Positions 1-64,000 of a stretch of 64,000 nucleotides of DNA are shown here, piece after piece. Below the pieces are notes generated by a model. The model was given only the letters and a program-made list of their open reading frames with translations. It was not told where the DNA came from and did not search any database. The stretch spans positions 343 to 64,342 of the forward strand of contig JAPLXB010000045.1 in the NCBI GenBank assembly GCA_026396285.1. Reading direction: 5' to 3'. A program made the translations under genes and the position numbers. Numbering within the stretch: position 1 is the stretch's first letter; every line of letters starts with the position of its first letter. Source of the DNA: Candidatus Micrarchaeota archaeon. GTDB taxonomy: Archaea > Micrarchaeota > Micrarchaeia > Norongarragalinales > JAPLXB01.

Positions 1-16
1 GCCGTGATTACCCGAT

Positions 17-667
17 TCATTTCTTTTCCGGGAACCTTTTCTCAAGGCGCTTCAATTCAGCGAGCCTGTGTTCGGCGAGCCACAGTGACTCGGGCACGTC
101 AAACCCGCCAAGGACGGCGTTCCTCAGGTCGTCGAGTTCCCGCCCCCCGTAAATGTTGTGTTCGTCCACTGCCGCACGGGACGGCGCAAGCCGCTTTTTC
201 ATCACGGTTTCATAAATTTTTTCGAGAGAGACCCGCTTGCCTTCAAGCCCGGCCACCGCCCGCAGAAGCGCTTCGGCCGCCTCCCGGTCGCGGTGGACGT
301 TTTCAAGCGCGTGGTGCGCCCGCGCAATCAACAGCGCCGCGACGGGCTTTTCCTTCGGCTCAAGCTCCAGCCGCGCGGCCCTCTCAACGCCGTAGGTGAC
401 GCTCGGTTTGGAAAGGAAGACGTCCACTGGTGAAACGTGTTTGAGCAAAAGCTGTTTGGCCGCGTCCTTGGGCGCCCCGGAACCAGTGGCCTTTGAAAGA
501 ATGCCGGTGACGAAATCCCCGACCCTTCCCGGCGACGGGTACTTTTCGCCGAGTTTTTTGCGCAACTCTTCCCTGCCCGCCTCCCTTAGCTTCGCGTAAA
601 CCGCGTGTTCCTTCATACCCGGCTTGGCGAACACGCCGTGGCCCTGCAACGTCACCACCAAAAGCAC
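17..667 (-). CDS. hypothetical protein (216 aa)
   Basis: Complete ORF with a plausible start and non-repetitive composition. The overlapping plus-strand ORFs are Arg/Pro-rich antisense artefacts. I recognised no conserved motif. Confidence 0.4.
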   Translation of the reverse strand: MLLVVTLQGHGVFAKPGMKEHAVYAKLREAGREELRKKLGEKYPSPGRVGDFVTGILSKATGSGAPKDAAKQLLLKHVSPVDVFLSKPSVTYGVERAARLELEPKEKPVAALLIARAHHALENVHRDREAAEALLRAVAGLEGKRVSLEKIYETVMKKRLAPSRAAVDEHNIYGGRELDDLRNAVLGGFDVPESLWLAEHRLAELKRLEKRFPEKK

Positions 668-705
668 CTACTATTATAAAAAACGTTTTTCCTTAAATAC
701 TCCGC

Positions 706-835
706 TGCCTCGGTAGCTCAGTTGGTAGAGCGACGCGCTGTTAACGCGTAGGTCGGCCGTTCGAGGAACCTTTTTTGCTCGCTGACGCTCGCAAAAAAGC
801 TTCACCAAAAAAGGTTGGAAAATCGGCCCCGAGGC
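706..835 (+). tRNA. tRNA-Asn (anticodon GTT) carrying a ~57-nt intron inside the T-loop (about 764..820); CCA not encoded
   Basis: Acceptor 5' GCCTCGG (706..712) pairs perfectly with CCGAGGC (828..834), with discriminator G at 835. D-arm is GCTC/GAGC. Anticodon stem ACGCG/CGCGT with loop CTGTTAA gives anticodon GTT and A37. T-stem GGCCG (754..758) pairs with CGGCC (823..827). The T-loop TTCGA..AT is interrupted by an insert whose ends, AACCTTTTTT and AAAAAAGGTT, pair with each other. Confidence 0.7.
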
Positions 836-840
836 GCTTT

Positions 841-2061
841 CTATTTTTCAGCGCCCTTGTCTTCAAAGAGCGTTTTTTCTATTATTTTCCTGACCTTCAG
901 CGCCTCGTAACACAATTTTACAAGCGTGGCGTGCCCCCTGACGCCTTTTCCCGATTCGATGGTTGCGACGAGGCCGAGGGTCTCCAAGTCGTGCAGGTAC
1001 TCGCGGAACCAGCGCGACGTCCGCGGCTCCTGCCCCCCGCGCTTCGCCAGCGAACAATACCGTTCATAGACTTCGCTTGAGAAATACAGCTTGTCCCCGC
1101 CTTCCTCCACCAGTTTCCTGTACTTCGTGTCAAGGGCGAGGGATGCCAGCCCGTAGAGGACGAACTGCTGGTGCTCGGGAAGGGTTGAAATGACTTCGAA
1201 CGCCTTGTCCTCGTCCGCCATCTTCCGCGCCTCCTCCACTTCCTTGTCGGCCACCTTGAGCATGCCCCGGCCCTCGGCGAGCTCGCCTGCCCTGAACAAC
1301 AGGTTGAGTGCATAGCGCGCGTCGCCGTTTTCCTTCGCCGCGATGGCTGCGGCGAGGTTGAGCGCGCTTTCCTCGACCGCCCCGTCCTTGAACGCTTCGG
1401 GAACGCGCTGGAGCAGTATCCCCCTCAATTGGGTGGCGTCGTACGGCTGGAACACGATTTCCTCCTCGCACAGGGAGCTCTTGCTGCGGACGTCGAGGCG
1501 CTGCTTGAAACTGACCCTGTTGCTTATCCCGATCATCGAGATGTTGCCTTTCTTCAGGTCGTCGTTGGCGCGCGTGAGCGTGTAAACGAGGCTGTCCAAG
1601 TCCTTCACCACGTCCACTTCGTCGAGCGCGACCACGAACTGTTTTCCGCCGCTTTCCTCTATCCAGTCCAGCAGCTTCTCGTAGAGCACCGCGAACGAGT
1701 ACCCGGTTTTCGCGAAGTCGGGCTGGTGCTCGGAAATGCATTTCTGGACCGCCTTGTAGCGCGAGTCGTAGATGCGGCAGTTCATGTAAACCGTCTTGAC
1801 GCCGTCCTGTTTTTCGCCGGCGAGCTTCCGGATGACCTGCTTCACCGTCGCAGTCTTTCCGGTGCCCGTCTGTCCGTAAATGAAGAGGTTGCGGGGCTTT
1901 GAATTCTTGAGCGCGGGCGCAAGGGCCACCATGAGCCTCTTGACTTCGGCCTCGCGGAAAATAAGCTTGTTCGGCACGTAGTGGGGCGAAAGTATGTCCC
2001 GGTTCCTGAATACCGTGCCTTGTTCAAGTAATTCGCTGAATTCCCCCAACGTGCCCACCAA
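841..2061 (-). CDS. orc1: Orc1/Cdc6 replication initiator (AAA+ ATPase with winged helix)
   Basis: Walker A IYGQTGTGKT. Walker B VVALDEVD. Sensor motifs and a C-terminal winged-helix region are present. Overall similarity to archaeal Cdc6/Orc1 is strong, and an AT-rich intergenic region lies immediately upstream. Confidence 0.9.
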   Translation of the reverse strand: MVGTLGEFSELLEQGTVFRNRDILSPHYVPNKLIFREAEVKRLMVALAPALKNSKPRNLFIYGQTGTGKTATVKQVIRKLAGEKQDGVKTVYMNCRIYDSRYKAVQKCISEHQPDFAKTGYSFAVLYEKLLDWIEESGGKQFVVALDEVDVVKDLDSLVYTLTRANDDLKKGNISMIGISNRVSFKQRLDVRSKSSLCEEEIVFQPYDATQLRGILLQRVPEAFKDGAVEESALNLAAAIAAKENGDARYALNLLFRAGELAEGRGMLKVADKEVEEARKMADEDKAFEVISTLPEHQQFVLYGLASLALDTKYRKLVEEGGDKLYFSSEVYERYCSLAKRGGQEPRTSRWFREYLHDLETLGLVATIESGKGVRGHATLVKLCYEALKVRKIIEKTLFEDKGAEK

Positions 2062-2221
2062 ACGCGCCGGCCGCGGCCGGTGCAGAAAGAAAGTGGGTGG
2101 ATTGTTTTTTAAATAAGTTGCTTGTGAATTTGTTGGTTTGGAAGCAAAGGGTTTTTAATAAACTCCCCCAAAACCAAATGTTAAAAAAACCGCGTTAGAA
2201 AACTCGTTCAGGGGTGTTTTC
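2062..2221. other. candidate replication origin / divergent promoter region between orc1 and sepF
   Basis: 160-bp ORF-free tract with much lower GC than its flanks, lying directly next to orc1/cdc6. An imperfect inverted repeat, TTGGTTTGG (2133..2141) and CCAAAACCAAA (2168..2178), flanks a T/A-rich stretch. TATA-like boxes sit at 2105..2116 (serving orc1 on the minus strand) and at TTAAAAAAA 2181..2189 (33 nt upstream of the sepF ATG). Confidence 0.3.
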
Positions 2222-2590
2222 ATGGGAATACTCACAAAACTGACAAAAGCCCTCGGCCTAGCCAAGGACATGAACATAGAGGACTTCATGACCGCCAGCG
2301 AGGCGGAGGAAGTGGACGTTCTCCACCAGGCCGCTGACTTCTACGTAAAGCCGATTGGCCTCCAGACAGACTCCGACATCAAGGCGGTCGAAGACGAATT
2401 GAACCAGAGGAACCTAATCCTGTTGAACATAACGCCGATTGCGAGGAACCCCGTGAAGCTCAAGAGCGCGGTCAACGAGCTCCGTTCCTTCGTGCACAAG
2501 ATAAACGGCGACATCGCGCGCATAGACGAGGACAAGATCCTCCTGACGCCCGCGAACGTCAAGATAGTCAAGAGGAAGAAACTCGGGTGA
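2222..2590 (+). CDS. sepF: SepF-like cell-division protein (FtsZ membrane anchor, DUF552)
   Basis: 122 aa. The N-terminal MGILTKLTKALG amphipathic helix and the C-terminal GDIARIDEDKILLTPANVKIVKRKKLG closely match the archaeal SepF pattern (GDIV..G.D.I.ITP..V.I.R.K). Confidence 0.75.
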   Translation: MGILTKLTKALGLAKDMNIEDFMTASEAEEVDVLHQAADFYVKPIGLQTDSDIKAVEDELNQRNLILLNITPIARNPVKLKSAVNELRSFVHKINGDIARIDEDKILLTPANVKIVKRKKLG

Positions 2591-2699
2591 GCCCGGGCAA
2601 GCGCCTTCCCGCGGCCGCGGCAACATCTGGCAAACCTTATTTCTGCCCCGAGCCCGCGGCCCGCTGCGCACGTTTAAAAAACACGGCGGCCCTCTCTTT

Positions 2700-3779
2700 T
2701 TGGTTTTCATGCAATTGGACGCGCCCGGTTTCTCGACTGTCCTCACTCCGGAGATAGCGCTCGGCATGGTGCAGAAGGCGCTTGCCAAGAAAAACTGGAA
2801 AAAATACGACATCGCGCAGATAAAGCTCGTTTACTCCCCTTACTGGGTGTTTTCCTTCGATGTGTTCGCCGAAGGCAACGTTCCGACGGGCAAGGCGGCG
2901 CTCAACGCCTTCACCGGCGAACTCAACGAATTCGTCCCCATGCTTTTGGACCGGCCCCTGAAAAAGACGAGGGACGTCGGGAAGGACTGCGAAGTCGAGC
3001 AGACCACGATTTCATCCGGCGAAGTCAAGGAAACCGCGGCCGCCAAGGTCGCGGCCCACGCGGGCATAAAAAAGGACTCCGTCGTCGCTTCCGCGGTCTC
3101 GAAAATCTACGCCCCGTTCTACCGCATCTGGGTGGACGTCGCGGACGACACGTTCAAGATAGACGTGGACGCGTGCCTCGGCGCGGCATTCGGTCTCGAG
3201 GCGATTCCCGAGAGGGAAAAGACGTGGGAGGAGTCGACTTCCGAGACCCTTGAGAAAATGAAGTCGCCCAAGGGGTGGATGGAGCTCGGCGCGCAGACTG
3301 TCGGGGCGGTCGCGGGCGGCGCCAAGGGCGCGAAAACAGGCGGCATGACCGACTGGCTGTTCGGGAGCCGCGAAGGCCACTACGTGATTCTCGCGGTGAT
3401 AATCCTTGCGGCGGCGTGGTATCTGTTCATGAAGCCCCAGGAATTCGTGTTTTCCTGCGACCCGGCTTCCAGGTTTCTGGCGGAGAAAAAAGGCTTGTTC
3501 GGCTCAACCAAGGTCATGGTGCCCCAGGCAATCAACCAAAGCAGCCGCCTGACCGTCTCCGGCGCGTGCCTCATAACCAACAAGGGCTCCAAGCCGCTTT
3601 CAATCGTGCTCAAGATTTCAATCGTCGAGGACGGGAAGCAGAACCCGGCGGCGTTTGAAACAATCTACTTGAACGACGTGCCGCCCTCGGATATGGCGGT
3701 GAACAAGACCTTTTCAATAGAGTGGGAACGCAAGCCGGGAGTCAAGGAGTACGCGGTCAGCGCCGAACGCGTCGCGTGA
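2700..3779 (+). CDS. hypothetical protein with one central transmembrane helix (359 aa), adjacent to sepF
   Basis: Complete ORF with a single hydrophobic helix, HYVILAVIILAAAWYLFM. No recognisable catalytic motif. Its stop overlaps the downstream convergent methyltransferase gene by 23 nt. Confidence 0.45.
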   Translation: MVFMQLDAPGFSTVLTPEIALGMVQKALAKKNWKKYDIAQIKLVYSPYWVFSFDVFAEGNVPTGKAALNAFTGELNEFVPMLLDRPLKKTRDVGKDCEVEQTTISSGEVKETAAAKVAAHAGIKKDSVVASAVSKIYAPFYRIWVDVADDTFKIDVDACLGAAFGLEAIPEREKTWEESTSETLEKMKSPKGWMELGAQTVGAVAGGAKGAKTGGMTDWLFGSREGHYVILAVIILAAAWYLFMKPQEFVFSCDPASRFLAEKKGLFGSTKVMVPQAINQSSRLTVSGACLITNKGSKPLSIVLKISIVEDGKQNPAAFETIYLNDVPPSDMAVNKTFSIEWERKPGVKEYAVSAERVA

Positions 3780-4503
3780 AAAGTTTCCTCATCCCGCTGA
3801 GCGCAGCGAACAGCGCCTGCGCCTCGTCGTCGCCCGGCCTCGCGCGCGCCACCACCTGGCTGAACGCCCGTGAAACCTTTTCCTTGTCCCTGACTGCCGG
3901 AAGCACTGAAACGGTTTCCTTGAACATGCGCGCCAGCCTCTCCACCTTTCCCTTGGCTGCGGGCCTGTAAAGCGGTTTCCCGTCCCTCGTGCCTGCATTC
4001 AATTCGTACAGCACGACTGCGACCGCGTGGGAAAGGTTCAGCACCGGGTACTTTGCGCCCGCAGGAATGTTTACAATGGCGTCGCATTTCTTCAAGTCAT
4101 CCAGTCCCAGCCCGCGGCCCTCGCTCCCGAACACGAGCGCCACCTCCCCTCCGCGGGAAGCGCCTTTTGCCCCTGCTCCGCCCCTTTCGGAAACGATTTC
4201 CGCGAGTCCGCGCGGCGTCACGCAGTTCTTGATGCTCCTCCAATAGCGCCTCGGCGCGCCAGTGGTTCCGGCGACGAACGAGCAGCCGCGCACCGCTGTT
4301 TCAAGCGACTTCGCCTGCCGCGCGTTTTTCAGCAGGGGCCACGCGTGCTTGGCGAACATTTTTGCCAGGAAACCAAGCCCGGCTTTGGGCCTCACGAGCC
4401 ACAGTTCGCGGGCGCCGAAGTTTTCCATCGCCCTCGCGACGCTGCCTAAGTTTATCTCGTATTCCGGTTCCACCAGCACGATTCTCACACGCACAAGCGC
4501 CAC
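3757..4503 (-). CDS. SpoU/TrmH-family (SPOUT) RNA 2'-O-methyltransferase
   Basis: SPOUT motifs are present: VLVEPEYEINLGSVARAMENFG, VFGSEGRGL and IPAGAKYPVLNLSHAVAVVLYEL. Confidence 0.75.
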   Translation of the reverse strand: MALVRVRIVLVEPEYEINLGSVARAMENFGARELWLVRPKAGLGFLAKMFAKHAWPLLKNARQAKSLETAVRGCSFVAGTTGAPRRYWRSIKNCVTPRGLAEIVSERGGAGAKGASRGGEVALVFGSEGRGLGLDDLKKCDAIVNIPAGAKYPVLNLSHAVAVVLYELNAGTRDGKPLYRPAAKGKVERLARMFKETVSVLPAVRDKEKVSRAFSQVVARARPGDDEAQALFAALSGMRKLFTRRVRR

Positions 4504-4759
4504 CTTTCCGCATCCGGTTTACATCCGCTTTTCTTTCCGGCCTTTCACTGAACCACTCAGGCAGGAAACACCATGCAGCTGGCAAAAATAAATTTTTTGT
4601 TTGCTCCAACTGCATGGTGTTTGGAAGCCGCTGGCTTCAGCCAGCGGCTCCGGCACTGGAAGGCCTGCACGTTGCAGACGGGCTCAGGCCTGAGTGGTTC
4701 ACTCCTTTGTTTTCTTCCCAGGACAAGGTTTTTTTAACCACCGGCTGGACAAGAAATTG

Positions 4760-6007
4760 ATGAAAAAGCTTTTGCCAGCGCTCCTTGCCGCAGTCCTGCT
4801 CCTGCAGTTCGCAGCCGGGATTTCAAGCGCCGAGGCCGCTGCCGCTGTCGGCGAATACGTCGGGACGGACAACCTGGAGAAAATGGACATAATCGAGTCG
4901 CCGTTGGAATACCGCGAGACGCAGTACTACGTCTTCTACTATCCCCCGCCGCCGGTTTCAAAGAACAGGCTCGTGGCGGCAGTCGCGTCCAGCGGCCAGG
5001 CAGTGGACGGCGACGATTTGCTGGGCGCCATTGCGCTCTCGGCCCACAAGTACGCGGTGTGGCAGATTCTTGAATCCACGTACTACCTGTCTTTCGGGGA
5101 TTTTTCCGCGTTTTCAAGCGACTTCAGGAAACGCCTTGCCGCGGCCTCTCCGGAGGCAGTCATTTCCTCAATCCAGTCCACTTACCCGTCGGTGACCCTG
5201 CTCCAGGTTGAGGGAAAGCTTTCGCTCATGGAGGCGAAACTCGACCTGCTTTCAGAGGTTTTGGACCAGGGGATGGAAAAGAGGGCGGTGTTCACCACGC
5301 AATACGCTTCTGACGCGCTGTCAAACCTGTTCTCCCACTACGTGCGCACCTTCTCGTCCTTCAGGGAGTTCCTTGACGCGGCCGAAGCCTACCAGTCGGC
5401 GGTGCTTGACGCGCAGGACAAGGTGAGGAACTCTAAGAACCTCACTGTTTCCGAAAAAGAGAGCGTGCTCAAGGCGTTGTCCCCGCTTTATGACGCCGGG
5501 AATCCGGGAAAGTTCAAGGATTCCTTCAAGTCGGGCGCCGCTTACTACGATTCAAGCGCGCTTGACGCGGGAAAATGGGCGAACGACAGCGTGGAGGGCT
5601 TCCTGTTCCTCAAGGCGAAGGTGGACGCGCTCAACGCCTATGCCCAGGTGCAGCCCAGGGTCGGGCAGATGCTGTCCAACGAGTTCTCATTCAAGGCCTG
5701 CGCGCTCGCCGACGACTGGAAAAAGCTCTCGGACGCGTGGAAGAAGGTTGAGGCGCTGAAACTCAGGGCCACCAGGGAAGCGTACCTCAACATGTCCGCG
5801 AGGATGGGCGAAGCCGATTCAATGGCGGTTTCGCTGAACGACAAGTACTCGCGGTGCATCCAGGCCACGCCGACGCCGGCTGCCGGCGGTGAAACAAGTT
5901 CCCTGGTCCAAGCAGGCCTCGCCGTGGCCGTAATCGCTTTGATCGGCTTCGCCGGCTACCGGTACTACATGCAGAAGAAACAGGAACAGGAGGAGCGCGG
6001 AGAATAA
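4760..6007 (+). CDS. secreted protein with N-terminal signal peptide and C-terminal transmembrane anchor (about 415 aa from the ATG at 4760)
   Basis: After the internal Met the protein begins with the signal MKKLLPALLAAVLLLQFAAGISSAEA. The C-terminus carries a Thr/Pro linker (TPTPAAGGETSS), then the helix LVQAGLAVAVIALIGFAGY, then a short basic tail. This resembles an archaeal C-terminal sorting signal. The annotated upstream extension from 4694 lacks a signal-peptide context. Confidence 0.5.
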   Translation: MKKLLPALLAAVLLLQFAAGISSAEAAAAVGEYVGTDNLEKMDIIESPLEYRETQYYVFYYPPPPVSKNRLVAAVASSGQAVDGDDLLGAIALSAHKYAVWQILESTYYLSFGDFSAFSSDFRKRLAAASPEAVISSIQSTYPSVTLLQVEGKLSLMEAKLDLLSEVLDQGMEKRAVFTTQYASDALSNLFSHYVRTFSSFREFLDAAEAYQSAVLDAQDKVRNSKNLTVSEKESVLKALSPLYDAGNPGKFKDSFKSGAAYYDSSALDAGKWANDSVEGFLFLKAKVDALNAYAQVQPRVGQMLSNEFSFKACALADDWKKLSDAWKKVEALKLRATREAYLNMSARMGEADSMAVSLNDKYSRCIQATPTPAAGGETSSLVQAGLAVAVIALIGFAGYRYYMQKKQEQEERGE

Positions 6008-6010
6008 GGG

Positions 6011-6775
6011 ATGGTCGTCGTGCGCGCCGAACCACCGCTCCAGGAACGCCCGCGCCTGCATGCAGCTGACAGAATACAGGCAATTGATTTCGCGAGGGGC
6101 GCCAACCTCGCCCTCATGGTCCTCTTCAACTACTCGGTCACACTGGATTATTTCGGGTTGGTAAGCATCCCGGCCGGCCCCCTGTACTGGACGCTTTACC
6201 CCGCCTTGATTGCTTCGGCGTTCATCTTCATTTCCGGGGCAGTGGCGCGCTTCGCCTCCCAAAAACGCGGCAAAAATTTTGCGCCAGGGTATTTTGCGCG
6301 GGGGCTCAGGCTAGTTGTTTTCGCGGCAGCCATAACCGGCTTCACCCTGCTTTTCGTCCCAAAGGCCGCGGTTTTGTTCGGAATACTCCACTTCTTCGCC
6401 TTCACCTCGTTCCTCGTGCCTCTTCTGGCAAAAAGGGACTGGATGAACATGAACCTCGTCGGCGGCCTCCTGGCAATCGCGGCTGGCCTATTGCTCCAGG
6501 TGGCGCGTTTTGACTTCCCCTACCTGTTGTGGCTCGGTTTCGTGCCAAATAATTTTTTCACCCTTGATTACTTCCCGGTCCTGCCGTGGGTCGGGGTGCT
6601 GATGCTGGGCATTTATTTCGGGAAAAAAGTCGTTGAAAAAACCGCAAAAATCAGAATCAGCGGGCGTGCCGCGGGCTTTTTCTCCTTCTTGGGCAGGAAC
6701 TCCCTTGCAATATACCTGGTCCACCAGCCGGTTCTGGTGCTTTTGCTGCTGGTCATGGGATTCAGGACGCCCTGA
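6011..6775 (+). CDS. polytopic membrane protein, probable DUF1624-like acyltransferase-fold family
   Basis: N-terminal RIQAIDFARG motif followed by 7 to 8 hydrophobic helices and a C-terminal LAIYLVHQP motif, as seen in DUF1624 / heparan N-acetyltransferase-like proteins. The exact start is uncertain. Confidence 0.45.
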   Translation: MVVVRAEPPLQERPRLHAADRIQAIDFARGANLALMVLFNYSVTLDYFGLVSIPAGPLYWTLYPALIASAFIFISGAVARFASQKRGKNFAPGYFARGLRLVVFAAAITGFTLLFVPKAAVLFGILHFFAFTSFLVPLLAKRDWMNMNLVGGLLAIAAGLLLQVARFDFPYLLWLGFVPNNFFTLDYFPVLPWVGVLMLGIYFGKKVVEKTAKIRISGRAAGFFSFLGRNSLAIYLVHQPVLVLLLLVMGFRTP

Positions 6776-6809
6776 CGCCGCGGCCCATCGCCATCGCTTG
6801 CGGCACGAG

Positions 6810-7700
6810 TCACTTGAGGTGCAGTTCCACGATGTCTCCGTCTGCAGGCTCGTAGTCCGCGCCCACCTGCTGGCCCGGGAACTTCGCCGAACCCCACACG
6901 CGCGCGTAGTCCAGGCCGCTGGCGAGTTCCTTGTGAATCTGCCTCGCCACGTCCAGCACGGTGCCGCCGGACTTTATCACGACCGGCTTCTCGTAGTCAG
7001 GCTCCCCGCGCGGCGTCTTCGTGAAAACCCTGACGACCCCGAGGGCGGAATAAATCCTTTCCTTCAGCGCCGTGACGCTTTTTGCGTCAGCCGTGTCGTA
7101 GTCCTTTTCCCGCGCCAGCCAAAGGATGTTTTTGCCGGGCAGGAAAACGCGGGCCGCCTCGTCGAAAAACCTTTTCGCGCCTTTTGCTTCCGCTTCCCCG
7201 CCTCCCCTGTCGAGGATGATTATCACTAGGTCGGCCTGGCGCGCGAACGCGAACAGCTTGGCCTTGTTTGATTCATTCATGCTCGGCGTGTCAATGACCT
7301 GCGCCTGCACTTTTTTCACTACCATCATGCCCGGCGCCGCTTCCCTGGTTTCAAAGGGCACGGGCGTGCTCTGTTTCCTCAGCCCGGTGACCGCGTTGAA
7401 CAACGCGGTTTTTCCCGCGTTCTGGAAGCCCAGCAGCACGACCTGTGCGTCGCCCTGCTTGCGCACGAACTCGCCGCGGCCTCCCCTTGCGGCTTTTTTC
7501 TTCGCCTTCTCCTTCGCCTCCTCCTTCCTCAGGCGCGCGAGCCTGTTTTTTATCTCCATGAGGATGCTTTGGGCGCCCTTGTGCTTGGGGCACAGGCTCA
7601 GCATTTCCTCGAGCGCGGCCTTCTTCTCCTCGAAGGTTTTGGCGGCGCGGTACCTCGCTTCAGCCGCGTAGTATTCCGGCGTGGCGTTCAGGGAAGCCAT
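6810..7700 (-). CDS. DRG/Obg-like GTP-binding protein with C-terminal TGS domain
   Basis: The N-terminal helix and Gly-rich segment (LARLRKEE...GGRGEFVRKQGDAQVVLLGFQNAGKTALFNAVTG) match the DRG N-terminus and G1 motif. The G domain is unusually short. The C-terminal TGS-like segment VVIKSGGTVLDVARQIHKELASGLDYARVWG...GDIVELH is present. Confidence 0.7.
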   Translation of the reverse strand: MASLNATPEYYAAEARYRAAKTFEEKKAALEEMLSLCPKHKGAQSILMEIKNRLARLRKEEAKEKAKKKAARGGRGEFVRKQGDAQVVLLGFQNAGKTALFNAVTGLRKQSTPVPFETREAAPGMMVVKKVQAQVIDTPSMNESNKAKLFAFARQADLVIIILDRGGGEAEAKGAKRFFDEAARVFLPGKNILWLAREKDYDTADAKSVTALKERIYSALGVVRVFTKTPRGEPDYEKPVVIKSGGTVLDVARQIHKELASGLDYARVWGSAKFPGQQVGADYEPADGDIVELHLK

Positions 7701-7774
7701 GCATTTAGCTAGGGTGCGGTGGATTAAAATTCTTCAGTGGCCGCTGCCGCGGTTCAGCTGCCCGCGTGTTTGTT

Positions 7775-8146
7775 TCACTGTTCGTATCCTTTTTTCTGCG
7801 GCGCGCCGAACGACTTGCGCTTGGGCACGTACTTGCGCCAGTCGATTTCGCCGGCTTTTATTTTTTCCACGAATTTCGCGAACTTTTTGTTCAGGGCGCG
7901 CTTGGTCTCGGGCGAATTGAATTTTTCCGGAAGCCGCTTGAACGTCGGGTATTCGGCGAGGTGGTAGAACGTCGCCTCATGCGCATCCCTTTCCTCCTTC
8001 CTGCCCTTCCCGGGCTCCCAGAACTGTTTTCCCTTCTCCTTTAGTTCCCTCAGCCTCTTGGCTGCGAAGCCAGCGAGGAGGCTCGTCCCTTCCTCGGCGC
8101 GGGAGAGTTTCTCGGGTTTTATCGGAACCATTGGCATCATCCGCAT
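7775..8146 (-). CDS. small basic hypothetical protein (123 aa)
   Basis: Lys/Arg-rich complete ORF. Its start codon overlaps the stop of the upstream Mtq2 methyltransferase gene (ATGA, shared base 8146), which suggests translational coupling. No motif recognised. Confidence 0.35.
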   Translation of the reverse strand: MRMMPMVPIKPEKLSRAEEGTSLLAGFAAKRLRELKEKGKQFWEPGKGRKEERDAHEATFYHLAEYPTFKRLPEKFNSPETKRALNKKFAKFVEKIKAGEIDWRKYVPKRKSFGAPQKKGYEQ

Positions 8147-8766
8147 CAGGCCGCTGCCTCGTTGTCGGGGTTTTTCTCCGCTTTTATTACAGTGATTTTC
8201 TCGAAGAAAAACCTTTTCTCGCCCGCGGTTTCGGCGCTGAAGCCTTTTTGCGCCAGTTTTTTGAGCGTCTTCCCCTCGTCCGACAGCGAGCTTGACAGGA
8301 ACAAAAGTTTTCCGCGCGGCGCCAAATGCCTGTCGAACTCGTCGAGGAACCGGTCAATGACTTTCCTCCCTGTTTTCCCGCCGTCCCATGCGGCCGAGTC
8401 CGCGAACCTCTTCTCGCCGGGGGAAACCGGCAGGTAAGGGGGGTTGAACGCGATGGTGTCGAACTTTCCCTTTACCGCGGAGAAAAGGTCGGTTTGGACG
8501 AAAGTGATTTTGCCCCCTGCGCCGTTTTTTCCGGCGTTCGCGCGGGCGGCCTCGAGGGCTTCCTTGCCCGCGTCCGCGGAGACAACCGCATTAACTTCCT
8601 TTTTCCTCGCCGCGGTGATTCCCTGGATGCCGCACCCCGTGCCCATGTCCAATACCCTGCCGGCCGCGAACTTTTCAACGGCCTCGGCCAGCAGGAAAGA
8701 GTCCTCGCGCGGCGCGTAGACCGCTTCAGTGAAGGAAAAGCGCATGCCGCGCCATTCGGTTTCCAA
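8146..8766 (-). CDS. HemK/Mtq2-type N5-glutamine (release-factor) methyltransferase
   Basis: Catalytic NPPY motif (TIAFNPPYLP). SAM-binding motif VLDMGTGCGIQG. Small-domain methyltransferase architecture typical of archaeal Mtq2. Confidence 0.7.
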   Translation of the reverse strand: METEWRGMRFSFTEAVYAPREDSFLLAEAVEKFAAGRVLDMGTGCGIQGITAARKKEVNAVVSADAGKEALEAARANAGKNGAGGKITFVQTDLFSAVKGKFDTIAFNPPYLPVSPGEKRFADSAAWDGGKTGRKVIDRFLDEFDRHLAPRGKLLFLSSSLSDEGKTLKKLAQKGFSAETAGEKRFFFEKITVIKAEKNPDNEAAA

Positions 8767-8803
8767 TCCACTCGCCGCCGCACCACTGCAATTGAATCCG
8801 GGG

Positions 8804-10366
8804 TTATTTCGGCCGCAGGTCTATCGCGAGCCCCAGGCGTTTCTCCAACTCGGCGATGTTCTTGCCCTGTTTGCCGATGAGCCGCGGCATCATGCGCTCC
8901 GGGACGAAGACAATCACTCTTCCAGCCTCGAATTCAACTTCGTAGTCCCCTCCGATGTGCTGCTCGAGTATTTTCTTCACCCGGCCCGCGTCCACTTCAA
9001 CGTGTTTTTTCTTCGCCTTCACTTCCCTAACGGGAAGCACGACCGTTTCTTCGCCGAACTTGTAAATCTCGTATTCCAGCACGCCCGTGATGAGGTCCTT
9101 GACTTCGATGACCGGCCTCGCGAGGTCGCGTTCAGTCATCCCGTAAGGCTGTTTCACGGTGAACTTGAGGTCAAGCACCTTGGCCACGCGCCCGCGTTCA
9201 ATGAAGACGATGGTGTCGATGATTTCCGGGATTACGCCCAAATCTATTTTCCCGATGAAGCGCTGCATGGCGTCGATTGCCTCGGCCGCGTGGACGACTC
9301 CGATCATCCCGATGCCCGAGAGCCTGAGGTCCGCGAACACGCGGAAATCATCAGGTTTCCTGACTTCGTCGAAAATCGTGTAATCCGGCCGCACCAAAAG
9401 CAGGATGTCGGCAGTGTTTTCAAACGAGCCCGCGATAGGCGCGTACTGGGTGATTTCCTTCCCGACCTGCAGGTCGCGCGGCTGTTCAAGGGTCTTCACG
9501 ATTTTTTTCATCGCGGCGTAGTGCTCGGCGAGCGCGGTCGCGAACGTGCTCTTTCCGCTTCCCGGCGGCCCTGAGACGAGGAGGCCCTCGACTTTTTCCC
9601 CGAGCCGCGCGTACAGTTCCTTCGGAATGTTGTATTCGTCGAGCGTCATTTTCCTGATGGGCTTCACTACCGTGAGTTCGAACGCTTCGCTGACCGGCGG
9701 CTTGGTGAAAATCACCCGGTATGGCCCGACTTGGAGCACTGTCGCGCCCTCCAAGTCTATTTCAATGAAGCTCTTTTCCACCCGCTTCGAGTACTCGACC
9801 GCTTCCTTGACCATTTTTTCTATCTCGTCGCGGGAAAGCGCGGCCCTTCCGGCTTCGCGCAACTCGAACGCGCCCGGCAGCCCGACCTTGGCTTTTGGGA
9901 GGCAGCCCTCCTTCAGGTGGACCGACAGCGTTTCCGGGTTGAAGTATTTCGCGAACTCGAGTTTCGCCTCTGCGACAATCGGCGCAAGGTAGACGACTTC
10001 TATTCCTTCGGCTTCGGCGACCTTGTTCTGCACCCTATCCGTCGTGTACAGCGTCGCGCCGTGCTTTTTCGCCACGGCCCTCACCATGGCGTCTATTTCG
10101 CCGAACCGCGCGTTCTCTATCTCGCCTGCGCCGGGCCTTTCGCCGGCGTATTCAATGGTGACGCCTTTTTCCCGTTCGGCGATCTGGACGAGTTTTTTGA
10201 GTTCGTCGAGTCCGGTGAACCCGGTTTCGCTCCCGGAATTCGCCTGGTGCTCCAGTTCCGCCACCGCGCAGAGCGGGATGATTATTTTAGCGGATTTTTC
10301 GCGCGAGACTATCTCGCTGACGCGGCCGTCTATCAGGACGCCGGTGTCTGGTACTATTGTTTTCAT
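8804..10366 (-). CDS. PIN-domain / PilT-like ATPase / KH-domain protein (archaeal PINA-type ATPase)
   Basis: N-terminal PIN-like domain (MKTIVPDTGVLIDGR). Central P-loop GPPGSGKSTF with Walker B IFDEV. C-terminal KH GXXG motif IGKQGKNIAELEKRLG. Confidence 0.8.
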   Translation of the reverse strand: MKTIVPDTGVLIDGRVSEIVSREKSAKIIIPLCAVAELEHQANSGSETGFTGLDELKKLVQIAEREKGVTIEYAGERPGAGEIENARFGEIDAMVRAVAKKHGATLYTTDRVQNKVAEAEGIEVVYLAPIVAEAKLEFAKYFNPETLSVHLKEGCLPKAKVGLPGAFELREAGRAALSRDEIEKMVKEAVEYSKRVEKSFIEIDLEGATVLQVGPYRVIFTKPPVSEAFELTVVKPIRKMTLDEYNIPKELYARLGEKVEGLLVSGPPGSGKSTFATALAEHYAAMKKIVKTLEQPRDLQVGKEITQYAPIAGSFENTADILLLVRPDYTIFDEVRKPDDFRVFADLRLSGIGMIGVVHAAEAIDAMQRFIGKIDLGVIPEIIDTIVFIERGRVAKVLDLKFTVKQPYGMTERDLARPVIEVKDLITGVLEYEIYKFGEETVVLPVREVKAKKKHVEVDAGRVKKILEQHIGGDYEVEFEAGRVIVFVPERMMPRLIGKQGKNIAELEKRLGLAIDLRPK

Positions 10367-10385
10367 TATTCAACTCCTCCGTTGG

Positions 10386-10396
10386 TTTTTATAAAA
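10386..10396 (-). promoter_or_regulatory. TATA-like box (TTTTTATAAAA) about 20 to 30 nt upstream of the PINA ATPase start
   Basis: The only AT-rich hexamer-plus element between the gene start at 10366 and the long GC-rich intergenic region. Spacing is typical of archaeal leaderless promoters. Confidence 0.3.
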
Positions 10397-10805
10397 CCAT
10401 TTCTGGGCGCCCGCTGTTTCTCGTATGGCCCTGTGGAAATTCCTCAAGGGTCTTTCAAAAAGCATTACTTGGACCCGCTTGCGCCCGTGCTTGGTTCTGA
10501 AACGTAAAACGTAAATTTCTTGATCTGGTTCCCCGTGTTTTTTCCGCTTGTTTTTCAAACTGCCGCGATTGAATGCGGGTTTCCCCGAGCTTTAGAAAAA
10601 GCGGCCTTGCCGCCCGAGTCTTTTCTTCCAAACCCTTTGGCTTCAGTAAAACTGGAAAAGCGCTTGTAGAATGAGACGGATTCGTCTAAATCTCTGGCAT
10701 TCAGTGCCGCCTGATGTACTTTCATTGCGGCTGGTTAATAATTGTTTGGAATGCGGCAAAGTTGCCTAAAACGGCTTGATACTGGCTTTAACGCGGGAAG
10801 GAAAC

Positions 10806-10818
10806 GTTTTTAAAGTTT
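10806..10818 (+). promoter_or_regulatory. TATA-like box (GTTTTTAAAGTTT) upstream of rpoH and the rpo operon
   Basis: AT-rich element 45 to 57 nt upstream of the rpoH ATG at 10863, at the end of a 490-bp ORF-free region. Confidence 0.25.
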
Positions 10819-10862
10819 CTTTCACAAGTTTGTTAACCGAATTCTCGATCAGCCTGTGGTCA

Positions 10863-11105
10863 ATGTTGAGCGCGCCCACCGTACACGTCCTAGTTCCAAA
10901 AATCGTTTTGGCTAGCGAAGACGAGGTCAAGGAAGCGCTTGAAGCGCACGGCGCGGCGAAGGAGAACCTTCCGCTCATCAAGGCGGATGACGCGGGGCTG
11001 AAGCTGAACGGCGTGCAGGCGGCGCCCGGCGACGTCGTCAAGTGCCTGCGCTCCAGCCAAGTGACTGGCAAGGAAGAGGCTTTTTACCGGCGCGTGGTCG
11101 AGTGA
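10863..11105 (+). CDS. rpoH: DNA-directed RNA polymerase subunit H (Rpo5)
   Basis: 80 aa from the internal ATG. Motifs HVLVPK...SEDEVKEALE...LPLIKADD...GDVVKCLR....FYRRVV match the RpoH consensus (LVPKHE..SEEE..LL....LP.I...DP....GDVV.I.R.S...G....YR.V). The 29-aa upstream extension in the ORF track has no homology. Confidence 0.8.
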   Translation: MLSAPTVHVLVPKIVLASEDEVKEALEAHGAAKENLPLIKADDAGLKLNGVQAAPGDVVKCLRSSQVTGKEEAFYRRVVE

Positions 11106-11139
11106 CAGTTGGCCCCGGCTTGAGCCGGGGATTCGGCAA

Positions 11140-12693
11140 TTGGGTTTCCGGGGTTTGGAACCGGGCCGTCTTGTCCGGCGGCGCCGGGTATTGGGCGCTG
11201 GAAGGCGCCTTTGCGGGAGTGGGTGTGGCTTGTTTCCTGAAATAACCGAATCTTACCTTCGAGAGAACTCGCTCGTCAAGCAGTTCATCGACTCCTACGA
11301 CAAGTTCGTTGAGAACGGGTTGCAGGAAATCGTTGACTCGCAGGCGGTGATAGAGCCGCAGATGGAGGGCGTGGTCGTGAAGCTAGGGCGGGTCAGCCTC
11401 GGCAGGCCGGTCGTCATCGAATACGACGGCTCCAAGAGGGAATTGTGGCCCATGGAGGCGAGGCTCAGGGACCTCACGTACTCGGCGCCGCTGTACCTGG
11501 AAATGACGCAGGCCGTGAACGGCGTTGAAAAGAAGCCCGAGAACGTTTACGTCGGCGAACTCCCGGTGATGCTGAAGTCAAAGCTGTGTTACCTTAGGGG
11601 AAAGAACGCGGACGAACTAGTCCAGGCCGGCGAGGACTCCCACGACCCCGGGGCGTACTTCATAATCAACGGCACCGAGAAATCGCTGATGACGCTGGAG
11701 GACCTGGCGCCGAACAGGATACTGGTGTCGCGCGAGAAGGACAAGGAGATGACGCAGGCCAAGGTTTTCTCCACGCGCCTCGGCTTCAGGGGACGCTGCA
11801 CCGTGGACAGGACGAAGGACGGGAAGTTTTACGTGACCATGCCTTCGTACAGCAAGGCGATTGAACTCATGCTGGTTCTCAAGGCCCTGGGATTGGACAA
11901 GGACGAAAAGGTGCTCGACGCTTTCCCGGAGCAGCCGGAAGTAAGGAACGACGTGCTCCTCAACCTCGAGTCCGACGAGGCGAAGGGCAGGAAGGACGCC
12001 CTTGAATCAATAGGCAAGCGCGCTGCGCCGGGCCAGCCAATTGAATACCAGATGAAGAGGGCGGAACTGCTGCTTGACCGGTATCTCCTGCCGCACATCG
12101 GCGTGAACGAGAAGGACCGGCTGGCGAAAGCGTATTTCCTGTGCAGGATGGCCGAACGGACGGTGTACGTCGCTTACAAGCTGCGGTCAGTCGAGGACAA
12201 GGACCACTACGCCAACAAGCGCCTCAAGATCTCGGGGAAACTGATGGAGGAACTGTTCAGGTACGCGTTCCAGTTTTTGGTCAAGGACGTGACTTACCAG
12301 ATGGAGCGCGCCAACGTCAGGGGCAGGAAAATCAGCATGTTCGCAATCGTGCGGCCTGACGCGCTTTCGGACAGGATAAAGTATTCCATGGCTACCGGCA
12401 ACTGGGTCGGGGGCCACACCGGCGTGTGCCAGCCTCTTGACCGCTACAACTACATTTCGGCAATGAGTTTCCTGCGGAGGGTGACGTCGCCGCTGGCGAA
12501 GAAGCACCCCCACCACAAGGCAAGGGACCTGCACGGCACGCACTGGGGCAGGCTTGACCCGAACGAGACTCCCGAGGGGCCGAACTGCGGCTTGGTGAAG
12601 AACCTGGCGCTGTTCTGCGAAATCACGACCGGCGCCGAAGAGGAGCCGCTGGAAGCGATGTTCAAGAAAGCGGGGGTCACGCTGCGCGCGTGA
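11140..12693 (+). CDS. rpoB2: DNA-directed RNA polymerase subunit B'' (N-terminal half of a split rpoB)
   Basis: Conserved RpoB N-terminal motifs SYLRENSLVKQFIDSYDKFVENGLQEIV and downstream rudder/lobe regions. The gene ends with a stop 27 nt before B'. The N-terminus from the ATG at 11140 is an odd Arg-rich 30 aa, so the true start may be the TTG at 11230, just before ITESYL. Confidence 0.85.
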   Translation: MGFRGLEPGRLVRRRRVLGAGRRLCGSGCGLFPEITESYLRENSLVKQFIDSYDKFVENGLQEIVDSQAVIEPQMEGVVVKLGRVSLGRPVVIEYDGSKRELWPMEARLRDLTYSAPLYLEMTQAVNGVEKKPENVYVGELPVMLKSKLCYLRGKNADELVQAGEDSHDPGAYFIINGTEKSLMTLEDLAPNRILVSREKDKEMTQAKVFSTRLGFRGRCTVDRTKDGKFYVTMPSYSKAIELMLVLKALGLDKDEKVLDAFPEQPEVRNDVLLNLESDEAKGRKDALESIGKRAAPGQPIEYQMKRAELLLDRYLLPHIGVNEKDRLAKAYFLCRMAERTVYVAYKLRSVEDKDHYANKRLKISGKLMEELFRYAFQFLVKDVTYQMERANVRGRKISMFAIVRPDALSDRIKYSMATGNWVGGHTGVCQPLDRYNYISAMSFLRRVTSPLAKKHPHHKARDLHGTHWGRLDPNETPEGPNCGLVKNLALFCEITTGAEEEPLEAMFKKAGVTLRA

Positions 12694-12720
12694 CGGAATA
12701 ACGAATACGGTTTTGGTGAA

Positions 12721-14562
12721 GTGGTTGGAATGAAGGTAAGCGTTTACTTGAACGGGCGGTTCATCGGGTTCACCGAGGAAGGCGAGAAACTCGCCCAGGA
12801 CATCCGCGACAAGAGGCGCGGCGGGGAGCTTGACCCCCAGGCCAACGTCGCCTACTATCCGCGCACCAACGAAGTCTTCGTCAACACCGACGAAGGCCGG
12901 GCGAGGCGGCCGCTGATAGTCGTCAAGCGCGGGAAAAGCATGTTCACTCCCCAGCACGCGGAAAAACTGAGGCAGAGACAGCTCGCTTGGAGCGGCCTCG
13001 TGAAGGAAGGCGTGGTTGAATACCTTGACGCGGAAGAGGAGGAGAACGCCTACGTTGCGATGGACGAAACCGAACTGGACCGCGCCACCGGGGCCGGAAA
13101 GGAGGAGCGCTTCACGCACCTTGAAATAGACCCTGCAAGCATCCTTGGCTACGCGTCCGCCCAGGTCCCGTTCCCGGAGCACAGCATGGCGCCGAGGGTC
13201 CTCATGGCCGCCCAGCACACGAAGCAGAGCCTCGGGCTGTACGCGTCAAATTACAACATGAGGACCGAGACAAGGGCGTATGTCCTCAACTATCCCCAGA
13301 AACCGCTTACAAAGACGAGGGTCTACGACTCCCTGGAGAACTACCGGCGCGCCAGCGGCCAGAACTTCGTCGTCGCGGTGCTTTCCTACCGCGGGTACAA
13401 CCTGAACGACGCGGTCGTCCTCAACAAGGACGCGATCGACCGCAGCCTTGCGCGGAGCGTCTTCCTCAGGACCTACGCCGACGAGGAGAGGCGCTATCCG
13501 GGCGGGCAGAAGGACAAGTTCGAGATCCCGCCTGAGTTCGTCCAAGGCTATCTCGGGGAACCCGATTACGCCAACCTTGACGAGAAGGGAGTGATCAACC
13601 CGGATACGCCAGTCGGGCCTGACTCGGTCCTCGTGGGCAAGACTTCGCCGCCGAGGTTCTTGAAGGAAATAAGCGCACTTGACGTGGAGACCGAGAAGCG
13701 GAGGGAGAATTCGCTGGCGGTCAGGAGCAACGAGTCAGGGGTCGTCGACGCGGTCATCATGTCCGAGACCACCTCTGGCAACAGGCTAGTGAAAGTCCGC
13801 GTGAGGAAGACGAACGTCCCGGAAATCGGGGACAAGTTCGCGTCGCGCTTCGGCCAAAAAGGGATCGTGTCAATGCTTGTTCCCCAGAGGGACCTGCCGT
13901 TCACCGCCTCGGGCGTCGTGCCCGACTTGATGATCAACCCCCACGCCATTCCCGGAAGAATGACTGCAGGCCACCTGATTGAAATGCTGGCAGGCAAGGC
14001 CGCATCCATCGACGGCAGGCGCAGGGACGGCACCGCGTTCACCGGCGAAAAGCGCGAGGACTTCGAGAAGACGCTCGCGGAAAACGGGTTCAGGTACACC
14101 GGCGAGGAACTCCTCTACGACGGGGTGACCGGCAAGATGATGCCGGCCAAGATTTTCGTGGGCGTGATTTACTACCAGCGCCTCCACCACCTCGTGAGCC
14201 TCAAGATGCACGCGCGCTCGCGCGGGCCCGTGCAGATGCTTACCCACCAGCCGACCGAGGGAAGGGCCCGCGAAGGCGGGTTGAGGCTGGGAGAGATGGA
14301 ACGCGACTGCTTCATAGGCTTCGGCGCGGCCGCGCTGCTGAAGGAGAGGATGATTGACTCAAGCGACAAGACCACGGAACTCGTGTGCGAGGACTGCGGG
14401 TCGCTGGGAGTCGCGGACAAGATAAAGAACCGCATTTACTGCCCCTTGTGCGAGTCCACGAACGTGCACGAGGTGGAAATGAGTTACGCGTTCAAGCTCC
14501 TATTGGACGAGATGAAGAGCATAGGGATTTTCCCGAAACTCCAGTTGAAGTCAAAAGGATGA
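12721..14562 (+). CDS. rpoB1: DNA-directed RNA polymerase subunit B' (C-terminal half of a split rpoB)
   Basis: Universal RpoB motifs GDKFASRFGQKG, NPHAIPGRMTAGHL and GGLRLGEMERDC, plus C-terminal Zn-binding CEDCGS...CPLCES. Confidence 0.9.
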   Translation: MVGMKVSVYLNGRFIGFTEEGEKLAQDIRDKRRGGELDPQANVAYYPRTNEVFVNTDEGRARRPLIVVKRGKSMFTPQHAEKLRQRQLAWSGLVKEGVVEYLDAEEEENAYVAMDETELDRATGAGKEERFTHLEIDPASILGYASAQVPFPEHSMAPRVLMAAQHTKQSLGLYASNYNMRTETRAYVLNYPQKPLTKTRVYDSLENYRRASGQNFVVAVLSYRGYNLNDAVVLNKDAIDRSLARSVFLRTYADEERRYPGGQKDKFEIPPEFVQGYLGEPDYANLDEKGVINPDTPVGPDSVLVGKTSPPRFLKEISALDVETEKRRENSLAVRSNESGVVDAVIMSETTSGNRLVKVRVRKTNVPEIGDKFASRFGQKGIVSMLVPQRDLPFTASGVVPDLMINPHAIPGRMTAGHLIEMLAGKAASIDGRRRDGTAFTGEKREDFEKTLAENGFRYTGEELLYDGVTGKMMPAKIFVGVIYYQRLHHLVSLKMHARSRGPVQMLTHQPTEGRAREGGLRLGEMERDCFIGFGAAALLKERMIDSSDKTTELVCEDCGSLGVADKIKNRIYCPLCESTNVHEVEMSYAFKLLLDEMKSIGIFPKLQLKSKG

Positions 14563-14563
14563 T

Positions 14564-17500
14564 TTGATTGGGTGCAGGTGTGTTTTTGTGATGAAGGCGA
14601 TTTCAGGCATTGAATTCGGCGTCTTTTCCCCGGAGAACGTGAGGAAAATGAGCGCGGTCAAGGTCACCGTGCCGGACACCTACGACGAGGACGGGTACCC
14701 CATCAGCGGCGGGCTCGCCGACCAGCATCTGGGCGTCATTGACCCCGGCCTCAAGTGCAAGACGTGCGGCGGCAGGATGAAGACGTGCGGCGGCCACTTC
14801 GGCCACATCGAGCTCGTCCGGCCGGTCGTGCACGTGGGTTTCGCCAAGCCGGTTTACCTGCTGTTGCGCGCGACGTGCAGGAAGTGCGGCCGCGCCATGA
14901 CCGCGGAATCGATTGAAAAGGCGAAGCGCATATCCGAGTGCCCGCACTGCGGCGAGCAGCAGAAAACCATCAAGTTCGTGAAGCCGACGAGTTTCTACGA
15001 GGAGGACCGCAGGGTTCTCCCGAACGAGGTCAGGGAACGCCTTGAACGCATTACCGACGAGGATTTGGCCGCGTGGGGGATAAAGCTGAGGCCCGAGTGG
15101 ATGGTGCTCACGATCCTGCTCGTGCCGCCGGTGACTGTCAGGCCAAGCATCACCCTTGAAACCGGGGAAAGAAGCGAGGACGACCTGACCCACAAGCTCG
15201 TGGACATTTTGAGGATCAACCAGCGCCTCGGGGAAAACATTGACGCGGGAGCGCCCCAGCTAATCATAGAGGACTTGTGGGAGCTTTTGCAGTACCACGT
15301 TGCGACGTTCTTTGACAACGAGACCGCGGGAATCCCGCCGGCGCGCCACAGGTCCGGCAGGCAGTTGAAGACGCTTTTCCAGCGCCTCAAGGGCAAGGAA
15401 GGAAGGTTCCGCTACAACCTGTCCGGCAAGAGGGTCAACTTTTCCGCGCGCACGGTGATTTCGCCTGACCCGATGCTGGGGATAAACGAGCTCGGCATAC
15501 CGCAGGAAATCGCCAAGGAACTCACGCTGCCGGTGTCGGTCACCGAATGGAACAAGGAGAACATGAAGGAGCTGGTGAAGGCGAACGCGGAGAAGATAAA
15601 CTACATAATCAGGCCGGACGGACGGAGGAAGAAGCTCATTCCCAGCAACGTCGACGAAATCGTCGCCGAACTTGCGCCGGGTTACGTGATTGAAAGGCAG
15701 TTGATGGACGGCGACCTAGTGATATTCAACCGCCAGCCGTCCCTCCACCGCGTGAGCATGATGTGCCACTCGGTGCGCGTGCTGCCGGGCAAGACGTTCA
15801 GGTTCAACGTCGCGGTCTGCGCGCCGTACAACGCGGACTTCGACGGGGACGAAATGAACATCCACGTGCCACAGAACGAGGAGGCGCAGAGCGAGGCGGA
15901 CATACTCATGAAGGTGCAGGACCAGATTCTTTCGCCGCGGAACTCGGAGCCGCTCATAGCGCCGATACTTGACCAAGTGAGCGGGCTTTACCTCTTGACT
16001 ATTGACGGCACGACGTTCACTAGGGCGGAGGCGTGCTCGCTGCTCGCAAGCGCCGGCATCGTGGAGGAAGTGGGTGGCGACAAGACGACCGGCAAGGAAC
16101 TGTTTTCGTTCCTGCTTCCCAAGGGATTTAACGTCGAGTACGTGAACCGCAGCAAGGAGGCCGTGAAGATAAAGAACGGCAAACTGTTGTCCGGCCACGT
16201 GGACAGCAAGATAAGCGACCTGCTCACCAAGCAGATTTTCGACGACTTCGGTTCCGAGGCGGCAAGGAAATTCCTGGACGCGGCCACGAGGATTTCAACG
16301 GAAGTGATCACGCGCTACGGCCTGTCGCTCAGCCTCGAGGACTACCACCTCAGCGAGGAGGGCGTGAAGGAAATAAGGGACATCTGGCGCGACGGAAGGA
16401 AAAAAGTGAAATCCCTTGTCCAACAGTACCGCGAGGGGAAACTCGAGAGAAAGCCGGGGAAAACACTGAAGGAGACCCTCGAGGAACTGGTCATGAATGT
16501 CCTTGAGCACACGAGGGACTCGTGCGGCCACCACCTGCTCCACCACATCAAGCGCGTGCCGTTGAAGGCGTTCGGCGCGCCGGTCAACCACAATTCCGCG
16601 CTCCTCATGAGCAGGGCGGGCGCGAGGGGAAAGCTCCTGAACGTGGTGCAGATGGCCGCGCTCGTTGGCCAGCAGGCCGTGAGGGGCAAGAGGATGAAGT
16701 CGGGTTACAAGAACAGGATACTCCCGCACTTCAAGAAAGGCGACCTGGGCGACGACGCAAGGGGTTTCGTGAGCAGCAGCTACGTAGAAGGCCTTGACCC
16801 GCTCCAGTACTTCTTCCACGCGGCCGGAGGCCGCGATTCGGTCGTGGACAAGGGCGTCAACCCCGCGAAGACGGGTTACATGCAGCGCAGGCTCATCAAC
16901 GCCCTCCAGGACATGATGGTTACCCCGAGCCGCTGCGTCAAGGACGCGGAAGGCAGCATAATCCAGTTCAAGTACGGCGACGACGGAATGGACATCGCAG
17001 GCAAGCCCATTTCACCGGGCGAGCCGGTGGGAGTCGTGGCCGCCCAAAGCATAGGCGAGCCCGGCACCCAGATGACGCTGAGGACATTCCACTACGCGGG
17101 AGTCGCTTCACTGGCGCAGCTTGGTTTCACGCGCCTCGTCGAAGTCGTGGACGCGAGGAAGACGCCCAAGAACCCGGTCATGGAAGTTTACCTGAAAAAA
17201 GAGTATTCCAAGGACCTGGACAAGGTGAAGGCCATCGCCTCCAGCATAGAGGAGATAACGGTTGACAAGATTGCGTCGGTCAAGGAGGAGTTCTCGAAGA
17301 AACTAATCCGCATCACGCTCGACACCGACGCGCTGGACGAGATGAAGATAAAGCCCGAGGAAGTGACCGAGAAAATAAAGGCCATCGAGCCCGCGACCAC
17401 GCGCGACAAGAACGTGATAACGGTGAAGACAAAAGCAGAGGACTTGAAGAGCATAAGGAAGATAACCACGCGGCTCAAGGAAATGACGCTAAAGGGGATA

Positions 17501-17980
17501 AAGGGCATCGCGCGCGCCATCATCGTTGAAATGAACGGCGAACTGACGCTCGCCACCGAGGGAAGCAACCTTGAGGAAGTGTTCAAGATACCCGCAGTGG
17601 ACGCGGTGCGCACGAGCACGAACGACATTGTCGAGATATCCAAGGTGCTGGGCATAGAGGCTGCGCGCAACTCCATCATAACCGAGATAGTGAAAGTCCT
17701 CGATGCACAGGATTTGAAAGTGGACCTGAGGCACATCATGCTCATTGCCGACGCGATGACGCTCAAGGGCGAAGTGAAGTCAATCGGCCGCCACGGGCTG
17801 GCAGGCGAAAAGGCGTCTGTCCTGGCGCGCGCGGCGTTCGAGGAGACCGCGAAGCACTTGCTCAAGGCGTGCGTCTACGGCGAAAGCGACCCGCTGAAGG
17901 GGGTCACTGAAAACATAATCATCGGCCAGACCATTCCCTGCGGCACCGGGACAGTAAACCTGGAAATGGACGTCGACTAG
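14564..17980 (+). CDS. rpoA: DNA-directed RNA polymerase subunit A, unsplit (A' and A'' regions in one 1138-aa reading frame)
   Basis: N-terminal Zn motif CKTCGG..CGGHFGH. Catalytic NADFDGDEMN. Bridge helix AKTGYMQRRLINALQDMM. About 50 aa later, with no intervening stop, come the A''-specific AAQSIGEPGTQMTLRTFHYAGV and the C-terminal jaw/cleft. The probable true start is MKAISGIEFG at 14591. Confidence 0.85.
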   Translation: MIGCRCVFVMKAISGIEFGVFSPENVRKMSAVKVTVPDTYDEDGYPISGGLADQHLGVIDPGLKCKTCGGRMKTCGGHFGHIELVRPVVHVGFAKPVYLLLRATCRKCGRAMTAESIEKAKRISECPHCGEQQKTIKFVKPTSFYEEDRRVLPNEVRERLERITDEDLAAWGIKLRPEWMVLTILLVPPVTVRPSITLETGERSEDDLTHKLVDILRINQRLGENIDAGAPQLIIEDLWELLQYHVATFFDNETAGIPPARHRSGRQLKTLFQRLKGKEGRFRYNLSGKRVNFSARTVISPDPMLGINELGIPQEIAKELTLPVSVTEWNKENMKELVKANAEKINYIIRPDGRRKKLIPSNVDEIVAELAPGYVIERQLMDGDLVIFNRQPSLHRVSMMCHSVRVLPGKTFRFNVAVCAPYNADFDGDEMNIHVPQNEEAQSEADILMKVQDQILSPRNSEPLIAPILDQVSGLYLLTIDGTTFTRAEACSLLASAGIVEEVGGDKTTGKELFSFLLPKGFNVEYVNRSKEAVKIKNGKLLSGHVDSKISDLLTKQIFDDFGSEAARKFLDAATRISTEVITRYGLSLSLEDYHLSEEGVKEIRDIWRDGRKKVKSLVQQYREGKLERKPGKTLKETLEELVMNVLEHTRDSCGHHLLHHIKRVPLKAFGAPVNHNSALLMSRAGARGKLLNVVQMAALVGQQAVRGKRMKSGYKNRILPHFKKGDLGDDARGFVSSSYVEGLDPLQYFFHAAGGRDSVVDKGVNPAKTGYMQRRLINALQDMMVTPSRCVKDAEGSIIQFKYGDDGMDIAGKPISPGEPVGVVAAQSIGEPGTQMTLRTFHYAGVASLAQLGFTRLVEVVDARKTPKNPVMEVYLKKEYSKDLDKVKAIASSIEEITVDKIASVKEEFSKKLIRITLDTDALDEMKIKPEEVTEKIKAIEPATTRDKNVITVKTKAEDLKSIRKITTRLKEMTLKGIKGIARAIIVEMNGELTLATEGSNLEEVFKIPAVDAVRTSTNDIVEISKVLGIEAARNSIITEIVKVLDAQDLKVDLRHIMLIADAMTLKGEVKSIGRHGLAGEKASVLARAAFEETAKHLLKACVYGESDPLKGVTENIIIGQTIPCGTGTVNLEMDVD

Positions 17981-18053
17981 TCAGCGCCGCCCGGCTGGTT
18001 TGCGGCAAGCCGCAATCCACCCTGTTTCCGCCTTTCCAGCACTTATTCCGCTT

Positions 18054-19229
18054 TTATTCCTTCGCGCGCGCGGCCGCGATTTTCTTGGACAGCGAGTCCA
18101 TGCCCGCCTTCTGCTCGATGAGCGTCTTCCCAAGAGCCACGACCGTGTCATAGAGCGCCTTGTCGAATTCAAGGGCAACCGACTGGGTGGACGAGAACGC
18201 CTTCATCATCTTCGCGAAATCGGCCATCGCGTTCCTCGTCGCCCGCGTGTCCTCCCTGACCGCCGACAACCCGGTTTCAAGGCGCTGGCGCATGCTCGTC
18301 ACGTCAATGAATGAGCGCAAACTGTCCAGTTTCTTCTCGTAAGCGGCGAAGTCGCCCTTGTCCGGGAGCCCCGCGAGCCTTGCATCGACGGCCTTTGACT
18401 GCGCCCTCAGCCCTGCCGCGGCCGACGCGAATTCCCTGGTGTTTTCCGCAACCACTTCTGTGAGGCCGGTCCTCAGCTCCTTTGCCGCTGCCGCGAATTC
18501 CTTGGTGTTTTCAGCCAATGCCTCGCTCAAGTCCGAGCGCAGCGCCTTCATTTCGCTCTTCAGGCCGCCGGCGGCTTCGGCGAACTCGTCGGAAGCCGAG
18601 GAAACAGTATCGTTTAATTTGCCCACTTGGGCAGCTGTCGGGAGCGCCGAAACCTTTTCCTGCAGCGCATCAACCTCCTTCAAAAGTTTTTCAACGGGCT
18701 TCCCGCTCTCTTCAAGGGTCTTGAGGATGTCCTTCCACTCCTCGCGCGACGGGAATTCCTTGAGTTTCTGAACCGACGCCGTCAGCTCCTGTTTCGTCGG
18801 CAGGGCCCCGATTGACTTATCCAACTCGTTCAAGTCGTCGCTGGTCGGCATCGCGAGGATTTTCTTGGAGACGCTGTCAATCGCCGTGCCCACGGACTGC
18901 ACTTGGGTCCTGAGCGCGTTCTTGTTGGCCTCCATCAGCACGTCAACGTCGCGCAAAAAGTCGTCAAAAGAAGTCTTGGAAGGCACGGTCTCCATGCGGG
19001 CTGAAATGATTTTCAGCGCGTTGGATGCGTCGCCCGCGCCGCGGGCCGCCGAGTCGGCGGCGTTGATTATTTTCTCGGAGGTTCCGGAAAAATCGCTTTC
19101 AAGAGCCGTTATTTTCTTCCCGGTCAAGTCGGATGACTTTTTCAACTCGTCCACGGACTCGGACAGGGCATCCACTTTTTTCACGAGCTCCAGGAAAGCC
19201 GCTTCAAGCCGCGCCAGAGTGTCAACCAA
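18054..19229 (-). CDS. coiled-coil protein with internal sequence repeats (391 aa), last gene of the giant-protein operon
   Basis: Almost entirely predicted alpha-helical with heptad character. The segment ENTKEFAAAAKELRTGL is repeated as ENTREFASAAAGLRAQ. No catalytic motifs. The gene is convergent with the rpoA stop. Confidence 0.5.
   Translation of the reverse strand: MVDTLARLEAAFLELVKKVDALSESVDELKKSSDLTGKKITALESDFSGTSEKIINAADSAARGAGDASNALKIISARMETVPSKTSFDDFLRDVDVLMEANKNALRTQVQSVGTAIDSVSKKILAMPTSDDLNELDKSIGALPTKQELTASVQKLKEFPSREEWKDILKTLEESGKPVEKLLKEVDALQEKVSALPTAAQVGKLNDTVSSASDEFAEAAGGLKSEMKALRSDLSEALAENTKEFAAAAKELRTGLTEVVAENTREFASAAAGLRAQSKAVDARLAGLPDKGDFAAYEKKLDSLRSFIDVTSMRQRLETGLSAVREDTRATRNAMADFAKMMKAFSSTQSVALEFDKALYDTVVALGKTLIEQKAGMDSLSKKIAAARAKE
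18412..18520. repeat. ~70-bp imperfect tandem duplication inside the coiled-coil CDS
   Basis: The unit CTGCCGCGGCCGACGCGAATTCCCTGGTGTTTTCCGCAAC (18412..18451) recurs as TTGCCGCTGCCGCGAATTCCTTGGTGTTTTCAGCCAATG (18482..18520). Confidence 0.4.
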
Positions 19230-19260
19230 CCAGACCAGTCCCCTCTAATCCCTGAAAGCC

Positions 19261-20121
19261 TCAGACGACTGTCGCGGGCTTCTTTTCACTGCCGCCGGCG
19301 CCCGCGGTTACCGGAGTTTTCCTAGCCGCTTCCTCCACTTTAGCCCTAAGTTGCGCGAGTTCCTTGGCCTGCGCAGTCTCCTTGATTTGGACCTTGAGCT
19401 GTTCCACGTCCCTTATCGTGTCGTTGATTTCGCGGAACATGCTCTTCACGTCGTTCGCCAGGCGCAGGTACTCTTCAAAACGTTTCTGGAACTCCACGAA
19501 AATGAATTCCACCTTGTCCGCGTGCTTTTCGGACTCGGCCTCAAGCTTCTTTATAGAAGAAAGCTCGCCCTTGACTTCCTCGTTCAGTTGCAGCAGCGTC
19601 TCCGTGCCCCTGGTCGCCATCAAGTCGTTCCTGACAATCTTCATTTCCTCCCCGAGCTTCTCCTCGATGGTCTCCACTTTTTCAACCATCCCCTTGACAA
19701 CCTCTATTTTCGCGTCAATTTTCTTGACGTCCATTGAGAGCTTTTCCGGCTGGACCGCCTCGACGAGGGCCGACGCCTTCTCCGCCTGCAGCTTCATTTC
19801 CCTGCCCGACTTTTCGCTCTCCAACAGCATTGCCCGCAATTCGCCTATTTCCTCGTTGAGCCGCGCGAATTTTTCGTCGGAAATCTGGCGGTACTGCTTC
19901 AGCGCCTCAATCTGGCCCCTGGCCAGCTCGAGGTCGCGTTCGAGCAGCGCAGCGCCCTTTGCCCCTCCCTGGCCCCTGCCGGGCTCGGGCTTTTCCTCTT
20001 CCTCGGGCGTGTATTTTTCCTCGCCGGAAACCATGGCCAAGTCGGTCATTGTTTCCAGTTCTTCCTCAGTGGGCCCTGTCTTTTTGGAAATCTTTTTCTT
20101 GATGGAATCCAGGAAACCCAT
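19261..20121 (-). CDS. acidic coiled-coil protein (286 aa)
   Basis: Short N-terminal amphipathic segment MGFLDSIKKKISKK, an acidic linker, then about 200 aa of heptad-repeat helix. This is reminiscent of ESCRT-III / PspA-like or archaellum-accessory coiled-coil proteins, but I make no confident family call. Confidence 0.45.
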   Translation of the reverse strand: MGFLDSIKKKISKKTGPTEEELETMTDLAMVSGEEKYTPEEEEKPEPGRGQGGAKGAALLERDLELARGQIEALKQYRQISDEKFARLNEEIGELRAMLLESEKSGREMKLQAEKASALVEAVQPEKLSMDVKKIDAKIEVVKGMVEKVETIEEKLGEEMKIVRNDLMATRGTETLLQLNEEVKGELSSIKKLEAESEKHADKVEFIFVEFQKRFEEYLRLANDVKSMFREINDTIRDVEQLKVQIKETAQAKELAQLRAKVEEAARKTPVTAGAGGSEKKPATVV

Positions 20122-20175
20122 TCCAACCCGCCCGGCGGCGTTGGCGCCGCCGCGTGCATTAATGCAGGCGGGCTT

Positions 20176-20418
20176 TTAATCGCTTTCCTCCACTTCGTTG
20201 ACGTTCCAGGCGCCGCACTTTGGGCACTTGGAGGGTTTTGAAAGCACGACCAGCCGCGAGTTGCCCCAGTCCTCCGGCTCAAGCAGATACTCGTTCCTGC
20301 ACCCGTGGCAAATCACGTAAATGCGGCTTATGCCGCTGGATCTCCCGACCGGGAACAGGTTGGTGCGCCCAATGCCAAGGAACCTGCCGAGCCCGGGCTG
20401 CCTGCCGATGAAAACCAT
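20176..20418 (-). CDS. small zinc-ribbon protein (about 80 aa from the internal ATG)
   Basis: Two CxxC pairs (CHGC ... CPKC) spaced about 40 aa apart. The upstream in-frame extension to 20544 is Gly/Ala/Arg-rich and probably not translated. Confidence 0.5.
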   Translation of the reverse strand: MVFIGRQPGLGRFLGIGRTNLFPVGRSSGISRIYVICHGCRNEYLLEPEDWGNSRLVVLSKPSKCPKCGAWNVNEVEESD

Positions 20419-20573
20419 TCTTTTCCTGCGCTTTTTTGCGGCCGGAAGGCGGCCTGCGGCGTGCCCGGGGCCGCGCCCCCCGTCCCATGCCAAGCCGTCG
20501 CCGGCGGCCGGTCCAGCGTCCCCTGCGCCTTTTTCGTCATCCACAAAACCGCCTTTTCCGGCCGGCGCCCCTT

Positions 20574-23500
20574 TCAGACGCCGTGCTTCTTCGCCTGCGT
20601 CTCCACCTTCTGGGTGAGGGACTCCATGTAAATGTCCACTATGTTGAACGCGCCTTTCTTGAGCTTGTCGCGGACGATGTTCAGTTCCAGTTCAAGGTCA
20701 AGCACGTCCACTCCCTTCGCTTTTATGGCGGCAACCTTCTCCTCCAGCACCTCTATCCGCTGGTTGTACTCGTCGTACTTCTGGAGCTCGGTTTCCGAAA
20801 GGCGGACGATGTTGTGCTGCAGCGCCCTGTAGGTCACGAAGTACGGCGCGCCCCTGTTGTACTCGGGGTTGTGCATCATGCCGCTCCCGATTGCGGACCG
20901 GACGATGCTCCTCGCGGTCTCGTCCCCGAACTTGGTCCTGATACGCTCCAAGTCGCCCTCGTACTTGGTGCGCATCTGGATTTCCGTGGAAATGTTTGCC
21001 TTGATTTCGCCCACGAAGTCGCTCAGCACCTGCGAAATGAGTACCAGGCCCAGGCCCCATTTCCTGTACTCCCTCGCCGCCCGCTCTATCTGCACGAGGC
21101 CCTCGCCGCTTCCCCCGAACTTGGGCAGCAGGCGGTGGACTTCGTCGTAAACGAACAGCACCTTGAGCTTCGGCGACTCCTCGGGCTGGCTGGCAAACAC
21201 CTGCTTGACCGTGTTGGCGTAGAAAGAGTCAACCTGCTGCGGCGTCAGCCGCGAAGTGACGAACACCGTTATTTCGCCGGGCCTCGTCAGTTTCTTGAGG
21301 TCAACCTGCTGGTCGGCGTTCTTGACTACGACGATGTTCCCGTCAAAGGCGCGCGCCTCGCTCAGCGACATCCCGAACTTCTTGTACGCCGCCAGCATCT
21401 CCCTGTTCTTCTGCGGCCTCAGGAAACCGCTCCACTGCGCGGTCGGGTCAAAGACGACCACCGCGATGCCTTTCTTGAGCGCCTCTTCCGCAATCACCTG
21501 CGCCGCCACCGTCTTTCCGGACCCGCTTCCTCCCGCGACCAGCGTGTGCATAGTGAGTTTTTGGAAGTCCACGAACGCCCGCACGTTCGTTTCCGCGATG
21601 AGGCCGAGGAACCCGCCGTCGGGCCCTGGCTGGGGCAGCGTCGCGAAGTCAATTTTCGACAAATACCTTTTCATCTTCGCCTTCTGGTACCGGTCGTAGT
21701 AAGCGTAACTCGTGCCGGCGGTCACTGCGGCTCCGGCGAGCAGCAGGTAGAACAGCGGGACGCCCATGAAACGCATTTCAAGCAGGCCAATCTGCACCTT
21801 GATGTTCGCGAACGCCGAAATCGCGCGCGTCGTGTTCAGGACAAGCCGGTAGTAGGCGGTCGCCTTGAGCATGTAAGTGCCGACCGCAAGGTCCGGCGGC
21901 ACCGTGATTGACTTCGTTATAGTCTGCGAGCTCTCGAACTCAAACGGGTCCCCTGACTCGAAAACCACCGCGTCAGTGTCGTAGTTTATCAGGTAGAGCC
22001 TGACGATGCCGCTGACGCTCTTGGTGGCGCCGGTGTTGAACAAGTTGAGGTCCACCTTGAAACTCTGGCCCGGCGACACGTCGGTCTGGTACGGGACTAG
22101 TTTCAAGTCAATGAACTTCTCCTTCGTCTCGCCAACGCGGATGGTGACTGGCATTACCGCCAAGCCGAGTTCGTTAGTGAAAATAATCTGGCCGTAGTAC
22201 ATGCCTGGTTTTGTGTCCTCGGGGATGCTGATTGCGGCCATTACCTCCGCGGTCTCTCCCGGCGCAAGGGTAACCGAAGGCCTGACCGAGAAGAACGGGA
22301 CCGTGTCGCCGGTCGCCTGGATTGCGACGGTGGTCGCGGAAGCGTTCTGGATGTTCTTCACGCGCAGGGTGACCATCGTCTCCTCGCCAAGGAGCAGTTC
22401 GAGGTAAATGGTCTGGGGATAAATATCGAGCCCGATTTTGTTCTCCATTCCTCCGGTCAGGTTCAGGACGGCTTCCAGCGTCTCGTTCGTGGAGTTCAGT
22501 ATCTCTCCCTTGGCCTGGGAAATGATTTTCTGGACTTCCTTCGCAATCTCCTCGAGCGACGGCCCGATTGCCCCCACCGCCATCGCCGGGGGAGCGGTAT
22601 ACCCTGGCTGAGCCCCTCCACCGCCGCCGTAAACGGTGACGTACGTCGCCCCGGGCGCCACGCCCAACACGCTCTCGCCGGCAGCGTAGGCGCTGAAACC
22701 GGTTATGACCACGGTTATCGAGCCCGGCATCCCTCCCTGCCTGCCGACGACGTTCGTCAACGAAATCCAGCCGCTCGGGCACGCGAGCGAAGTGAAGCCC
22801 CAGTCCGCGCACCGCGCCACGAACACGTTGTCAATGTTGTCGACCTGGGTCACGTCAAACGGCAGCGCCAGCGTGCCCGAAAACGACGGCGCCGGACGGC
22901 CGTCGGTGTAACTGAAGTTCAGCGCGAGGATGAACAGTTTCCTCATTGACGGCACGAGCGCCGCGTACACCGGAACCGAGTCTATGCCGATTGAAAGGTT
23001 CTCCATCTGCGAGAACGACACGCCCGACAACACGAGCGTCGCGTTCAACGCCTTTATCACCACGTCATAGGTCCTGTTGTAGACGTTGACCGAATAGTGG
23101 CCGGTCGCGTTAGTTGAGAAATTCGAGACTGTGACGTTTGTGCCGGGCCTGAGGAGCGTGAAGTTCGTCACCGTCCCCCCGCCAACGGAATTGGCTATGC
23201 GGCCCACGAAGTTCGCGATGTTGTAATAAACCTCGAACGGCGCGGAAACGTTGCGCTGGTTGCCGTCCAAGTCAGTCGCGGACACGACTGCGGTGTACCC
23301 GCCCAGGATGGAGAAGTTGGACGAGACCCTCCACGTGCCGCTCACAGTGTTCCCTGAAACCAGTGACATCGTGTGAGTGGTCACGGTGCTGTCCGGCCAC
23401 GTCACGAACGCGGTGACAGTCGAAACCTGCCTGTTGTCGGAAACGGCGGCTGAAACCACTGCGTTGCTTCCCTGCTGCGCGTCCGTGGTCGTCACGCTCA

Positions 23501-26500
23501 CCGACGGCTGCGTGATGTCCTTGTAGTAGAGGATTGACGCGTTCCTTCTGGTGAATATAACCGGCCCGTTCGGCGACGAGTAGTTTCCAATGACTACGAA
23601 ATCATAGAACTGCGCGTCGGTCTTGGACGGCGCAGTGAACGAAAGGATTTTGGAACTGCCCGCCGCGGTCATGTTGACTTGCGAGGCTTCGGTGTCGTTG
23701 ACGAACACGCGGTAGGTGACGTTTTCCGTGATGTCCGCCGGCGTGTAAAAGTCCACGAGCCGCACGGTGGCGTTGATTGAGTCGCCGGGAATGATTTGCG
23801 GCGGTGCGGAAACGCTTTCCAATAGTATTCCGTAGAAGAACGAGTTGAATGAGATGTTGACTTGCTTGTTGCCACTGCTTTCATTCACCTGCAGCACTCC
23901 TGCATAGTGGGCGTTGGTCTCATTGGCAGTGTAATTCATGCGAATGGCGAACGACTGGCCGCCTGAAAGCGACGTGGACGAGTCGAGCAGGTTCGCGAAC
24001 GTCGTCATGTTTCCAAACAGCCCGAACTGGAAGTTCAGGAACGCGTCAGCGGTACCGGTGTGCGTGATGACCGTGTCGCTGTTGACCTTGTTCTCGTTCG
24101 ACACCGCGTTTATGACCATGGTGTCGCGGCTGAGCGACCAGGAATAGTTCAAAGGCGTCACAACGTTTGCTGTGAATCCCTTCGTGTAGCCCGTTCCCTG
24201 CACGCTGCACGAAAAGCTCCTGCCCCCGACTCCCCCGCTGGAGGACACGCCATAGTCCACTCCGACGGTCGTGGATATGTTCACCGGGTTGTCCAAGGCG
24301 ACTGTCCGCGGCGAAGGCGAATAGGAAACCGTGACATTGGGGCTGATTGACGTGGTGGAGACTGCGAATGGAACGTTGTCGTTGCCCGTCGCCTCTACTG
24401 TGAGGTTTTGCACCGTGCTGTGGCCGTGCTCGATGGTCAGCGAAGCCGGGAACGTGACGGTGAAGTTCGGGTTGGACAAGACGCTTATCAAAACCGGGGA
24501 TGCCGTGTAAATGCCGCTGACGCCGTTCGGATTAACCCACTTGACTATTGGGTTGAAGTAGTAGGTTCCAAGGGCCCTGGGCGGCACGCTGACGTTGACG
24601 AACGTGCTGAACCAGCCCGGAGCGAGGTTCGCGTATGAAAGGTTCGTGTAACTGAAGCCGCTCGTGTTCGCGCCGCTGAACGAGCCGGTCACGTTCACCG
24701 AATAGCCCTTCACGTTGCCGCCGTTTACGATGAGAAACGGGATGGAAACGTTCTTTCCAACTGATTTCGTCACGTTCGCGACGCTCACCGCCTGGCCCGA
24801 GGCATTAATGTTCGTGGTGGGAACCACTTGGAACGAGAACTGCGTGGAATTAAGCTGGCCCGTGACGTCATTCACTCCAAAGGTCACGGCGTAGTCGTAA
24901 ACTCCCGTGATGTTCGTGTTGCCGAAGTCCACGTAAAACCTCCTGACGTCCTTGCAGAGGCCGCCGCAGTAGATGTCCGGGTCCTCCCAGTCGCTTGGGG
25001 GCGCAAAAGACCAGGAATAGCCGGGGGCCGTGACGTTGAAGAAGGCGGTCGAAGCGTTCAAGCCGTTGATTTCGTCGTCCGTGGCCCACACCTCAAGGGT
25101 GACGGACTTGTTGAATTCGACGAAACTCCTCCTAACTCCTTCCGTGATTGTTGACACGTTTATGAACTGGGGCGGCGCGTTGCTGACGTTGAAGAACACG
25201 TAAACGTCCCTGTTCGTCGGGTCCGCGGAACCGCTTTGCAAATGCGCCCTGATGCCATACCCGGGGGAGGCGTTGCTGCTCTCCTGGCCACTCTGGCCGA
25301 AGCAGATGTTTACAGAAGAGCCTTTTGAAACGGAAACCGTGTTGTTGTTGCAGTTGACTCCGCCGATGTTGATGTTCGGGCCGCACGTGCCTATGTAAGT
25401 GCAGTTCTTGTACCCGGGAACCGCGTCATACGACACCGAAAAGGTCAGGTCGATGTTTCCCGGGTTTTCAATGGTGTAATTTGCTATGATTCCCTTCTGG
25501 TTCAGCGCGAACGCGTTGGACTGGTTCGCGGACGGCACGATGACCCACGACGCGTTCGTGAGGACGTTGACGTTCACTTGAAGCGACTGGTTCACGTCCT
25601 GGCTCCCAGAGTAATACCCGGTCGTGTTCAGGAATCCATGGTATGCGCCGGGCGCCGCCTGGGCCGGGACCGACACGCTGAACGTCACGGTCTTCGTCGA
25701 GCCGGAGTTGGGAATCTTGGTGAAGCTCGTCCACTGGCTCGGGGAGAAGGAAATCCAAGAGGAGTTTATGGCGGTGGCAGTGAAGTTGTTGTTGACCGGG
25801 CCGAGCACAACGTTCCCGTCATTCGTCACCCCGATGGCTATTGTCTGCGACTGTCCCGGATACAAGTTCATGTCGAGCGAGGGAGTGATGTTGTATGACA
25901 GGTGCTTCGTCACCGCGCCGCCGATTTGCGTGGATGTGGTTATTGTCGTGTTGGATAAGTCGTTGTTCGTCCACGTCCCGTTCCAAGTCACCTGGTAATA
26001 CTGGCCCGGATTCAGCCCGGCGGGCAGCGTGACGTTGAAAACGCTGTAACAGTTGCCGCTCTGGATGAGTATGGCGCCGCACGTGGTGCCAAGTTCCACG
26101 ATAGACTCCATTAAGCCTATCTGGGACACGCCGATGTCCGGGTACGTCATGTCCGCCTTGTTGCTGTTGTTAAGACTAACAGTGATGTTCACTGAATAAG
26201 GCACGCTCGGCGTGTCAACGGTCGCGGGCGCGTTGAGCGTCCCGTCCGCCAGCTGTTCCTGGAACCAATCCTGGCCCGCCTTTTCTGCATAATCGTATTT
26301 CGTGCTGCTGTTGATGCCGGTCGCGAGTCGCCGGTCGAGTTGTAGAGCGTGATGCTCCGGGCGCCGTTCAACTGCGGCGCTGCCGACGCGTTGACCCACG
26401 TGATGTAAACCTCGTTCAGGAACGGCGTCTTGGAAGAGTCGTTTGAAGCGAAAACCGCGCGGTACCTCAGGTAACGCGAAACCGGTGCCTTGGCGAAGTC

Positions 26501-26633
26501 GCCGTAAAAGCCGCCGTACGCGGCAATCGTGGAAGAATTCGAATAGGAGTCGAGGGGCGTCCACTTGTAACTGTTGTTCGACGACGACGTGTACATGGTG
26601 ATGTTCGTTCCCGGCGGCTCGGTCGTCCACCAC
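20574..26633 (-). CDS. giant surface protein, C-terminal portion (ORF 2 of 2): Asn/Thr/Ser-rich Ig-like region, transmembrane helix, cytoplasmic HerA/FtsK-superfamily ATPase
   Basis: The first ~100 aa of the ORF (MVDDRAAGNEHHHVHVV...) are out-of-frame junk. Genuine sequence starts at ...ATGINSSTKYDYAEKAGQDW. A single hydrophobic helix GVPLFYLLLAGAAVTAG lies near the C-terminus. It is followed by a 379-aa cytoplasmic domain with Walker A LVAGGSGSGKT (21510..21533), Walker B VLFVYDEVH (21135..21158), and an arginine-finger region REYRKWGLGLVLISQ typical of DUF87/HerA/VirB4-like ATPases. Confidence 0.8.
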   Translation of the reverse strand: MVDDRAAGNEHHHVHVVVEQQLQVDAPRLLFEFFHDCRVRRLLRRLRQGTGFALPEVPRGFRFKRLFQDAVPERGLHHVGQRVGSAAVERRPEHHALQLDRRLATGINSSTKYDYAEKAGQDWFQEQLADGTLNAPATVDTPSVPYSVNITVSLNNSNKADMTYPDIGVSQIGLMESIVELGTTCGAILIQSGNCYSVFNVTLPAGLNPGQYYQVTWNGTWTNNDLSNTTITTSTQIGGAVTKHLSYNITPSLDMNLYPGQSQTIAIGVTNDGNVVLGPVNNNFTATAINSSWISFSPSQWTSFTKIPNSGSTKTVTFSVSVPAQAAPGAYHGFLNTTGYYSGSQDVNQSLQVNVNVLTNASWVIVPSANQSNAFALNQKGIIANYTIENPGNIDLTFSVSYDAVPGYKNCTYIGTCGPNINIGGVNCNNNTVSVSKGSSVNICFGQSGQESSNASPGYGIRAHLQSGSADPTNRDVYVFFNVSNAPPQFINVSTITEGVRRSFVEFNKSVTLEVWATDDEINGLNASTAFFNVTAPGYSWSFAPPSDWEDPDIYCGGLCKDVRRFYVDFGNTNITGVYDYAVTFGVNDVTGQLNSTQFSFQVVPTTNINASGQAVSVANVTKSVGKNVSIPFLIVNGGNVKGYSVNVTGSFSGANTSGFSYTNLSYANLAPGWFSTFVNVSVPPRALGTYYFNPIVKWVNPNGVSGIYTASPVLISVLSNPNFTVTFPASLTIEHGHSTVQNLTVEATGNDNVPFAVSTTSISPNVTVSYSPSPRTVALDNPVNISTTVGVDYGVSSSGGVGGRSFSCSVQGTGYTKGFTANVVTPLNYSWSLSRDTMVINAVSNENKVNSDTVITHTGTADAFLNFQFGLFGNMTTFANLLDSSTSLSGGQSFAIRMNYTANETNAHYAGVLQVNESSGNKQVNISFNSFFYGILLESVSAPPQIIPGDSINATVRLVDFYTPADITENVTYRVFVNDTEASQVNMTAAGSSKILSFTAPSKTDAQFYDFVVIGNYSSPNGPVIFTRRNASILYYKDITQPSVSVTTTDAQQGSNAVVSAAVSDNRQVSTVTAFVTWPDSTVTTHTMSLVSGNTVSGTWRVSSNFSILGGYTAVVSATDLDGNQRNVSAPFEVYYNIANFVGRIANSVGGGTVTNFTLLRPGTNVTVSNFSTNATGHYSVNVYNRTYDVVIKALNATLVLSGVSFSQMENLSIGIDSVPVYAALVPSMRKLFILALNFSYTDGRPAPSFSGTLALPFDVTQVDNIDNVFVARCADWGFTSLACPSGWISLTNVVGRQGGMPGSITVVITGFSAYAAGESVLGVAPGATYVTVYGGGGGAQPGYTAPPAMAVGAIGPSLEEIAKEVQKIISQAKGEILNSTNETLEAVLNLTGGMENKIGLDIYPQTIYLELLLGEETMVTLRVKNIQNASATTVAIQATGDTVPFFSVRPSVTLAPGETAEVMAAISIPEDTKPGMYYGQIIFTNELGLAVMPVTIRVGETKEKFIDLKLVPYQTDVSPGQSFKVDLNLFNTGATKSVSGIVRLYLINYDTDAVVFESGDPFEFESSQTITKSITVPPDLAVGTYMLKATAYYRLVLNTTRAISAFANIKVQIGLLEMRFMGVPLFYLLLAGAAVTAGTSYAYYDRYQKAKMKRYLSKIDFATLPQPGPDGGFLGLIAETNVRAFVDFQKLTMHTLVAGGSGSGKTVAAQVIAEEALKKGIAVVVFDPTAQWSGFLRPQKNREMLAAYKKFGMSLSEARAFDGNIVVVKNADQQVDLKKLTRPGEITVFVTSRLTPQQVDSFYANTVKQVFASQPEESPKLKVLFVYDEVHRLLPKFGGSGEGLVQIERAAREYRKWGLGLVLISQVLSDFVGEIKANISTEIQMRTKYEGDLERIRTKFGDETARSIVRSAIGSGMMHNPEYNRGAPYFVTYRALQHNIVRLSETELQKYDEYNQRIEVLEEKVAAIKAKGVDVLDLELELNIVRDKLKKGAFNIVDIYMESLTQKVETQAKKHGV

Positions 26634-29600
26634 TTAACCAAGTCCCAGTTCACTGCTTCGCCGGCGTCAATCGTGTGCTCGTAGTAGCCGGCAGTGTTCC
26701 CGGTTGAGAGGTTGATGTTTCCGGAGTTTATGGAGACGCTCGCATTCGAATAAGTTCCGCCGGTCCAGTCCGCGGAACCCGTTTCGGTGATGGTGTTGTT
26801 GGCCCACGAGTCGTTCCAGTAATACGCGCTGACGTTCACGTGCACGCCGCCGATGTCACTCCAAGTGGCGGTCTTGGCGAAGCCCGCAACCGTCGGCGGC
26901 GCCCAGGCGAAGAACGGGTCGGGCGAGTAAGTGCCGCTGCACTGGCGGCACGTGCGAGTGAAATTGATTGTGCCGTTTGTCCCGCTGCCCGACGGACTAT
27001 ACCCGCCGAGGGCGGTAACTGGACCGTAGTAAAGCAGCGAGGAGAACAACGCGTTTATTTTTCCGGCGTTACCGCCCGTGACAGTACTCCCGCCTTGTCC
27101 GCCGTTCGCATCAATAGTCTCAAAAATCAGCATGGTTCCGGTAAGGTTTACTGTCACGTTTCCTCCATTTCCTCCATATACCTTCCACTCAGTACTGCTG
27201 GCGCCGCATACCTTAATTTGATGCAAGTATGCGGTCTGTCCAGTCAACTCTACAGTTCCACCCGACCCGCAAACACTGGCAACAGTCCCACCACTATTCC
27301 ATCCCACGGCGCCAGTCGAAGTTATCGTCGTCAAGTTTATCGTCTGCGCCGCCACCCTAATCGCTCCTCCTGAGCCGCCATAGCCAGCATAGCCGCCAGC
27401 GCCAACGCCGTCTCCGCCAATTGATTTTATTTCAGTCCCATTTATCGCCTGGGCGATTACTGTAATGTTTCCAGTCCCTCCGCCATACGAGGTGCCAGCG
27501 CCATTCGTGCACTGCGCATAGCCTCCGACTGATTGAATGATCCCTAAGACCAGGATTTGAGACGAATTCATTAGTATGTTGCCTCCGCGCCCGCCATGGG
27601 CAAAGGAATATGTCCCGCTTGTGCTGCCGTAAGCGGCGCCTCCGCTCGAAGTTATGTTTGCCACTACGGTCTGCTGTGTGGAATTAATTGTTATAATTCC
27701 GCCTGAACCTCCATGGGGGTTGCCGCCGCCGGTATGATACGCTGACCCGCCATTAGACCTGACTAAGGTCGTTACGGTTATCGTCGGCGCTATCAGTTCG
27801 ACATTTCCTCCATCAGGCCCATAAACATCAAGTGGAGTGCCGTAGGAATACAAACCGGCTGAAACGTCTATTTGGGAAAGCCTAAGCGAACTGCCGGCGT
27901 TTATGTTCACGTCGCCTCCTTTGCCAGCGAGATAGTCGACTGCGCCGTTGGAATTGCCTCCGTTCGCGTTAACCGACGCCGCGGTGACATTGCCGGTCGC
28001 GTTTATTTTCAACGGGCCCCCCGGGCTGCCGGCTGTGGTTATCGTCGTGGCGTTTACCGAACCGTTCGCGTTAAACCTCACCGTTCCACCCGAACCGTAA
28101 CCGTAGGACGCACCAGATCCTCCTGATGTTGTTATTGTGCCCGCGTTTATTGTTCCGTTCGCGTTTATTGTGAGGTTTCCTCCCGCCCCCCCGAAGCCAT
28201 AGCCCGCTCCTCCTGTTGACGATATTGTTGAAACGTTTACTCCCCCGCCCGCGTTTATCGTGACCACGTCGGCATTACTCCCATCAAAAGCCGGAATAGC
28301 ACCATTTTTCGCTCCTCCGTCTGCAGCAATTGAATTGACTGTGACCTGGCCTGTTGCATTTATTGTCACTGCCCCTCCCTGACCAGTGTAGTACAGGCCG
28401 CCCTCGCTCGCCGTTCTAATGTTCGTGACTGTTACTGAGCCGTTCGCGTTTATCGTCAGCGGCCCTCCCGAGTAGCTTCCATCGTTGGCTGACGTGCCTG
28501 TTCTAGTTCCTGTTCCTATGTTCGTGGCTGTTACTGAGCCGTTCGCGTTAATCGTCACCGGCCCTCCAGAGCCGCCGTAGAAATCGGAGAGCTGCCCGTC
28601 TTCGGTTGATATCGTCGTGACGTTTATCGCGCCGTTCGCGTTCAGCGTTACGCTCCCGCCGCTGGACTGGTACCGGCCGCCGGCTCTCGCACTTATCAGG
28701 GAAGCTTTTATCGTGCCTGACGTGTTTATTTCAATGGAGCCACCATTCCCCCCGCCGGAGTTAAATTGTGAGCGGTTGCCGCCCATCGCCGTTATCGTGG
28801 TCACGTTCACTGGGCCGCTAGCGTTTAGCCTGATGCTTCCTCCAGACCCTGGATTATCCGGACCGGTTATGCCTGATGCGGTTATTGTCGTGCCGTTAAT
28901 TTGCTGCGCGTTTATGTCAATCGTGCCTCCATAATTGCCACGGCTCCGCGCGTCTATCGACGCTACATTGACCGCGCCCGTCGCGTTGATATAGACATTT
29001 CCCGGTAGTCCGTAACCGCTGAAAACAGTGTACTGATTTACTGTCGTTATCGTTCCTGCATTTATTGTCTGTGCAGTCAGACTGACATTTCCACTTCCTC
29101 CTGCTGCAGCGCCGTTTTTCTTGGTGGTGTCTATCGCATCCGGGTTTAAGGAATTTGCCCTGATTAAAAGATTGGTGCTGTGCGCGGTTATGCTGCCGGA
29201 GAACGTGTCCGAGGCATTCAAATGAACGTCTCCATAAGCCGGAATGCTTTGACTGCCGGTGAAGAAAAAGTTGCTGAAGGCCATGTTTGTTGAGTTGATG
29301 CCCAGCGGGTTCGAATCATGCCAAAACGACGATGAATAAAACGAGGCGTTCTGGTTCACCTGGAGCGACAGCGCCCCCGCAGAGTATACTGTCGCGCCGC
29401 CCGAGACGTTCAGGTACTCGTATGTCCTCGTCGCGGCCGCCATGTTGCACTGGATTCCATAGATTTTCGCGTTCGAGCCCTGGGCAGGCCCGCAGTTGAG
29501 CGAGTCGGGCTCGAGCCACGGCACGGCGTTAAATGACGGGTTGTTCGCGTAAAGCACGCTCGTGTCGTTTCCCTGCCAGTTGGGGAGGGTGAAGTAATAC

Positions 29601-31867
29601 GCGTCTGCCCCGGTCCAAGAGCCTCCTGGCGAGAACGACGTGGCGGCGAGGGAAACATTGACTATGTACCCGGTGCTGCCACTAACTACAGCGGTGGAGG
29701 AAAACGACGCGTTGGCCGCGGAAATGTCGATGTTGCCACCAGGGGAGGACCTGATAGTCCCCGCCTGATTGTAGTTGTTCGCAAAAAACCTTATCGAGTG
29801 AAGGTAGCCGCCTGACCCTTCGCCAACGAATCCGCCGTTTTCTATCGTCACGTTGCCGGAGAAATTGAAAGTGTGCGTGGTGTCGCTAACAAGGCCCGAG
29901 GTCCTGGTTATCCCCGCCCCGTTTTTGACGACGAGGTTGGTTCCGTTTATCGCGTAGTTTACGACCCTGATGTAGTGGAATTGGGTTATGTTGCACGTGT
30001 CCCCTCCCTCAAGGCTTCCTTGGTCGCACGCGAACACGGGAATCGTGAACTGGTCGATGAGCGAGAAGCTTGCATACCCGGTTTTTGAGCACGTGACGTT
30101 AAAGGACGCCGCGCCGTTCAGGTTGTTGGGGTTGACGGTCTTGTTGTACTCGTAAAGGCCCGAGGAGGCGTTGTAAGCCATGCTCGCGTCCGCGGCCCAC
30201 GAGCCGGCCGAGTTTTCGGAAAACAGGCACGTTGCGCCAGTGACTGGGTTGCCGGCAGCGCCCGTGTAATTCGCGTAAAACACTGGCTGGCGCGAGTAAT
30301 TCAACTGCTGTGCGATTGGGAGGTTTTCCATCGAGTCCCAAATCGCGAGGGCGGACGAGTAGTTTATCTGGAATGATACGTTGCTGACGACCGGGCTGGC
30401 CTGCGTGGAGTTGCTCGTGAGGTACATTTTGTACCGCATGTACCTCGCCTGGATTGGGGCCGAGGACGCGCTGGTTATCGCCTGGCCCGACGACGTGTAA
30501 TAGGCGGTCGGGTCAGCGAGCGGCCCGTGCCAGCCGTTCCACGTTACGCCATTGACTGAGTAATTGAGCTGGAAACTGAGGGCGGTGCCCGCCGGCACCA
30601 TGGCGTTGTAGAAGATTTTTTCCCACCTAACGCTGCTGCCGGCGTCGAAAGTGCTTGACTCGTAAGTGCCGTTCAGGTAATACCCCGGCGAACCGGTCGG
30701 GGTGTATGTCCACGTTTCGCCGTTGTTGCCGGTGGCGTTGTTTCCGCCGAACATGAGGAAAATCTTTTGCGCCGCGTAATACGCCATCGAGTGGTTCGCG
30801 CGCACAGGCGGCGGCGCCGGGTAAGTCACGTCAGACCACGTGTCGCCTCCCACGTCATAGGTGCGGATTGAATCAAGGTAACTTGCGCCGGTGTATCCGC
30901 CGAATTCAAGGAAAAGCCCCTGGTCTTGGTCAAACAACATTGTGTGGAACGCTTTCGCCCCCCCGGCTGCTTTCGCTCCCCAGGCGTTGGTGTTTGAATA
31001 GTATTCGCGCGTGTCGCTCAGGTAATCGGTTCCGTTGTATCCGCCGTCGAGTATGAACGTGCCTGAAGAAGTGGAGTATTCAAGCGCTGCGCCATAACGC
31101 GGCGAAGGCCAGTTTACTCCGAACGTCGTGTAGTTCACCCACGTGTTCTGCGTGAAATTGAATGCCCACAACTCGTTGAAAACGTTGGTGCCGTTGGTCC
31201 CGCCGAACAAGAAAATCGACTGGTTGGAGCCATGGTAAGCCATCGAGTAGTGATAGAGGGCTGGCGGGGATGCGGCGGGGCTGAGTAGCGTCCACGTGTT
31301 GTCCGAATAATTATAGGCCCACGTGTCGCTGAAAACGTTGGTGCCGTTCGTTCCGCCGAAAAGTATGATCCTGCCGCTGAGCGGGTCGTAAACCATTTTC
31401 ATGCCATAGCGCGGGGACGGGGCCGTGGACGGGTTGCGGTCAGTCCAGTTGTTGTTTGTGGAAAAATTATATGCCCGCGTGTCATTCAACGGGCCTGTGC
31501 CGTAGCCTCCGAACAACACCATGATTGCGGCGTTGTTTTCATAAGCCATTGCAAACGAGTTCCTGTCCGACGGCGAAGCCGCGGGCGTGAACTGCGTCCA
31601 GTTGACGAACTGCTTGAGCGTGAGGTTAGTGACTGAAACGTTCATCGTGTTGCTGAACGTGCCTTGGGTCCATTTCGCGGTGTCCTGGGACAGGTTTTTC
31701 AACGGCCCCTCCGCCATGAACAATCCGGTCACGGGGATGTTCACGCCCTCGAAATACTGGTAGAACAAGCCGATGCCGGCGACCACTGCGGCGCACGCTA
31801 ACACGATGGCAAGCCTCTTAGCCCACGGACTCTTGTTTCCACGTTTTTGGGGGGACATGCAGCCCAC
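26189..31867 (-). CDS. giant surface protein, N-terminal portion (ORF 1 of 2): signal anchor, Kelch beta-propeller, then Gly-rich beta-helix-like repeat array
   Basis: Signal-anchor helix LAIVLACAAVVAGIGLF. Five or six Kelch-like blades with F/LFGG and W-x-Y motifs (aa ~95..390). About 650 aa of ~30-aa repeats of the form GG.GG.VTINANG.V.VT.I.T. N-x-S/T sequons throughout. The last ~45 aa of this ORF (RPASTAARNTIMQKRRARIG...) are Arg-rich out-of-frame read-through. The true continuation is in the overlapping frame of the next ORF. Confidence 0.8.
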   Translation of the reverse strand: MGCMSPQKRGNKSPWAKRLAIVLACAAVVAGIGLFYQYFEGVNIPVTGLFMAEGPLKNLSQDTAKWTQGTFSNTMNVSVTNLTLKQFVNWTQFTPAASPSDRNSFAMAYENNAAIMVLFGGYGTGPLNDTRAYNFSTNNNWTDRNPSTAPSPRYGMKMVYDPLSGRIILFGGTNGTNVFSDTWAYNYSDNTWTLLSPAASPPALYHYSMAYHGSNQSIFLFGGTNGTNVFNELWAFNFTQNTWVNYTTFGVNWPSPRYGAALEYSTSSGTFILDGGYNGTDYLSDTREYYSNTNAWGAKAAGGAKAFHTMLFDQDQGLFLEFGGYTGASYLDSIRTYDVGGDTWSDVTYPAPPPVRANHSMAYYAAQKIFLMFGGNNATGNNGETWTYTPTGSPGYYLNGTYESSTFDAGSSVRWEKIFYNAMVPAGTALSFQLNYSVNGVTWNGWHGPLADPTAYYTSSGQAITSASSAPIQARYMRYKMYLTSNSTQASPVVSNVSFQINYSSALAIWDSMENLPIAQQLNYSRQPVFYANYTGAAGNPVTGATCLFSENSAGSWAADASMAYNASSGLYEYNKTVNPNNLNGAASFNVTCSKTGYASFSLIDQFTIPVFACDQGSLEGGDTCNITQFHYIRVVNYAINGTNLVVKNGAGITRTSGLVSDTTHTFNFSGNVTIENGGFVGEGSGGYLHSIRFFANNYNQAGTIRSSPGGNIDISAANASFSSTAVVSGSTGYIVNVSLAATSFSPGGSWTGADAYYFTLPNWQGNDTSVLYANNPSFNAVPWLEPDSLNCGPAQGSNAKIYGIQCNMAAATRTYEYLNVSGGATVYSAGALSLQVNQNASFYSSSFWHDSNPLGINSTNMAFSNFFFTGSQSIPAYGDVHLNASDTFSGSITAHSTNLLIRANSLNPDAIDTTKKNGAAAGGSGNVSLTAQTINAGTITTVNQYTVFSGYGLPGNVYINATGAVNVASIDARSRGNYGGTIDINAQQINGTTITASGITGPDNPGSGGSIRLNASGPVNVTTITAMGGNRSQFNSGGGNGGSIEINTSGTIKASLISARAGGRYQSSGGSVTLNANGAINVTTISTEDGQLSDFYGGSGGPVTINANGSVTATNIGTGTRTGTSANDGSYSGGPLTINANGSVTVTNIRTASEGGLYYTGQGGAVTINATGQVTVNSIAADGGAKNGAIPAFDGSNADVVTINAGGGVNVSTISSTGGAGYGFGGAGGNLTINANGTINAGTITTSGGSGASYGYGSGGTVRFNANGSVNATTITTAGSPGGPLKINATGNVTAASVNANGGNSNGAVDYLAGKGGDVNINAGSSLRLSQIDVSAGLYSYGTPLDVYGPDGGNVELIAPTITVTTLVRSNGGSAYHTGGGNPHGGSGGIITINSTQQTVVANITSSGGAAYGSTSGTYSFAHGGRGGNILMNSSQILVLGIIQSVGGYAQCTNGAGTSYGGGTGNITVIAQAINGTEIKSIGGDGVGAGGYAGYGGSGGAIRVAAQTINLTTITSTGAVGWNSGGTVASVCGSGGTVELTGQTAYLHQIKVCGASSTEWKVYGGNGGNVTVNLTGTMLIFETIDANGGQGGSTVTGGNAGKINALFSSLLYYGPVTALGGYSPSGSGTNGTINFTRTCRQCSGTYSPDPFFAWAPPTVAGFAKTATWSDIGGVHVNVSAYYWNDSWANNTITETGSADWTGGTYSNASVSINSGNINLSTGNTAGYYEHTIDAGEAVNWDLVKWWTTEPPGTNITMYTSSSNNSYKWTPLDSYSNSSTIAAYGGFYGDFAKAPVSRYLRYRAVFASNDSSKTPFLNEVYITWVNASAAPQLNGARSITLYNSTGDSRPASTAARNTIMQKRRARIGSRNSWRTGRSTRPRPLTRRACLIQ
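26950..29000. repeat. in-frame tandem repeat array (~30-aa Gly-rich beta-helix-like units) within the giant gene
   Basis: At least 20 successive units such as GGSVTLNANGAINVTTISTEDG, GGPVTINANGSVTATNIGTG and GGAVTINATGQVTVNSIAADGG. The DNA is correspondingly repetitive (many GGx GGx ... ACC ATC AAC GCx runs) and generates the spurious antisense ORFs at 27872..28126 and 28617..28934. Confidence 0.6.
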
Positions 31868-31884
31868 TTTTTAGGGTTTTCCGC

Positions 31885-31960
31885 TTTTTTAATGGTTACC
31901 TGCCTGGGGCTGGGCGCAAGAAATAAAAACCAGTTTGTTAAACAAGATTTAACAATGTTA
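31885..31960 (-). promoter_or_regulatory. putative promoter/operator of the giant-protein operon
   Basis: On the gene strand, a TATA-like ATTAAAAAAG (31885..31894) sits 18 to 27 nt upstream of the ATG. Further upstream are two adjacent near-palindromes, TGTTAAACA (31936..31944) and TAACAATGTTA (31950..31960), that share the half-site TGTT/AACA. Confidence 0.3.
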
Positions 31961-32055
31961 TCAAAACCGTGGTGGCGCGTTAACGGCGTTGTGATGGCCT
32001 TTCATCCTTTCATTGGCGCTTTGAACGGTTTTGAAACGGTTGAGGGGGCGGTGGT

Positions 32056-32364
32056 TTGGCCGGTGAATTCGTTGGGTTCAGGGCGCCGCAGCAGTTGACG
32101 AAAACGGTTGCGTGGCTCGCGAAACTCGAGGGCAAGGACAAGTCCCAGGAATACCGGGAAGTGTTCGAGGCGGGATTGCGGGAAAAGCGCCGCGAGCTTG
32201 CGCTTTCCAAGTACCTGGCCGGGGGGACGAGCGTGGAAAAGGCGGCTGAAATCGCCGGCGTCTCGGTGTGGGAGATGCTTGACGTGCTGGAAGAGAAAGT
32301 GGTTTCCATAAACTTTGATTTTGAGGGCTTCGTCGCCGCGCTCGCGCGCGAGAAGGAGAAGTGA
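32056..32364 (+). CDS. UPF0175-family antitoxin (HTH-containing)
   Basis: The conserved C-terminal segment KAAEIAGVSVWEMLDVLEEKVV matches the UPF0175 hallmark (AAelaGvs.weF...L...gi). The stop overlaps the start of the downstream DUF3368 toxin gene (ATGA-type overlap at 32361..32364). Confidence 0.6.
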   Translation: MAGEFVGFRAPQQLTKTVAWLAKLEGKDKSQEYREVFEAGLREKRRELALSKYLAGGTSVEKAAEIAGVSVWEMLDVLEEKVVSINFDFEGFVAALAREKEK

Positions 32365-32879
32365 TTGCCGTGCTGGCGGTGGCTGACAGCGTAACTCTAA
32401 TAAAATGCATGAGGGTCCGCGGCCTCCCGGAACTCCTGAGGAAGAGGTATTCCCGGGTCATTGTGCCCCAGGCGGTTTTTGCCAACGTGGTGGAAGCCGG
32501 CCGCGGGCTGGGAAAGCCCCATGTCGTGGATTTGGAAAAGGATTTCGCGAAAGGCTTTTTTGAGAGGAAAAGCGCGCCCCGCGGCGTTTCCGAAGCCTTG
32601 GTGGCCGAGGGCTTGGGCGCGGGCGAGGCCGAGGCAGTGGCGCTCGCCAAGGAGGTGGAGGCCGACGAACTGCTTGTTGACGAGAAGCCCGCCCGGAAAA
32701 TCGCGGTCCGGCTCGGAATCCATTCAATGCCCCTTGCGGCGCTGATAATCGCAGGGGCCCAGAAGAAGGCGGTTTCAAGGGAAAACGCGAAGAAAATGCT
32801 GGAAGAGCTGCTTGCTAAAAACTACCGCATAAGCGCCGCGCACTACATCAGCATAATTGAAATGGTTGACGAAGCGTGA
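32361..32879 (+). CDS. DUF3368-family PIN-like toxin, cognate to the UPF0175 antitoxin
   Basis: The D.S.LI.L, LGAGEAEAVALAKE and LLVDEKPARKIA motifs are diagnostic of DUF3368 (LG.GEaeaiaLA ... lDD..AR..A). The gene pairs with the upstream UPF0175 gene. Confidence 0.65.
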   Translation: MIAVLAVADSVTLIKCMRVRGLPELLRKRYSRVIVPQAVFANVVEAGRGLGKPHVVDLEKDFAKGFFERKSAPRGVSEALVAEGLGAGEAEAVALAKEVEADELLVDEKPARKIAVRLGIHSMPLAALIIAGAQKKAVSRENAKKMLEELLAKNYRISAAHYISIIEMVDEA

Positions 32880-33084
32880 CGGGGTTGCCAGCTGCCCGGA
32901 AAAAGGGCGCAAGGAAAATAATATAAACGCCCCGCCCCCACTTTCTCTTCACTCCTTTTTTGGAATTGAATGGGGAGTAAACCCGGACTGCTTGGGCGAC
33001 GGCTTCGCCATCGCCGGTGTAGCAGGGTTTGAGAACCATTCCGAAAACGTTTCACGTTTTTTCGGATTGCTTGAAGTGCGTGCA

Positions 33085-33390
33085 ATGGACATTGACCGGG
33101 CCATCAGGACAGCAGTGGATACTGGAAAGGTTTTTCTGGGCGCGGACAAGTCAAGGAAGCTTTCCCTCACCGGCGGGGCCAAGCTAGTCGTGATTGCGGC
33201 GAACTGCCCCGAGGACGCGGGCAGGGACCTGAGGCGCTACTGCGAACTCTCCAGCATACCCGTAGTCCCTTACGCGGGGACCAGCATGGAATTGGGCACC
33301 GTGTGCGGGAAACCGTTTCCAGTTTCCGCGCTGAGCGTGCTTGAGGAAGGGACGTCGGACATAATGAAGGCGGCAGAGGGAAAAAAATAA
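33085..33390 (+). CDS. rpl30e: 50S ribosomal protein L30e
   Basis: 101 aa from the internal ATG. The sequence AIRTAVDTGKVFLGADKSRK...GGAKLVVIAAN...ELSSIPVVPYAGTSMELGTVCGKPFPVSALSV aligns along its length with archaeal L30e. The 76-aa upstream extension in the ORF track has no homology. Confidence 0.8.
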   Translation: MDIDRAIRTAVDTGKVFLGADKSRKLSLTGGAKLVVIAANCPEDAGRDLRRYCELSSIPVVPYAGTSMELGTVCGKPFPVSALSVLEEGTSDIMKAAEGKK

Positions 33391-33431
33391 GCAGGGCAGC
33401 GGGACGGCTGGCGTCATGTTTTGGGCGGTGA

Positions 33432-33860
33432 ATGTTTTTGGCTGTGACGATTTCAAACAACGAGATACAGGCGATCAACATGTTCGAGGCAAGGACGGGC
33501 GCGCGGGCGAACGACGTCGTTTTTACGGACGACACAGTGATTTTCATGGTCCAGAAAGGCGACTTGGGGCGGGCAATCGGGAGGAACGGCGCCACCATAA
33601 TGGGTTTGAAGAAGGCGCTTGACAAGGAAGTAGAGCTCGTGGAGTCCGCCGACACCTTGGAAGGGCTGTTGGCAAACCTTTTCCGCCCGGCGCAAGTGAC
33701 TGAAGTCAGGCTGGAGGAAAGGGATGGGAAAAAAGTGGCGGTAGTGAAAGTGGATGCGAAGAGCAAGGGCCTCGCCATCGGCAAGGGAGGGAAGAGGATA
33801 AATTCCGCGAGAATCATTGCAAAACGGTGCTTTGACTGCGACGAAGTGAGGCTGGCTTGA
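33432..33860 (+). CDS. nusA: transcription termination/antitermination factor NusA (archaeal two-KH form)
   Basis: 142 aa with two KH GXXG motifs (IGRNGATI and IGKGGKRI). Canonical position between L30e and S12. Confidence 0.85.
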   Translation: MFLAVTISNNEIQAINMFEARTGARANDVVFTDDTVIFMVQKGDLGRAIGRNGATIMGLKKALDKEVELVESADTLEGLLANLFRPAQVTEVRLEERDGKKVAVVKVDAKSKGLAIGKGGKRINSARIIAKRCFDCDEVRLA

Positions 33861-33938
33861 AAAACGGCGCTGAAGGATGCTGGATGATACTAAATTGATG
33901 ATTGATGCTGGAAATCGATTGTTTTATGGTGATGATGG

Positions 33939-34367
33939 ATGGGAATGGGTGAATTCGCCGGAAGGTACTTGGAACGCAGCAGGAAGAAGAGGCGCTGGCG
34001 CAAGAAGACGTGGAAAAGGAAGGCGCTCGGCCTAAAGGAAAAATTCGACCCGCTGGAAGGCGCGCCGATGGCGAAGGGAATTGTTCTCAAAAAAGTGGGA
34101 ATGGAGCAGAAGCAGCCGCACTCGGGAATCATCAAGTGCGTCGTCGTCCAGCTCATTAAGAATGGTAAGAAGGTGACCGTTTTTGCGCCGCGGGACAAGG
34201 CCATCGGGTTCATTGACGAGCACGACGAAGTGACGATATCCGGCCTGGGCGGCTCGCAGCGCGGGCAAATGGGTTCCATTCCCGGAGTCAGGTACAAGGT
34301 CGACGCCGTGAACGGAGTGAATTTGGACCAGTTGAGGCTCAAGAAGAAGGAGAAACCGAAGAGGTAA
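33939..34367 (+). CDS. rps12: 30S ribosomal protein S12 (uS12)
   Basis: Matches [45 protein letters not shown]...PGVRYKV. Confidence 0.9.
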
Positions 34368-34377
34368 AGTGATTTGA

Positions 34378-35031
34378 ATGGAAGGGCAGGAAAACGTTGA
34401 AAAGGGCAAAATCGCGGAACGCGGCGGAGAGACGAAACTCTTCGGCAAATACTCGTTCGAGGGCATTGAAGTCAGGGACCCGGGCATCAGGCAGTACGCG
34501 TCGTTCACGCCCGTCGTTTACCCGCACACTTTCGCGAGGCACGCCAACAAGCAGTTCGCGAAATCAAAGGTCAACGTGGTCGAACGGCTCGCGAACAAGC
34601 TCATGCGCGGCGGGACCGGCGGCAAGCTCGGCGGCAAACTCATACGCACGCACGGGAAGCTCCAGGGCAAGAAACTCCGCGTGCTGAAAATAATGGAGGA
34701 CGCGTTCGCCATCATACTCGCGCAGACCAAGCAGAACCCGGTCCAGGTTCTCGTGAGGGCGATTGAAAACAGCGCGCCCCGCGAGGACGTGACGAGCGTG
34801 CGCTTCGGCGGCATCGCCTACCAAGTCGCAGTCGACGTGGCCGCGCAGAGGCGGCTTGACATGGCGCTGAGGAACATCACGGTCGCGGCAATCATGGGCT
34901 CGTTCAACAAGAAGCCCACGCTGGCGGAGACGCTGGCGAACGAAATCATCCTCGCGGGCAAGGGCGACCCGAACAGCTACGCGATAAAGCGCAGGAACGA
35001 CACTGAGAGGATGTCGCGGAGCGCGAGATGA
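34378..35031 (+). CDS. rps7: 30S ribosomal protein S7 (uS7)
   Basis: Matches LFGKYSFEGIEVRDPGI...VNVVERLANKLMRGG...DVTSVRFGGIAYQVAVDVAAQRRLDMALRNI. Confidence 0.9.
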   Translation: MEGQENVEKGKIAERGGETKLFGKYSFEGIEVRDPGIRQYASFTPVVYPHTFARHANKQFAKSKVNVVERLANKLMRGGTGGKLGGKLIRTHGKLQGKKLRVLKIMEDAFAIILAQTKQNPVQVLVRAIENSAPREDVTSVRFGGIAYQVAVDVAAQRRLDMALRNITVAAIMGSFNKKPTLAETLANEIILAGKGDPNSYAIKRRNDTERMSRSAR

Positions 35032-35131
35032 TAATGGTTGCCAAGGCCGCAGGGGGCGCTGGCTCCCTGCTGGCGCGGAGCGCAAGGCAAGGAGTAAAAC
35101 GTCACTAAGCGTTTTTTTGAAGTGATTTTCC

Positions 35132-37321
35132 ATGGTGCGAAAGGAAGCGGCAGTGGACTACGTGGCCCGCCTGATGGGCAACAGGAAGAACATCAGGAAC
35201 ATGGGAATCGTTGCGCACGTGGACCACGGCAAGACAACCTTGAGTGACACGTTGGTTGCCAGGGCCGGCCTCATTTCCCAGGAGCTGGCGGGCGAGCAGC
35301 GCGTGCTGGATTTCGACGAGCAGGAGCAGGCGCGCGGGATAACGATAAAGGCGGCGAACATTTCAATTCCCTTCGAGCAGGGCGGCGAAGAGTACCTGAT
35401 CAACCTGATTGACACGCCGGGGCACGTTGACTTCGGCGGCCACGTGACCAGGGCAATGAGGGCAGTTGATGGGGTGATTCTCGTCATTGACTGCGTGGAG
35501 GGGATAATGCCCCAGACCGAGACGGTGCTGAGGCAGGCCCTCAAGGAAAAAGTCAAGCCCGTGCTGTTCATCAACAAGGTGGACCGCTACATCAACGAGT
35601 TGAAGCTGGACGCGCAGGCCATGCAGCAAAGGTTCGTGAAAATCATCACGAACGTCAACAAACTCATTTCCTCTTATGCCACGCCGGAGTTGAAGGAAAC
35701 CTGGCAAATCAAGGTGGAGGACGGGAACGTGGCGTTCGGGTCCGCGTTCAACAAGTGGGCCATTTCGTTTCCCGTGATGAAGGCAAAGGGCGTCACGTTC
35801 AAGGACATTTACGACAACTGCGCCAGGGAAGACCACAAGGCGCTTCAGGAAAAGGCGCCGCTCGGCGACGTGATACTGGACATGGTGATAAAGAACCTGC
35901 CGAACCCGTTGGAGGCCCAGAAGTACCGCATCCCGGTGATTTGGCACGGCGACCCCGCGAGCGACGCCGGGAAGGCAATGATGTCCTGCGACCCCTTGGG
36001 CAGGGCTTGCATGATGATTACCGCAATCCAAATGGATCCCCACGCGGGCGAAGTCGCGGTGGGGCGGCTGTATTCCGGAACCATCCAGAAAGGCACCGAG
36101 CTTTACCTGGCTTCGCGCTACAAGAGCGAGAAAGTGCAGCAAGTCAACGTGTACATGGGGCCGGACCGGATCCCGGTTGACAAGGCCACGGCAGGCAACA
36201 TCGTCGCACTGGTTGGCTTGAAGGAAGTGTTTGCGGGCGAGACCGTGAGCGAGGGCCAGATGCCGGCTTTTGAAAAAATCAAGCACCACAGCGAGCCCGT
36301 GGTCACGAAGAGCATCGAGGCCAAGAACCCCAAGGAATTGGTGAAGCTTGTTGAAATCCTCCGCAAACTGGTCAAGGAGGATCCCACGCTCCGCATCCAA
36401 ATCAACCAGGAGACCGGAGAGCACCTGATGTCGGGAATGGGCGAACTCCACCTGGAAATCATTGAATACAAGATAACCAAGGAACGCGGAGTGGAAATCG
36501 TGACGTCGCAGCCGATTGTCGTCTACCACGAGACCATAACAGACAAGGGGCCTGTCCTGGAAGGGAAGTCTCCGAACAAGCACAACAAGTTCAAGCTTTC
36601 CGTCGAACCGCTCGAGCCGTCGGTGGTCGCCGCCTTTGACGAGGGCACGATTGACGAGGAAATGAAGGGAAGGGACTTGGTTGAACGCCTGGTCAAGGCG
36701 GGGTTGCCGCGCGACGAGGCGAAGAACATAATGGCGATGAAGAACAAGTGCCTGTTCATTGACGTGACGAAAGGAGTCCAGTACCTCCAGGACGTAAAGG
36801 AACTCCTGATCCAGGGTTTTGAGGAAGCGATGGACGAGGGGCCGCTCGCGAAGGAAAAAGTCGTGGGCATAAAAGTGCTTTTGGACGACGCAAGCATCCA
36901 CGTCGACCCGGCGCACCGCGGGCCCGCGCAGATAATCCCGGCGCTCAAGCACCCGGTGTACGCGGGAATGCTGATGGCGAAAACGATTCTCCTTGAACCC
37001 AAGCAGAAGCTCGTGGTGCAGGCGCCGGCCGACTACATGAGCGGCATCATTGCCCAAATCCAGGGCAGGCGTGGGCAGATACTGAACATAGAACAGGAAG
37101 AGGGGGAAGTGATGACGATTAACGCGAAGGTGCCGGTTGCTGAAATGTTCGGGTTCGCCAGCGAAATCCGCAGCGCGTCCCAGGGGAGGGCGGTGTGGTA
37201 CTCGGAATACGCCGGATACGAGCGCATGCCGCCGGAGCTGCAGGCGAGGACAGTGACTTCCATCCGCAAGCGCAAGGGAGAGCCGGAGACGCCGCCGACC
37301 GCCAGGGACTTCCTGGACTGA
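35132..37321 (+). CDS. fusA: translation elongation factor 2 (aEF-2)
   Basis: G motifs AHVDHGKTTLSD and DTPGHVDF. Domain IV diphthamide-region motifs are present. 729 aa. Confidence 0.95.
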   Translation: MVRKEAAVDYVARLMGNRKNIRNMGIVAHVDHGKTTLSDTLVARAGLISQELAGEQRVLDFDEQEQARGITIKAANISIPFEQGGEEYLINLIDTPGHVDFGGHVTRAMRAVDGVILVIDCVEGIMPQTETVLRQALKEKVKPVLFINKVDRYINELKLDAQAMQQRFVKIITNVNKLISSYATPELKETWQIKVEDGNVAFGSAFNKWAISFPVMKAKGVTFKDIYDNCAREDHKALQEKAPLGDVILDMVIKNLPNPLEAQKYRIPVIWHGDPASDAGKAMMSCDPLGRACMMITAIQMDPHAGEVAVGRLYSGTIQKGTELYLASRYKSEKVQQVNVYMGPDRIPVDKATAGNIVALVGLKEVFAGETVSEGQMPAFEKIKHHSEPVVTKSIEAKNPKELVKLVEILRKLVKEDPTLRIQINQETGEHLMSGMGELHLEIIEYKITKERGVEIVTSQPIVVYHETITDKGPVLEGKSPNKHNKFKLSVEPLEPSVVAAFDEGTIDEEMKGRDLVERLVKAGLPRDEAKNIMAMKNKCLFIDVTKGVQYLQDVKELLIQGFEEAMDEGPLAKEKVVGIKVLLDDASIHVDPAHRGPAQIIPALKHPVYAGMLMAKTILLEPKQKLVVQAPADYMSGIIAQIQGRRGQILNIEQEEGEVMTINAKVPVAEMFGFASEIRSASQGRAVWYSEYAGYERMPPELQARTVTSIRKRKGEPETPPTARDFLD

Positions 37322-37327
37322 ACGCCA

Positions 37328-37696
37328 TCAGATGAGTTTGACGCGGTCGAATTTGCTGAAGTGCTTGTCCCCCGTTACCAGCACCACCCCTTCTTTTTGG
37401 GCAGTGGCCAAAATGATGGCGTCTGCCAGACTGAGGCCCTCTTCTGCCTTCAGTTTGGCCGCCTTGAGCGAGATGTCGTTTGTCACATCGATTATTTCGC
37501 TCCTGTTCATCATGAACCTTTTCTTTTCCTCCGCCTCTCCCTTGGCGCTTCTGAGGTATTTGGCATAAACTTCGATGAGGTTTATCTGGGAGACGACGAT
37601 TCTCTCGCCGGACTCGATGAATTCCCCCGCCCTTTTTCCCTTCGGGCTTCCGAAAAAGTACTCGAACCACGCGTAGGAGTCAATCAAAACGGTCAT
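37328..37696 (-). CDS. vapC: PIN-domain toxin VapC
   Basis: 122 aa. Acidic PIN residues in MTVLIDSYAWFEY, LSLADAIILATA and VLVTGDKHF. Confidence 0.75.
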   Translation of the reverse strand: MTVLIDSYAWFEYFFGSPKGKRAGEFIESGERIVVSQINLIEVYAKYLRSAKGEAEEKKRFMMNRSEIIDVTNDISLKAAKLKAEEGLSLADAIILATAQKEGVVLVTGDKHFSKFDRVKLI

Positions 37697-37883
37697 GCTC
37701 TTCCCTCACGCCCTGCAGGCTGAAGCGCCGGGTCGTCCCGAAAAGGCTCTTTTTCTTCACGAAATGCCTGGCCAAAATGGCGTTGAGCGCCTCGGAAAGC
37801 TTCCTCGCGGTGCCGTACTGCTTCTTGGCCTCCTCGACGAGCATCTCGTAAAGCTCGTCCCGCACGATGAAACTCGTCTTCAT
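37680..37883 (-). CDS. vapB: VapB-type antitoxin (small DNA-binding protein)
   Basis: 67-aa ORF immediately upstream of vapC, overlapping it by 17 nt. MKTSFIVRDELYEMLVEEAKK resembles RHH/SpoVT-AbrB antitoxin N-termini. Confidence 0.55.
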   Translation of the reverse strand: MKTSFIVRDELYEMLVEEAKKQYGTARKLSEALNAILARHFVKKKSLFGTTRRFSLQGVREEHDRFD

Positions 37884-37972
37884 AACTTCACCTTACAAAA
37901 AAGACTCTGAACTTCTTTATAAAACTTCCTAAATCAAGGCGGCGGCCGGGGACTTCCTGGACTGATGCGCGT

Positions 37973-38863
37973 TCACCTGCAGTACCGTTCATGCACGCGC
38001 ACTTTCTTGAACCGGTTAGACAAAAGCAGCTTGTTGTAGGCTTCGCCGACGCACCTTCCGACGCCGAAGTTTGTTTTTTCCAGCAACACGTTTTTCATTT
38101 TTTTAAGCATCTCTTCGCCCACGCCTTTTTTCGCGGCCCTGCGTGCAAACTTGTTGAAACTTTTTTCATAGGCCTGTCTTTGGAGGGCGGCGACCGCTTT
38201 ATCGTCCCTGAGGAACGGGGCAGATGTTTCCTTCAAGGCGGTCGCGAGCGCCGGGTGTTCGTCCATCAAAGCATTAAGTGCCGCTTCTGTCGGGCGCTGC
38301 CGCCGGTCGAATTTTTCCAAAAACTTGCCGCAAACCAGCAGGTTTTCCGCCCCCAGCCTACGCATCCTTTCAGTCACTGAATTCCAGTCCTCGTGCGCGG
38401 GAAGGGGCTCCCCTTTTTTCGTGGGAACTATTATGATGCGCCACGGTATGAACCGCCATTTCTCATTCAACGTGGCGCGTACAAGTTTTTGAGTTTCCTT
38501 TACTTCCCTGCGCTCCTCTTCTATTCGTTTGAGTGTTTCTGGAATCTCGTGCTTTTCTTCGAACAAAAACACGGGAACAGGTTCGCCAGGTTTGCATAGG
38601 TCAAAGCGAATGTATGGAAAAAGAATATTTTTCTCCATCTCTCTATCCACTCTTAGTTTTTCCTGAGCCTCAGCAATTTTTTTATCACATGCCTCGTACT
38701 CAGACGGTTGCATTTTAAACGGGTCCGGTTCAGGCAAGGCGTCCAAGGGGTGTGGACCGTAAAAAGGGTGCACGAGCACGAAAGCGCGTCCGCCGGATTT
38801 CCTAAACCACTCGCGCACCGTGGCCTCATCCCTCTTCGTCAGCTTGTGGATTTCCTTCAGCAT
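37973..38863 (-). CDS. hypothetical protein, paralogue A of a tandem pair (about 296 aa from the internal ATG)
   Basis: Shares MLKEIHKLT...GGRAFVLVHPFY, LLVCGKF and a C-terminal KTNFGVGRCVGEAYNKLLLSNRFKKVRVHERYC with the adjacent gene. The upstream extension to 38956 would overlap paralogue B and is rejected. Confidence 0.5.
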   Translation of the reverse strand: MLKEIHKLTKRDEATVREWFRKSGGRAFVLVHPFYGPHPLDALPEPDPFKMQPSEYEACDKKIAEAQEKLRVDREMEKNILFPYIRFDLCKPGEPVPVFLFEEKHEIPETLKRIEEERREVKETQKLVRATLNEKWRFIPWRIIIVPTKKGEPLPAHEDWNSVTERMRRLGAENLLVCGKFLEKFDRRQRPTEAALNALMDEHPALATALKETSAPFLRDDKAVAALQRQAYEKSFNKFARRAAKKGVGEEMLKKMKNVLLEKTNFGVGRCVGEAYNKLLLSNRFKKVRVHERYCR

Positions 38864-38874
38864 TTTTCCATCCC

Positions 38875-39639
38875 TCACTCGCAGTATTTCTTCATTATCC
38901 GCACCGTTTTGAAGGCCTTGGAAAGCAGCAGCGAGTTGTACGCGAGGCCCACGCACATGGTTGCGCCGTAATTCGTTTTTTCCATGTACCTTTTCTTGTT
39001 TTCCTCAATCTCCTTTTCACTCACTCCTTTCTTGGCGGCTGCGCGCCCCCACTCGTCGATGATTTTCTGGTAGTGCTCTTTTTCAATCTCGGCGACGCGC
39101 TCGTCATTTTCTACGCCGGACTTCAGCTCGTCTTCTACGAATCCCCGCGGGTGCTCGTTGTTCCAGCCCGGGAACAGGTACTGGTCGACGCCGCCGGTGC
39201 GGTCGTGTGTTCCTAAAAAAGTGCCGCACACGAACAGCTTTTCGGCGCCAAGTTTTTTCATCCGTCCAATCAGCTCGCTCCAGCCCTCCGCCTTCGGGGC
39301 GGGGCGTTCTTTTTCAGTTGGCACGACGATTATCCCGCGCCTCTTCCTTCCCTTGTTTTTTTCCTCCAACCCCCTTATTTTTTCAAAAACTTTTTCCAGC
39401 CGTTGCCCTTCCTCGAACAGGAAGACGGGCGTCCGTGCGTCCCCGCTTTTCGGGAACAGGAGGGACTCGATTTTTTGCAGCGAAATCGCGCTGGGATGTG
39501 ATTGCGCGGTTTCGCGGAGTATGTGGCTGCCTTCGAAAAACGGGTGGACAAGCACGAAAGCCCGGCCCCCGGATTCTTGGAGCCATTTCCGCGCCCGGGC
39601 CGACTCGTTTTCTGTGAGGCGATGGATTTCCCTGAGCAT
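38875..39639 (-). CDS. hypothetical protein, paralogue B of a tandem pair (254 aa)
   Basis: The segments MLREIHRLT...GGRAFVLVHPFF, LFVCGTF and KTNYGATMCVGLAYNSLLLSKAFKTVRIMKKYC are collinear with paralogue A. Confidence 0.5.
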   Translation of the reverse strand: MLREIHRLTENESARARKWLQESGGRAFVLVHPFFEGSHILRETAQSHPSAISLQKIESLLFPKSGDARTPVFLFEEGQRLEKVFEKIRGLEEKNKGRKRRGIIVVPTEKERPAPKAEGWSELIGRMKKLGAEKLFVCGTFLGTHDRTGGVDQYLFPGWNNEHPRGFVEDELKSGVENDERVAEIEKEHYQKIIDEWGRAAAKKGVSEKEIEENKKRYMEKTNYGATMCVGLAYNSLLLSKAFKTVRIMKKYCE

Positions 39640-39849
39640 TTCCGCACCGAAAGCGTTTTGCGCGCGCAGCGATTTAAACCCTTATCCGGAGCGGCCGGCG
39701 GAAAGGAAAACGTTTTTAAAGAAACTTTGGCATAATGAGGTAGCGAAATGGCCGACAGGCTTAACATGGCTATTTTTTCGTGAAGTTTAACCAAAGGTGG
39801 GTGTTTTCCACCGCGAAAACGCTCCATCATAGTTTGGGGGGGATTTGAA

Positions 39850-41121
39850 ATGGCAGCTAAGCCGCACTTGAACCTGATTTTCACTGGTCACGTTGACCAC
39901 GGGAAATCAACGCTAGTCGGAAGAGTGCTTTACGACACCGGCGCAGTGTCCGAACAGGACTTGAGGAAGCTGAAGGAAGAGGCGGCCAAACTCGGAAAGG
40001 CCACGTTCGAGTTCGCCTTCGTCATGGACCAACTCAAGGAGGAAAGGGAAAGGGGTTTGACCATTGACATCGCGCACAGGGATTTCAACACCAACAAGTA
40101 CTACTTCACAATCATTGACGCGCCAGGGCACAAGGACTTCATCAAGAACATGATCACCGGCGCAAGCCAGGCCGACGCAGCGGTGCTCGTGTGCTCCGCC
40201 AAGGAAGGGGTGCAGGCGCAGACGATTGAACACGCTTTCCTTTTGAAGGTGCTGGGCGTCCAGCAGTTCATCGTCGCCATCAACAAGATGGACGCGGTGA
40301 ACTACGACCGCGTCAAGTACGAGGAGACGAAGCAGGCGCTGTCGGCGAAAATTAAGCCGATGGGTTACCCGGTTGACAAGATTCCGTTCATTCCGGTGTC
40401 TGCGTACATGGGGGACAACATCGTGAAGAAAAGCGACAAGACCCCGTGGTACAGCGGCCCGACGCTCAACGAGGCTTTTGACCTGCTCATTGAACCGAAG
40501 AAGCCGACGGACAAGCCGCTGAGGCTGCCAATCCAGGAAGTCTTCACCATCACCGGCCAGGGAACCGTCCCAGTCGGGAGAGTGGAGTCGGGGACGCTCA
40601 AGCCGAACACCGTAGTCGTGATAATGCCTGAGAACGTGCAGGGCGAAGTGAAGAGCATTGAAATGCACCACCAGCCCCTCGCGGAAGCGGTGCCCGGGGA
40701 CAACATCGGGTTCGCGCTCAAAGGCATCGACAAGAAAGCCATAAAGAGGGGCTCCGTACTTGGTATTCCGACGAATCCGCCGAAAGTGGCGGAGGAATTC
40801 ACTGCCCAAATCGTGGTGTTGAACCACCCGACCGCCATCGGAAAGAACTACACGCCAGTGTTCCATTTGCACACCGCGCAAGTCGCCTGCACGATAACCG
40901 AAATCGTGGAGAAAAAGGACCCGAAGACAGGCGCGACGCTGCAGAAGAACCCGGATTTCATCAAGACCGGCGACGCGGCAATCGTGAAAATAAAGCCCAC
41001 GAGGCCGCTGGTGGTTGAAAAATACTCGGACTTCCCGGCCCTCGGAAGGTTCGCCATGAGGGACATGGGAATGACGGTCGCCGCCGGAATAGTTCTGGAC
41101 GTGGTGCCGAGAAAAGCATAA
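39850..41121 (+). CDS. tuf: translation elongation factor 1-alpha (aEF-1alpha)
   Basis: Motifs [17 protein letters not shown] and NKMD. 423 aa. Full-length similarity to archaeal EF-1alpha. Confidence 0.95.
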
Positions 41122-41237
41122 TTCCATTCAAAGAAAGGAAACGCGGAACGCCACAAAGGTTTTCCGAGCCAACAACTCGGGAAAAGACACGGACCCGCCG
41201 CGTTTTCCGCATTTTATTTTTCAAAAAAAAACGGTGT

Positions 41238-41549
41238 ATGAACATGCAGAAGGCGCGCATAAAACTGGAGAGCCAGAACTGTGACGACTTGGACGGGGTC
41301 TGTGGCCAGATAAAGGAAATCGCGCGCCGCACAGGCATTGAAATCAGGGGACCCATCCCGCTGCCCACGAAGAAATTAAGGATATCCACTCGCAAGACTC
41401 CCTGCGGCGACGGGTCCGACACTTACGAAAAGTGGGAAATGCGCATCCACAAGCGGTTGATTGAAATCAAGGCCGACGACCGGGCGCTCCGCGAAGTCAT
41501 GCGCATCAAGTTCCCCGAGACAGTGAACGTCGAAATGACTCTCGGATGA
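41238..41549 (+). CDS. rps10: 30S ribosomal protein S10 (uS10)
   Basis: Matches [42 protein letters not shown]...[30 protein letters not shown]. Confidence 0.9.
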
Positions 41550-41556
41550 GCCTTTC

Positions 41557-42120
41557 CTACAAGTACTCCCTCGGCTTGTTCTTCTTCCTAGCCATCAGTT
41601 CCTGGAGCGCGCTGATTTTCACGTGCATTTCGGCGTACTTCGCCTTCGCCGCCGGGTTTTCCGCCTTTTCGTTCCTTAGCCCCGCCCTTTCCCGGAGGTA
41701 TCTCGGCTCGGCCAATTCCATTATCTTGAAAGGAATCCCCTCGGCGTCGACTTCCAGCTTCCTGATGTCCCGGTGCCTCATGAAATCGTCAAGGGCTTCG
41801 GAAAGGGTGCCGAGTTTCTGGCCCGCGCCACTGCCGCCTTCCTCCGCCAGCCGCCTCTTTTCCATGAACGCCTCCAGGCTTTTCTTGTTGACGAACAGTT
41901 TCTTCCTGAACCGTCCCCACTTCCAAGGCACCATCCTTCCGGATATCTTGCGCTGCGAGCGAAGGCTGTGAACGAAGTCAATGGTGCCGTCCAGTTTTTC
42001 CGCAGCCTCCTCAGTCGTGTAGTGCGTGTCCCTGAGTCCCGCAGGTATTTCCGCCGCCCTGTCCGCGCCGGCGCCCAATTCGTTCGCCCGCGGTTTTTCC
42101 GCCCTGCCGCGTTCCCTCAT
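41557..42120 (-). CDS. excisionase-family HTH DNA-binding protein (paralogue 1)
   Basis: HYTTEEAAEKLDGTIDFVHSLRSQRKISG matches the excisionase/MerR-like HTH pattern (lt..EaA..lgvs..tvyrl...g.i). The rest is a basic coiled region. Confidence 0.5.
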   Translation of the reverse strand: MRERGRAEKPRANELGAGADRAAEIPAGLRDTHYTTEEAAEKLDGTIDFVHSLRSQRKISGRMVPWKWGRFRKKLFVNKKSLEAFMEKRRLAEEGGSGAGQKLGTLSEALDDFMRHRDIRKLEVDAEGIPFKIMELAEPRYLRERAGLRNEKAENPAAKAKYAEMHVKISALQELMARKKNKPREYL

Positions 42121-42674
42121 GTCCTCTTCCCCCAGCGCTTTGCCAGCATCAGTTTGCCCAAGGCATTCATCCTGTCAAGCACCTCGTTGTGTTCCCTTAC
42201 CGCCGACGGGCCCTCGGCAAGGCGCTTCTTCAATTCCAGCATCCTTTCCTTGTAACCTGCCTCGGCCCGTTTGATAATTTTGTTAGGAATCCCACGAGTC
42301 AAGGCACTCATTTCACGGATGTTCCTTTTCTTAGCATATTTGTCCAGCGCCCCCTCTAGTGCTTGCATCCATTTCTCGCGCGACATTCCGCCAGCGGAGG
42401 GCTTTTCCGCGGCTTTTTCCAGCGCTTTTTCCCTCGCATATTCCAGGACCGCATTCTTTTCCAGCAGGAAAACGCGCCTCCCAAGAGCCGGGTCCCATGG
42501 CGCGATGCCCGGAATGATTTTCCTGCTGTAAAGCACGGCGGCATTACTCGACTGTACGCCTATTTTCTCCGCCGCTTCCCGCGTAGTGAAATGCGTCTTC
42601 CTGAAGCGCTTCAATTCAACCGATTTCCACGCGTCCCGCCTAGGCGTCACGGCCAACCAAACGCACCCCCTCAA
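42117..42674 (-). CDS. excisionase-family HTH DNA-binding protein (paralogue 2)
   Basis: HFTTREAAEKIGVQSSNAAVLYSRKIIPG uses the same architecture as the neighbouring gene. Its stop overlaps the paralogue 1 start by 4 nt. Confidence 0.5.
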   Translation of the reverse strand: MRGCVWLAVTPRRDAWKSVELKRFRKTHFTTREAAEKIGVQSSNAAVLYSRKIIPGIAPWDPALGRRVFLLEKNAVLEYAREKALEKAAEKPSAGGMSREKWMQALEGALDKYAKKRNIREMSALTRGIPNKIIKRAEAGYKERMLELKKRLAEGPSAVREHNEVLDRMNALGKLMLAKRWGKRT

Positions 42675-42722
42675 CCACTATGTGAAACAATCAATATAAA
42701 CCGCGGCCCTCTTTTTCTTACC

Positions 42723-42886
42723 GCCGGGGTGGCAGAGCGGTTATTGCGCCAGAACCTTTTCTTTCTTCCGAAGAAAGTAAAGCTTCACCAAAAGAAAGAA
42801 GGATTTAGGCGAACCTTGAGGCCGCTTCGCGGCAGGGGAGCTGGTGTCCCTCACGGGACGCGGGAGTTCGAATCTCCCCCCCGGCG
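42723..42886 (+). tRNA. class II (long variable arm; Leu/Ser-type) tRNA interrupted by an intron of about 80 nt; anticodon not resolved by eye
   Basis: Acceptor GCCGGGG (42723..42729) pairs perfectly with CCCCGGC (42879..42885), with discriminator G. D-arm is GCA...TGC. Intact T-arm GGGAG TTCGAAT CTCCC. Variable-arm hairpin GTCCC-TCAC-GGGAC. The segment 42751..42809 is homologous to the intron of the tRNA at 706..835. Confidence 0.5.
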
Positions 42887-42964
42887 TACGATGCTGGAAA
42901 GGCGCTTCGCGCCTTTCGGTGTAGCGGATGGGCGTCCGCCGCCCCGCCTGCAAACGGTAGTCAA

Positions 42965-43582
42965 ATGTCTTTCAACAACGTGGTTTTCGACTGGAGCGGG
43001 ACCCTCAGCGACGACTTCGACGGGTGCTACGAGGCCGGGATGAAGACGCTGGAGTCGTTCGGAGTCAAGCGCTTCAGCCGCGAGGAATACGTTCGCAGGT
43101 TCGAAATGCCCTACATGGGCTACTACCGGAAACTCGGCGTCACTGCGCCAAAAGAGGAAATCGACAGGCGGTTCAGGAAAATCATTTTGGAAACGAAGCC
43201 CAAGCCCCTTCCCGGCGCCCGCGAACTGCTCGAGCAGCTCTCGCTGCGGGGCAAGAAAATGGCAGTCCTCAGTTCCCATCCGCACGAAAAACTCTTGGCC
43301 GAAGCGAGCGAGTACGGGTTCGCCGGCTTTTTTGAAAAAATCGCGGGCGGGGTCCACGACAAGCGCCTCGCCCTCGCCGGCCTCCTCGAGGAACTGGGTT
43401 TTGAAAAGCCGGATACGGTTTTCGTCGGCGACCACATGCACGAAATCGAGGCCGGGAAACAGGCTGGCGTGGCCGTCGCCGCGGTTCCCTCAAAGTACAC
43501 TCCGCGGGCAGCGCTGGCCGCCGCAAAACCCGATTATCTCCTTGACTCAATCACGGACGTCTTGAAGGTGGTGAGTGAATGA
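42965..43582 (+). CDS. HAD-superfamily hydrolase (phosphatase)
   Basis: Motif I VVFDWSGTLSDD. Motif IV GDHMHEIEAG. Rossmann-like core. Confidence 0.7.
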   Translation: MSFNNVVFDWSGTLSDDFDGCYEAGMKTLESFGVKRFSREEYVRRFEMPYMGYYRKLGVTAPKEEIDRRFRKIILETKPKPLPGARELLEQLSLRGKKMAVLSSHPHEKLLAEASEYGFAGFFEKIAGGVHDKRLALAGLLEELGFEKPDTVFVGDHMHEIEAGKQAGVAVAAVPSKYTPRAALAAAKPDYLLDSITDVLKVVSE

Positions 43583-44013
43583 AAAAACCCCGCGGCCTTG
43601 GACAGAAATATCCCGAAGTCACGGTCGGCGCAGTGATACGCGACCGCCGCGGCAAGGTGCTTTTCATACGTTCGCCCAAGTGGTTCGGCAAGCTCACCAT
43701 TCCCGGGGGCCACGTTGAACTGGGAGAAACGCGGGAAGGGGCTTTGGAGCGCGAGGTGCGCGAGGAAACCGGCCTCACGGTACGGGTGGGGCGGCTGCTG
43801 AACAGCGGTGAACTGATTTTTTCAAAGGAATTCATCCGGCCCGGGCACTTCATTTTCTTCGACTACCTGTGCTCGGTGAAGGGCGGGAAACTCAAACCGG
43901 ACGGAAGGGAAGTCACTGAAGCGGTGTGGCTCGAGCCGCGCGAGGCGATGAGGCTGGGCGTGGACTCGTTCACTGGGAAAACCCTGGGAAAACTTTTGGG
44001 TGGGCGCGAATGA
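43579..44013 (+). CDS. NUDIX hydrolase
   Basis: Nudix box GGHVELGETREGALEREVREETGL. Confidence 0.8.
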   Translation: MKKPRGLGQKYPEVTVGAVIRDRRGKVLFIRSPKWFGKLTIPGGHVELGETREGALEREVREETGLTVRVGRLLNSGELIFSKEFIRPGHFIFFDYLCSVKGGKLKPDGREVTEAVWLEPREAMRLGVDSFTGKTLGKLLGGRE

Positions 44014-44543
44014 TTTTCGTTTCAACGAGCAGGAAACCGTCGCAGGAAACCCGGCGGCTGGCGCGGTGGCTCGCGCTACTCGCCGGCGGGGAAACGGAGA
44101 ACAGGGGCAAGCGCAGCGTAGGCGAAGTCGCTGCACGCGCTGCTGTCCGGGGCTTTTCGCGCGTGCTGTTCATTTACGAGAAGCACGGCACTCCGCGGGA
44201 ACTTGTTTTCTTCGACGAGGACAAGGGATGGCTTGAGCCCGGAATAATCTTGTCAGGCGTTGTTTTCCCGGACAAGGAAAGGGAAAAAGAGGCGGGGAAG
44301 GGAGGGAAGCGGCCGCGGCTCCCGGGCGCGGCGCGCGTTGTCGCAGTCGACGCGGCAGGGGAGAAAATCAAGGGCCTTTTCGGCATCGGGGAAAAGGGGA
44401 AAGAAGGCGTTGAAGAGGATTCCGGGGATTTCGTGGAAATAAGGGCCGGCGGAAAGGAAATCTCGTTCCAGTACTGCGGCAAGCAGGTTGGGCCGCGGCT
44501 AAAGACAACGGTTGCCGCGGGCGGCGGAGGAAAAGAAACTTAA
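44010..44543 (+). CDS. Brix-domain ribosome-biogenesis protein (archaeal Imp4/Brix homologue)
   Basis: From the internal ATG (ATGA overlap with the Nudix stop), MIFVSTSRKPSQETRRLARWLA matches the archaeal Brix N-terminus (IITTSRKPS..R.lak.La). The C-terminus is a Gly/Lys-rich tail. Confidence 0.6.
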   Translation: MIFVSTSRKPSQETRRLARWLALLAGGETENRGKRSVGEVAARAAVRGFSRVLFIYEKHGTPRELVFFDEDKGWLEPGIILSGVVFPDKEREKEAGKGGKRPRLPGAARVVAVDAAGEKIKGLFGIGEKGKEGVEEDSGDFVEIRAGGKEISFQYCGKQVGPRLKTTVAAGGGGKET

Positions 44544-44561
44544 ACGCGGTGCGGGTAAGGA

Positions 44562-46304
44562 TTGGGCGGCCCGGCGCTGCCGGCGCGTTTCGGCGTGGTT
44601 CCAATGGCGGATGCTTCAATTATTCCAACAATGCTTGCGAACGTCACCCATTCCGCGGCCGCCAACGCAACGGCTTCCGGGGCGGCGGCAAGCGTCATCC
44701 AGTCCCAAGCCGTGCTTCAAGTCATCGTCATCCTCGTCGCCGGAGTTTTTGCCGCGAGGATAGCAAAAAAACTCGACATTCCCGTGATTGTCCCGCTTCT
44801 GATATCAGGTTACCTGCTCGGGCCCGACGTCCTCAACATCTTCAACCCCGCCGACTACGGCATAAGCATAGGCCTGCTGGCGGCCGTCGCGGTCCCGGTG
44901 ATTTTGTTCTACGACGGGCTCAAAATCGAGCCGCGCACGCTGGAGGCGTCGTGGAAAACCATTCTTTCCATCAACACCGTCGCGGTTTTGGTCACGGTTT
45001 TCGGCATCGCCGGCGCTGCCAGCTACTTCTTCGGCTTCTCGTGGACTTCCGCTTTCCTTTTGGGCGCGATACTGGCGTCAACCGACCCCGCGGCCATCCT
45101 GCCGGTGCTGAAGAAGCTCAACATTGACAAAAGGGTTTCAAGCATATTGGAGGCGGAAACGGCGTTCAACGACGCGGCGGCCCTCGCGCTCTTCGGCGTC
45201 ATCATCGGGGTGGTGGCAGCCAACTCGTTTTCGCTCCAGGAAGGCTTCTCGCAGTTCATCACGCTCTTTTTCTGGAGCATGCTCGTGGGGCTGATGGTCG
45301 GCTTGGCTGCGCGAGAGTTTTTGATACGCCTGAAAGTGGAGCGCGACCTCGCGTTCGCGTCGTTCGCAGTGCTTTTCGCGAGCTTCATCGTCGCCCAAGG
45401 GGTTTTCAACGTCAGCGGCGCCATCGCGGCAGTCGTGGCCGCAGTGATTTTCGGCGAATACGTGCGCTCCAAGCACGTTGACTCCATTCAAAGGATGTAC
45501 GCCCTCAGCAGCTGGGAGGACATAAACTTCCTCGCCATCGCCATTGTGTTTCTCGGCCTCGGCTCCTCGCTCCAGTTGTCGAAGATACTGCCGTTCCTGT
45601 TCCCGGGCATGGTGATCGCTTTCCTTTTCATGTACGTCGTGCGCCTCGGCGCCATAGTGTTGAGCATGGTTTTCGACAAGTCGTTCTCGCTGCGGGAAAA
45701 ACTGTTCATCTCGCTGATTGGCGCGCCGCGCGGCACCGTTTCCGCGGCACTGGCGTCGTCGGCGCTGGTAATGGCCCCCATTGGCGTGCTTGGCGGCGGC
45801 GACATGGAATCGGTGTTTTACATCACGCTGGTCGTCATCGTCACGACCGTCGTGGCGACCTCGCTTTCAGCGACCCGCATCGCAACCAAACTGTTGGGCG
45901 CCAGCGAGGACCCGGTGGAGGAGAAGTACCGCACGCTCAAAGTGGACTTGAAGGCGATGATGGTAGCCGCCCACCGCCTCAGGGACGAGTGGAAATCAGG
46001 TTTGCTCAGCAACAGGATGTACGACGAGCTCAATTCCCAGCAGGCCGCGCTGATAAAGGCGGCGGAGCACCAGCTGACAATGATTTCACGGACTCACCCC
46101 GACTACGAGATGAGGGAAAAACTCGACCGGACGCGCGGCCTCGTGGTCGCCCAAATCAATTCGCTGGAGGAGGCGTACACGAACAAGGAGATTTCCGAAA
46201 AAAGCTACGACGAACTGCTTGAAAAATACAACGCGGTGCTGGGCCGCCTCTCCGAGCTTGAAGCGGCGAAGGGGCGGCGGCAGGCGCATGGCGGAGGGCG
46301 GTGA
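44562..46304 (+). CDS. Na+/H+ (cation:proton) antiporter, CPA1/NhaP family, with cytoplasmic C-terminal domain
   Basis: 12 to 13 hydrophobic helices. Motifs ILASTDPAAILPVL and ETAFNDAAALALF are characteristic of CPA1. The true start is probably MADASIIPT at 44604. Confidence 0.8.
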   Translation: MGGPALPARFGVVPMADASIIPTMLANVTHSAAANATASGAAASVIQSQAVLQVIVILVAGVFAARIAKKLDIPVIVPLLISGYLLGPDVLNIFNPADYGISIGLLAAVAVPVILFYDGLKIEPRTLEASWKTILSINTVAVLVTVFGIAGAASYFFGFSWTSAFLLGAILASTDPAAILPVLKKLNIDKRVSSILEAETAFNDAAALALFGVIIGVVAANSFSLQEGFSQFITLFFWSMLVGLMVGLAAREFLIRLKVERDLAFASFAVLFASFIVAQGVFNVSGAIAAVVAAVIFGEYVRSKHVDSIQRMYALSSWEDINFLAIAIVFLGLGSSLQLSKILPFLFPGMVIAFLFMYVVRLGAIVLSMVFDKSFSLREKLFISLIGAPRGTVSAALASSALVMAPIGVLGGGDMESVFYITLVVIVTTVVATSLSATRIATKLLGASEDPVEEKYRTLKVDLKAMMVAAHRLRDEWKSGLLSNRMYDELNSQQAALIKAAEHQLTMISRTHPDYEMREKLDRTRGLVVAQINSLEEAYTNKEISEKSYDELLEKYNAVLGRLSELEAAKGRRQAHGGGR

Positions 46305-46310
46305 GTAAAA

Positions 46311-46574
46311 ATGAAAGCGTACCTTGAAATCGGGTTTTCCTCGCCCGGGCAGGCGAAGGCCGCGCTCAAGGCGTTCGAGGCAGGCGGAGGAAGCGAAGGC
46401 GATGCGGGCGGCGCCGGAATGGCGTCGGTGCGCGCCGGAGTGGAAAAAAACGCGCTGCGCGTGGACGTGGCCGCAGCCGAGTTCGCGGCGCTGCGCGCAA
46501 GGACGACGAGCGCCCTCAGGGACCTGAAAGTCATAATAGATGCAATGAAAATGAAGGGTGGTAACAGTGTCTGA
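46311..46574 (+). CDS. pcc1: KEOPS complex subunit Pcc1-like protein
   Basis: 87 aa. MKAYLEIGFSS...ALRVDVAAAEFAALRARTTSALRDLKVIIDAM follows the Pcc1 pattern (MKA.LEIEF.S...A......L.I.IEAED.SALRA.LNS.LRWIKVA). Confidence 0.5.
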   Translation: MKAYLEIGFSSPGQAKAALKAFEAGGGSEGDAGGAGMASVRAGVEKNALRVDVAAAEFAALRARTTSALRDLKVIIDAMKMKGGNSV

Positions 46575-46914
46575 ATTGACCGAAGAGCAGAAGAAGGACG
46601 TGATGGAGTTCCAGAACATGCAGCAGCAGCTCCAGTTCATTTCCATCCAGCGCCAGCAGACTGCGGTCCAGTTGGCCGAGGCGAAGAACGCTCTCGGCGA
46701 AGTGAAGAAAAGCGAGGGAACGCTGTACCGCTTGGCGGGAACCGTCCTCGTGCCGAAGAAGAAAGACGCCCTTGAAAAAGAGCTTGCCGGCGAAATAGAG
46801 GCGCTTGAGGCAAGGCAGGGCATCATCCAGAAACAAGAGGACAAGATACGGGAACGCGCGCCCGCGCTCGCGAAAAAAATCGAGGCCATCCAGAAGGCGG
46901 CGAAAAACGGGTGA
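46558..46914 (+). CDS. pfdB: prefoldin beta subunit
   Basis: Coiled coil, beta-hairpin, coiled coil. QKKDVMEFQNMQQQLQFISIQRQQ...TLYRLAGTVLVPKKKDALEKEL...LEARQGIIQKQEDKIRE. GTG start at 46558. Confidence 0.75.
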   Translation: MVTVSELTEEQKKDVMEFQNMQQQLQFISIQRQQTAVQLAEAKNALGEVKKSEGTLYRLAGTVLVPKKKDALEKELAGEIEALEARQGIIQKQEDKIRERAPALAKKIEAIQKAAKNG

Positions 46915-46922
46915 AGCGCTGA

Positions 46923-47966
46923 ATGCCTTCCAGGCAAGAGCAAAGGGAGCCGGGTGCTGCGCCGGGGCAGGCGGGCGGCCATGCCGGCCGCAGGGCGCCG
47001 ACGCTGTTGAACCTGTTGTCCGGGTTGTCGGCGCTCAAGGGCAGGACGCTCGTCACCTTCCATTCGCTGGGAGACGCGGACGCGGCCAACAGCGCCGTCG
47101 TCATCCGCGACCTGGTGCAAGGCCTTTCCAAGAGCGCGTGCGACGTCAAGTCGCCTGACCAGGTCGGCGGCCACGCGAGGAAAATACTCGAGAGGCTCGG
47201 CGTCTCGGTGGAACCGGCGGGAAGCCTTTCCGGCTACTCCAACATCGTCTTCATGGACGTAAGCACCCGCGTCCTGCTGGGCGCGCGCGCAGCGGAATTC
47301 GCCGCGTTTCCCGGGAAAACAATCGTGGTGGACCACCACCAGTACAACACCGCCCTGCTAAGGGCTGGTTTTTCGTACATTGACGGCGGCCGCAGCAGCT
47401 CGTGCGAAATAGTTTACCAGCTCATGCGCCTCGCCCGCAGGAGGCCAACGCCGCTCCAGGCCACGCTCCTCTTAGCCGGCATCCTGGCGGACACGGCGTT
47501 GTTCAAGAACTCGGACCAGTACACGTTCGAGGCGGCCGCCTACCTCCTTAAGCACTCGGGAAAAACTTACCGCGAGGCGCTGGACCTGGTTTTTGCCGCA
47601 CCGGATTTCTCCCAGCGCGCGGCAGCGCTCAAGGCGGTCCAGCGGGCGGCCGTGCAGAAAATCAACGGCCTGCTAGTCGCCGTATCGGAATCCAACGCCT
47701 TTGACCTTGACTGCGCTGCAGGGCTCGTGGGCCTCGGCTGCGACTACGCGTTCGTGGGAAGCAGGCGCGAGGGAAGGATTTCGGGGGCCAAGAGGGGGTC
47801 GCTCAACGGAATAGGCATCGGGCTGATAATGGAGCGGGCGGGCAAGGCAATGAAGGGGTCGGGCGGCGGGCACGAGAACGTGGGCGGCGCAAGCGGGAAG
47901 CCGGCGCTGTTGGACGCAGGGCTCGCGGAATGCGTGGAAGCAGTCAAGGCATGCTCCGGGAAATGA
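46923..47966 (+). CDS. DHH-family phosphoesterase (NrnA-like)
   Basis: Motifs GDADA, VVDHHQ and a GGGH motif near the C-terminus (GSGGGHENVGG). The N-terminal ~35 aa (Gly/Ala/Arg-rich) may not be translated. Confidence 0.65.
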   Translation: MPSRQEQREPGAAPGQAGGHAGRRAPTLLNLLSGLSALKGRTLVTFHSLGDADAANSAVVIRDLVQGLSKSACDVKSPDQVGGHARKILERLGVSVEPAGSLSGYSNIVFMDVSTRVLLGARAAEFAAFPGKTIVVDHHQYNTALLRAGFSYIDGGRSSSCEIVYQLMRLARRRPTPLQATLLLAGILADTALFKNSDQYTFEAAAYLLKHSGKTYREALDLVFAAPDFSQRAAALKAVQRAAVQKINGLLVAVSESNAFDLDCAAGLVGLGCDYAFVGSRREGRISGAKRGSLNGIGIGLIMERAGKAMKGSGGGHENVGGASGKPALLDAGLAECVEAVKACSGK

Positions 47967-48025
47967 GTCCCGGGCGGCAGGGGCCGGCCGCTGGACAGCC
48001 GCCAAAAACAGCCGTAAAATAAACC

Positions 48026-48445
48026 TTACAGCGCGAGCGCGAGGACGCTGGCGACCGCCAGGATTATTGCCGCGAATTCCTTTGCCGACAGGCGTTCGCC
48101 TAGGAAAAAGTATGAAAGCACTGCGACGAGGACGGTGCTAAGGCCCATGAGCGCGGTCACGACCGACACCTTGCCGTCGCGGAGCGCGAGGACCACGCCG
48201 AAGAAGGCGGTTGTGGAAAACGCGACGAACACGACTGCCCACTTGACGAGGTCGGCGTTGATTTTCCCGGTTATGACGAGGAAAGCGACGACTCCGAGGA
48301 TGACGAGGACGACTATTCCGGCCATGGGAAGGACGTCGCCCATGCTCATTTTCGCTTCCCCGGCTTTCCCGACCAGGATTTTAAGCACGACGTTTGACAG
48401 CGCGAGGAAAACCATTGCCGCCGCAGCGAGCCACATCCACTCCAT
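48026..48445 (-). CDS. small EamA/DMT-like 4-TM membrane protein
   Basis: 139 aa from the internal ATG (MEWMW). Four hydrophobic helices. Motif LGERLSAKEFAAIILAVASVLAL. The basic N-terminal extension to 48532 is rejected. Confidence 0.5.
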   Translation of the reverse strand: MEWMWLAAAAMVFLALSNVVLKILVGKAGEAKMSMGDVLPMAGIVVLVILGVVAFLVITGKINADLVKWAVVFVAFSTTAFFGVVLALRDGKVSVVTALMGLSTVLVAVLSYFFLGERLSAKEFAAIILAVASVLALAL

Positions 48446-48600
48446 GCCATCACCCCCTCGTTTTTTCACGGCCTTTGCGGCCTTTTTTGTTTTTTTTCTT
48501 CCCATGGCCTTACCACAAATTACTTTAAACAACGGCGGGCATTTAATAAAAGCGGTTCAGTTCCGGGAATGCCGCAAGAACCGCGGCGAAGGCGTTTTCC

Positions 48601-49788
48601 ATGAAGATAGCGGTGATGTCCGACTTCCACTTCGGCTACAACGATGACGCGCTCACGCAGGCGGGCGACGCGCTGAGGAAGGCGCGGGGGCTCGCGGATT
48701 TCGTGATTGCGGCCGGCGACTTGTTCGACTCCCGCATCCCGAGGCAGGAAGTGGTGAACGATTCCGTGAGGCTGTTGAAGGACCACAACCGGCGCACGAA
48801 CGTGGATTCGCTGAAAATAACCGTCCTTGAAGGCGACGGCGGCGACGGGGAAAAAGCCGTCGACCGCATTCCGGTTATCGCGATTTACGGCACGCACGAG
48901 CGCCGCACCAAGGGGCTTGTCAACGCGGTGCAGGTCCTTGATTCCGCGGGCCTCGTGCTCAACGCGCACGCGCGGACGATAGTGGTTGAAAAAGGCGGCG
49001 AGCGCGTGGCGGTCCAGGGCATGGGCGGAGTGCCGGAGGAGCAGGCCGCCGAACACTTGCGGCTGCTTTCGCAGAAGCCGCTTGCGGGCGCATTCAACAT
49101 TTTCGTGTTCCACCAGTCGCTCAAGGAAGTGATTTCAGTCGGCGAAGGGATGTCGGCCTCGGAACTGCCCCCGGGTTTTGACGTGTACGTGGACGGCCAC
49201 ATCCACTGGGCCCAGGAACTCAAGTCGCAGGGCAAACGGATTCTTTTGCCCGGCAGCACCGTGGTCACGCAGATGAAGGAGAGCGAAACCGGCCCAAAGG
49301 GGTTTTACCTGCTTGACACCGCGTCCGGCGAGGCGTCGTTCGTGAAGATAGAATCGCGGCAGTTCTTTTTCTCCGAAATAGCCTTCGAGAACGCTTCGCC
49401 CAGCGAAGTTGAGCGCAAGGCGCGGGAGAAGCTGGCGGAAATACTCGTCCAAGCCGGCGGCCGCGTGCCGCTGGTGAAACTGAAGCTGCGGGGGACGCTT
49501 GAGAAGGGAATCCAGGCCCAGAACATTGACCTGGGTGGCGTGGAAAAGGATTTTGCCGAGAGGATGGCGCTGGCCATTGACAAGGAATTCGCTTCCGAGG
49601 AATTGAGGGAAAAGATAGAGTTGCTGCGCCGCCTGCGGGACGAGAAGAAAAGCGTGCGCGAAATGGGCCTGGCCGTCCTGAAAAAGAAGTTGTCCGAGGC
49701 CGGCAACGGGGGCGCGGCGCTGAAGGCGGAGGAGTTGTTCGAGCTTTTGGCAGAAGGCGAAGTCGGCAAGGCGCTGGAAATCGTTTGA
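48601..49788 (+). CDS. mre11: Mre11/SbcD-family metallophosphoesterase (no adjacent rad50)
   Basis: Phosphoesterase motifs SDFHFG, GDLFD, GTHE and GHIH. C-terminal ~130-aa helical region as in archaeal Mre11. Confidence 0.55.
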   Translation: MKIAVMSDFHFGYNDDALTQAGDALRKARGLADFVIAAGDLFDSRIPRQEVVNDSVRLLKDHNRRTNVDSLKITVLEGDGGDGEKAVDRIPVIAIYGTHERRTKGLVNAVQVLDSAGLVLNAHARTIVVEKGGERVAVQGMGGVPEEQAAEHLRLLSQKPLAGAFNIFVFHQSLKEVISVGEGMSASELPPGFDVYVDGHIHWAQELKSQGKRILLPGSTVVTQMKESETGPKGFYLLDTASGEASFVKIESRQFFFSEIAFENASPSEVERKAREKLAEILVQAGGRVPLVKLKLRGTLEKGIQAQNIDLGGVEKDFAERMALAIDKEFASEELREKIELLRRLRDEKKSVREMGLAVLKKKLSEAGNGGAALKAEELFELLAEGEVGKALEIV

Positions 49789-49810
49789 TCAGCGCAAACG
49801 GCCTTGTGGT

Positions 49811-50461
49811 TCACTCCATGACAATCCTCGCGTCCACGACCAGCGCGTTTTCCTCGTCGGCTATTACCGGGTTGAAGTCGAGCTCGGTTATGCGCGGGTT
49901 TTCCTCAAGCAGTTTCGCGGTCTTCAACAGCAGTGCCTTGACTTTTTCCTTGTCCGCCTTTTTTCCCCTGAAGCCGTCGCCTTCCAGGAACGCCCTTGCC
50001 TTGGTTTCGACGACCATTTTCTCCGCGTCCCCGCTGGTGATGGGGCACACGCGCAGCGAAAAGTCCTTGTAAAGCTCCACGTAGATCCCGCCCAAGCCGA
50101 ACAAAAGCGTCTGCCCGAACACCGGGTCCTTTTTCCCGCCGACCATCAGTTCGACGCCCCGCGCCTGCTCCTGGAGGAGGTACGTGTCAACGCGGAGGCC
50201 CTGGCTCTTCACTGACTCCGTGAGTTTCGCGAACGCGAGCATGATTTCCCTGTCCGAGGAAAGGTTCATCGCCACGAGCCCGCGTTCGGTCTTGTGCGTG
50301 GCGTCGGAAGACATGACCTTGAGGACCACGGGCCGCTCCATGCGCTGGCTCTGGCTGATGATTTCCCCCAAATCGTTGGAGGCGAAGCTGGGCGCAAGCG
50401 GTATCCCGTACTTGGCGAGCAACTCCCTCGCTTCCAAGAACCTCAGCATCATTCCAGTCAC
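49811..50461 (-). CDS. ATP-grasp domain protein (ADP-forming acyl-CoA synthetase beta-subunit-like)
   Basis: ATP-grasp fold signature: EARELLAKYGIP, VVLKVMS and ELMVGGKKDPVFG. Confidence 0.6.
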   Translation of the reverse strand: MTGMMLRFLEARELLAKYGIPLAPSFASNDLGEIISQSQRMERPVVLKVMSSDATHKTERGLVAMNLSSDREIMLAFAKLTESVKSQGLRVDTYLLQEQARGVELMVGGKKDPVFGQTLLFGLGGIYVELYKDFSLRVCPITSGDAEKMVVETKARAFLEGDGFRGKKADKEKVKALLLKTAKLLEENPRITELDFNPVIADEENALVVDARIVME

Positions 50462-50530
50462 CTACTATTCTGCAACGCTTTTTTAAACGAACCAATTAAA
50501 AAACGCGCGCTGAAACCACTTTGTGAATCT

Positions 50531-51781
50531 ATGAAGCTGGTTTTCCACGGCGCGTGCCGCGAAATAGGCCGGAGCTGCATTGAAATCCAGGAAGGCGGCT
50601 CGCGCGTGCTCCTTGACGCGGGAATGAAGGTCCACGACCACGCCGAACCCGTGAGGGTGAGCGGCCCGTTTGACGCGGTCATCCTCTCCCACGCCCACTT
50701 GGACCACAGCGGCGCCCTCCCCACCCTCCAAAGGCACAGGCCGGTGCCGGTTTACTGCACGTTCCCGACCGTCCCGCTGGCGACGCTGTTGCTCGAGGAC
50801 TCGGAAAAAGTGGCCATGAAAAGGGGGCACACGCCCCATTTTTCGGCTAGGGAAATGAAGGCATTGGAGAAAAACACGATCCCGGTCCCGTACCGCAACG
50901 AGTACGAGATTGCCGAAGAAGCCTCTTTTTCGTTCTCTGACGCCGGCCACATTCCGGGCTCGGCGATAACCGCTTTCCACGGCAGCGAAAAAACCCTCGT
51001 TTACACAGGCGACTACAAGCTTTCGCCCACGCGCCTCCACGCGGGCGCCGACCTGCCCAAAGCGGCGGATGTGCTCGTCACTGAAAGCACTTACTCGGAA
51101 AAAGAGCTGCCGGACAGGAAAAAGCTTGAAAGGGATTTCTGCGACGGCGTCCGCGACGTGGTTGAGTCCGGGCTCACGGCGCTCATCCCGTGCTTTGCAG
51201 TGGGCAGGACCCAGGAAATACTCCAGGTGCTCGAAGCAGGCGGCATCACCGGCGCATGGATCCAGGGCATGGGAACGAAAGTCTGCGGGATACTATCGGA
51301 CTATCCATCGTACATTAGCAGCCCGCGGGCGCTTGCGAAGGCCCTTGACGAATCGCGGTTCATTGAAACGCGGAAGCAGGCGAGGAAAGTTCTTGAGGAA
51401 CCCGGCGTAATCATTGCGACTGCCGGGATGCTTGACGGCGGGCCCGCACTTGGGTATCTCATTGAATTGAACAAGACCGGCAAAGGCAAAGTCTTCCTCA
51501 CCGGATTCCAGGTGCCTGGCACCAACGGCCGCAGGCTCCTGGAGGAAGGGGTGGTGAAGACTGAAAGAGGCCGCCTGAAAATAAACATCGCAGCCGAGTT
51601 CTACAATTTCTCAGCCCATTCGTCGCGCGACGACCTGTTCAAGACAGTTGAGCGGCTTTCGCCTGAAAAAGTGTTCTGCATCCACGGCGACGAGCCCGCC
51701 TGCATCGCGTTCGCGGAAGAGCTCAGGGAAAAGGGTTTTGAAGCCCGCGCGCCTCAGGCTGGTGAGGCGTTCGAGGCATAG
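50531..51781 (+). CDS. metallo-beta-lactamase / beta-CASP family ribonuclease
   Basis: From the internal ATG (MKLVFHG). HAHLDHSGALP motif 2, followed by beta-CASP motifs A, B and C (D...H...H). The 80-aa upstream extension overlaps the convergent ATP-grasp gene and is rejected. Confidence 0.75.
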   Translation: MKLVFHGACREIGRSCIEIQEGGSRVLLDAGMKVHDHAEPVRVSGPFDAVILSHAHLDHSGALPTLQRHRPVPVYCTFPTVPLATLLLEDSEKVAMKRGHTPHFSAREMKALEKNTIPVPYRNEYEIAEEASFSFSDAGHIPGSAITAFHGSEKTLVYTGDYKLSPTRLHAGADLPKAADVLVTESTYSEKELPDRKKLERDFCDGVRDVVESGLTALIPCFAVGRTQEILQVLEAGGITGAWIQGMGTKVCGILSDYPSYISSPRALAKALDESRFIETRKQARKVLEEPGVIIATAGMLDGGPALGYLIELNKTGKGKVFLTGFQVPGTNGRRLLEEGVVKTERGRLKINIAAEFYNFSAHSSRDDLFKTVERLSPEKVFCIHGDEPACIAFAEELREKGFEARAPQAGEAFEA

Positions 51782-51796
51782 TGCCTGGTGGCTTGA

Positions 51797-52972
51797 ATGA
51801 GGAGGAAGCACAGCATCTGCATGCTGAACCCATTCTACTTCCCCTACCCAGGGGGCACCGAGAAGCACGTGTACGAGGTGTCGCGCCGGCTCGCGAAAAT
51901 GGGTTACGACGTCAACGTCCTCTGCGCGCCCCACGCCAAGGGCCTGCCCGAAGAGGAAATTATTGAAGGAGTGCGCGTCAAGCGCATCAAGTGGGCGACC
52001 GCGCTCTTCGAACTGCCGAAGCCGCTTCCGCCCCCGATGCCAGTCAACCCGTTGCAGCCGCTTGAAATCCACGCCATGGCAAAGCGCTGCGAACTCTTCC
52101 ACATCCACAACCGCTTCGTCTACAACCTGCTTGACGTCGCGCTGGTGAAAAAAATAGAGGGAAGGAAGCTGGCGCTCACGCTGCATAACGCGCGGCCCGT
52201 CGGCATAGAGCCCGTGACGGACTTCTTCGGCGGCCTCTACGACGACGCGATTGGCAGCAGCATTTTCCGCGCCTGCGACGCCATCGCCGCCAACTCGCGG
52301 AACACGATGGAGACGACGCTTGAGAAGGAGTTTTGGGGCAAGTGCAGCGTCGTTTACAACGGAGTGGACGAGAAGTTCTTCAACCCCCGCAACCGAGGCG
52401 ACACAGTGATAGACAACCTGGGCCTTGAGGGAAAGAAGACCGTTTTCTGCGTGGCGAGGTTCGTGGAACAGAAAGGGCTGGTTTACCTCTTCGACGCAAT
52501 GAAGGAAGTCTTGAAGCGGGAGAAGGACGCCAAGCTGATACTCTTGGGCCGGGGGCCGCTTGAAAAGGAATTCAAGGCGCGCGTCAAGAAACTGGGGATT
52601 GAACGGAACGTGGACATCGTCACCGAGAAAATCCCGGAAGGCGACTTGGCGCAGTTCTACGCCGCCTGCGACGTGTTCGCGCTGCCGTCGCTGTGGGAGC
52701 CGTTCGGAATGGTTTTCACCGAAGCCATGGCGACCGGGAAACCGGTAATCGGCTCCACTGCCGGCGGGATTCCGGAAATAATCACCCCCGACGTCGGTTT
52801 CGTGGTCCCGCCCCGCGATTCCAAGACGCTTGCCGACCGCCTGCTGCGGCTGCTGGAAGACGCTTCGCTGCGGAAGAAAATGGGCGCCGCCGCGCGGAAA
52901 AGAGTGGAGAAGATGTTCACGTGGGACCACACCGCCCGCGGATACGACGAATTGTACAAGCGCATTCTTTGA
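51797..52972 (+). CDS. glycosyltransferase, GT4 family (group 1)
   Basis: GT-B fold. N-terminal GGTEKHV. C-terminal EPFGMVFTEAMATGKPVIGS(E-x7-E region). Confidence 0.8.
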   Translation: MRRKHSICMLNPFYFPYPGGTEKHVYEVSRRLAKMGYDVNVLCAPHAKGLPEEEIIEGVRVKRIKWATALFELPKPLPPPMPVNPLQPLEIHAMAKRCELFHIHNRFVYNLLDVALVKKIEGRKLALTLHNARPVGIEPVTDFFGGLYDDAIGSSIFRACDAIAANSRNTMETTLEKEFWGKCSVVYNGVDEKFFNPRNRGDTVIDNLGLEGKKTVFCVARFVEQKGLVYLFDAMKEVLKREKDAKLILLGRGPLEKEFKARVKKLGIERNVDIVTEKIPEGDLAQFYAACDVFALPSLWEPFGMVFTEAMATGKPVIGSTAGGIPEIITPDVGFVVPPRDSKTLADRLLRLLEDASLRKKMGAAARKRVEKMFTWDHTARGYDELYKRIL

Positions 52973-53032
52973 AAAGCGCCTGTTTTGAAAAAAGTTTTTG
53001 AAAAAGCCCGGGGCGGCGGAAAATCCGGGGAG

Positions 53033-53422
53033 TCAGAGGTATTTCCTGAGGACTTCGCGGGCGAGGCCGTACTTGTTTATCTTGATTGCGAAGATGCCCG
53101 CGGTTTTCTCGTTGTTGAGCAAGTGGATGTTCTCTATGTTTATCCCCTCGTCGGCGAGGGCGCGGCTCATGGCCGCGAGCGCCCCCGGCTTGTTCGGCAG
53201 GCGCACGACGAGCACGTCGGTGTCCATGACCTTGAACCCGGCCTTGTTGAGCACGCGCTTGGCCTTGATGTACGCGTTCGTGAGTATGCGCAGTATCGCG
53301 GTCTTCTGGGGCGTCACCTCCACCGACAGGGAGTCTATGTTGACTTTTTTTCCGCCCAAGGCACCGCTCACGTCGGCGAGGAGGCCGACGCGGTCCTTTT
53401 CTACGATTGTAAGTTCTTTCAT
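53033..53422 (-). CDS. tandem ACT-domain regulatory protein (about 130 aa)
   Basis: From the internal ATG. Two beta-alpha-beta-beta-alpha-beta units: ELTIVEKDRVGLLADVSGALGGKKVNI and VLVVRLPNKPGALAAMSRALADEGINI. The 69-aa upstream extension lacks any similarity. Confidence 0.6.
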   Translation of the reverse strand: MKELTIVEKDRVGLLADVSGALGGKKVNIDSLSVEVTPQKTAILRILTNAYIKAKRVLNKAGFKVMDTDVLVVRLPNKPGALAAMSRALADEGINIENIHLLNNEKTAGIFAIKINKYGLAREVLRKYL

Positions 53423-53501
53423 GCGCCTACACCGACGATGGCCGGGCCATCGTCCAGTCAGTTTGATTGCCTGGATTCCTCTGGGCGGCGTATTTAAATA
53501 A

Positions 53502-54272
53502 TTGAAGCGAGTAATGCCCGCGGTGCATAAAGTGGCTAAGCCGAAAATTGTTGGCGCCGGCGTCAAGCTGGGAGTGGTCATCCCGTTGTACAACGACCCG
53601 AACCTGGTCAACTGCGTTACGGTACTCATGCGCCAGCTCGAGGGACTTGACGCAAAGGTGATAGTCTGCGATTCCTCCCCGAAGCCGATTGATTACAAGA
53701 GATACGGCGTGTTCGCCGACCCGCGGATTTACATACTGCGTTATCCGGGAACCATCGGCGAGGCAAGGGACCGCGGGGTAAGGTTCGCAAAGGACCGCGA
53801 CGTGATCCTGAACCTGGACTCGGACTGCATTCCGGCGCCCGACTGGGTGGAGAGGTACGTTAAGGAACTCATCAGCTACGACCTCGTGTACGGAGTTTAC
53901 CGCACGAAGGGCTACTTTTTATCCAATTTCCTGATTTCCCTCGGAATCGCGCCGTTGGGCGGGAACATGGGCTACAAGCGCGTCGTGTGGGAAAAAGTCG
54001 GCGGCTTCGTGAGGGACCGGTACGAGGACCTTATTTTCCTGAAGAAGGCGCAGACGTCCGGGTTCAAGGTGAGGTTCGACTCCAACATCGGAGTCGTCCA
54101 CCTGCGGCCCCACGGGCTCGGCAGGACAATCCGCGACGACATACTGAAGGGCGTGTGGGTTTGGCTGACTACGCCGCGCCAAAAGGCGGGCGAGGCCGAG
54201 GCTGCCCACAGGCACAAGGAAGCTGTTGAAAAGGCCCGCGGTTCGGAGCTCGTCAAGGTAAAGAAAAAGTGA
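53502..54272 (+). CDS. glycosyltransferase, GT2 family (soluble)
   Basis: GT-A N-terminus VVIPLYNDPNLV with DSD (LNLDSDCIP) and downstream acidic residues. C-terminal basic helix. Confidence 0.7.
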   Translation: MKRVMPAVHKVAKPKIVGAGVKLGVVIPLYNDPNLVNCVTVLMRQLEGLDAKVIVCDSSPKPIDYKRYGVFADPRIYILRYPGTIGEARDRGVRFAKDRDVILNLDSDCIPAPDWVERYVKELISYDLVYGVYRTKGYFLSNFLISLGIAPLGGNMGYKRVVWEKVGGFVRDRYEDLIFLKKAQTSGFKVRFDSNIGVVHLRPHGLGRTIRDDILKGVWVWLTTPRQKAGEAEAAHRHKEAVEKARGSELVKVKKK

Positions 54273-54313
54273 CCCCGGGGTTTCGCGTGGCCGCCGTGCC
54301 GCTGGCTGGTGCC

Positions 54314-54970
54314 TCAGGTTTTCCGGGTGCAGGGGACGAGGGAGCGGATTATTTCCTCGGTCACTATGCCTTCTATTTTTTTCTCGTTGATTACGAGCGA
54401 CGGCGTCTTTTCAATCCCGTATTTTTTCATCAGCGTGGGCAGCACCCCTATTTCCAGGTCGGTCGGGAACGCGAAAATGCGCACGTTGACGCACTGGTCC
54501 CGCACCTTGTCCAGGACCTCGGCCTGGGCCCTGCATTCGACGCAGTCCCTCTTGTCGGGATAGAAGTAGAGGATGGGCGTGATGCCCGCCGGCGCGTCGC
54601 TGCAGTATTTCTGCAACTGCGTCACGTAAAGCCACAGTTCGCTGTTGGTGAGGATGTACTTGCGCTTGATTTGCTCAGTGCTTGAAAGGATGCTCGTGTG
54701 CCGCACTTCCTCCAGCTGCCGGGCAAGCCCGTAAATGTTGTTCAACTGCTCCATCGTCTTCGCCTCCAGCGCCGGGCACGCGTCCCGGGTGGCGTTGGCG
54801 GTCTGTATGTAAAACAAGAGGATGCGCGAGGACTGCATCTCCTCGTCTATCGTTGCCAGCTGGCTGCTCACCGAGTCCGCGCGCGTGTCGTCAAGGTATT
54901 TTATGAGGAAGAAGTTGGCGGCGAAAAACAGGAGGGTAAGGAACAACGCTTTCACGTACACGCTCACCAT
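54314..54970 (-). CDS. membrane-anchored thioredoxin-fold protein (CxxC)
   Basis: N-terminal TM helix. Thioredoxin-like core with active-site-like DCVEC, and a cis-Pro region LPTLM. Confidence 0.5.
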   Translation of the reverse strand: MVSVYVKALFLTLLFFAANFFLIKYLDDTRADSVSSQLATIDEEMQSSRILLFYIQTANATRDACPALEAKTMEQLNNIYGLARQLEEVRHTSILSSTEQIKRKYILTNSELWLYVTQLQKYCSDAPAGITPILYFYPDKRDCVECRAQAEVLDKVRDQCVNVRIFAFPTDLEIGVLPTLMKKYGIEKTPSLVINEKKIEGIVTEEIIRSLVPCTRKT

Positions 54971-54983
54971 ATGACATCCCCTC

Positions 54984-56315
54984 CTACCGCGTCCCCCACG
55001 TCCGCTTGGTCCCGATGGCCTCGTGGACCATGCTCGAGAAGTAAACGAGTGAGATGAAAAGCGAGTACACTGTCATGAACACGGTGATGAACGGCAGCTG
55101 GGACAAGCGGACCGGCTGGTTTGCTATCTTGAAGCTCTGCCACACGATGTAGCCCCACACCACCATGGTGAGGGCGAAGAAGATGATGCTGGAGTCCACG
55201 ACCATGCTCGCGAACACGCCGGGGTTGTACAGGAGGCTGGAGTCCACCGCGGCCACGTTCAGGAGCCCGAGGACGCCGTTGGCGACGTTCGCCCCGTTCA
55301 ATGCGATGAGGCGGGCGACGAAAACCACTCCCAGGAACTCCACGAGGAACGAAACCGGGTACACGAAGCGCCCGAAGTCCCCGTATTTCGCGTTGAACAG
55401 CATGTGCGAGTACTTGCCGCCGTTGAAAATCTTTCCCCTCAGCCACCGCAGGCGCTGCTTGTACAGCGAGCCTATGGTGGCGGGCACCTCGGTGTATATC
55501 CTTGCGTCCGTCGTGCACTTGATGCGGTAGCCCTTGTCCTGGAGGTGGAGCGCGATTTCCATGTCCTCGGTGATGTTGTCCGCGTCAAAGCCGCCGACGT
55601 CCGCCAGGGCGCGCTTGGAATAAATTGACATGGGGCCCGGCGTGACGAGCAGGCTGTCCAGGCGCCCGAGTGCCGTGTGCCAGAACCCGAACGCGGTGTA
55701 GTACTCTATTTCCTGGATTTTCTGGATCATTGTTGACGGCTTGTGGACGCAGACCAGCGCGATGACCGCCCCGACTTTTCCGTCCGTGAAGTGCCTCACC
55801 ATCTTCAAGAGCGCGTCGCGCTCAGGGTACGTGTCGGCGTCAATGCATGCCACGAGTTCGCCTCTCGCGAACCGCAGCGCCTGGTTGATGGAGCGTCCTT
55901 TGCCCTGGTTCTTCCCGTTAATCACGAGCCTGAAGTCCTTTCCGCGCGCAGCCGCCTTTTTCTTGAACGCCTTGATGCGCGCCAGCGTGTCGTCGGTGCT
56001 CGCGTCCTCTACCACTATGACCTGCAGCGGCTTCGGGTAATCCATGGCCAAGACGTTTTCAAGGCATTTTCCAATGGTTTTCGCGCAATTGTAGGCCGAA
56101 ACAATGACTGAAATCGCCGGCTTGCGTTCGGTCGTCTCCTCCTCCTTCTCCTCCCAGTACGTGAGGAGGTAAACCATTGCCACGTAAATGAAAACGAAGT
56201 TGGTGACGAGGTAGATGGCGATGAACGGGACGAAGGATGCCAGCAGGTAAAACAGGATAGTCCCCCCGGCTAACACGACGAGGGCGGAGAACCAGAAGCT
56301 TTCCCTGACGTCCAT
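54984..56315 (-). CDS. processive membrane glycosyltransferase, GT2 family (synthase-like)
   Basis: N-terminal TM helices. GT-A domain with VIVSAYN, VEDASTD and DADT. C-terminal Q-x-x-R-W motif (QRLRWLRG), followed by more TM helices. Confidence 0.75.
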   Translation of the reverse strand: MDVRESFWFSALVVLAGGTILFYLLASFVPFIAIYLVTNFVFIYVAMVYLLTYWEEKEEETTERKPAISVIVSAYNCAKTIGKCLENVLAMDYPKPLQVIVVEDASTDDTLARIKAFKKKAAARGKDFRLVINGKNQGKGRSINQALRFARGELVACIDADTYPERDALLKMVRHFTDGKVGAVIALVCVHKPSTMIQKIQEIEYYTAFGFWHTALGRLDSLLVTPGPMSIYSKRALADVGGFDADNITEDMEIALHLQDKGYRIKCTTDARIYTEVPATIGSLYKQRLRWLRGKIFNGGKYSHMLFNAKYGDFGRFVYPVSFLVEFLGVVFVARLIALNGANVANGVLGLLNVAAVDSSLLYNPGVFASMVVDSSIIFFALTMVVWGYIVWQSFKIANQPVRLSQLPFITVFMTVYSLFISLVYFSSMVHEAIGTKRTWGTR

Positions 56316-56336
56316 GTTCCCATCCGGTTGATTCGT

Positions 56337-57518
56337 TCAGGCAGCGCCCGTTCCGTTGCCCGCGCTGGCGCTGACTATTTTTCCCGTAGCCAAGTCCCTG
56401 TAAACGGCGTCCTTTATCGCGCCCATGTTCCTGAACACGAGCCACCCGTCCGGCTCGACTGTCCCGACCTGGGGCCAGACCTGCGCCAGCACCACGTATT
56501 CCGCGGCATCCGGCGAGACAAGCGTCGTAGGTGCGGCAGTGATGTTGTATTTTTGCACGAGCGCCCTTCCCTCCGAAGAGTTCAATTCCACCGTGGACTC
56601 GTTCGTTATCACGAGGCCCATTTGCTCGAAAATCGTCTTGTGCATCACGGGGTCGTAGCAGCCCGTGCACGACGAGTCAGCGAGCGTCACGAGAGTCACT
56701 CTTCCCTTTATTGAGCCCGTCTTTAGGTCCAGGTACGGCGGGTTCGGCGTCCTTATGACGTGCGTCCCGTCGCTTTCGACCGAACCGATTTGTTCCCATG
56801 CGGTCTCGAAGTCGCCGTATTCCGCGGCGTCCTTTGAAAGAATCAGCGTTGGCACGTTCGTTATCCCGTACTTCGCTATGAGTGCCTTGGCTTCCGCTGA
56901 ACCGTATTCCAAAACCGTTACGTTGGTGATGCTCATTCCAAGGGTCTTCAGTTGCTGGATGGCCTGGGAGTAGTCGCCGCAGTCAGCGCACGACGAGTCC
57001 TTGACGTAAGTGACGGTTATCCTTCCCTTCGCCTCGCCCGTCTTCAAGTCAATGAAAACCGGCCCGGGTTTCGTGAGCACGAGAGCGCCCTGCTTTTCCT
57101 CGCCCAATTGGCTGAAGGCTTCCTTGGCGCCGGTTGAATTGACTGCCCCGGTGACGACCATGGACGGGATTTTCCCGATGCCGTATTTGGAGATTAGTTC
57201 CTTTCCCTGCGCCGACGAAAACTCCACCGCGTCCTCCTTCGTCACGTTTGTCCCCCCGTTCCTTATGGCCGTTACAACTTGTTCCAAGTCATAGCAGTCA
57301 CTGCAGTTGGAGGCGATTATCTTCACGATTTGCACCGTGTCCGCCGGACCGCCTGATGCGGCCGCGGGTTTTTGCGCGAACACCATGAACGCAGCTGCAG
57401 CGATTATCGCCACTGCCAGTATCCCGCCGGCTATCTGGAGGTCGCGGACCTTGAACGCGAACTCGTCTTCCAGGAAATTCCTTCCCTTCCCACTGTGGTG
57501 CCTTTTCTCTCCAGCCAT
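56337..57518 (-). CDS. membrane-anchored extracytoplasmic protein with three tandem thioredoxin-like domains
   Basis: N-terminal TM anchor. Three ~105-aa repeats each carry a CxxC, (CSDCYD, CADCGD, CTGCYD), followed by a conserved KYGI(T/G)..PT motif. N-glycosylation sequons are present. Confidence 0.6.
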   Translation of the reverse strand: MAGEKRHHSGKGRNFLEDEFAFKVRDLQIAGGILAVAIIAAAAFMVFAQKPAAASGGPADTVQIVKIIASNCSDCYDLEQVVTAIRNGGTNVTKEDAVEFSSAQGKELISKYGIGKIPSMVVTGAVNSTGAKEAFSQLGEEKQGALVLTKPGPVFIDLKTGEAKGRITVTYVKDSSCADCGDYSQAIQQLKTLGMSITNVTVLEYGSAEAKALIAKYGITNVPTLILSKDAAEYGDFETAWEQIGSVESDGTHVIRTPNPPYLDLKTGSIKGRVTLVTLADSSCTGCYDPVMHKTIFEQMGLVITNESTVELNSSEGRALVQKYNITAAPTTLVSPDAAEYVVLAQVWPQVGTVEPDGWLVFRNMGAIKDAVYRDLATGKIVSASAGNGTGAA

Positions 57519-57685
57519 TCAACCCACTCTCCATTCACTTTAACATCATTTTAACCAAGGCCGCCTAAAGCGATTTTCCCACCGGCGGCAACAGCGTCCA
57601 AGAAATCAGCACGCAAAGGAATAAAATGACTCCGAACCCCCGGCGCAGGCCCCGCCAGCGCAACCGCCGGTTCCCGGCCCGCGGA

Positions 57686-58477
57686 CTATATTTTTCCAAG
57701 CAGCGCGCCGATGGCGTATCCCGCGATTGCGGCGGCGATGCCAACGAACGCCATCTCGGTCCCGCTCTTCCACGGCTTCCCAATGGTCAGCTGCGCCTTC
57801 TTGTACCCTGCCCCGAACAACACTGCGGTCGCGAGCGCAAGCGCCGCCAGCATCCCCTCCCACACCGGGAGGAAAAAGAACGGCAGTATCGGTATGAAGG
57901 AGCCGCCGAGTGACGCGAACCCGACTACCGCGGCCTCGCGCACCGGGTTGGCCCTTTTCGCCTCCTCGCCGAGCCCGAGCTCGTCTGTCAACATCGCGTC
58001 AAGCCACGTTTTCTTGTCAGAAGTTATTTTCTTCACTATTCCGTCCAGCGTCCTGCCCTGGAACCCTTTCTTCATGTAAATCAGGCGCACTTCCTCGCGC
58101 TCGATGTCGGGCGCGTTCTCCATCTCCCACTTTTCCCTCTCGCGCTCGCTCACGTAATTGTCCTGCGTCGCGCGCGCGGACGTGTAGGCCACTGCCGCCA
58201 TGGAAATGCTTTCCGCAAACGTGCCGGCGAGGCCGGAAATGAGGATGAGGCGCGCGTCGTTCGTCGCGCTCGCGACGCCCAACACGAGGCCGAGCACGTT
58301 GACGACGCCGTCCTGGCCGCCTAAAATCACTTGCCTGAGCAGCGAGCCGCTCGGGCTCCGCTGCGCGTGCTCCTCCAATTCCCGGGTGGCGAGCTTGCTG
58401 GCCCTTGACCTGGACATCCCCTTTTCGATGAGCCCGGCCAGTTTGGAGAGCCGCTCGCCGTCCGGCTTCGGATCCAT
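57686..58477 (-). CDS. VIT1/CCC1-family iron/manganese transporter
   Basis: LRQVILGGQDGVVNVLGLVLGVA and the five-helix arrangement with a cytoplasmic metal-binding helical insert are typical of VIT1. Confidence 0.75.
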   Translation of the reverse strand: MDPKPDGERLSKLAGLIEKGMSRSRASKLATRELEEHAQRSPSGSLLRQVILGGQDGVVNVLGLVLGVASATNDARLILISGLAGTFAESISMAAVAYTSARATQDNYVSEREREKWEMENAPDIEREEVRLIYMKKGFQGRTLDGIVKKITSDKKTWLDAMLTDELGLGEEAKRANPVREAAVVGFASLGGSFIPILPFFFLPVWEGMLAALALATAVLFGAGYKKAQLTIGKPWKSGTEMAFVGIAAAIAGYAIGALLGKI

Positions 58478-58574
58478 GCAAAAAAAACCCGCGCCGCCTT
58501 TTTATCCCTTATTGCATTCGCATGCCCCCTCTTTTTTTGCCGCCCGTGCCTTTTCCATTCTACCCCAATTTGGC

Positions 58575-58792
58575 CCACTTGAGGATGAGGCTGCTCGGCA
58601 GTGCTGATGTCCCTCAGCACCGTCATCGTCGCGGCAAACGCCATGCTCCTCGCGAGGCTCAAGCTCTGACCCTGGTCCGTTCTCCCGACGGCGCCAGACC
58701 CTCTTCTCGCGTCTACCACAGTGGCTTTCAGCTCGGTTTCCGTGGTTGCGAACTCGCTGCGCCTCAAGGGATTCAAGCCCGCGCTGCATTAG
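58575..58792 (+). pseudogene. remnant(s) of the C-terminal transmembrane helix of a P-type (heavy-metal) ATPase
   Basis: Two short out-of-phase reading frames end in LSTVIVAANAMLLARLKL* (stop 58656..58658) and AFSSVSVVANSLRLKGFKPALH* (stop about 58790..58792). Both resemble the conserved extreme C-terminus of CopA-like ATPases (ALSSVSVVxNALRLxR). No upstream ATPase body is present. Confidence 0.3.
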
Positions 58793-58823
58793 GGTAATAT
58801 AGCGGCCCGCCCCCAACTTTTTC

Positions 58824-59513
58824 ATGCCCAGCATCGGACAAGAACGCCGCCTCCTGGAAAAAGAGCTGGAGAAAGCCTCCGAACACGACCGGAGGCAAAG
58901 GACCGGCGTCGTCACGGTCCCAAAACCATACCTGCCCCAAATACTTGCCGAAATGAAGAGGGGCCACAAAGTGGTGGCCATAGGCGCTGGCGAGGAAAAG
59001 GAGGTCCTAAAACGCACCGGCGCCCGCGTCATAAACGTGGACGAGGTCGAGACGCCCCGCGCGGACATCGTGAAACCGGCTGCCGCGGAGCAACTTTCAA
59101 GGATACTTCCCAAAACGCACCTGCCAGCCGACCACGTCGTGGCGCTGAACGTGCTCGACATAGCGTACAACCCAATCGAGATATGCCGCCAAGCGTTCAA
59201 GACCCTCAAGCCAGGCGGGACGCTGTGGGTGGGCACCCCGTTCGGCTGGTACGGCGCGGGCCACGGCGCCTACTACGCCATCGGCGACAAGTTCAAGCAC
59301 GCCAGGGAGCTCTTCGCAGAACGCGGCCTGCTGCAGGTCGAGGAAGGCGGCTTGGATAAATTCAGTTTCGACGCCGACTACGTAAAGCACCTGTTGACAA
59401 AGGCGGGCTTCAGGCCCGAAAACGTCCAGCTTGTGTCGAGGCACGAAGGAATTTCATTCAAGAACATGGCCGCCGTATTCGGCCTGATTAAGGCGGTCAA
59501 GCACCGCGAGTGA
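58824..59513 (+). CDS. class I SAM-dependent methyltransferase
   Basis: Motif I region VVAIGAGEE. Post-I region VINVDEVE. Methyltransf_11-like LKPGGTLWV. Confidence 0.55.
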   Translation: MPSIGQERRLLEKELEKASEHDRRQRTGVVTVPKPYLPQILAEMKRGHKVVAIGAGEEKEVLKRTGARVINVDEVETPRADIVKPAAAEQLSRILPKTHLPADHVVALNVLDIAYNPIEICRQAFKTLKPGGTLWVGTPFGWYGAGHGAYYAIGDKFKHARELFAERGLLQVEEGGLDKFSFDADYVKHLLTKAGFRPENVQLVSRHEGISFKNMAAVFGLIKAVKHRE

Positions 59514-59522
59514 CTCCGCCGC

Positions 59523-60218
59523 TCACTCCAAGCCGCCTTTTCTCTTCAAGCGCCAATAGTTTTTGAGCGCGCGGCCGACGTCAAACGAGTTCAGGAAAAT
59601 ATCCAAGTCGGTGAGCCTGCCGGTGACGCGCCCCTTTTCCAAGACCACTGCCTGCGGGTCTGGCACGTGCACCAGGTTCCTTGTCCTGTCCAGCGGCGGA
59701 AGCCCCTTCAGTTCCCCGCTCTTTACGTAGTGCTGCGTCGCCCCCCTGAGCGTGATGGCCCCTTTTTCGTCAAAAATCCTCATCGCCTCGTCCGGGTCGG
59801 TTTTTCCCGCGATTTTTTTCATCGCTTCCCACGCGTTCCCGGCCTTCACCGCGTTTATCGCCTTTTTCGGCAGGTGGAGCAATTCCACGGCGATGTTGCG
59901 GTGGCACAAGCCCTTTGCAGAGTACGCGTCCAGGATTCTTTTCACGTCCCCCGGCCTCTCCTTTGCGAGCCTATCGAGGACGTGCTTGTACGTTTCCACA
60001 ACGCTCCGCTTCCCGAACCGCTTCCTGGAAAAGCCGAGGGGCGTTATGCCATAGTACTCATACACCTGTTCCACCGCCTTCCTGTACTTTTGGTGGCCGG
60101 GCTTGTGGACGACGAACACGACGTTTTTAGGCAAAAGCATTTCCTTGACCGCACCGCGCCCAACGCGCAGGAGGCGCACCGCGGTCGCCGCCGACTTCTC
60201 CATTTTTTCCACTGGCAT
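59523..60218 (-). CDS. hypothetical protein (231 aa)
   Basis: Complete ORF with ordinary composition. No recognised motifs. Confidence 0.4.
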   Translation of the reverse strand: MPVEKMEKSAATAVRLLRVGRGAVKEMLLPKNVVFVVHKPGHQKYRKAVEQVYEYYGITPLGFSRKRFGKRSVVETYKHVLDRLAKERPGDVKRILDAYSAKGLCHRNIAVELLHLPKKAINAVKAGNAWEAMKKIAGKTDPDEAMRIFDEKGAITLRGATQHYVKSGELKGLPPLDRTRNLVHVPDPQAVVLEKGRVTGRLTDLDIFLNSFDVGRALKNYWRLKRKGGLE

Positions 60219-60285
60219 GAATCAATAGGCGGGAAACAGTTTTTATTCATTGGGCAGGGGCGAAAAGCAGTGTCCCTCTACCGGC

Positions 60286-61476
60286 TTATTCCCCGAGCGC
60301 GTGCTCGTAGACTTTGAGGAGGCGGTCGGTGGACCGGGAGATGCTGTACTCTTCCGCGGTCTTCCTCGCGTTGGAGCATAATTTTGAAAAGCGCTTCTTC
60401 GGCATGCAAAGCGTTTCCGTGATTTTCTCCGCGCACTCCGCGGCGTCGAACGGCTTGAACAGGAAGCCGTTGTGGTCGTCCATCACCGTTTCCGGCAGCG
60501 CCATCGCGTTCGCCGCGACAGCGGGCTTGCCGCACGCCATCGCTTCAAGCACCGACAGCCCCTGGGTCTCGAAAGTGGAGGCGGTAGCGAGGAGGTCGCA
60601 GGCGGAATAATACTTTGGAAGGTCCCTGCCGGGGACGAATCCGGTGAACGTGACGATGTCCGCGACTTTTTTCTCGCGGGCCGCCTTCTCGTACAGGGCG
60701 CGCGCAGGGCCGTCGCCGGTGATGACTAACTTGAAGCCGCCTTTCCCGCCCTCCCTCATCAGGCGGGCCGCCTCCAGCAGCACGTCCACGTTCTTTTCGA
60801 AACTCAGGCGGCCGGCAACGAGGACCATTTTCTCCCCGGGCTTTACGCCGAGTTTCCTGCGGACGCCTGCTGCCCCGCCGATTCCGGGCCGGAACTTCCG
60901 CGTGTCAACGCCGTTCGGGACCACGACCGCGTTGCGTACCCCGTGCTCCTGCAACAGCGCCCGGATGACCTGCGTGGGCGCGGTGACCGTCTGGAAAGGC
61001 CGGTAGAACAGCTTGATGGCCCGCCACGTCACCCTCCACGCCAGCCTCTTTGTCCACGCGCTCCGCGCATACGCGGCGGCAGCCTGGGGAAGCAGGGTGT
61101 GGAAAGTGCCGACAAGCGGCAGGCCGAGGTCCTTGGATGCCTGAATCGCCGCCAACCCCATTGACGCCATCGCGTGGCAGTGGACGACGTCGAGGCCGTC
61201 GCCGGCGGCGTCGCTCTTCGCCGCGAACGGGAAGTACGCGACCTTGTACTGCGGGTACAACGGGAACGAGAAGGAGTCGTAGTAGTGGACCAGCGGGTCC
61301 GTGTTTCTCTTCGCCGCCGCGCCGTCCCCCGACGAGTAGATTGACACCTTGTGGCCGCGCTTCTGGAGCTCGCCCCGGAACGAGATGATTGAGTTGACTA
61401 CGCCGTCAACGTTCGGGAGGTACGTGTCGGTGAAAAAACCTATTTTCATGCCCAACGCCTTTTTGATTGGATTCAC
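60286..61476 (-). CDS. glycosyltransferase, GT4 family (group 1)
   Basis: GT-B fold. N-terminal MKIGFFTDTYLPNVDGV. C-terminal ETQGLSVLEAMACGKPAVAAN. Confidence 0.8.
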   Translation of the reverse strand: MNPIKKALGMKIGFFTDTYLPNVDGVVNSIISFRGELQKRGHKVSIYSSGDGAAAKRNTDPLVHYYDSFSFPLYPQYKVAYFPFAAKSDAAGDGLDVVHCHAMASMGLAAIQASKDLGLPLVGTFHTLLPQAAAAYARSAWTKRLAWRVTWRAIKLFYRPFQTVTAPTQVIRALLQEHGVRNAVVVPNGVDTRKFRPGIGGAAGVRRKLGVKPGEKMVLVAGRLSFEKNVDVLLEAARLMREGGKGGFKLVITGDGPARALYEKAAREKKVADIVTFTGFVPGRDLPKYYSACDLLATASTFETQGLSVLEAMACGKPAVAANAMALPETVMDDHNGFLFKPFDAAECAEKITETLCMPKKRFSKLCSNARKTAEEYSISRSTDRLLKVYEHALGE

Positions 61477-63320
61477 CTGAGGAGCAGGAGGGAAACGAAT
61501 GCCGCGACCACCGAAAGCACGAAGACCGCGGGTGCAGTGATTTTTGTGACTGCCACGATGGAATTCACCGTGGAAATGAGTTCCGAGGAGCGCTTTGAGC
61601 CCAGGATTTCCAACTCGATTTTTTCAACAGCCATCCCGGCCTCCACCGGCTCCAAGTCGTTCAAGGCCTGTGCCACCGCCGCATCTATCCTCTCCGCGAG
61701 CGCCTTCCTGCTAGTCCTCATGCCCAGCGGGTTGTGCGTCCCGTTCACGGCGTTCACCGCGTGCGAGTCGGTCGTCATGATGTCGCAGTAGTCGAACCCG
61801 AATTTCCTGAGGCGCGAAAGCACTTCTGCCCTGAACGCGGGCAAGGCGTTGTTGGCGTCAATGAGCACTAGGCAGTATTTCCTCGCGCCCACGCCGAATA
61901 CCGCGACTCGGAGTCCTGCACCGGCGATTCCCTCGGTCGTTGAAAAGCCCTTCAAGTCGTCCACTGCGGTGCCCATGCGCAATTGCCCGCCGTCCTCGCC
62001 GGGATCGAGCGAGTCAATCGCTTCCTCGAACGCGAAGTAGTCCCCTCCTCCGGACTCTATCTTGTGGCCGCTGGTCTTGGAGTTGTGGCAGTCCACTAAC
62101 ACCGCCTCGGAAAACTTTTTCAGCGCCCGATTGCGCAAGGCCACGCCGAGCGGGAACTCGATGTCCTCGGTGGAGTGGGGCGCGCGGGAAACCGCGAGAA
62201 AGCCCTTTCCCCCGAAAGAGAATCCGAAAACGCGGCCCGAGTCCCTTTCGCTGAAAACGAAGCTCGCCTCGCCGGAAAACTTCTTCTGCCGCGCAACCAT
62301 TTCCCCGAGCGCCTTTTCCACGCCGTGGACGCTGGAAGAATACACGGGATTGAAGTCGTGGTCGGTGAGGGAATGGAACACGAACGCGGGCGCCCCGAAC
62401 TTGCCTGCCACCCACCTTGAGATCGCCGCAGGGAATTCGCTGCCGCCCAGGTTGCCGAAAGGCCCGAAGTGCACGTGGGGCACCACGAAAAACGCCTTGT
62501 ACCCCCCGCCCAGCTCTCCCCTGGCGACTGCGGCGGCCTGCGTGCGCCTTTTCCTGAACACGACGACTCCGAGCAGCGTCGTCGCCTTCTCGCCCATTTC
62601 CGAAAGCACTTCCTCCAAGCCCTTGCTTCCCTTTATCCACTGCGCGAAGAACAGGGCCGCCGCCTGGACGCCGGATATTCCGAAGTTCCTGCGCGCGGGC
62701 GCGTTAATCATGTAAAACAACGACCACAGCGCCACCAGCAGGATGGCCGTTGACACGATGAAGCTGCCGGCAGCCACGATCGGCGAAGGAGCGCCCATCG
62801 CGTCCGACGCCCGCCACAAGACCGTGAAGGAAAGGTTCGCGACCGGCTGCAGAAGCGAAAGCACCACCGCCTTCCTGCCGTAATTCAAGGCCACATACGA
62901 CGAAGTGAACCACAGGATGAAAACAAGGGAATTCGCGAGCAGGACCGGCACGTACAATTCAACGTTCCAGAACTTCGTCACGAGGACGCCCGCAATATAA
63001 ACTGCCGCCGCGAGCACCGCGCTGGCGAACGCGATGAAAATGAAGTGCCTGAACCCCTTCCTGAACTCCTTGCGCGAAGCCATGGTGGTCGCGAGCGCCG
63101 CGGCGACGAGCGCGGGCAAAGCCAGGACGAGTACGCCTTCGGCTCCGCCGTAAACCAGCGCGTCGGTGAGGGAAAACGAGCCGTTGATGGAAAGCAGCGC
63201 GGTCAGCAGGAACCCGGCCGCGAAAGAAACCGCGAGCAGGTATGCCGTAGTCTTCCTGTACGACGGCAGGGTGAAAATTAATCCGGTGACGCTCACTGCC
63301 TTCTGCTCAATCATGTCCAT
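61473..63320 (-). CDS. large polytopic membrane protein with cytoplasmic domain (possibly DUF2070-like)
   Basis: From the internal ATG (MDMIEQ). About 8 N-terminal TM helices, a ~350-aa soluble domain, and one C-terminal TM helix. The 103-aa upstream extension to 63629 is Arg/Pro-rich junk. ATGA overlap with the downstream GT4 gene. Confidence 0.45.
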   Translation of the reverse strand: MDMIEQKAVSVTGLIFTLPSYRKTTAYLLAVSFAAGFLLTALLSINGSFSLTDALVYGGAEGVLVLALPALVAAALATTMASRKEFRKGFRHFIFIAFASAVLAAAVYIAGVLVTKFWNVELYVPVLLANSLVFILWFTSSYVALNYGRKAVVLSLLQPVANLSFTVLWRASDAMGAPSPIVAAGSFIVSTAILLVALWSLFYMINAPARRNFGISGVQAAALFFAQWIKGSKGLEEVLSEMGEKATTLLGVVVFRKRRTQAAAVARGELGGGYKAFFVVPHVHFGPFGNLGGSEFPAAISRWVAGKFGAPAFVFHSLTDHDFNPVYSSSVHGVEKALGEMVARQKKFSGEASFVFSERDSGRVFGFSFGGKGFLAVSRAPHSTEDIEFPLGVALRNRALKKFSEAVLVDCHNSKTSGHKIESGGGDYFAFEEAIDSLDPGEDGGQLRMGTAVDDLKGFSTTEGIAGAGLRVAVFGVGARKYCLVLIDANNALPAFRAEVLSRLRKFGFDYCDIMTTDSHAVNAVNGTHNPLGMRTSRKALAERIDAAVAQALNDLEPVEAGMAVEKIELEILGSKRSSELISTVNSIVAVTKITAPAVFVLSVVAAFVSLLLLR

Positions 63321-63389
63321 TTGAAACCCGCCGGAAAACCACAATTTAATAGGAAAGAGGAATTTAAACCCCAGCGCATCTTGTCTTCT

Positions 63390-64000
63390 ATGGAAAACGG
63401 GGGGAAGAAAAAACACGGGGCAGGGGAGACGCGCCACGCGAAAGCGTGCGCCAGGTGCGGCTCCGCCGAAGGGCCTTTCGCCGGCGCCTTGTGCGCGGCG
63501 TGTTTCGCGGCAGTCAACCGGCTTTACTCGATTCCGGGGCTGGAAGTCAGGAAGTGCCAGTTGTGCGGGAAGGTGCGCCTCGGAAGCGAGTGGAAGGGCG
63601 TGGGAAGAGTCGCGGGCTGGGTGAAGCAAAAAATCAAGCCAAACTACCCGCTCAAAAGCGCGGCGGTCTCAATTGCCGGCGCAGGGGAAGGGGCCAAAAC
63701 AGCCGCCGAACTGGACCTGGTGTTTGACGTGCACGGGACGGCAGTGGGGAAAAAGGACGCGGTTGAAATAAAGTTCGTCCCAACGGTGTGCCTCAAGTGC
63801 TCGCGCATCGCTTCAGGCTACCACGAGGCGATAATCCAGCTGCGCGGCGACACCGACCGCATTGAACGGGTTGAGAAGAAAATAATCCGCCTAATCGAAC
63901 GCATGAGTTTCGTCTCCGGCCTGCACCAGAAAAAAGAAGGGGTTGACATCCATTCAGGCTCCAACGCGGCCGCAAAAGAGGCGCTGTCCGCCCTCGGCTT
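63390..64000 (+). CDS. nmd3: NMD3-family 60S ribosomal subunit export/biogenesis protein (3'-truncated by the window end)
   Basis: N-terminal Cys4 clusters CARCG...CAAC and CQLCG...C...C. IIQLRG motif. The ORF has no stop before the window end, so it is absent from the ORF track. Confidence 0.6.
   Translation, partial: MENGGKKKHGAGETRHAKACARCGSAEGPFAGALCAACFAAVNRLYSIPGLEVRKCQLCGKVRLGSEWKGVGRVAGWVKQKIKPNYPLKSAAVSIAGAGEGAKTAAELDLVFDVHGTAVGKKDAVEIKFVPTVCLKCSRIASGYHEAIIQLRGDTDRIERVEKKIIRLIERMSFVSGLHQKKEGVDIHSGSNAAAKEALSALG

Follow-up and report, generated by a model that had tools for sequence, protein, structure and literature searches.

Can a single archaeal polypeptide carry a multi-thousand-residue ectodomain outside the cell and a P-loop ATPase within it, and to what family would such a protein belong? 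The question is raised by a locus on the minus strand of a Micrarchaeota contig (20574..31867 of the window, the 64,000-nt stretch of DNA that was analyzed), which the original prediction read as one open reading frame (ORF) whose product belongs to no described family. The joining of ectodomain, transmembrane (TM) helix, and ATPase in one polypeptide is borne out, as the whole fusion lies inside a single uninterrupted ORF (ORF2, below). The single-ORF reading itself fails, since the locus contains two ORFs in different frames related by a -1 shift at ~26325, and the claim of novelty fails because the SPEARE proteins have this layout. SPEARE proteins were described in 2019 (Hamm et al., PMC6642349), reinterpreted in 2023 as giant adhesins that carry an ATPase resembling VirB4/TraG (Reva et al., PMC10266531), and are prime candidates for the machinery with which DPANN archaea of reduced genome take hold of and exploit their hosts. 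We consider it likely that the locus is a Micrarchaeota SPEARE, ancestrally one gene of ~3,756 codons, that is interrupted by a -1 frameshift in the assembly.

Reading frames and the frameshift

The locus is 11,294 nt long, which is not a multiple of three, and consists of two ORFs that overlap by 445 nt. ORF1 (26189..31867, minus strand) has 1,892 codons in the ORF listing and 1,889 codons when read from the ATG at 31858 (26189..31858, minus strand); it encodes the signal anchor and the distal ectodomain and is identical to the public protein MCX6768009.1 (P0121). ORF2 (20574..26633, minus strand) runs for 2,019 codons, or 6,060 nt, without interruption, and its coding part (20574..26326, minus strand; ~1,913 codons) specifies the proximal ectodomain, the TM helix, and the ATPase. 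The switch between the two frames was located using per-codon log-odds and a sliding codon log-odds scan, which place it at 26321..26329 on the minus strand, between GGCGACTCG and CGACCGGC. Coding potential jumps from the ORF1 frame to the ORF2 frame (-1) within ~9 nt, leaving no gap and no intergenic spacer, and the final ~46 codons of ORF1 (26189-26326, minus strand) are out-of-frame read-through, with codon log-odds that are negative after 26326. Because the coding frame changes here, reading the locus as one gene requires a -1 shift (one base missing or two extra). The frame-corrected reconstruction is ~3,756 aa long, with the shift separating the N-terminal 1,846 codons from the remainder; as the gene is broken in the assembly, ordinary translation cannot give the full-length protein. 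Upstream of the ATG by ~30-40 nt, an AT-rich, TATA-like element read from the sequence (ccATTAAAAAAgc, 31880..31910, minus strand) might serve as an archaeal promoter for a short-leader transcript.

The site of the shift is GC-rich, contains no homopolymer, and falls within an imperfect direct repeat (CGACCGGC…CGACCGGC). Programmed -1 frameshifting was considered and rejected, as no canonical slippery heptamer (X XXY YYZ) occurs in the ORF1/ORF2 overlap and the only nearby homopolymer, AAAA at 26284, lies ~40 nt past the codon-usage switch. If the shift is real, the locus may be a recently inactivated pseudogene or may yield truncated products only. One of these would be a 1,846-aa adhesin that is anchored at its N-terminus and ends in 46 nonsense residues; the other, perhaps, would be a TM+ATPase protein begun internally (MRFMGVPLF…) and resembling the short relatives P0002 and P0003. 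The location of the shift outside a homopolymer, the lack of a heptamer, and the lack of a signal sequence on ORF2 fit this explanation, as does the public assembly, which carries the same shift because P0121 stops at the same stop codon. However, both halves are otherwise intact (1,846 and 1,913 codons) with normal codon usage, and every family-invariant ATPase residue is kept, so any inactivation must have been very recent; the same picture would arise if the consensus were wrong, or strains differed, at the repeated CGACCGGC. We consider loss or truncation unlikely.

Inspection of sequence and hydropathy also reveals no start codon and signal sequence for ORF2 near the junction. This result bears on a further reading in which ORF1 and ORF2 are separately translated as a two-component system composed of an anchored adhesin and an anchor-ATPase. 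Under such an arrangement, ~1,500 ectodomain-type residues carrying 63 sequons would remain in the cytoplasm, and the absence of a spacer likewise argues against two genes, making this reading very improbable.

In the public annotation, the locus is represented only by ORF1 (1,889 aa) and a 366-aa ATPase (MCX6768008.1) named 'DUF853 family protein', and the intervening ~5 kb of coding sequence is absent from the protein records. Consequently, surveys of annotated proteins under-count genes of this kind.

Ectodomain, membrane helix, and ATPase tail

The N-terminus contains a signal anchor or signal peptide (AKRLAIVLACAAVVAGIGLFYQYF, ORF1 aa 16-39; 31751..31822, minus strand) that follows a Lys/Arg-rich stretch and has a hydropathy of 2.19 over 19 aa, in agreement with the signal anchor originally proposed. 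The Kelch β-propeller also stands, with strong Pfam matches at ORF1 aa 115-384 (30716..31525, minus strand; PF24681 E 1.9e-37, PF24981 E 5.9e-31, plus Kelch_1/3/4/6). It is followed by a first jelly-roll-like module (30359..30685, minus strand) with a weak, sub-threshold discoidin-like match (PF00754, E 0.006) and a motif, ARYMRYKMYLTSNS, that recurs in a second such module. Repeat parsing of aa 925-1603 (27059..29095, minus strand) recovers the anticipated Gly-rich repeats, ~22 units of ~30 aa with the consensus GGx[IV]x[IL]NAxGx[IV]x[VT]xx[IV]…; these have no Pfam match, and a β-helix is the likely predicted fold. The Nha. antarcticus SPEARE sequence also displays similar Gly-rich repeats by eye, with BLAST similarity to the window repeats that is not significant. 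The second jelly-roll-like module (26396..26767, minus strand) contains RYLRYRAVFASNDSSKTPFLNEVYITW, lies a short distance upstream of the frameshift, and aligns with its equivalent in the relatives P0195 and P0197 in a high-scoring segment pair (HSP) that runs on through the junction.

A homologue search with the 3,082-aa ectodomain found relatives for the Kelch region only, none of them with DUF87 and none extending across the junction, and no homologues are detectable for the Gly-rich repeats or for the bulk of ORF1 past the propeller. As a result, the proposed role of the distal ectodomain as an adhesin rests on composition and analogy.

A conserved module of ~1,870 aa begins near 26207. 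The Asn/Ser/Thr-rich region was expected to be Ig-like and to carry several hundred sequons; the region is present with Ig-like signatures, which consist of weak NEW3/Ig-like Pfam matches only, while the sequon number does not hold. In the frame-corrected protein, 138 sequons were counted in the 3,320-aa ectodomain versus one in the 373-aa cytoplasmic tail, a distribution that agrees with the predicted topology; the predicted domain order also holds. Next to the membrane, poly-Gly and a long helix precede two Ig-like (NEW3/CARDB-like) β-sandwiches (21795..22556, minus strand), after which the chain enters the single TM helix that had been predicted (GVPLFYLLLAGAAVTAGTSYAYY, ORF2 aa 1624-1646; 21696..21764, minus strand). 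This helix corresponds to helix 292-319 in the AF2 model of the core, and its position is conserved across the family. The arrangement of a mostly extracytoplasmic chain with a C-terminal TM helix and a cytoplasmic end is found in ORF2 alone and, for the whole protein, only after frame correction.

The cytoplasmic end is a HerA-clade P-loop ATPase (20829..21617, minus strand) with a Walker A motif GGSGSGKT (21510-21533), a Walker B motif VYDEVH (21135-21152), and a sensor ISQ (21030-21047), all on the minus strand. GGSGSGKT, LFVYDEVH, and LVLISQ all occupy family-invariant columns, as in an FtsK-HerA RecA-like core, in which Walker B has the form hhhhDE and a conserved polar sensor (Gln) closes the following strand. 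Every invariant residue of a 63-sequence family alignment is retained; the invariant Arg/Lys residues include R404, R499, K503, R516, R519, R522, and K523 in the numbering of the 684-aa core (20577-22628), and the soluble tail covers ORF2 aa 1655-2019. A helical, coiled-coil tail (20577..20795, minus strand; AF2 helices 612-681) completes the protein and aligns with the SPEARE C-terminus, where a coiled coil has also been described (PMC10266531). All top matches in a structural search with the monomer model belong to the FtsK-HerA superfamily, and structure and profile searches together group the tail with the HerA, VirB4, and FtsK ring translocases, upholding the proposed assignment of the ATPase. 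When the single tail sequence was used to scan the genome collection, an unrelated gammaproteobacterial match was the sole result.

In the 2019 report, the SPEARE tail was proposed to degrade imported host DNA as a nuclease resembling type III restriction enzymes (PMC6642349). Weak Pfam matches of the window tail to ResIII (PF04851, E 0.0068) and DEAD (E 1.4e-4) point the same way, but they fall short of the Pfam thresholds and extend over no more than the P-loop core that many NTPases have in common. No nuclease domain was found in the tail with Pfam or NCBIfam, and the re-analysis of SPEARE tails (PMC10266531) concurs with the grouping obtained here. A nuclease is scarcely credible on this evidence.

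SPEARE homology and the wider family

The last 684 aa of the window protein align by BLASTP with the founding SPEARE of Ca. Nanohaloarchaeum antarcticus, NAR1_1133 (reference sequence transcribed from SI Fig. S18 of PMC6642349), at 35% identity over 647 aa (387 bits, E 8e-130). The alignment spans the two Ig domains, the TM helix, the ATPase, and the coiled coil, and a further 405 aa of proximal ectodomain align at 23% identity. As judged by these alignments, the window protein represents the known SPEARE family in Micrarchaeota, a lineage for which homologues of the intracellular part were already listed in the SPEARE literature (PMC6642349, PMC10266531).

An exhaustive search identified 1,222 family representatives (50% identity) at E ≤ 1e-3 and 359 at E ≤ 1e-30, indicating that the SPEARE module is a large DPANN-wide family and no nanohaloarchaeal oddity. 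The best 150 matches range from 404 to 6,253 aa, and the ATPase is C-terminal in all of them. The impression that giants are rare, given by a word-indexed listing with members of at most 801 aa, was overturned by the exhaustive search and the ORFs at the loci. The suggested co-occurrence of the ATPase tail with giant ectodomains is confirmed in 35 of 80 metagenome loci, where an in-frame ORF reaches 2,000 codons or more; complete ORFs of 2,531, 2,700, and 3,670 aa terminate in DUF87 according to Pfam, and relatives carry the same layout in single uninterrupted ORFs of 2,000-6,253 aa. A hydrophobic signal is found at the start of 19 of 20 complete family ORFs. Sequence comparison across the family defines a conserved core composed of the helix, two Ig-like domains, the TM helix, the HerA-clade ATPase, and the coiled coil. 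Lineages freely swap the adhesin part, which is in some cases joined to this core by fusion and in others the product of a gene directly upstream.

The coding part of ORF2 shares 31-38% identity over 1,400-2,050 aa with P0193, P0195, P0196, P0197, P0198, P0203, and P0207. P0195 (5,286 aa) and P0197 (5,743 aa), each called as one gene on its own contig, have HSPs (q1629-2134 and q1674-2134) that cross the junction at residue 1843, after which they continue at 37% identity over ~1,800 aa. Since these uninterrupted proteins are colinear with the window protein across the frameshift, the single-gene architecture is ancestral, and this colinearity inside single ORFs also counts against the two-component reading. 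In favor of the latter, a short family form (671-801 aa) usually follows a large ORF (1,000-2,757+ codons), in many cases a separate secreted-protein gene, that ends at or overlaps its start. The window break also falls ~40 residues before a natural module boundary, where the alignment begins with P0196, a 2,064-aa protein consisting of the same conserved module with its own signal peptide. Finally, the Nha. antarcticus homologue is expressed, and its ecto- and cytoplasmic parts appear in different proteomic size fractions (PMC6642349).

Other family members lend some support to truncation in the window. P0002 and P0003, the closest relatives (60% identical), are genuinely TM+ATPase-only, and split pairs from other MAGs have been reported. 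A second split locus, L069, is divided like the window locus, with one ORF for an N-anchored ectodomain and another for a C-anchored ectodomain, TM helix, and ATPase. This recurrence, together with the module boundary close to the window break, raises a related idea, in which the break is genuine and represents a reversible (phase-variable) or translationally bypassed -1 shift that would set the proportions of ATPase-tethered and of free or self-anchored adhesin; we view it as improbable. Ca. Nanopetramus SG9, with two proteins bearing consecutive locus tags, may provide a further split, as may EX4484-52 MAG KA24, which has only N-terminal-TM and C-terminal-TM proteins whose adjacency is not stated.

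A gene for a 286-aa Glu/Lys-rich coiled-coil protein with no Pfam match lies downstream of the window locus (19261..20121, minus strand). It is present in four of four close loci and is the constant downstream partner in the clade of the window protein. Other secretion-system or DNA-uptake genes adjoining the locus were not seen in the window, and three distant family loci have no neighbors in common with it. KaiC-like ATPases are encoded downstream in L001 and L003 and are absent at the window locus; a search of the literature on DPANN HerA/DUF87 and KaiC-like/HerA proteins found nothing relevant.

Proposed function and comparison with known systems

Adhesion and DNA or protein transfer, the functions suggested in the original prediction, have already been proposed for SPEARE proteins (PMC6642349, PMC10266531). 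The locus opens no new category and leaves the family's central question, what the motor moves, as it was. The intact product of a Micrarchaeota SPEARE gene would be a type I membrane protein. Following an N-terminal signal or anchor, ~3,300 residues would be exported via Sec and heavily N-glycosylated outside the cell. We infer that binding to the host surface is the task of the distal, lineage-variable part (Kelch propeller, discoidin-like modules, and Gly-rich repeats). Proximally, Ig-like domains would form a conserved stalk that ends in the helix and two Ig-like domains at the membrane, and one TM helix would join this stalk to the cytoplasmic ATPase with its coiled-coil tail. By analogy with every characterized FtsK-HerA ATPase, the tail is expected to assemble into a ring, most probably hexameric, which would bring six ectodomains together at the site of contact. 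ATP would then drive either polymer transport (DNA or protein) through the symbiont membrane or mechanical work on the ectodomain, and the coiled-coil tail is a probable docking site for the product of the conserved downstream gene. Six single TM helices in a ring offer no obvious conduit.

Alternatively, the ATPase may act on its own protein in place of host-directed transport, driving or checking how the giant ectodomain, or a separately encoded upstream partner, is exported, folded, anchored, or turned over; it would then be a dedicated platform for assembly. The ATPase-TM-2xIg core is always tied, by fusion or translational coupling, to a large variable secreted protein, and apart from the coiled-coil protein no cargo or channel genes are conserved nearby, both of which fit an assembly role. 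In contrast, Sec-dependent export requires no such motor, P0002 is a TM+ATPase-only member without an adjoining ectodomain gene, and we know of no precedent for such a role among FtsK-HerA ATPases. An assembly platform is considered unlikely, and the host-contact SPEARE described above is preferred.

HerA proteins are ring-forming translocases, and the systems compared here include the archaeal and bacterial HerA-NurA end-resection helicase and the anti-phage HerA partners of Sir2 and DUF4297. The window tail shares with HerA the Walker A and Walker B motifs and the sensor Gln. Unlike HerA, it lacks a HAS-barrel N-domain, in place of which a TM helix and ectodomain are found on the N-terminal side, and none of NurA, Mre11, and Rad50 occurs among the neighbors in the window. 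The NCBIfam HerA models score 18-31 bits versus cut-offs of 800-970, placing the protein outside the HerA-NurA family. VirB4 and TrwB-VirD4 (TraG) are membrane-associated ATPases that power intercellular macromolecule transport, and the likeness of SPEARE tails to them has been read in this way (PMC10266531). Unlike VirB4, the window tail has no CagE/TrbE/VirB N-domain, and no other type IV secretion genes are present in the window. NCBIfam VirB4/TraD scores fall at 16-28 bits against cut-offs of 366-643 (VirB4_CagE 15.8 versus 643; TraD 28 versus 366), and PF02534 and PF10412 are under cut-off, which leaves the tail outside VirB4/VirD4; HerA is the closer match. The membrane-anchored FtsK/SpoIIIE-type motors FtsK, Streptomyces TraB, and EccC/EssC (type VII secretion) differ from the window protein: they lack a large ectodomain and contain multiple TM helices or ATPase domains in tandem. 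The FtsK gamma domain is absent from the window protein, and Pfam FtsK_SpoIIIE did not match.

The window protein differs from the nanohaloarchaeal SPEAREs in several respects. The window host is a Micrarchaeota archaeon, and the protein is neither acidic nor halophilic, has a Kelch propeller and its own Gly-rich repeats as distal ectodomain, and is both shorter (~3,756 aa) and interrupted by a frameshift, with ORF2 alone supplying ~1,913 coding codons of a very long polypeptide whose 3,756-aa form needs the -1 shift. For comparison, nanohaloarchaeal lengths are 5,998 aa for NAR1_1133, up to 8,553 aa in Ca. Nanopetramus SG9, 9,409 aa for SVXNc_0300, and 8,880 aa for BNXNv_0298 (PMC6642349, PMC10266531). 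Every SPEARE ectodomain is reported to carry one or more laminin-G domains (PMC6642349), and multiple adhesion domains also belong to the SPEARE description; the window ectodomain gave no laminin-G match even at E ≤ 1 and no detectable protease-like or toxin-like segments, with Kelch and weak discoidin and NEW3/Ig-like matches instead, and laminin-G is a descriptive feature of nanohaloarchaeal members that lies outside the conserved core. In SVXNc and BNXNv a VirB4-like second ATPase lies downstream (PMC10266531), whereas the window has the conserved coiled-coil gene in that position instead. Among the likenesses, both families have short versions of ~650-720 aa, with SPEARE versions of 655-717 aa accepted in the literature (PMC6642349), and both have split N-anchored/C-anchored pairs. 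Both are hosted by DPANN archaea, and both share a signal, a giant adhesin-type ectodomain, poly-Gly and a helix, two Ig-like domains, one TM helix, a P-loop ATPase, and a coiled coil.

Reading frames and domains of the giant gene

The giant gene lies on the minus strand and was originally predicted to be a single open reading frame. The 11,294-nt span is not divisible by 3, however, and the ORF list shows two ORFs in different frames that overlap by 445 nt: ORF1 (26189..31867, minus strand; 1,892 codons) encodes the N-terminal part, and ORF2 (20574..26633, minus strand; 2,019 codons) encodes the C-terminal part. What stands is the most important part of the claim, the ectodomain-TM-ATPase fusion, as ORF2 is open for 6,060 nt and holds all three elements as one polypeptide, independent of the frameshift. 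The final ~46 residues of the ORF1 translation are Arg-rich and not protein-like, as are the first ~105 residues of ORF2. A codon log-odds table trained on the unambiguous parts of the giant gene itself indicates that the coding frame switches from ORF1 to ORF2 between 26329 and 26321 (after …GGC GAC TCG and before CGA CCG GC…), with undiminished coding potential across the switch. Joining the frames requires a -1 shift and yields a protein of ~3,756 aa. There is no homopolymer at the frameshift site and no canonical slippery heptamer in the whole ORF1/ORF2 overlap; the site falls within the imperfect direct repeat CGACCGGC…CGACCGGC.

The same shift is present in the public assembly, where MCX6768009.1 (P0121) terminates at the ORF1 stop. 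The adjacent accession, MCX6768008.1, covers 366 aa beginning just past the TM helix and is labelled 'DUF853 family protein'; the ~5 kb between the two has no protein record. Within this gap lie the ~1,650 codons of ORF2 for the ectodomain and TM helix (~21700..26190, minus strand).

All of the domains listed in the original prediction were found by Pfam, repeat parsing, and translation. A Lys/Arg-rich N-terminus leads into a 24-residue hydrophobic anchor. Also present are a Kelch propeller, which Pfam matches at E 1.9e-37, and two jelly-roll-like modules, the first of which weakly matches discoidin, as well as ~22 Gly-rich repeats of ~30 aa (aa 925-1603), an N/S/T-rich region of ~1,500 aa with weak NEW3/Ig-like matches, a single TM helix, and a C-terminal P-loop domain containing GGSGSGKT, VYDEVH, and the sensor ISQ. 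The 3,320-aa ectodomain contains 138 N-x-S/T sequons versus 1 in the 373-aa cytoplasmic tail, which agrees with the proposed topology, although the count falls far short of the 'several hundred' anticipated. An internal MRKLFILALNF motif is found at ORF2 aa ~1243 (about 22905), ~380 residues before the TM helix and near the position of the signal peptide in short family members; it may be a vestigial short-form start or a chance occurrence.

The fold of the C-terminus was modelled with AlphaFold2 using the last 684 aa (the core; 20577-22628) and 62 relatives. The model (pLDDT 85.9) contains, in order, a long helix, two Ig-like sandwiches, the TM helix, a RecA-like ATPase, and C-terminal helices. 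Both Foldseek and a PDB profile search place HerA nearest to the tail, with VirB4 also close, bearing out its assignment as a P-loop ATPase. The curated family models for HerA, VirB4, TraD, and CedD were not reached (16-37 bits vs cut-offs of 366-970). A ResIII/DEAD identity was rejected, as the weak matches are confined to the P-loop core. Elsewhere in the window, a 520-aa protein (8804..10366, minus strand) that pairs an N-terminal PIN domain with a T2SSE-type ATPase belongs to the archaeal PIN-ATPase branch of the FtsK-HerA superfamily, as does the tail.

Ancestry of the split gene

The closest relatives have tails 58-61% identical to the window tail. In the 5,286-aa relative P0195, an HSP at query residues 1629-2134 crosses the junction at residue 1843, after which the alignment is colinear at 37% identity over ~1,800 aa. 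The 5,743-aa relative P0197 behaves in the same way (query residues 1674-2134), and both proteins are single gene calls, on 37.5-kb and 70.8-kb contigs, respectively. ORF2 has no signal sequence, and therefore its sequon-rich 1,500 residues alone could not get outside. Because these single genes span the junction and ORF2 lacks a signal, the comparison indicates that the ancestral state is one gene. Apart from the shift both halves are intact, and the tail ATPase keeps every family-invariant residue; consequently, any inactivation would be very recent.

A second split family member is found at metagenome locus L069 (5580-5790). Its upstream ORF runs for at least 1,891 codons and stops at 5678, and in the -1 frame the ATPase-bearing ORF (2,033 codons, no signal sequence) is open from 5666 onward; the shift needed is again -1 and is confined to 12 nt (CGTAATGATATAA). 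The literature describes two proteins with consecutive locus tags in Ca. Nanopetramus SG9, one with an N-terminal TM domain. In MAG KA24, an 8,146-aa protein with an N-terminal TM helix is reported with a 3,105-aa protein carrying a C-terminal TM helix, a pair whose adjacency the source does not state. Both pairs may be similar to the window's split. The window break is ~40 residues ahead of the point where the alignment of P0196, a 2,064-aa relative with a signal peptide of its own, begins.

Family spread and gene neighbourhood

Searches with the tail return hundreds of DPANN proteins (Woese-, Pace-, Nano-, Aenigm-, and Micrarchaeota, and Altiarchaeales). The first homologue list contained only ~775-aa forms made up of a signal peptide, two Ig-like domains, a TM helix, and the ATPase. 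As a picture of the family these short forms were misleading, as an exhaustive HMMER search covering 1.84 billion representatives revealed giants. This search gave 1,222 matches (359 at E<=1e-30), of which the best 150 are 404 to 6,253 aa long, always with a C-terminal ATPase. Among 80 metagenome loci, 35 contain an in-frame ORF of 2,000 codons or more; at several loci the ORF is still open past 4,000 codons, at the edge of the fetched flank. Pfam confirms a C-terminal DUF87 in complete ORFs of 2,531, 2,700, and 3,670 aa, and 19 of the 20 complete ORFs start with a hydrophobic signal. The 3,276-aa relative P0203 belongs to a cluster of nine near-identical proteins from several sources (JGI/IMG, ENA, Logan, GEM); these giants are therefore not chimeras. 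The start of a short form usually coincides with, or is overlapped by, the end of a large secreted-protein gene upstream. Thus, the invariant core is paired with a variable adhesin, through fusion or operon coupling.

Other ATPase genes accompany some family members. At the Woesearchaeota-type loci L001 (6760-7473) and L003 (8821-11046), short members have between one and three KaiC-like ATPase genes (PF06745/DUF7125) downstream; the window contains none. A 403-aa DUF87 paralogue without a TM helix or ectodomain (L088, 9104-10315; 47% identity to the window tail) is located ~1 kb downstream of the 2,064-aa giant gene, and is reminiscent of the second ATPase described downstream of nanohaloarchaeal giants. 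The 2,848-aa protein P0129 (Kelch and FG-GAP/VCBS repeats, a KaiC-like PF06745 ATPase, and DUF835) may represent a different family that likewise combines a cytoplasmic ATPase with a giant ectodomain.

A coiled-coil gene is found directly downstream in the window (19261..20121, minus strand) and in the three closest loci (40-44% identity). The next ORF (18054..19229, minus strand; 391 aa), also coiled-coil, weakly resembles the C-terminal half of the 630-aa protein (E 0.003), suggesting that the partner may be split or duplicated in the window. Between the giant and coiled-coil genes is a small ORF (20176..20544, minus strand) with a zinc-ribbon pattern (CHGC…CPKC) at its C-terminus; its N-terminal half resembles out-of-frame high-GC sequence, and the true start is therefore probably internal. 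This ORF is absent from locus L086, where the gap is just 99 nt. The giant gene sits on the opposite strand between an RNA polymerase cluster (11140..17980, plus strand) and S7/EF-2 genes (34378..37321). In this cluster rpoB is divided into two ORFs (517 + 613 aa), and Rpb1 domains 1-5 form one 1,138-aa ORF instead of the usual archaeal A'/A'' pair. An Orc1/Cdc6 homologue (841..2061, minus strand) suggests that a replication origin may be close by.

Proposed function and relation to SPEARE proteins

The analysis shows the topology, the fold, and conserved catalytic motifs, and also a family-wide pairing of a variable adhesin with an invariant, membrane-anchored ATPase of the HerA clade. By analogy with other FtsK-HerA ATPases, the tail would form a ring, which could gather ectodomains at host contact. 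ATP may be spent on transporting DNA or protein across the membrane of the symbiont, or on pulling the ectodomain, and the coiled-coil tail would dock the downstream partner. No other secretion or uptake genes adjoin the giant gene.

The proposal that no described family has such a layout does not hold, as the architecture has been published. Hamm et al. 2019 gave the name SPEARE to very long nanohaloarchaeal proteins that lie mostly outside the cytoplasm and have a C-terminal TM domain; their conserved cytoplasmic region was interpreted as a type III restriction enzyme; similar intracellular regions were noted in Woese-, Aenigm-, and Micrarchaeota and Altiarchaeales, and production of the protein was demonstrated by proteomics (PMC6642349). 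Reva et al. 2023 re-analysed these proteins and assigned them a Sec signal, Ig-like repeats, and a TM helix, together with a coiled coil and an ATPase of the VirB4/TraG type; they found neither a nuclease nor a protease, and proposed a secretion 'straw' (PMC10266531). The C-terminus of the Ca. Nanohaloarchaeum antarcticus protein, transcribed from SI Fig. S18, aligns to the window core at 35% identity over 647 aa (387 bits, E 8e-130), a match that extends from the helix to the coiled coil and takes in both Ig domains, the TM helix, and the ATPase. Another 405 aa of the proximal ectodomain align at 23% identity. The alignment of the core indicates that the window protein is a SPEARE-family member. 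Both the original sequence observation and its interpretation hold in part. The biology is striking but has been described before; as a new, frameshifted SPEARE-type protein, the window copy contributes comparative detail rather than a new principle.

What the first reader, a model, noticed from the sequence alone, without database searches (positions are those of the whole stretch)
26316..26338. Single frameshift splits the giant gene into two overlapping ORFs at a short direct repeat
The upstream ORF carries genuine sequence to ...ITLYNSTGDS and then decays into Arg-rich nonsense. The downstream ORF starts with His/Arg-rich nonsense and becomes genuine at ATGINSSTKYDY. The two genuine frames meet within GCCGGTCG-CGAGTC-GCCGGTCG (direct repeat of GCCGGTCG at 26316..26323 and 26330..26337). 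This is either an assembly/indel error in a repetitive gene, or an authentic mutation. If authentic, it could be a phase-variation-like off switch that uncouples the ectodomain from its ATPase anchor, or a site of programmed frameshifting.
Basis: seen in the sequence. Interest (0 to 1): 0.55.

Follow-up and report, generated by a model that had tools for sequence, protein, structure and literature searches.

The report
Out-of-frame deletion breaking a giant archaeal gene
A roughly 3,800-codon surface-protein gene of a Micrarchaeota archaeon is split into two overlapping reading frames by what looks like a ~94-base out-of-frame deletion, which is an ordinary gene lesion (or an assembly fault) and not a programmed frameshift or an on/off switch.

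Summary
On the minus strand, ORF1 (31867..26189) and ORF2 (26633..20574) overlap by 445 nt, with ORF2 in the -1 frame. Codon statistics and homology both put the switch of coding frame at 26322-26327, between two copies of GCCGGTCG.

The break is more than a one-base indel. Ten homologues, four of them from Micrarchaeota genomes, read through this point in a single frame. All ten carry a conserved 31-32-residue segment (K-x-C...C...P-x-x-L-x-x-G-N-Y-[ST]) that the window lacks exactly at the junction. One deletion of about 94 nt (length 3n+1) explains both the missing segment and the frame change.

In 26 of 30 related archaeal loci the ORF that holds the ATPase stays open to the upstream end of the DNA held, up to 3,775 codons. 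None showed a split like the window's.

There is no slippery heptamer, no homopolymer or repeat tract, and no unusual RNA structure. The 8-mer is a common in-frame Thr-Gly coding word in this gene.

Best reading: a recent, authentic truncating deletion or strain variant (about 0.6). An assembly artefact is about 0.3. Recoding and phase variation are each about 0.03. The finding is of low interest; the conserved gene family itself is the more notable part.

The parts
26189..31867 (-). ORF1, the N-terminal half of the giant gene. NCBI protein MCX6768009.1 starts at the ATG at 31858. The sequence is genuine down to 26324.
   Evidence: Kelch repeats lie at 31525..30716. The N-terminal membrane or signal anchor is at 31813..31751, the Gly-rich beta-helix-like repeats at 29092..26972, and a jelly-roll-like domain at 26689..26381.
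26189..26323 (-). Out-of-frame tail of ORF1: 44 Arg-rich codons plus the stop codon at 26191..26189.
   Evidence: Codon log-likelihood is negative. The tail has 27% Arg and no sequons, and no homology to any relative.
26322..26327 (-). Frame junction. The last genuine ORF1 codon is TCG (Ser1848) at 26326..26324. The first genuine ORF2 codon is GCG (Ala104) at 26324..26322. About 31-32 conserved codons present in all relatives are missing here.
26316..26337 (.). Direct repeat GCCGGTCG, 6 nt, GCCGGTCG. On the coding strand this reads CGACCGGC GACTCG CGACCGGC. Each copy encodes x-Thr-Gly in its own genuine frame.
26325..26633 (-). Out-of-frame lead of ORF2: 103 His/Arg-rich codons from the GTG at 26633. 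It overlaps genuine ORF1 coding sequence.
20574..26324 (-). Genuine part of ORF2: about 1,520 aa of glycosylation-rich ectodomain, a membrane helix at 21770..21696, and a HerA/FtsK-like ATPase at 21674..20574 (NCBI MCX6768008.1). Walker A is at 21533..21510 and Walker B at 21152..21126.
19261..20121 (-). A 286-aa gene with no Pfam family, immediately downstream of the giant gene. It is conserved in the same position in related loci.
   Evidence: 37-44% identity in L001, L003-L009 and L011, directly after the giant ORF

Best explanation
The two ORFs are halves of one ancestral gene of about 3,800 codons.

**What the gene encodes.** It belongs to a family of giant, heavily N-glycosylated surface proteins found widely in DPANN archaea. 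The layout is an N-terminal membrane anchor, a huge ectodomain, a C-terminal membrane helix, and a cytoplasmic HerA/FtsK-like (DUF87/DUF853) ATPase.

**What happened.** In this Micrarchaeota genome the gene carries an internal deletion of about 94 nt (length 3n+1). The deletion lies inside a small conserved cysteine-containing domain. It removed about 31 codons and put everything downstream in the -1 frame.

**Consequence (inferred).** Translation from the ORF1 start would read 1,848 genuine residues, then 44 nonsense residues, and stop at 26189-26191. The product would be an N-terminally anchored protein with the Kelch and beta-helix parts only. The remaining ~1,900 codons (ectodomain, membrane helix, ATPase) would not be made as part of it. 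The sequence after the junction has no start codon followed by a signal peptide, so the rest of the ectodomain cannot be made and exported on its own.

**Age (inferred).** The downstream 1,916 codons are still open, keep their codon bias, and have intact Walker motifs. The lesion is therefore recent, or it is one allele within the sampled population.

**The 8-mer.** The two copies of CGACCGGC are most simply two pre-existing in-frame x-Thr-Gly coding words, one on each side of the deleted segment. The deletion brought them to 14 nt apart and out of phase.

**Shown versus inferred.** Shown: the frame break, its position, the missing conserved segment, and the intact single frame in relatives. 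Inferred: a single deletion event, its size, that it exists in the cells, and the effect on the protein.
For: 1. Position of the break.
2. One ancestral gene. The fused protein is collinear with P0122 (5286 aa), with one gapped alignment across the junction (query 1632-2086, E = 3e-32). It is also collinear with P0128 and P0141 and with Micrarchaeota loci L003, L004, L005 and L009 (query ~1655-2084 in one frame).
3. Missing segment. P0122, P0128, P0134, P0141, P0146, P0150, L003, L004, L005 and L009 all have the 31-33-column block with two Cys and G-N-Y-[ST]. The window has a gap there, and the gap falls exactly at the frame junction.
4. Relatives are intact. In 16 of 16 archaeal genome loci, and in 10 of 14 metagenome loci, the ORF holding the ATPase is open to the upstream end of the DNA held, up to 3,775 codons. 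L011 holds a complete 3,404-codon ORF.
5. Orthology. The downstream 286-aa gene is conserved in the same position.
6. No recoding signals.
7. This is the only frame break of its kind in 64 kb, so the assembly is not generally error-ridden with indels.
8. The missing segment is not encoded anywhere else in the window.
9. The ATPase is well preserved: 100% identical to NCBI's protein call and 61% identical to the nearest other family member, with DUF87 and HerA_C above Pfam's cut-offs.
Against: - No reads and no close relative are available. The nearest relatives are only about 36% identical over the ectodomain and 68% or less over the ATPase. A lesion in the cells cannot be told apart from a lesion introduced by assembly or binning.
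- At this divergence the lineage might have lost the 31-aa segment in frame long ago and acquired a separate small indel later. For example, an extra CG in AACTCGACCGGC / GACTCG[CG]ACCGGC would restore N-S-T-G-D-S-T-G-I-N if removed.
- The long open, well-conserved downstream frame fits an artefact as well as it fits a recent mutation.
Confidence: 0.6

Rival explanations
1. Assembly or consensus artefact. The organism has an intact gene, and the contig lost about 94 nt (or gained or lost 1-2 nt) during metagenome assembly, bubble merging between strains, or polishing.
For: - The source is a metagenome-assembled genome: NCBI 'MAG: Candidatus Micrarchaeota archaeon', contig of 64,874 nt.
- The gene is long and internally repetitive.
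- The downstream 1,916 codons show no decay at all, and the ATPase motifs are intact.
- Every relative examined is uninterrupted at this point.
Against: - It is the only frame break of this kind in 64 kb, so there is no general indel noise.
- The site is neither a homopolymer nor a long repeat.
- The only local repeat is 8 nt, far shorter than assembler k-mers. A de Bruijn-graph collapse would need a much longer repeat flanking the lost segment.
- The junction sequence is unique in the window.
- If strain bubbles were merged, the shorter path would still be a real allele in the population.
Confidence: 0.3
2. Programmed recoding makes the full-length protein. This could be a -1 ribosomal frameshift at TCG|GCG. 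It could also be a 14-nt translational hop, in which peptidyl-tRNA-Gly leaves the first ACC GGC and lands on the second, giving ...LYNSTG-INSSTKYDY...
For: - Matching take-off and landing codons exist. An identical 8-mer sits 14 nt apart, and removing 14 nt restores the frame exactly (direct reading of the sequence).
- The downstream frame is fully preserved.
Against: - There is no X XXY YYZ slippery heptamer anywhere in the 445-nt overlap, and no homopolymer of 5 or more bases.
- The codon after the putative take-off codon is GAC, not a stop codon.
- There is no stimulatory RNA structure (z = 0.25; 118 of 200 shuffles fold at least as well).
- None of the relatives has a frame change here.
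- Any recoded product would still lack the conserved 31-aa core of the domain. That marks damage rather than design.
- The 8-mer is a frequent Thr-Gly coding word in this gene.
Confidence: 0.03
3. A phase-variation-like reversible switch. The site toggles between in-frame and out-of-frame states in the population, uncoupling the outer part of the ectodomain from its ATPase-anchored remainder.
For: - Giant surface proteins are typical targets of variation (general knowledge).
- A short direct repeat sits at the junction.
- The downstream frame is preserved.
Against: - There is no simple-sequence tract. CG occurs only twice, and the 12/14-nt unit is present only about 1.6 times and imperfectly.
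- A ~94-nt deletion is not reversible.
- None of the 26 related loci whose ORF stays open to the upstream end of the DNA held shows a break.
- There is no invertible element or recombinase next to the gene (ORF list; neighbouring genes).
Confidence: 0.03

Closest known systems
Ordinary frameshifted (split) gene or young pseudogene caused by an out-of-frame deletion
   Same: Two overlapping ORFs together match single-ORF homologues. There is nonsense sequence after the break in one frame and before it in the other. A conserved segment is missing at the break. No recoding signals are present.
   Different: The downstream half shows no secondary decay. The lesion is therefore very recent, or limited to part of the population, or an artefact. 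The host gene is unusually large (about 11.3 kb).
Programmed -1 ribosomal frameshifting (bacterial dnaX; archaeal fucA1 of Saccharolobus solfataricus; from my own knowledge)
   Same: The shift is -1, with a long overlap between the two frames.
   Different: There is no slippery heptamer, no stimulatory structure and no conservation in orthologues.
Translational bypassing (phage T4 gene 60; 'byp' elements in Magnusiomyces mitochondria; from my own knowledge)
   Same: Identical candidate take-off and landing codons (ACC GGC) flank a short gap of non-triplet length (14 nt).
   Different: There is no stop codon after the take-off codon, no take-off hairpin and no conservation. The gap is far shorter than known bypass gaps, and a conserved protein segment is missing.
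Slipped-strand phase variation of surface proteins (Neisseria, Haemophilus and Campylobacter contingency loci; from my own knowledge)
   Same: The target is a surface protein gene, and the reading frame is switched off by an indel.
   Different: There is no homopolymer or multi-copy short tandem repeat, and relatives show no variation at the site.
DPANN family of membrane-anchored DUF87/DUF853 (HerA/FtsK-like) ATPases with an N-terminal ectodomain. This is the gene family that carries the lesion.
   Same: The C-terminal membrane helix plus ATPase is 45-68% identical to hundreds of DPANN proteins. Giant members of 2,500-5,300 aa share a collinear ectodomain and a conserved downstream partner gene.
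   Different: This copy is broken. Its N-terminal part carries Kelch repeats that did not align with the three complete giant homologues I compared. Many family members are short, at 400-730 aa.

Membership tests
Programmed -1 ribosomal frameshift site | Slippery heptamer X XXY YYZ in the zero frame at the shift site | tested here: not met
   No such heptamer in any phase within 26189..26640. The sequence at the junction is GGC GAC TCG CGA CCG.
Programmed -1 ribosomal frameshift site | Stimulatory RNA structure a few nucleotides downstream | tested here: not met
   The 121-nt RNA around the site has MFE -30.8 kcal/mol against a shuffle mean of -31.5, z = 0.25.
Programmed -1 ribosomal frameshift site | The frame change is conserved in orthologues | tested here: not met
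   Ten homologues read through in one frame. In 26 of 30 related loci the ORF is open to the upstream end of the DNA held.
Translational bypassing (gene 60 type) | Matching take-off and landing codons flanking the gap | tested here: met
   ACC GGC occurs at both ends of a 14-nt step, and removing 14 nt joins the two genuine frames.
Translational bypassing (gene 60 type) | A stop or slowly decoded codon just after the take-off codon, and a take-off hairpin | tested here: not met
   The next codon is GAC. No significant structure is predicted.
Simple-sequence phase-variation locus | A hypermutable homopolymer or multi-copy short tandem repeat inside the coding sequence | tested here: not met
   No homopolymer of 5 or more bases in the overlap. 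The only repeat is an 8-mer present twice.
Simple-sequence phase-variation locus | A mixture of on and off alleles in the population | not testable with these tools
   No reads are available, and no second assembly of this population was found.
Frameshifted gene or pseudogene | Adjacent ORFs in different frames that together match one continuous homologue | tested here: met
Frameshifted gene or pseudogene | The lesion is present in the organism's DNA and not only in the assembly | not testable with these tools
   This needs read mapping or PCR.
DUF87/DUF853 HerA-like membrane ATPase family of DPANN archaea | DUF87 and HerA_C domains with Walker A and B motifs, preceded by a membrane helix | tested here: met
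   PF01935 scores 42.4 bits (cut-off 23.2) and PF05872 scores 31 bits (cut-off 22). There are 351 homologues, the best 120 at E <= 7.6e-115.

The most novel reading that the evidence does not exclude
The break is real and is read through. In this reading the ribosome hops 14 nt between the two identical ACC GGC codon pairs, or shifts -1 at TCG/GCG. The cell then makes both a truncated protein (Kelch and beta-helix parts) and, at low frequency, the full-length ATPase-anchored protein. This would be the first translational bypass, or a non-canonical frameshift, described in a DPANN archaeon.
Probability: 0.03. Interest if true: 0.8.

Novelty: already known. Interest (0 to 1): 0.18.

Why it matters
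The value is mostly practical. The public annotation lists ORF1 as a 1,889-aa hypothetical protein and the ATPase as a stand-alone 366-aa protein. About 4.6 kb of conserved coding sequence between them has no protein in the collections searched. Anyone counting giant genes or studying this family in DPANN archaea would misread this locus.

If read mapping shows the deletion is real, it is a snapshot of very recent loss or truncation of a giant surface protein in an episymbiotic archaeon. That bears on how fast such genes turn over. It does not open a new mechanism.

The more interesting biology is the family itself, which is conserved across DPANN and, as far as I could find, uncharacterised. 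Its members are giant ectodomains tied to a cytoplasmic HerA/FtsK-like ATPase, with a conserved partner gene downstream.

Tried and rejected
- **Word-indexed protein search, junction region:** no hits. That tool listed no protein longer than 726 aa, even for the ATPase. It seems to miss giant proteins, so this negative result says little.
- **Exact-protein contig look-ups, NCBI ORF1 and ATPase:** not on record, so no independent assembly (for example Logan) could be compared.
- **Junction protein against genome and metagenome collections:** no close relatives.
- **ATPase as query:** relatives found, but none closer than 68% identity. The exact ancestral sequence at the junction could not be reconstructed.
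- **Missing segment encoded elsewhere in the window?** No.
- **A 14-nt tandem duplication as the cause:** only 8 of the 14 positions repeat, so this is not a clean duplication.
- **A 12-nt tandem unit with an extra CG:** still possible as the source of the frame change, but it does not explain the missing 31 aa.
- **ORF2 as an independent gene:** rejected. Its first 103 codons are nonsense that overlaps genuine ORF1 coding sequence, and no start codon with a signal peptide follows the junction.
- **Literature search on giant HerA-linked DPANN proteins:** nothing relevant.

Full report
**1. What is there**

The feature lies on the minus strand. ORF1 runs 31867..26189 (1892 codons) and ORF2 runs 26633..20574 (2019 codons). 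They overlap by 445 nt, and ORF2 is in the -1 (= +2) frame relative to ORF1.

The coding strand at the site reads CTC TAC AAC TCG ACC GGC GAC TCG CGA CCG GCA. The 8-mer CGACCGGC appears twice, 14 nt apart. On the plus strand this is GCCGGTCG at 26316 and 26330.

**2. Source of the window**

The window comes from a 64,874-nt contig of a 'Candidatus Micrarchaeota archaeon' metagenome-assembled genome. NCBI lists ORF1 as hypothetical protein MCX6768009.1 (1889 aa, locus tag NTY90_04770). Only the last 366 codons of ORF2 are listed, as DUF853 protein MCX6768008.1.

**3. Checking the observation**

- A codon-usage log-likelihood scan shows ORF1's frame coding down to about 26324 and ORF2's frame coding from about 26327. 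Each frame scores strongly negative beyond that point.
- No other ORF pair in the window switches coding frame inside an overlap.
- The out-of-frame stretches differ sharply in composition from the genuine parts. They have 27% and 16.5% Arg against about 2%, and no N-x-S/T sequons against about 4 per 100 aa.

**4. What the gene is**

ORF1 begins with a membrane or signal anchor. It continues with Kelch repeats, long Gly-rich beta-helix-like repeats, and a jelly-roll-like domain.

ORF2 continues with about 1,500 aa of Ig-like, sequon-rich ectodomain. It then has one membrane helix and a HerA/FtsK-like ATPase, with DUF87 and HerA_C above Pfam's cut-offs and both Walker motifs present.

The membrane helix plus ATPase has hundreds of homologues at 45-68% identity in Micrarchaeota, Nanoarchaeota, Woesearchaeota, Pacearchaeota, Aenigmatarchaeota and Altiarchaeales.

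An exhaustive profile-free search of 1.84 billion representative proteins, using a fused junction query, found giant single-chain homologues. They are P0122 (5286 aa), P0128 (3381 aa) and P0141 (2538 aa), all ending in the same membrane helix and ATPase. The fused window protein is collinear with P0122, including one alignment that crosses the junction.

**5. Related loci**

Scanning species-representative genomes and JGI metagenomes with the ATPase gave 36 loci.

- In all 16 archaeal genome loci examined, the ORF holding the ATPase stays open to the upstream end of the DNA held, up to 3,775 codons. L011 holds a complete 3,404-codon ORF.
- The same is true for 10 of 14 metagenome loci. The other four are short ORFs of 424-1131 codons. 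Their lengths fit the short family members, but I did not check them for frame breaks.
- Stand-alone ATPases of 402-417 aa exist elsewhere. They do not have a neighbouring ectodomain gene split off from them.
- The 286-aa gene just downstream of the window's giant gene is conserved in the same position in L001, L003-L009 and L011. This supports orthology.

**6. The key result**

Alignments were made of the junction region against P0122, P0128, P0134, P0141, P0146 and P0150, and against the Micrarchaeota loci L003, L004, L005 and L009. Every relative has a conserved block of 31-33 residues, for example TLTKSCTTLNGNCTVGFLFPAELKGGNYSVN in L003.

This block sits between the sequence that matches the window's ...SITLYNSTGDS and the sequence that matches ATGINSSTKYDY. 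The window has a gap there, exactly at the frame junction. tblastn with P0122 shows the same thing in DNA terms.

The segment is not encoded anywhere else in the window.

A single deletion of length 3n+1, about 94 nt, accounts for both the missing segment and the -1 phase.

**7. The direct repeat**

Each copy of the 8-mer encodes x-Thr-Gly in its own genuine frame. Relatives have similar residues at both positions.

ACC GGC is used in frame 12 times in this gene, and the 8-mer occurs five times in it. Short direct repeats at this spacing are common in the window: 29 observed against 13 expected.

I read the two copies as pre-existing coding words that the deletion brought next to each other. 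I do not read them as the cause of the break.

Other local scenarios would also restore the frame: a 2-nt CG insertion in a 12-nt quasi-tandem unit, a 1-nt loss, or a 14-nt insertion. None of them explains the missing 31 residues.

**8. Recoding and phase variation**

- The overlap has no X XXY YYZ heptamer and no homopolymer of 5 or more bases.
- The RNA around the site folds no better than shuffled sequence (z = 0.25).
- The codon after the putative take-off codon is GAC, not a stop.
- No relative has a frame change here.
- Any recoded product would still lack the core of a conserved domain.
- There is no simple-sequence tract that could toggle, and a ~94-nt deletion is not reversible.

**9. 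Real mutation or artefact**

This cannot be settled without reads.

Points favouring a real allele:
- It is the only such break in 64 kb.
- The sequence context is not error-prone.
- The local repeat, at 8 nt, is far too short to cause a graph mis-join.

Points favouring an artefact, or at most a very young lesion:
- The downstream 1,916 codons are perfectly preserved.
- The source is a metagenome bin.

My estimates are about 0.6 for an authentic recent deletion or strain variant, about 0.3 for an artefact, and about 0.03 each for recoding and for a reversible switch.

**10. Verdict**

The programmed-frameshift and phase-variation ideas are not supported.

This is an ordinary kind of lesion in an interesting, poorly characterised gene family.

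Noticed in passing
window 19261-20121 (-); L001 22326-24218; L003-L009 and L011 just after the giant ORF: A gene with no Pfam family (286 aa here, 630 aa in L001) always follows the giant ATPase-anchored gene. Identity is 37-44% among Micrarchaeota and weaker in Aenigmatarchaeota and Pacearchaeota. This looks like a conserved two-gene module of unknown function.
   Followed up: partly
window 21675-26188 (-): About 4.5 kb of conserved, open coding sequence has no protein in the collections searched. NCBI lists only ORF1 and a 366-aa ATPase, with consecutive accession numbers. The ATPase protein starts just after its own membrane helix, so it is listed without its anchor.
   Followed up: partly
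window 707-768 (+): Rfam finds a tRNA-like sequence (35.3 bits, anticodon loop CUGUUAA, so GUU = Asn). Only 6 nt stand where the 17-nt T arm should be. ARAGORN finds no tRNA anywhere in the window. It may be a truncated or unusual tRNA, or a tRNA fragment.
   Followed up: partly
window 11140-17980 (+), 18054-31867 (-), 34378-37321 (+): The giant gene, its partner gene and a 391-aa coiled-coil gene lie on the opposite strand between the RNA polymerase genes (two ORFs of 517 and 613 aa, assumed rpoB, and an Rpb1-like ORF) and the ribosomal protein S7 and EF-2 genes. This reads like an insertion into the usually conserved archaeal rpo-str gene cluster.
   Followed up: no
window 14564-17980 (+): A single 1138-aa ORF carries Rpb1 domains 1 to 5. 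From my own knowledge, the archaeal large RNA polymerase subunit is usually split into A' and A''. This one may be fused or compacted.
   Followed up: no
L040 1451-8839 and 10001-11254; L038 10001-11209: The ATPase family also has short stand-alone members of 402-417 aa. One genome has a 2462-aa giant member and a 417-aa short paralogue about 1.2 kb apart. Another has a short member followed by a 500-aa TPR protein.
   Followed up: partly
L022, L028, L030, L031: Four metagenome loci have the ATPase in shorter ORFs of 424-1131 codons. I did not check whether any of these are themselves broken giant genes rather than natural short forms.
   Followed up: no

Follow-up and report, generated by a model that had tools for sequence, protein, structure and literature searches.

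A tRNA-Ser(UGA) gene with two introns in a Micrarchaeota window, and a palindromic hairpin family in archaeal tRNA and rRNA introns

The locus at 42723..42886 on the forward strand of the window (the whole stretch of DNA analysed, 64 kb long) is a class II tRNA-Ser(UGA) gene with two introns. We consider it probable that the gene is functional and spliced through BHB motifs, and that its intron 1 is a small mobile palindromic element which is tolerated as the splicing endonuclease removes it. The same window encodes RNA polymerase subunits, EF-2, EF-1alpha and Orc1/Cdc6 (10 ORFs scanned), and the best named relatives of its EF-2 are Candidatus Micrarchaeota, at 70-77% identity.

Once 42753..42813 and 42821..42838 had been removed in silico, ARAGORN called a clean tRNA-Ser(UGA) of 85 nt with a normal cloverleaf (Table 1). 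The first-pass annotation had proposed an intron-bearing class II tRNA with boundaries that proved exact, in which a 7-bp acceptor stem, a D arm, a variable arm and a T arm bracket about 80 nt of extra sequence. All of these parts are present: the acceptor stem pairs GCCGGGG with CCCCGGC over 7 bp and is followed by a discriminator G, the D arm is in place, the long variable arm reads UCCC-UCAC-GGGA and the T arm GGGAG-UUCGAAU-CUCCC, and the extra sequence amounts to 79 nt, divided between introns of 61 nt and 18 nt; CCA is absent from the encoded 3' end. More than one intron or a non-canonical junction had also been suspected, and the gene has both, since intron 1 of its two introns lies at the non-canonical position 30/31. 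The anticodon arm had not been visible intact by eye because the tRNA carries more than one intron.

Table 1. Features of the two intron-bearing tRNA genes of the window, and contexts of hairpin copies at other loci
Feature	Position in window, or locus	Strand	Basis and remarks
tRNA-Asn(GUU) gene with a 57-nt T-loop intron	707..836	+	Rfam matches the 5' part as tRNA; ARAGORN calls the spliced form tRNA-Asn
Hairpin module in the tRNA-Asn intron: GAACC, U6, GC...GC, A6, GCUUC-ACC-AAAA	766..810	+	covariance model R1, 50.6 bits, E = 1e-9; pair list
Putative promoter, TATA-like box AATATAAA	42693..42700	+	about 23-30 nt before the start of the tRNA-Ser gene; proposed from the usual archaeal spacing
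tRNA-Ser exon 1, 30 nt, tRNA positions 1-30	42723..42752	+	acceptor 5' strand, D arm and first four anticodon-stem bases; in-silico splicing; intron-less L143 and L154 match
Hairpin module in intron 1: GAACC, U4, stem CUUUCUU/AAGAAAG, A-run, GCUUC-ACC-AAAA	42752..42793	+	covariance model R1, 45.1 bits, E = 2e-8
Intron 1, 61 nt, non-canonical position 30/31	42753..42813	+	junction fixed by intron-less orthologues
Distal arm GAAAGAAGGAUU	42794..42805	+	with the module's last A's pairs to AACC and the U-run, giving intron helix h'; MFE folds, pair list
GGCG, 3' strand of the central BHB helix	42808..42811	+	complementary to exon CGCC at 42747..42750; four Watson-Crick pairs, all in the MFE fold
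Micro-exon CCUUGAG, 7 nt, positions 31-37	42814..42820	+	anticodon UGA at 42817..42819; in-silico splicing and orthologues
Intron 2, 18 nt, canonical position 37/38	42821..42838	+	pair list; junction confirmed by intron-less orthologues
tRNA-Ser exon 3, 48 nt, positions 38-73	42839..42886	+	anticodon stem 3' strand, long variable arm, T arm, acceptor 3' strand, discriminator G
Copies in tRNA introns: T-loop, D-loop, 37/38, anticodon stem (30/31 in the tRNA-Ser of the window)			Gly, Ala, Leu, Val, Arg and Ser hosts in MAGs
Copies in 23S rRNA introns	L045, L111		
Copy in a 16S rRNA intron	L050		
Copy in a 16S rRNA intron, antisense	L060	antisense	
Copies antisense within tRNA genes	L084, L032 variant, L007/L115	antisense	
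Copies 1-3 nt past tRNA genes	L046, L075, L109, L112		
Copies at or overlapping stop codons	L029, L031, L034		haloarchaeal
Copy abutting the 5' end of an intron-less tRNA-Ser	L154	opposite	syntenic relative

The junctions can be read directly from relatives without introns. Scanning metagenome contigs with the tRNA-Ser 3' 25-mer yielded 33 loci, several of which are intron-less tRNA-Ser(UGA) genes. One of these (L143) is 85 nt long and differs from the spliced form of the window gene only in a compensatory anticodon-stem pair and a few variable-arm bases, and others, L138, L139 and L142 among them, have an anticodon arm (CCAGC-CUUGAGA-GCUGG) identical to that of the predicted spliced form. A further locus, L154, is syntenic with the window, having an EF-1alpha of 75% nucleotide identity and an adjacent S10, and its tRNA-Ser has no intron. 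Because the intron-less orthologues carry the predicted exon sequence, both tRNA-Ser junctions are right and both introns are lineage-specific. The EF-2 relatives (L116-L120), tried as a synteny route, had no tRNA in range. The GAACC repeat that flanks the tRNA-Ser intron was also considered as a target-site duplication and rejected: the pre-insertion sequence that it implies is an invalid tRNA, and the intron-less orthologues show the real junction. Judged from these sequences, the tRNA-Ser(UGA) gene is most likely functional, with both introns predicted to be spliced.

Intron 2 has a strict hBHBh' motif, in which the pair list gives a 5-bp helix h (the anticodon stem), a 4-bp central helix H including one G-U (C32-G, U33-G, U34-A, G35-C) and a 4-bp helix h', which is the hairpin of the intron, with bulges AG|G and GG|A. 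The motif of intron 1 is a relaxed BHB. Here helix H pairs C42747-C42750 with G42808-G42811, the 5' bulge is AG|A and the 3' bulge AA|C, and AACC and the U-rich strand pair with the A/G-rich distal arm in a long intron helix, H and h' both being part of the MFE fold. It deviates from the strict form in the gap of 5 unpaired bases between h' and H and in the absence of the outer helix h on the exon side; the bases of the 5' bulge can in addition pair weakly with UUU, so that the 5' splice site is weakly paired in the MFE fold. For both large introns (tRNA-Ser intron 1 and the tRNA-Asn intron), the splice-competent fold is the MFE fold, and in intron 1 blocking the distal arm costs 3 kcal/mol, alternative folds differing by 3-4 kcal/mol. 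Helix H of intron 1 and the anticodon stem share two bases, in the CGCC strand, and the motifs of introns 1 and 2 are therefore mutually exclusive, which would imply that the two introns are spliced in a fixed order. The archaeal splicing endonuclease, which in Micrarchaeota is of the broad-specificity epsilon2 type, would cut the pre-tRNA-Ser, and an RNA ligase would then join the exons. The epsilon2 endonuclease of ARMAN-2 (Micrarchaeum), an organism with heavily intron-disrupted tRNAs, cuts relaxed motifs at 59/60 (PMC3239211); going by this enzyme and by the Micrarchaeota affiliation of the window, its source organism presumably has a relaxed-motif endonuclease as well, the gene for which is not among the 10 window ORFs scanned.

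The intron of the tRNA-Asn(GUU) gene can be placed at 59/60 (766..822), leaving the T-loop UUCGAGU, or at 58/59 (765..821), leaving UUCGAAU, and the latter is equally compatible with a tRNA. Placed at 59/60, it has strict hBHBh' geometry except for one G.G in H: the pair list gives the T stem as h, UUCG/GGAA as H, an intron helix of 10 bp, and bulges AG|G and AA|U. Its distal arm, an A-run followed by GGUU (807..816), leads into GGAA (817..820), which pairs with exon UUCG.

The two large introns belong together in sequence. Two exact copies of the 15-mer AAAGCTTCACCAAAA exist in the 64-kb window (796..810 and 42779..42793), and these remain its only matches there at up to 2 mismatches, where 0.17 would be expected by chance. 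An identical 15-nt core in both introns had been reported from the sequence alone; the two exact copies are real, the first of them starting 1 nt later than was given (796 rather than 795). The collinearity claimed alongside it was borne out, as GAACC, the T-run, the core, the purine run and GG(A/T)T follow one another in the same order in the tRNA-Asn and tRNA-Ser introns, and covariance model R1 scores the two at 50.6 and 45.1 bits. Used to search the window for the unit as an RNA family, as had been proposed, the model found only these two intronic copies; the next-best match reached 15.3 bits, besides one of 17.7 bits on the reverse strand of the tRNA-Asn copy (766..803). Similar introns thus occupy different tRNA species at different positions (the T-loop of tRNA-Asn and 30/31 of tRNA-Ser), and the view that they form one sequence family stands. 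The first G of the intron 1 module is exon base 30.

A family pattern scan covering one genome per species listed at least 115 stretches, none of which overlaps the window and about two thirds of which are unrelated bacterial coding sequences. Among the matches listed are 40 archaeal copies with the hairpin, which share one architecture and have differing self-complementary stems. The archaeal copies listed come mostly from Micrarchaeota, including Bilamarchaeaceae and Norongarragalinales; other hosts among the matches listed are Woesearchaeota, Nanoarchaeota, Parvarchaeota, Altiarchaeales, Thermoplasmata, a Methanosarcinales MAG and Thermoproteota, together with the haloarchaea Halolamina and Halarchaeum. 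The search patterns required the conserved module ends, so that some of the invariance which these seem to show across phyla reflects ascertainment.

The hairpin family is real, and pairing in its stems is maintained as the sequence changes. Over 50 aligned copies, 85.4% of stem cells are paired as against 75.4% in shuffled alignments, and the covariation score is 0.200 as against 0.060, a level reached by none of 500 shuffles. The outer stem has a C.C mismatch at its fourth pair in 44 of these 50 copies, and compensatory variants of the stem are found (GGACC/GCUCC, CCACC/GCUGG, UAACC/GCUUA, AAACC/GCUUU, GCAGC/GCUGC, GAAGC/GCUUC, GAAAC/GUUUC and CAAGC/GCUUG), while the inner segments fold far better than their shuffles (median z = -3.5). 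Downstream of the module, the non-canonical introns carry in turn a distal arm, made of an A-run and GGUU, whose pairing partner is AACC with the U-run; four bases complementary to the exon directly before the splice site; and two bulge bases. In the intronic copies, a BHB motif is completed by this arm together with the four bases that match the exon. Rfam, searched at gathering and E-value thresholds, contained no family for the module and returned only spurious miRNA-like hairpin matches.

The contexts of the copies are varied (Table 1). Most of those found in Micrarchaeota are intronic, and sense copies outnumber antisense ones by roughly 23 to 5; an automated splice-and-scan run on every copy gave noisy results and overlooked hosts with several introns. 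Copies in rRNA introns are usually sense and sometimes antisense. In the 23S rRNA of L045, joining the exons on either side restores the conserved rRNA sequence that is expected, and H is GUAC/GUAU; in the 16S rRNA that holds an antisense copy (L060), the intron splits ...AUUAGAU|ACCCCGG... and the BHB motif is made from other bases, with H = UUAG/CUAA. A single MAG holds at least 6 copies on 5 contigs, and one hairpin subtype, UUUUUUGGG...CCUAAAAA, recurs in D-loops, T-loops and 16S rRNA across different MAGs. In about 10 cases a free-standing copy starts 0-3 nt from the 3' end of a tRNA or from a stop codon and is oriented the same way, and intergenic, tandem and nested copies are present too. 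A scan of viral contigs gave one contig of 35.5 kb (L122/L124, IMGVR_UViG_3300045825_000703) with at least 8 copies on one strand, some of them tandem or nested, and this contig looks giant-virus-like because it encodes a fused type IIA topoisomerase, C2H2 zinc-finger proteins and DUF5832. A plasmid collection searched with a haloarchaeal copy gave zero matches. Occurrence of the 15-mer at many non-tRNA sites had been named as the mark of a generic repeat. The core is not a signal specific to tRNA introns: the module is present also within rRNA introns, in antisense orientation, behind tRNA genes, at the stop codons of protein genes and on the giant-virus-like contig, which brings it near to such a repeat. 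A minimal form, GAAGC-U-run-A-run-GCUUC-ACC-AAAA, occurs in Thermococcus, a Micrarchaeota MAG, viral contigs and Komagataeibacter, and the palindrome of the last recurs in prophage-like viral contigs. These non-archaeal or minimal copies may be homologous to the intronic element, or may be convergent A/T-centred palindromes caught by the 16-mer.

Intron 1 of the tRNA-Ser and the T-loop intron of the tRNA-Asn would then be two copies of one small palindromic element, which would spread at the DNA level and insert either way round, with intergenic copies surviving. Copies would persist in tRNA and rRNA genes where the long stem and the four exon-complementary bases give a BHB motif, and insertion into a stable-RNA gene would be harmless because the splicing machinery removes the element. 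A mobile element fits best because the copies are many, lie at varied sites and in both orientations, include intergenic, tandem and nested ones, and leave the tRNA-Ser intron site occupied in the window and empty in its orthologues, the syntenic L154 included. Three origins had been offered for the core; the mobile intron remnant is the one that fits best, and evidence of regulation, or of a factor dedicated to processing, was not found. Mobility and its mode are what we infer from the sequences, and the distribution of copies suggests that insertion of a mobile hairpin into a gene is how such introns originate.

Judged as a miniature inverted-repeat transposable element (MITE), the family has candidate terminal inverted repeats in its intronic copies, GAACC plus a U-run facing an A-run plus GGUU(C), extending up to 15-25 bp in L084 and L122; the right arm is absent from free-standing copies. 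No transposase was noticed among the ORFs scanned (10 in the window), and the flanks of intronic and intergenic copies carry no direct repeat that would mark a target-site duplication, the flanking complementarity being inverted (helix H); no other trace of an insertion mechanism was found. Simple insertion does not account for the four exon-complementary bases, which would need selection after insertion or another mechanism, and the regular placement at gene ends hints at a function there rather than at random insertion. Several known element types were compared and set aside. A C/D-box sRNA intron was rejected, as neither intron has a C box RUGAUGA, the only CUGA being a chance one in the tRNA-Asn hairpin loop, and there is no Rfam match; so was a group I or homing-endonuclease intron, given lengths of 57-61 nt, no ORF and no Rfam intron family. 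Integron attC sites, IS91/Helitron, IS200/IS605 and K-turns have defining sequence features that did not fit, and similarity to an anti-Shine-Dalgarno mimic (UCACC) and to 16S helix 45 was judged coincidental.

A stronger claim is that the hairpin is an active element spreading horizontally across archaeal phyla and the giant-virus-like contig, and creating BHB introns in tRNA and rRNA genes as it goes. We hold this tentatively, at rather less than an even chance; if true, the element would be to archaea what introners are to eukaryotes, and archaeal intron gain would have a direct and testable source.

The module could instead be a selected functional RNA, either a signal for processing or stability, its hairpin and 3' ACCA tail being reminiscent of a tRNA acceptor minihelix, or a switch of splicing in which the proximal arm competes with the distal arm that the BHB motif needs. 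Conserved ends and a covarying stem across several archaeal phyla would be expected of such an RNA, although part of that conservation stems from the search pattern. The ACC-AAAA tail directly after the stem, like a discriminator plus CCA, also speaks for it, as do alternative folds just 3-4 kcal/mol apart and a module 5' end that coincides with RNA boundaries (5' splice site, tRNA 3' end, stop codon). The case for selection on the RNA is, however, weakened by antisense copies within a 16S rRNA intron and tRNA genes, and by close and syntenic tRNA-Ser orthologues that do without the intron; with zero Rfam family matches and no candidate binding factor identified, we regard a functional RNA as unlikely.

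Lower still we place the proposal that the module belongs first of all to the ends of genes, for instance as a compact terminator working in both directions or as a hairpin of the 3' end, with the intronic copies as secondary captures. It draws on the T-run of the top strand and the two T-runs of the bottom strand, and on copies within 3 nt of stop codons (L029, L031, L034, L122, L124) or of tRNA 3' ends (L046, L075, L109, L112) that share the orientation of the upstream gene. Within essential tRNA and rRNA genes a terminator would do harm, yet most Micrarchaeota copies found are intronic, and the U-run precedes the hairpin in both orientations, unlike the known geometry of hairpin terminators. 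Archaeal termination needs only oligo-T, and the conserved GAACC and GCUUCACC are not known to have a part in it. A primary gene-end role is accordingly improbable in our judgement. That the tRNA gene is dead, disrupted by insertions and resembling the tRNA-Asn intron through low-complexity chance, would account for its being missed by standard tRNA finders and for the lack of a strict BHB in intron 1, but is very improbable given intact exons near-identical to intron-less orthologues, with a compensatory anticodon-stem difference, a perfect BHB motif in intron 2 and a TATA-like box at the expected distance, and chance resemblance is excluded by two exact copies where 0.17 are expected, by scores of 45-51 bits and by covariation.

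A mobile element that makes introns has a counterpart in eukaryotes, where introner elements and MITE-derived spliceosomal introns are reportedly described by Huff et al. 2016 and Gozashti et al. 2022. As in introners, a short non-autonomous repeat would insert, supply or co-opt splice signals and yield many related introns. Here, in contrast, an endonuclease and a ligase would act rather than the spliceosome, neither terminal inverted repeats combined with target-site duplication nor a transposase was identified, and we claim no membership. Small repeats recognised through hairpins are also known as REP/RAYT elements, IS200/IS605-derived elements and Rickettsia palindromic elements, the last of which lie inside RNA and protein genes. 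The present family resembles these in its conserved hairpin, its short flanks, its many and tandem copies and its independence of terminal inverted repeats or target duplication; unlike in typical REPs, the inner stem sequence varies between copies of one genome, and the parallel is one of analogy only.

Related introns at different tRNA positions had been called unexpected, which does not hold, as there is precedent in Thermoproteales, where similar introns in different tRNAs and positions are reported and were read as transposition and recent gain (Fujishima et al. 2010, Mol Biol Evol 27:2233, as summarized in PMC4033280). Like those clusters, as summarized there, the present family has similar introns across tRNA species and positions, here in Gly, Ala, Leu, Val, Arg, Ser and Asn tRNAs; unlike them, so far as the summary goes, it is found in DPANN/Micrarchaeota and extends to rRNA introns, intergenic and antisense copies, other phyla and the giant-virus-like contig. 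Multiple and non-canonical BHB introns are well known, ARMAN-2 included (PMC3239211). Such introns are similar in being protein-spliced BHB introns, up to 3 per tRNA, at positions such as 59/60 and the anticodon stem, in lineages with relaxed-motif endonucleases, and ARMAN-2 has T-loop introns at 59/60; they differ in that those of ARMAN-2 tested were short (13 and 25 nt), whereas the large introns here consist of a conserved hairpin module that also occurs outside tRNA genes (PMC3239211). A text search of that paper for a conserved intron sequence found nothing. An archaeal tRNA-Trp intron is reported to house a C/D-box guide RNA (PMC12558985). The likeness is that of a conserved structured RNA in a tRNA intron, freed by BHB splicing; in contrast to what is described there, the present introns have no C box and no guide complementarity to the host tRNA, and antisense copies exist. 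Literature searches with the motif and keywords returned no publication describing the hairpin module; it appears to be new, as does its occurrence, over several phyla, within rRNA introns and outside genes.

The gain of tRNA and rRNA introns in archaea is an old open question, for which the similar tRNA introns of Thermoproteales have so far been the sole genome-scale clue. The unit repeated here is small, sharply defined and easily searched, and it lies both inside genes, where it would be spliced, and outside them. If mobile, it would offer a concrete system for watching intron birth and would help to explain the fragmentation of rRNA and tRNA genes in DPANN.

The element also makes standard tRNA finders overlook essential genes, both tRNAs of the window being missed or miscalled. 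ARAGORN without its intron mode made zero tRNA calls across the 64 kb, and with it miscalled the tRNA-Ser locus as a tRNA-Ala with one intron; the sole tRNA match of Rfam in the window was the 5' part of the tRNA-Asn.

At one locus recovered by the scans (L080), an intact tRNA gene was preceded by two tandem copies of its own first 26 nt, each of which was followed by a hairpin module (GAACC, a U-run, a variable stem-loop, an A-run and GCUUC-ACC-AAAA), an arrangement resembling the outcome of several insertion or recombination events at a single tRNA. Within one MAG, two distinct tRNA genes (L097 and L101) had identical T arms and carried the same 39-nt module in their T-loops, with distal arms (the A-run and GGUU following the module) that differed between the two. 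This combination of identical T arm and module with different distal arms hints that tRNA genes exchanged sequence by homing or gene conversion.

In L154, the locus syntenic with the window, a variant module lies on the strand opposite to the intron-less tRNA-Ser and is adjoined by a GAACCUUUC...GAAAGGUUC palindrome. Because the tRNA begins within this module, with an overlap of one base, the gene is left without an obvious TATA box. At L131, the 3′ half of a tRNA-Ser, from the anticodon loop onward, follows unrelated sequence; it may be a scar left by integration or part of a split gene.

Ribosomal RNA genes also contained insertions. The 16S rRNA gene of a Bilamarchaeaceae locus (L060) spans 2656 nt, compared to 1478 nt for the model, and includes at least seven insertions of ~43–101 nt along with one of several hundred nt. 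One of the small insertions is the antisense hairpin module, and others are hairpins that are unrelated or distantly similar to it. In a Micrarchaeota MAG (L112), the rRNA operon combines a group I intron in the 23S rRNA gene with a hairpin module located after the spacer tRNA-Ala. Group I introns have been reported before in archaeal rRNA (PMC6125680).

In Halarchaeum salinum, a 120-nt unit containing the variant module CCACC...GCUGG-ACC-AAAA occurs in 2.6 tandem copies. A standard module lies ~190 nt upstream of this array, directly against the stop codon of a gene; the 3′ end of that gene, as read from its translation, resembles ribosomal protein S19e.

Among viral contigs, IMGVR_UViG_3300045825_000703 (L122, L124) carries at least eight hairpin modules, all on one strand, including a nested pair and a module that lengthens an ORF while keeping its reading frame. 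Its gene content, with a fused topoisomerase II, C2H2 zinc fingers and DUF5832, is giant-virus-like. The palindrome GAAGCTTTTTGGAAAAAGCTTC, followed by ACCAAAA and often immediately preceded by a second A/T-centred palindrome, occurs in Komagataeibacter genomes as well as in a recurring set of viral contigs that resemble prophages; from this shared sequence we infer that these contigs may be linked to acetic-acid bacteria.

Most archaea divide RNA polymerase subunit A into A′ and A″. In the window, L116 and L120, this subunit is encoded by one ORF of ~1135–1149 aa that includes Rpb1 domains 1–5, and subunit B is encoded by two ORFs in the window. Separately, the window contains two very long, back-to-back ORFs of 2019 and 1892 aa.

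Coordinates of the features described, by locus
Feature	Locus	Position	Strand
tRNA gene with upstream partial copies	L080	3850..4081	
Shared T arm and 39-nt module	L097	~5691..5729	
Shared T arm and 39-nt module	L101	131..169	
Variant module at tRNA-Ser	L154	176..233	+
Adjoining palindrome	L154	~255..325	
tRNA-Ser 3′ half	L131	~2000..2077	
16S rRNA gene	L060	5260..7915	-
Group I intron, 23S rRNA	L112	3158..3431	
120-nt tandem array	L029	391..701	
GAAGCTTTTTGGAAAAAGCTTC-ACCAAAA, Komagataeibacter	L003, L043		
GAAGCTTTTTGGAAAAAGCTTC-ACCAAAA, prophage-like viral contigs	L162, L168, L188, L194, L242, L251, L257, L258, L260, L270		
RNA polymerase subunit A, single ORF	window	14564..17980	+
RNA polymerase subunit A, single ORF	L116	4059..7466	
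RNA polymerase subunit A, single ORF	L120	861..4310	
RNA polymerase subunit B, two ORFs	window	11140..12693 and 12721..14562	
Very long ORFs	window	20574..26633 and 26189..31867	-
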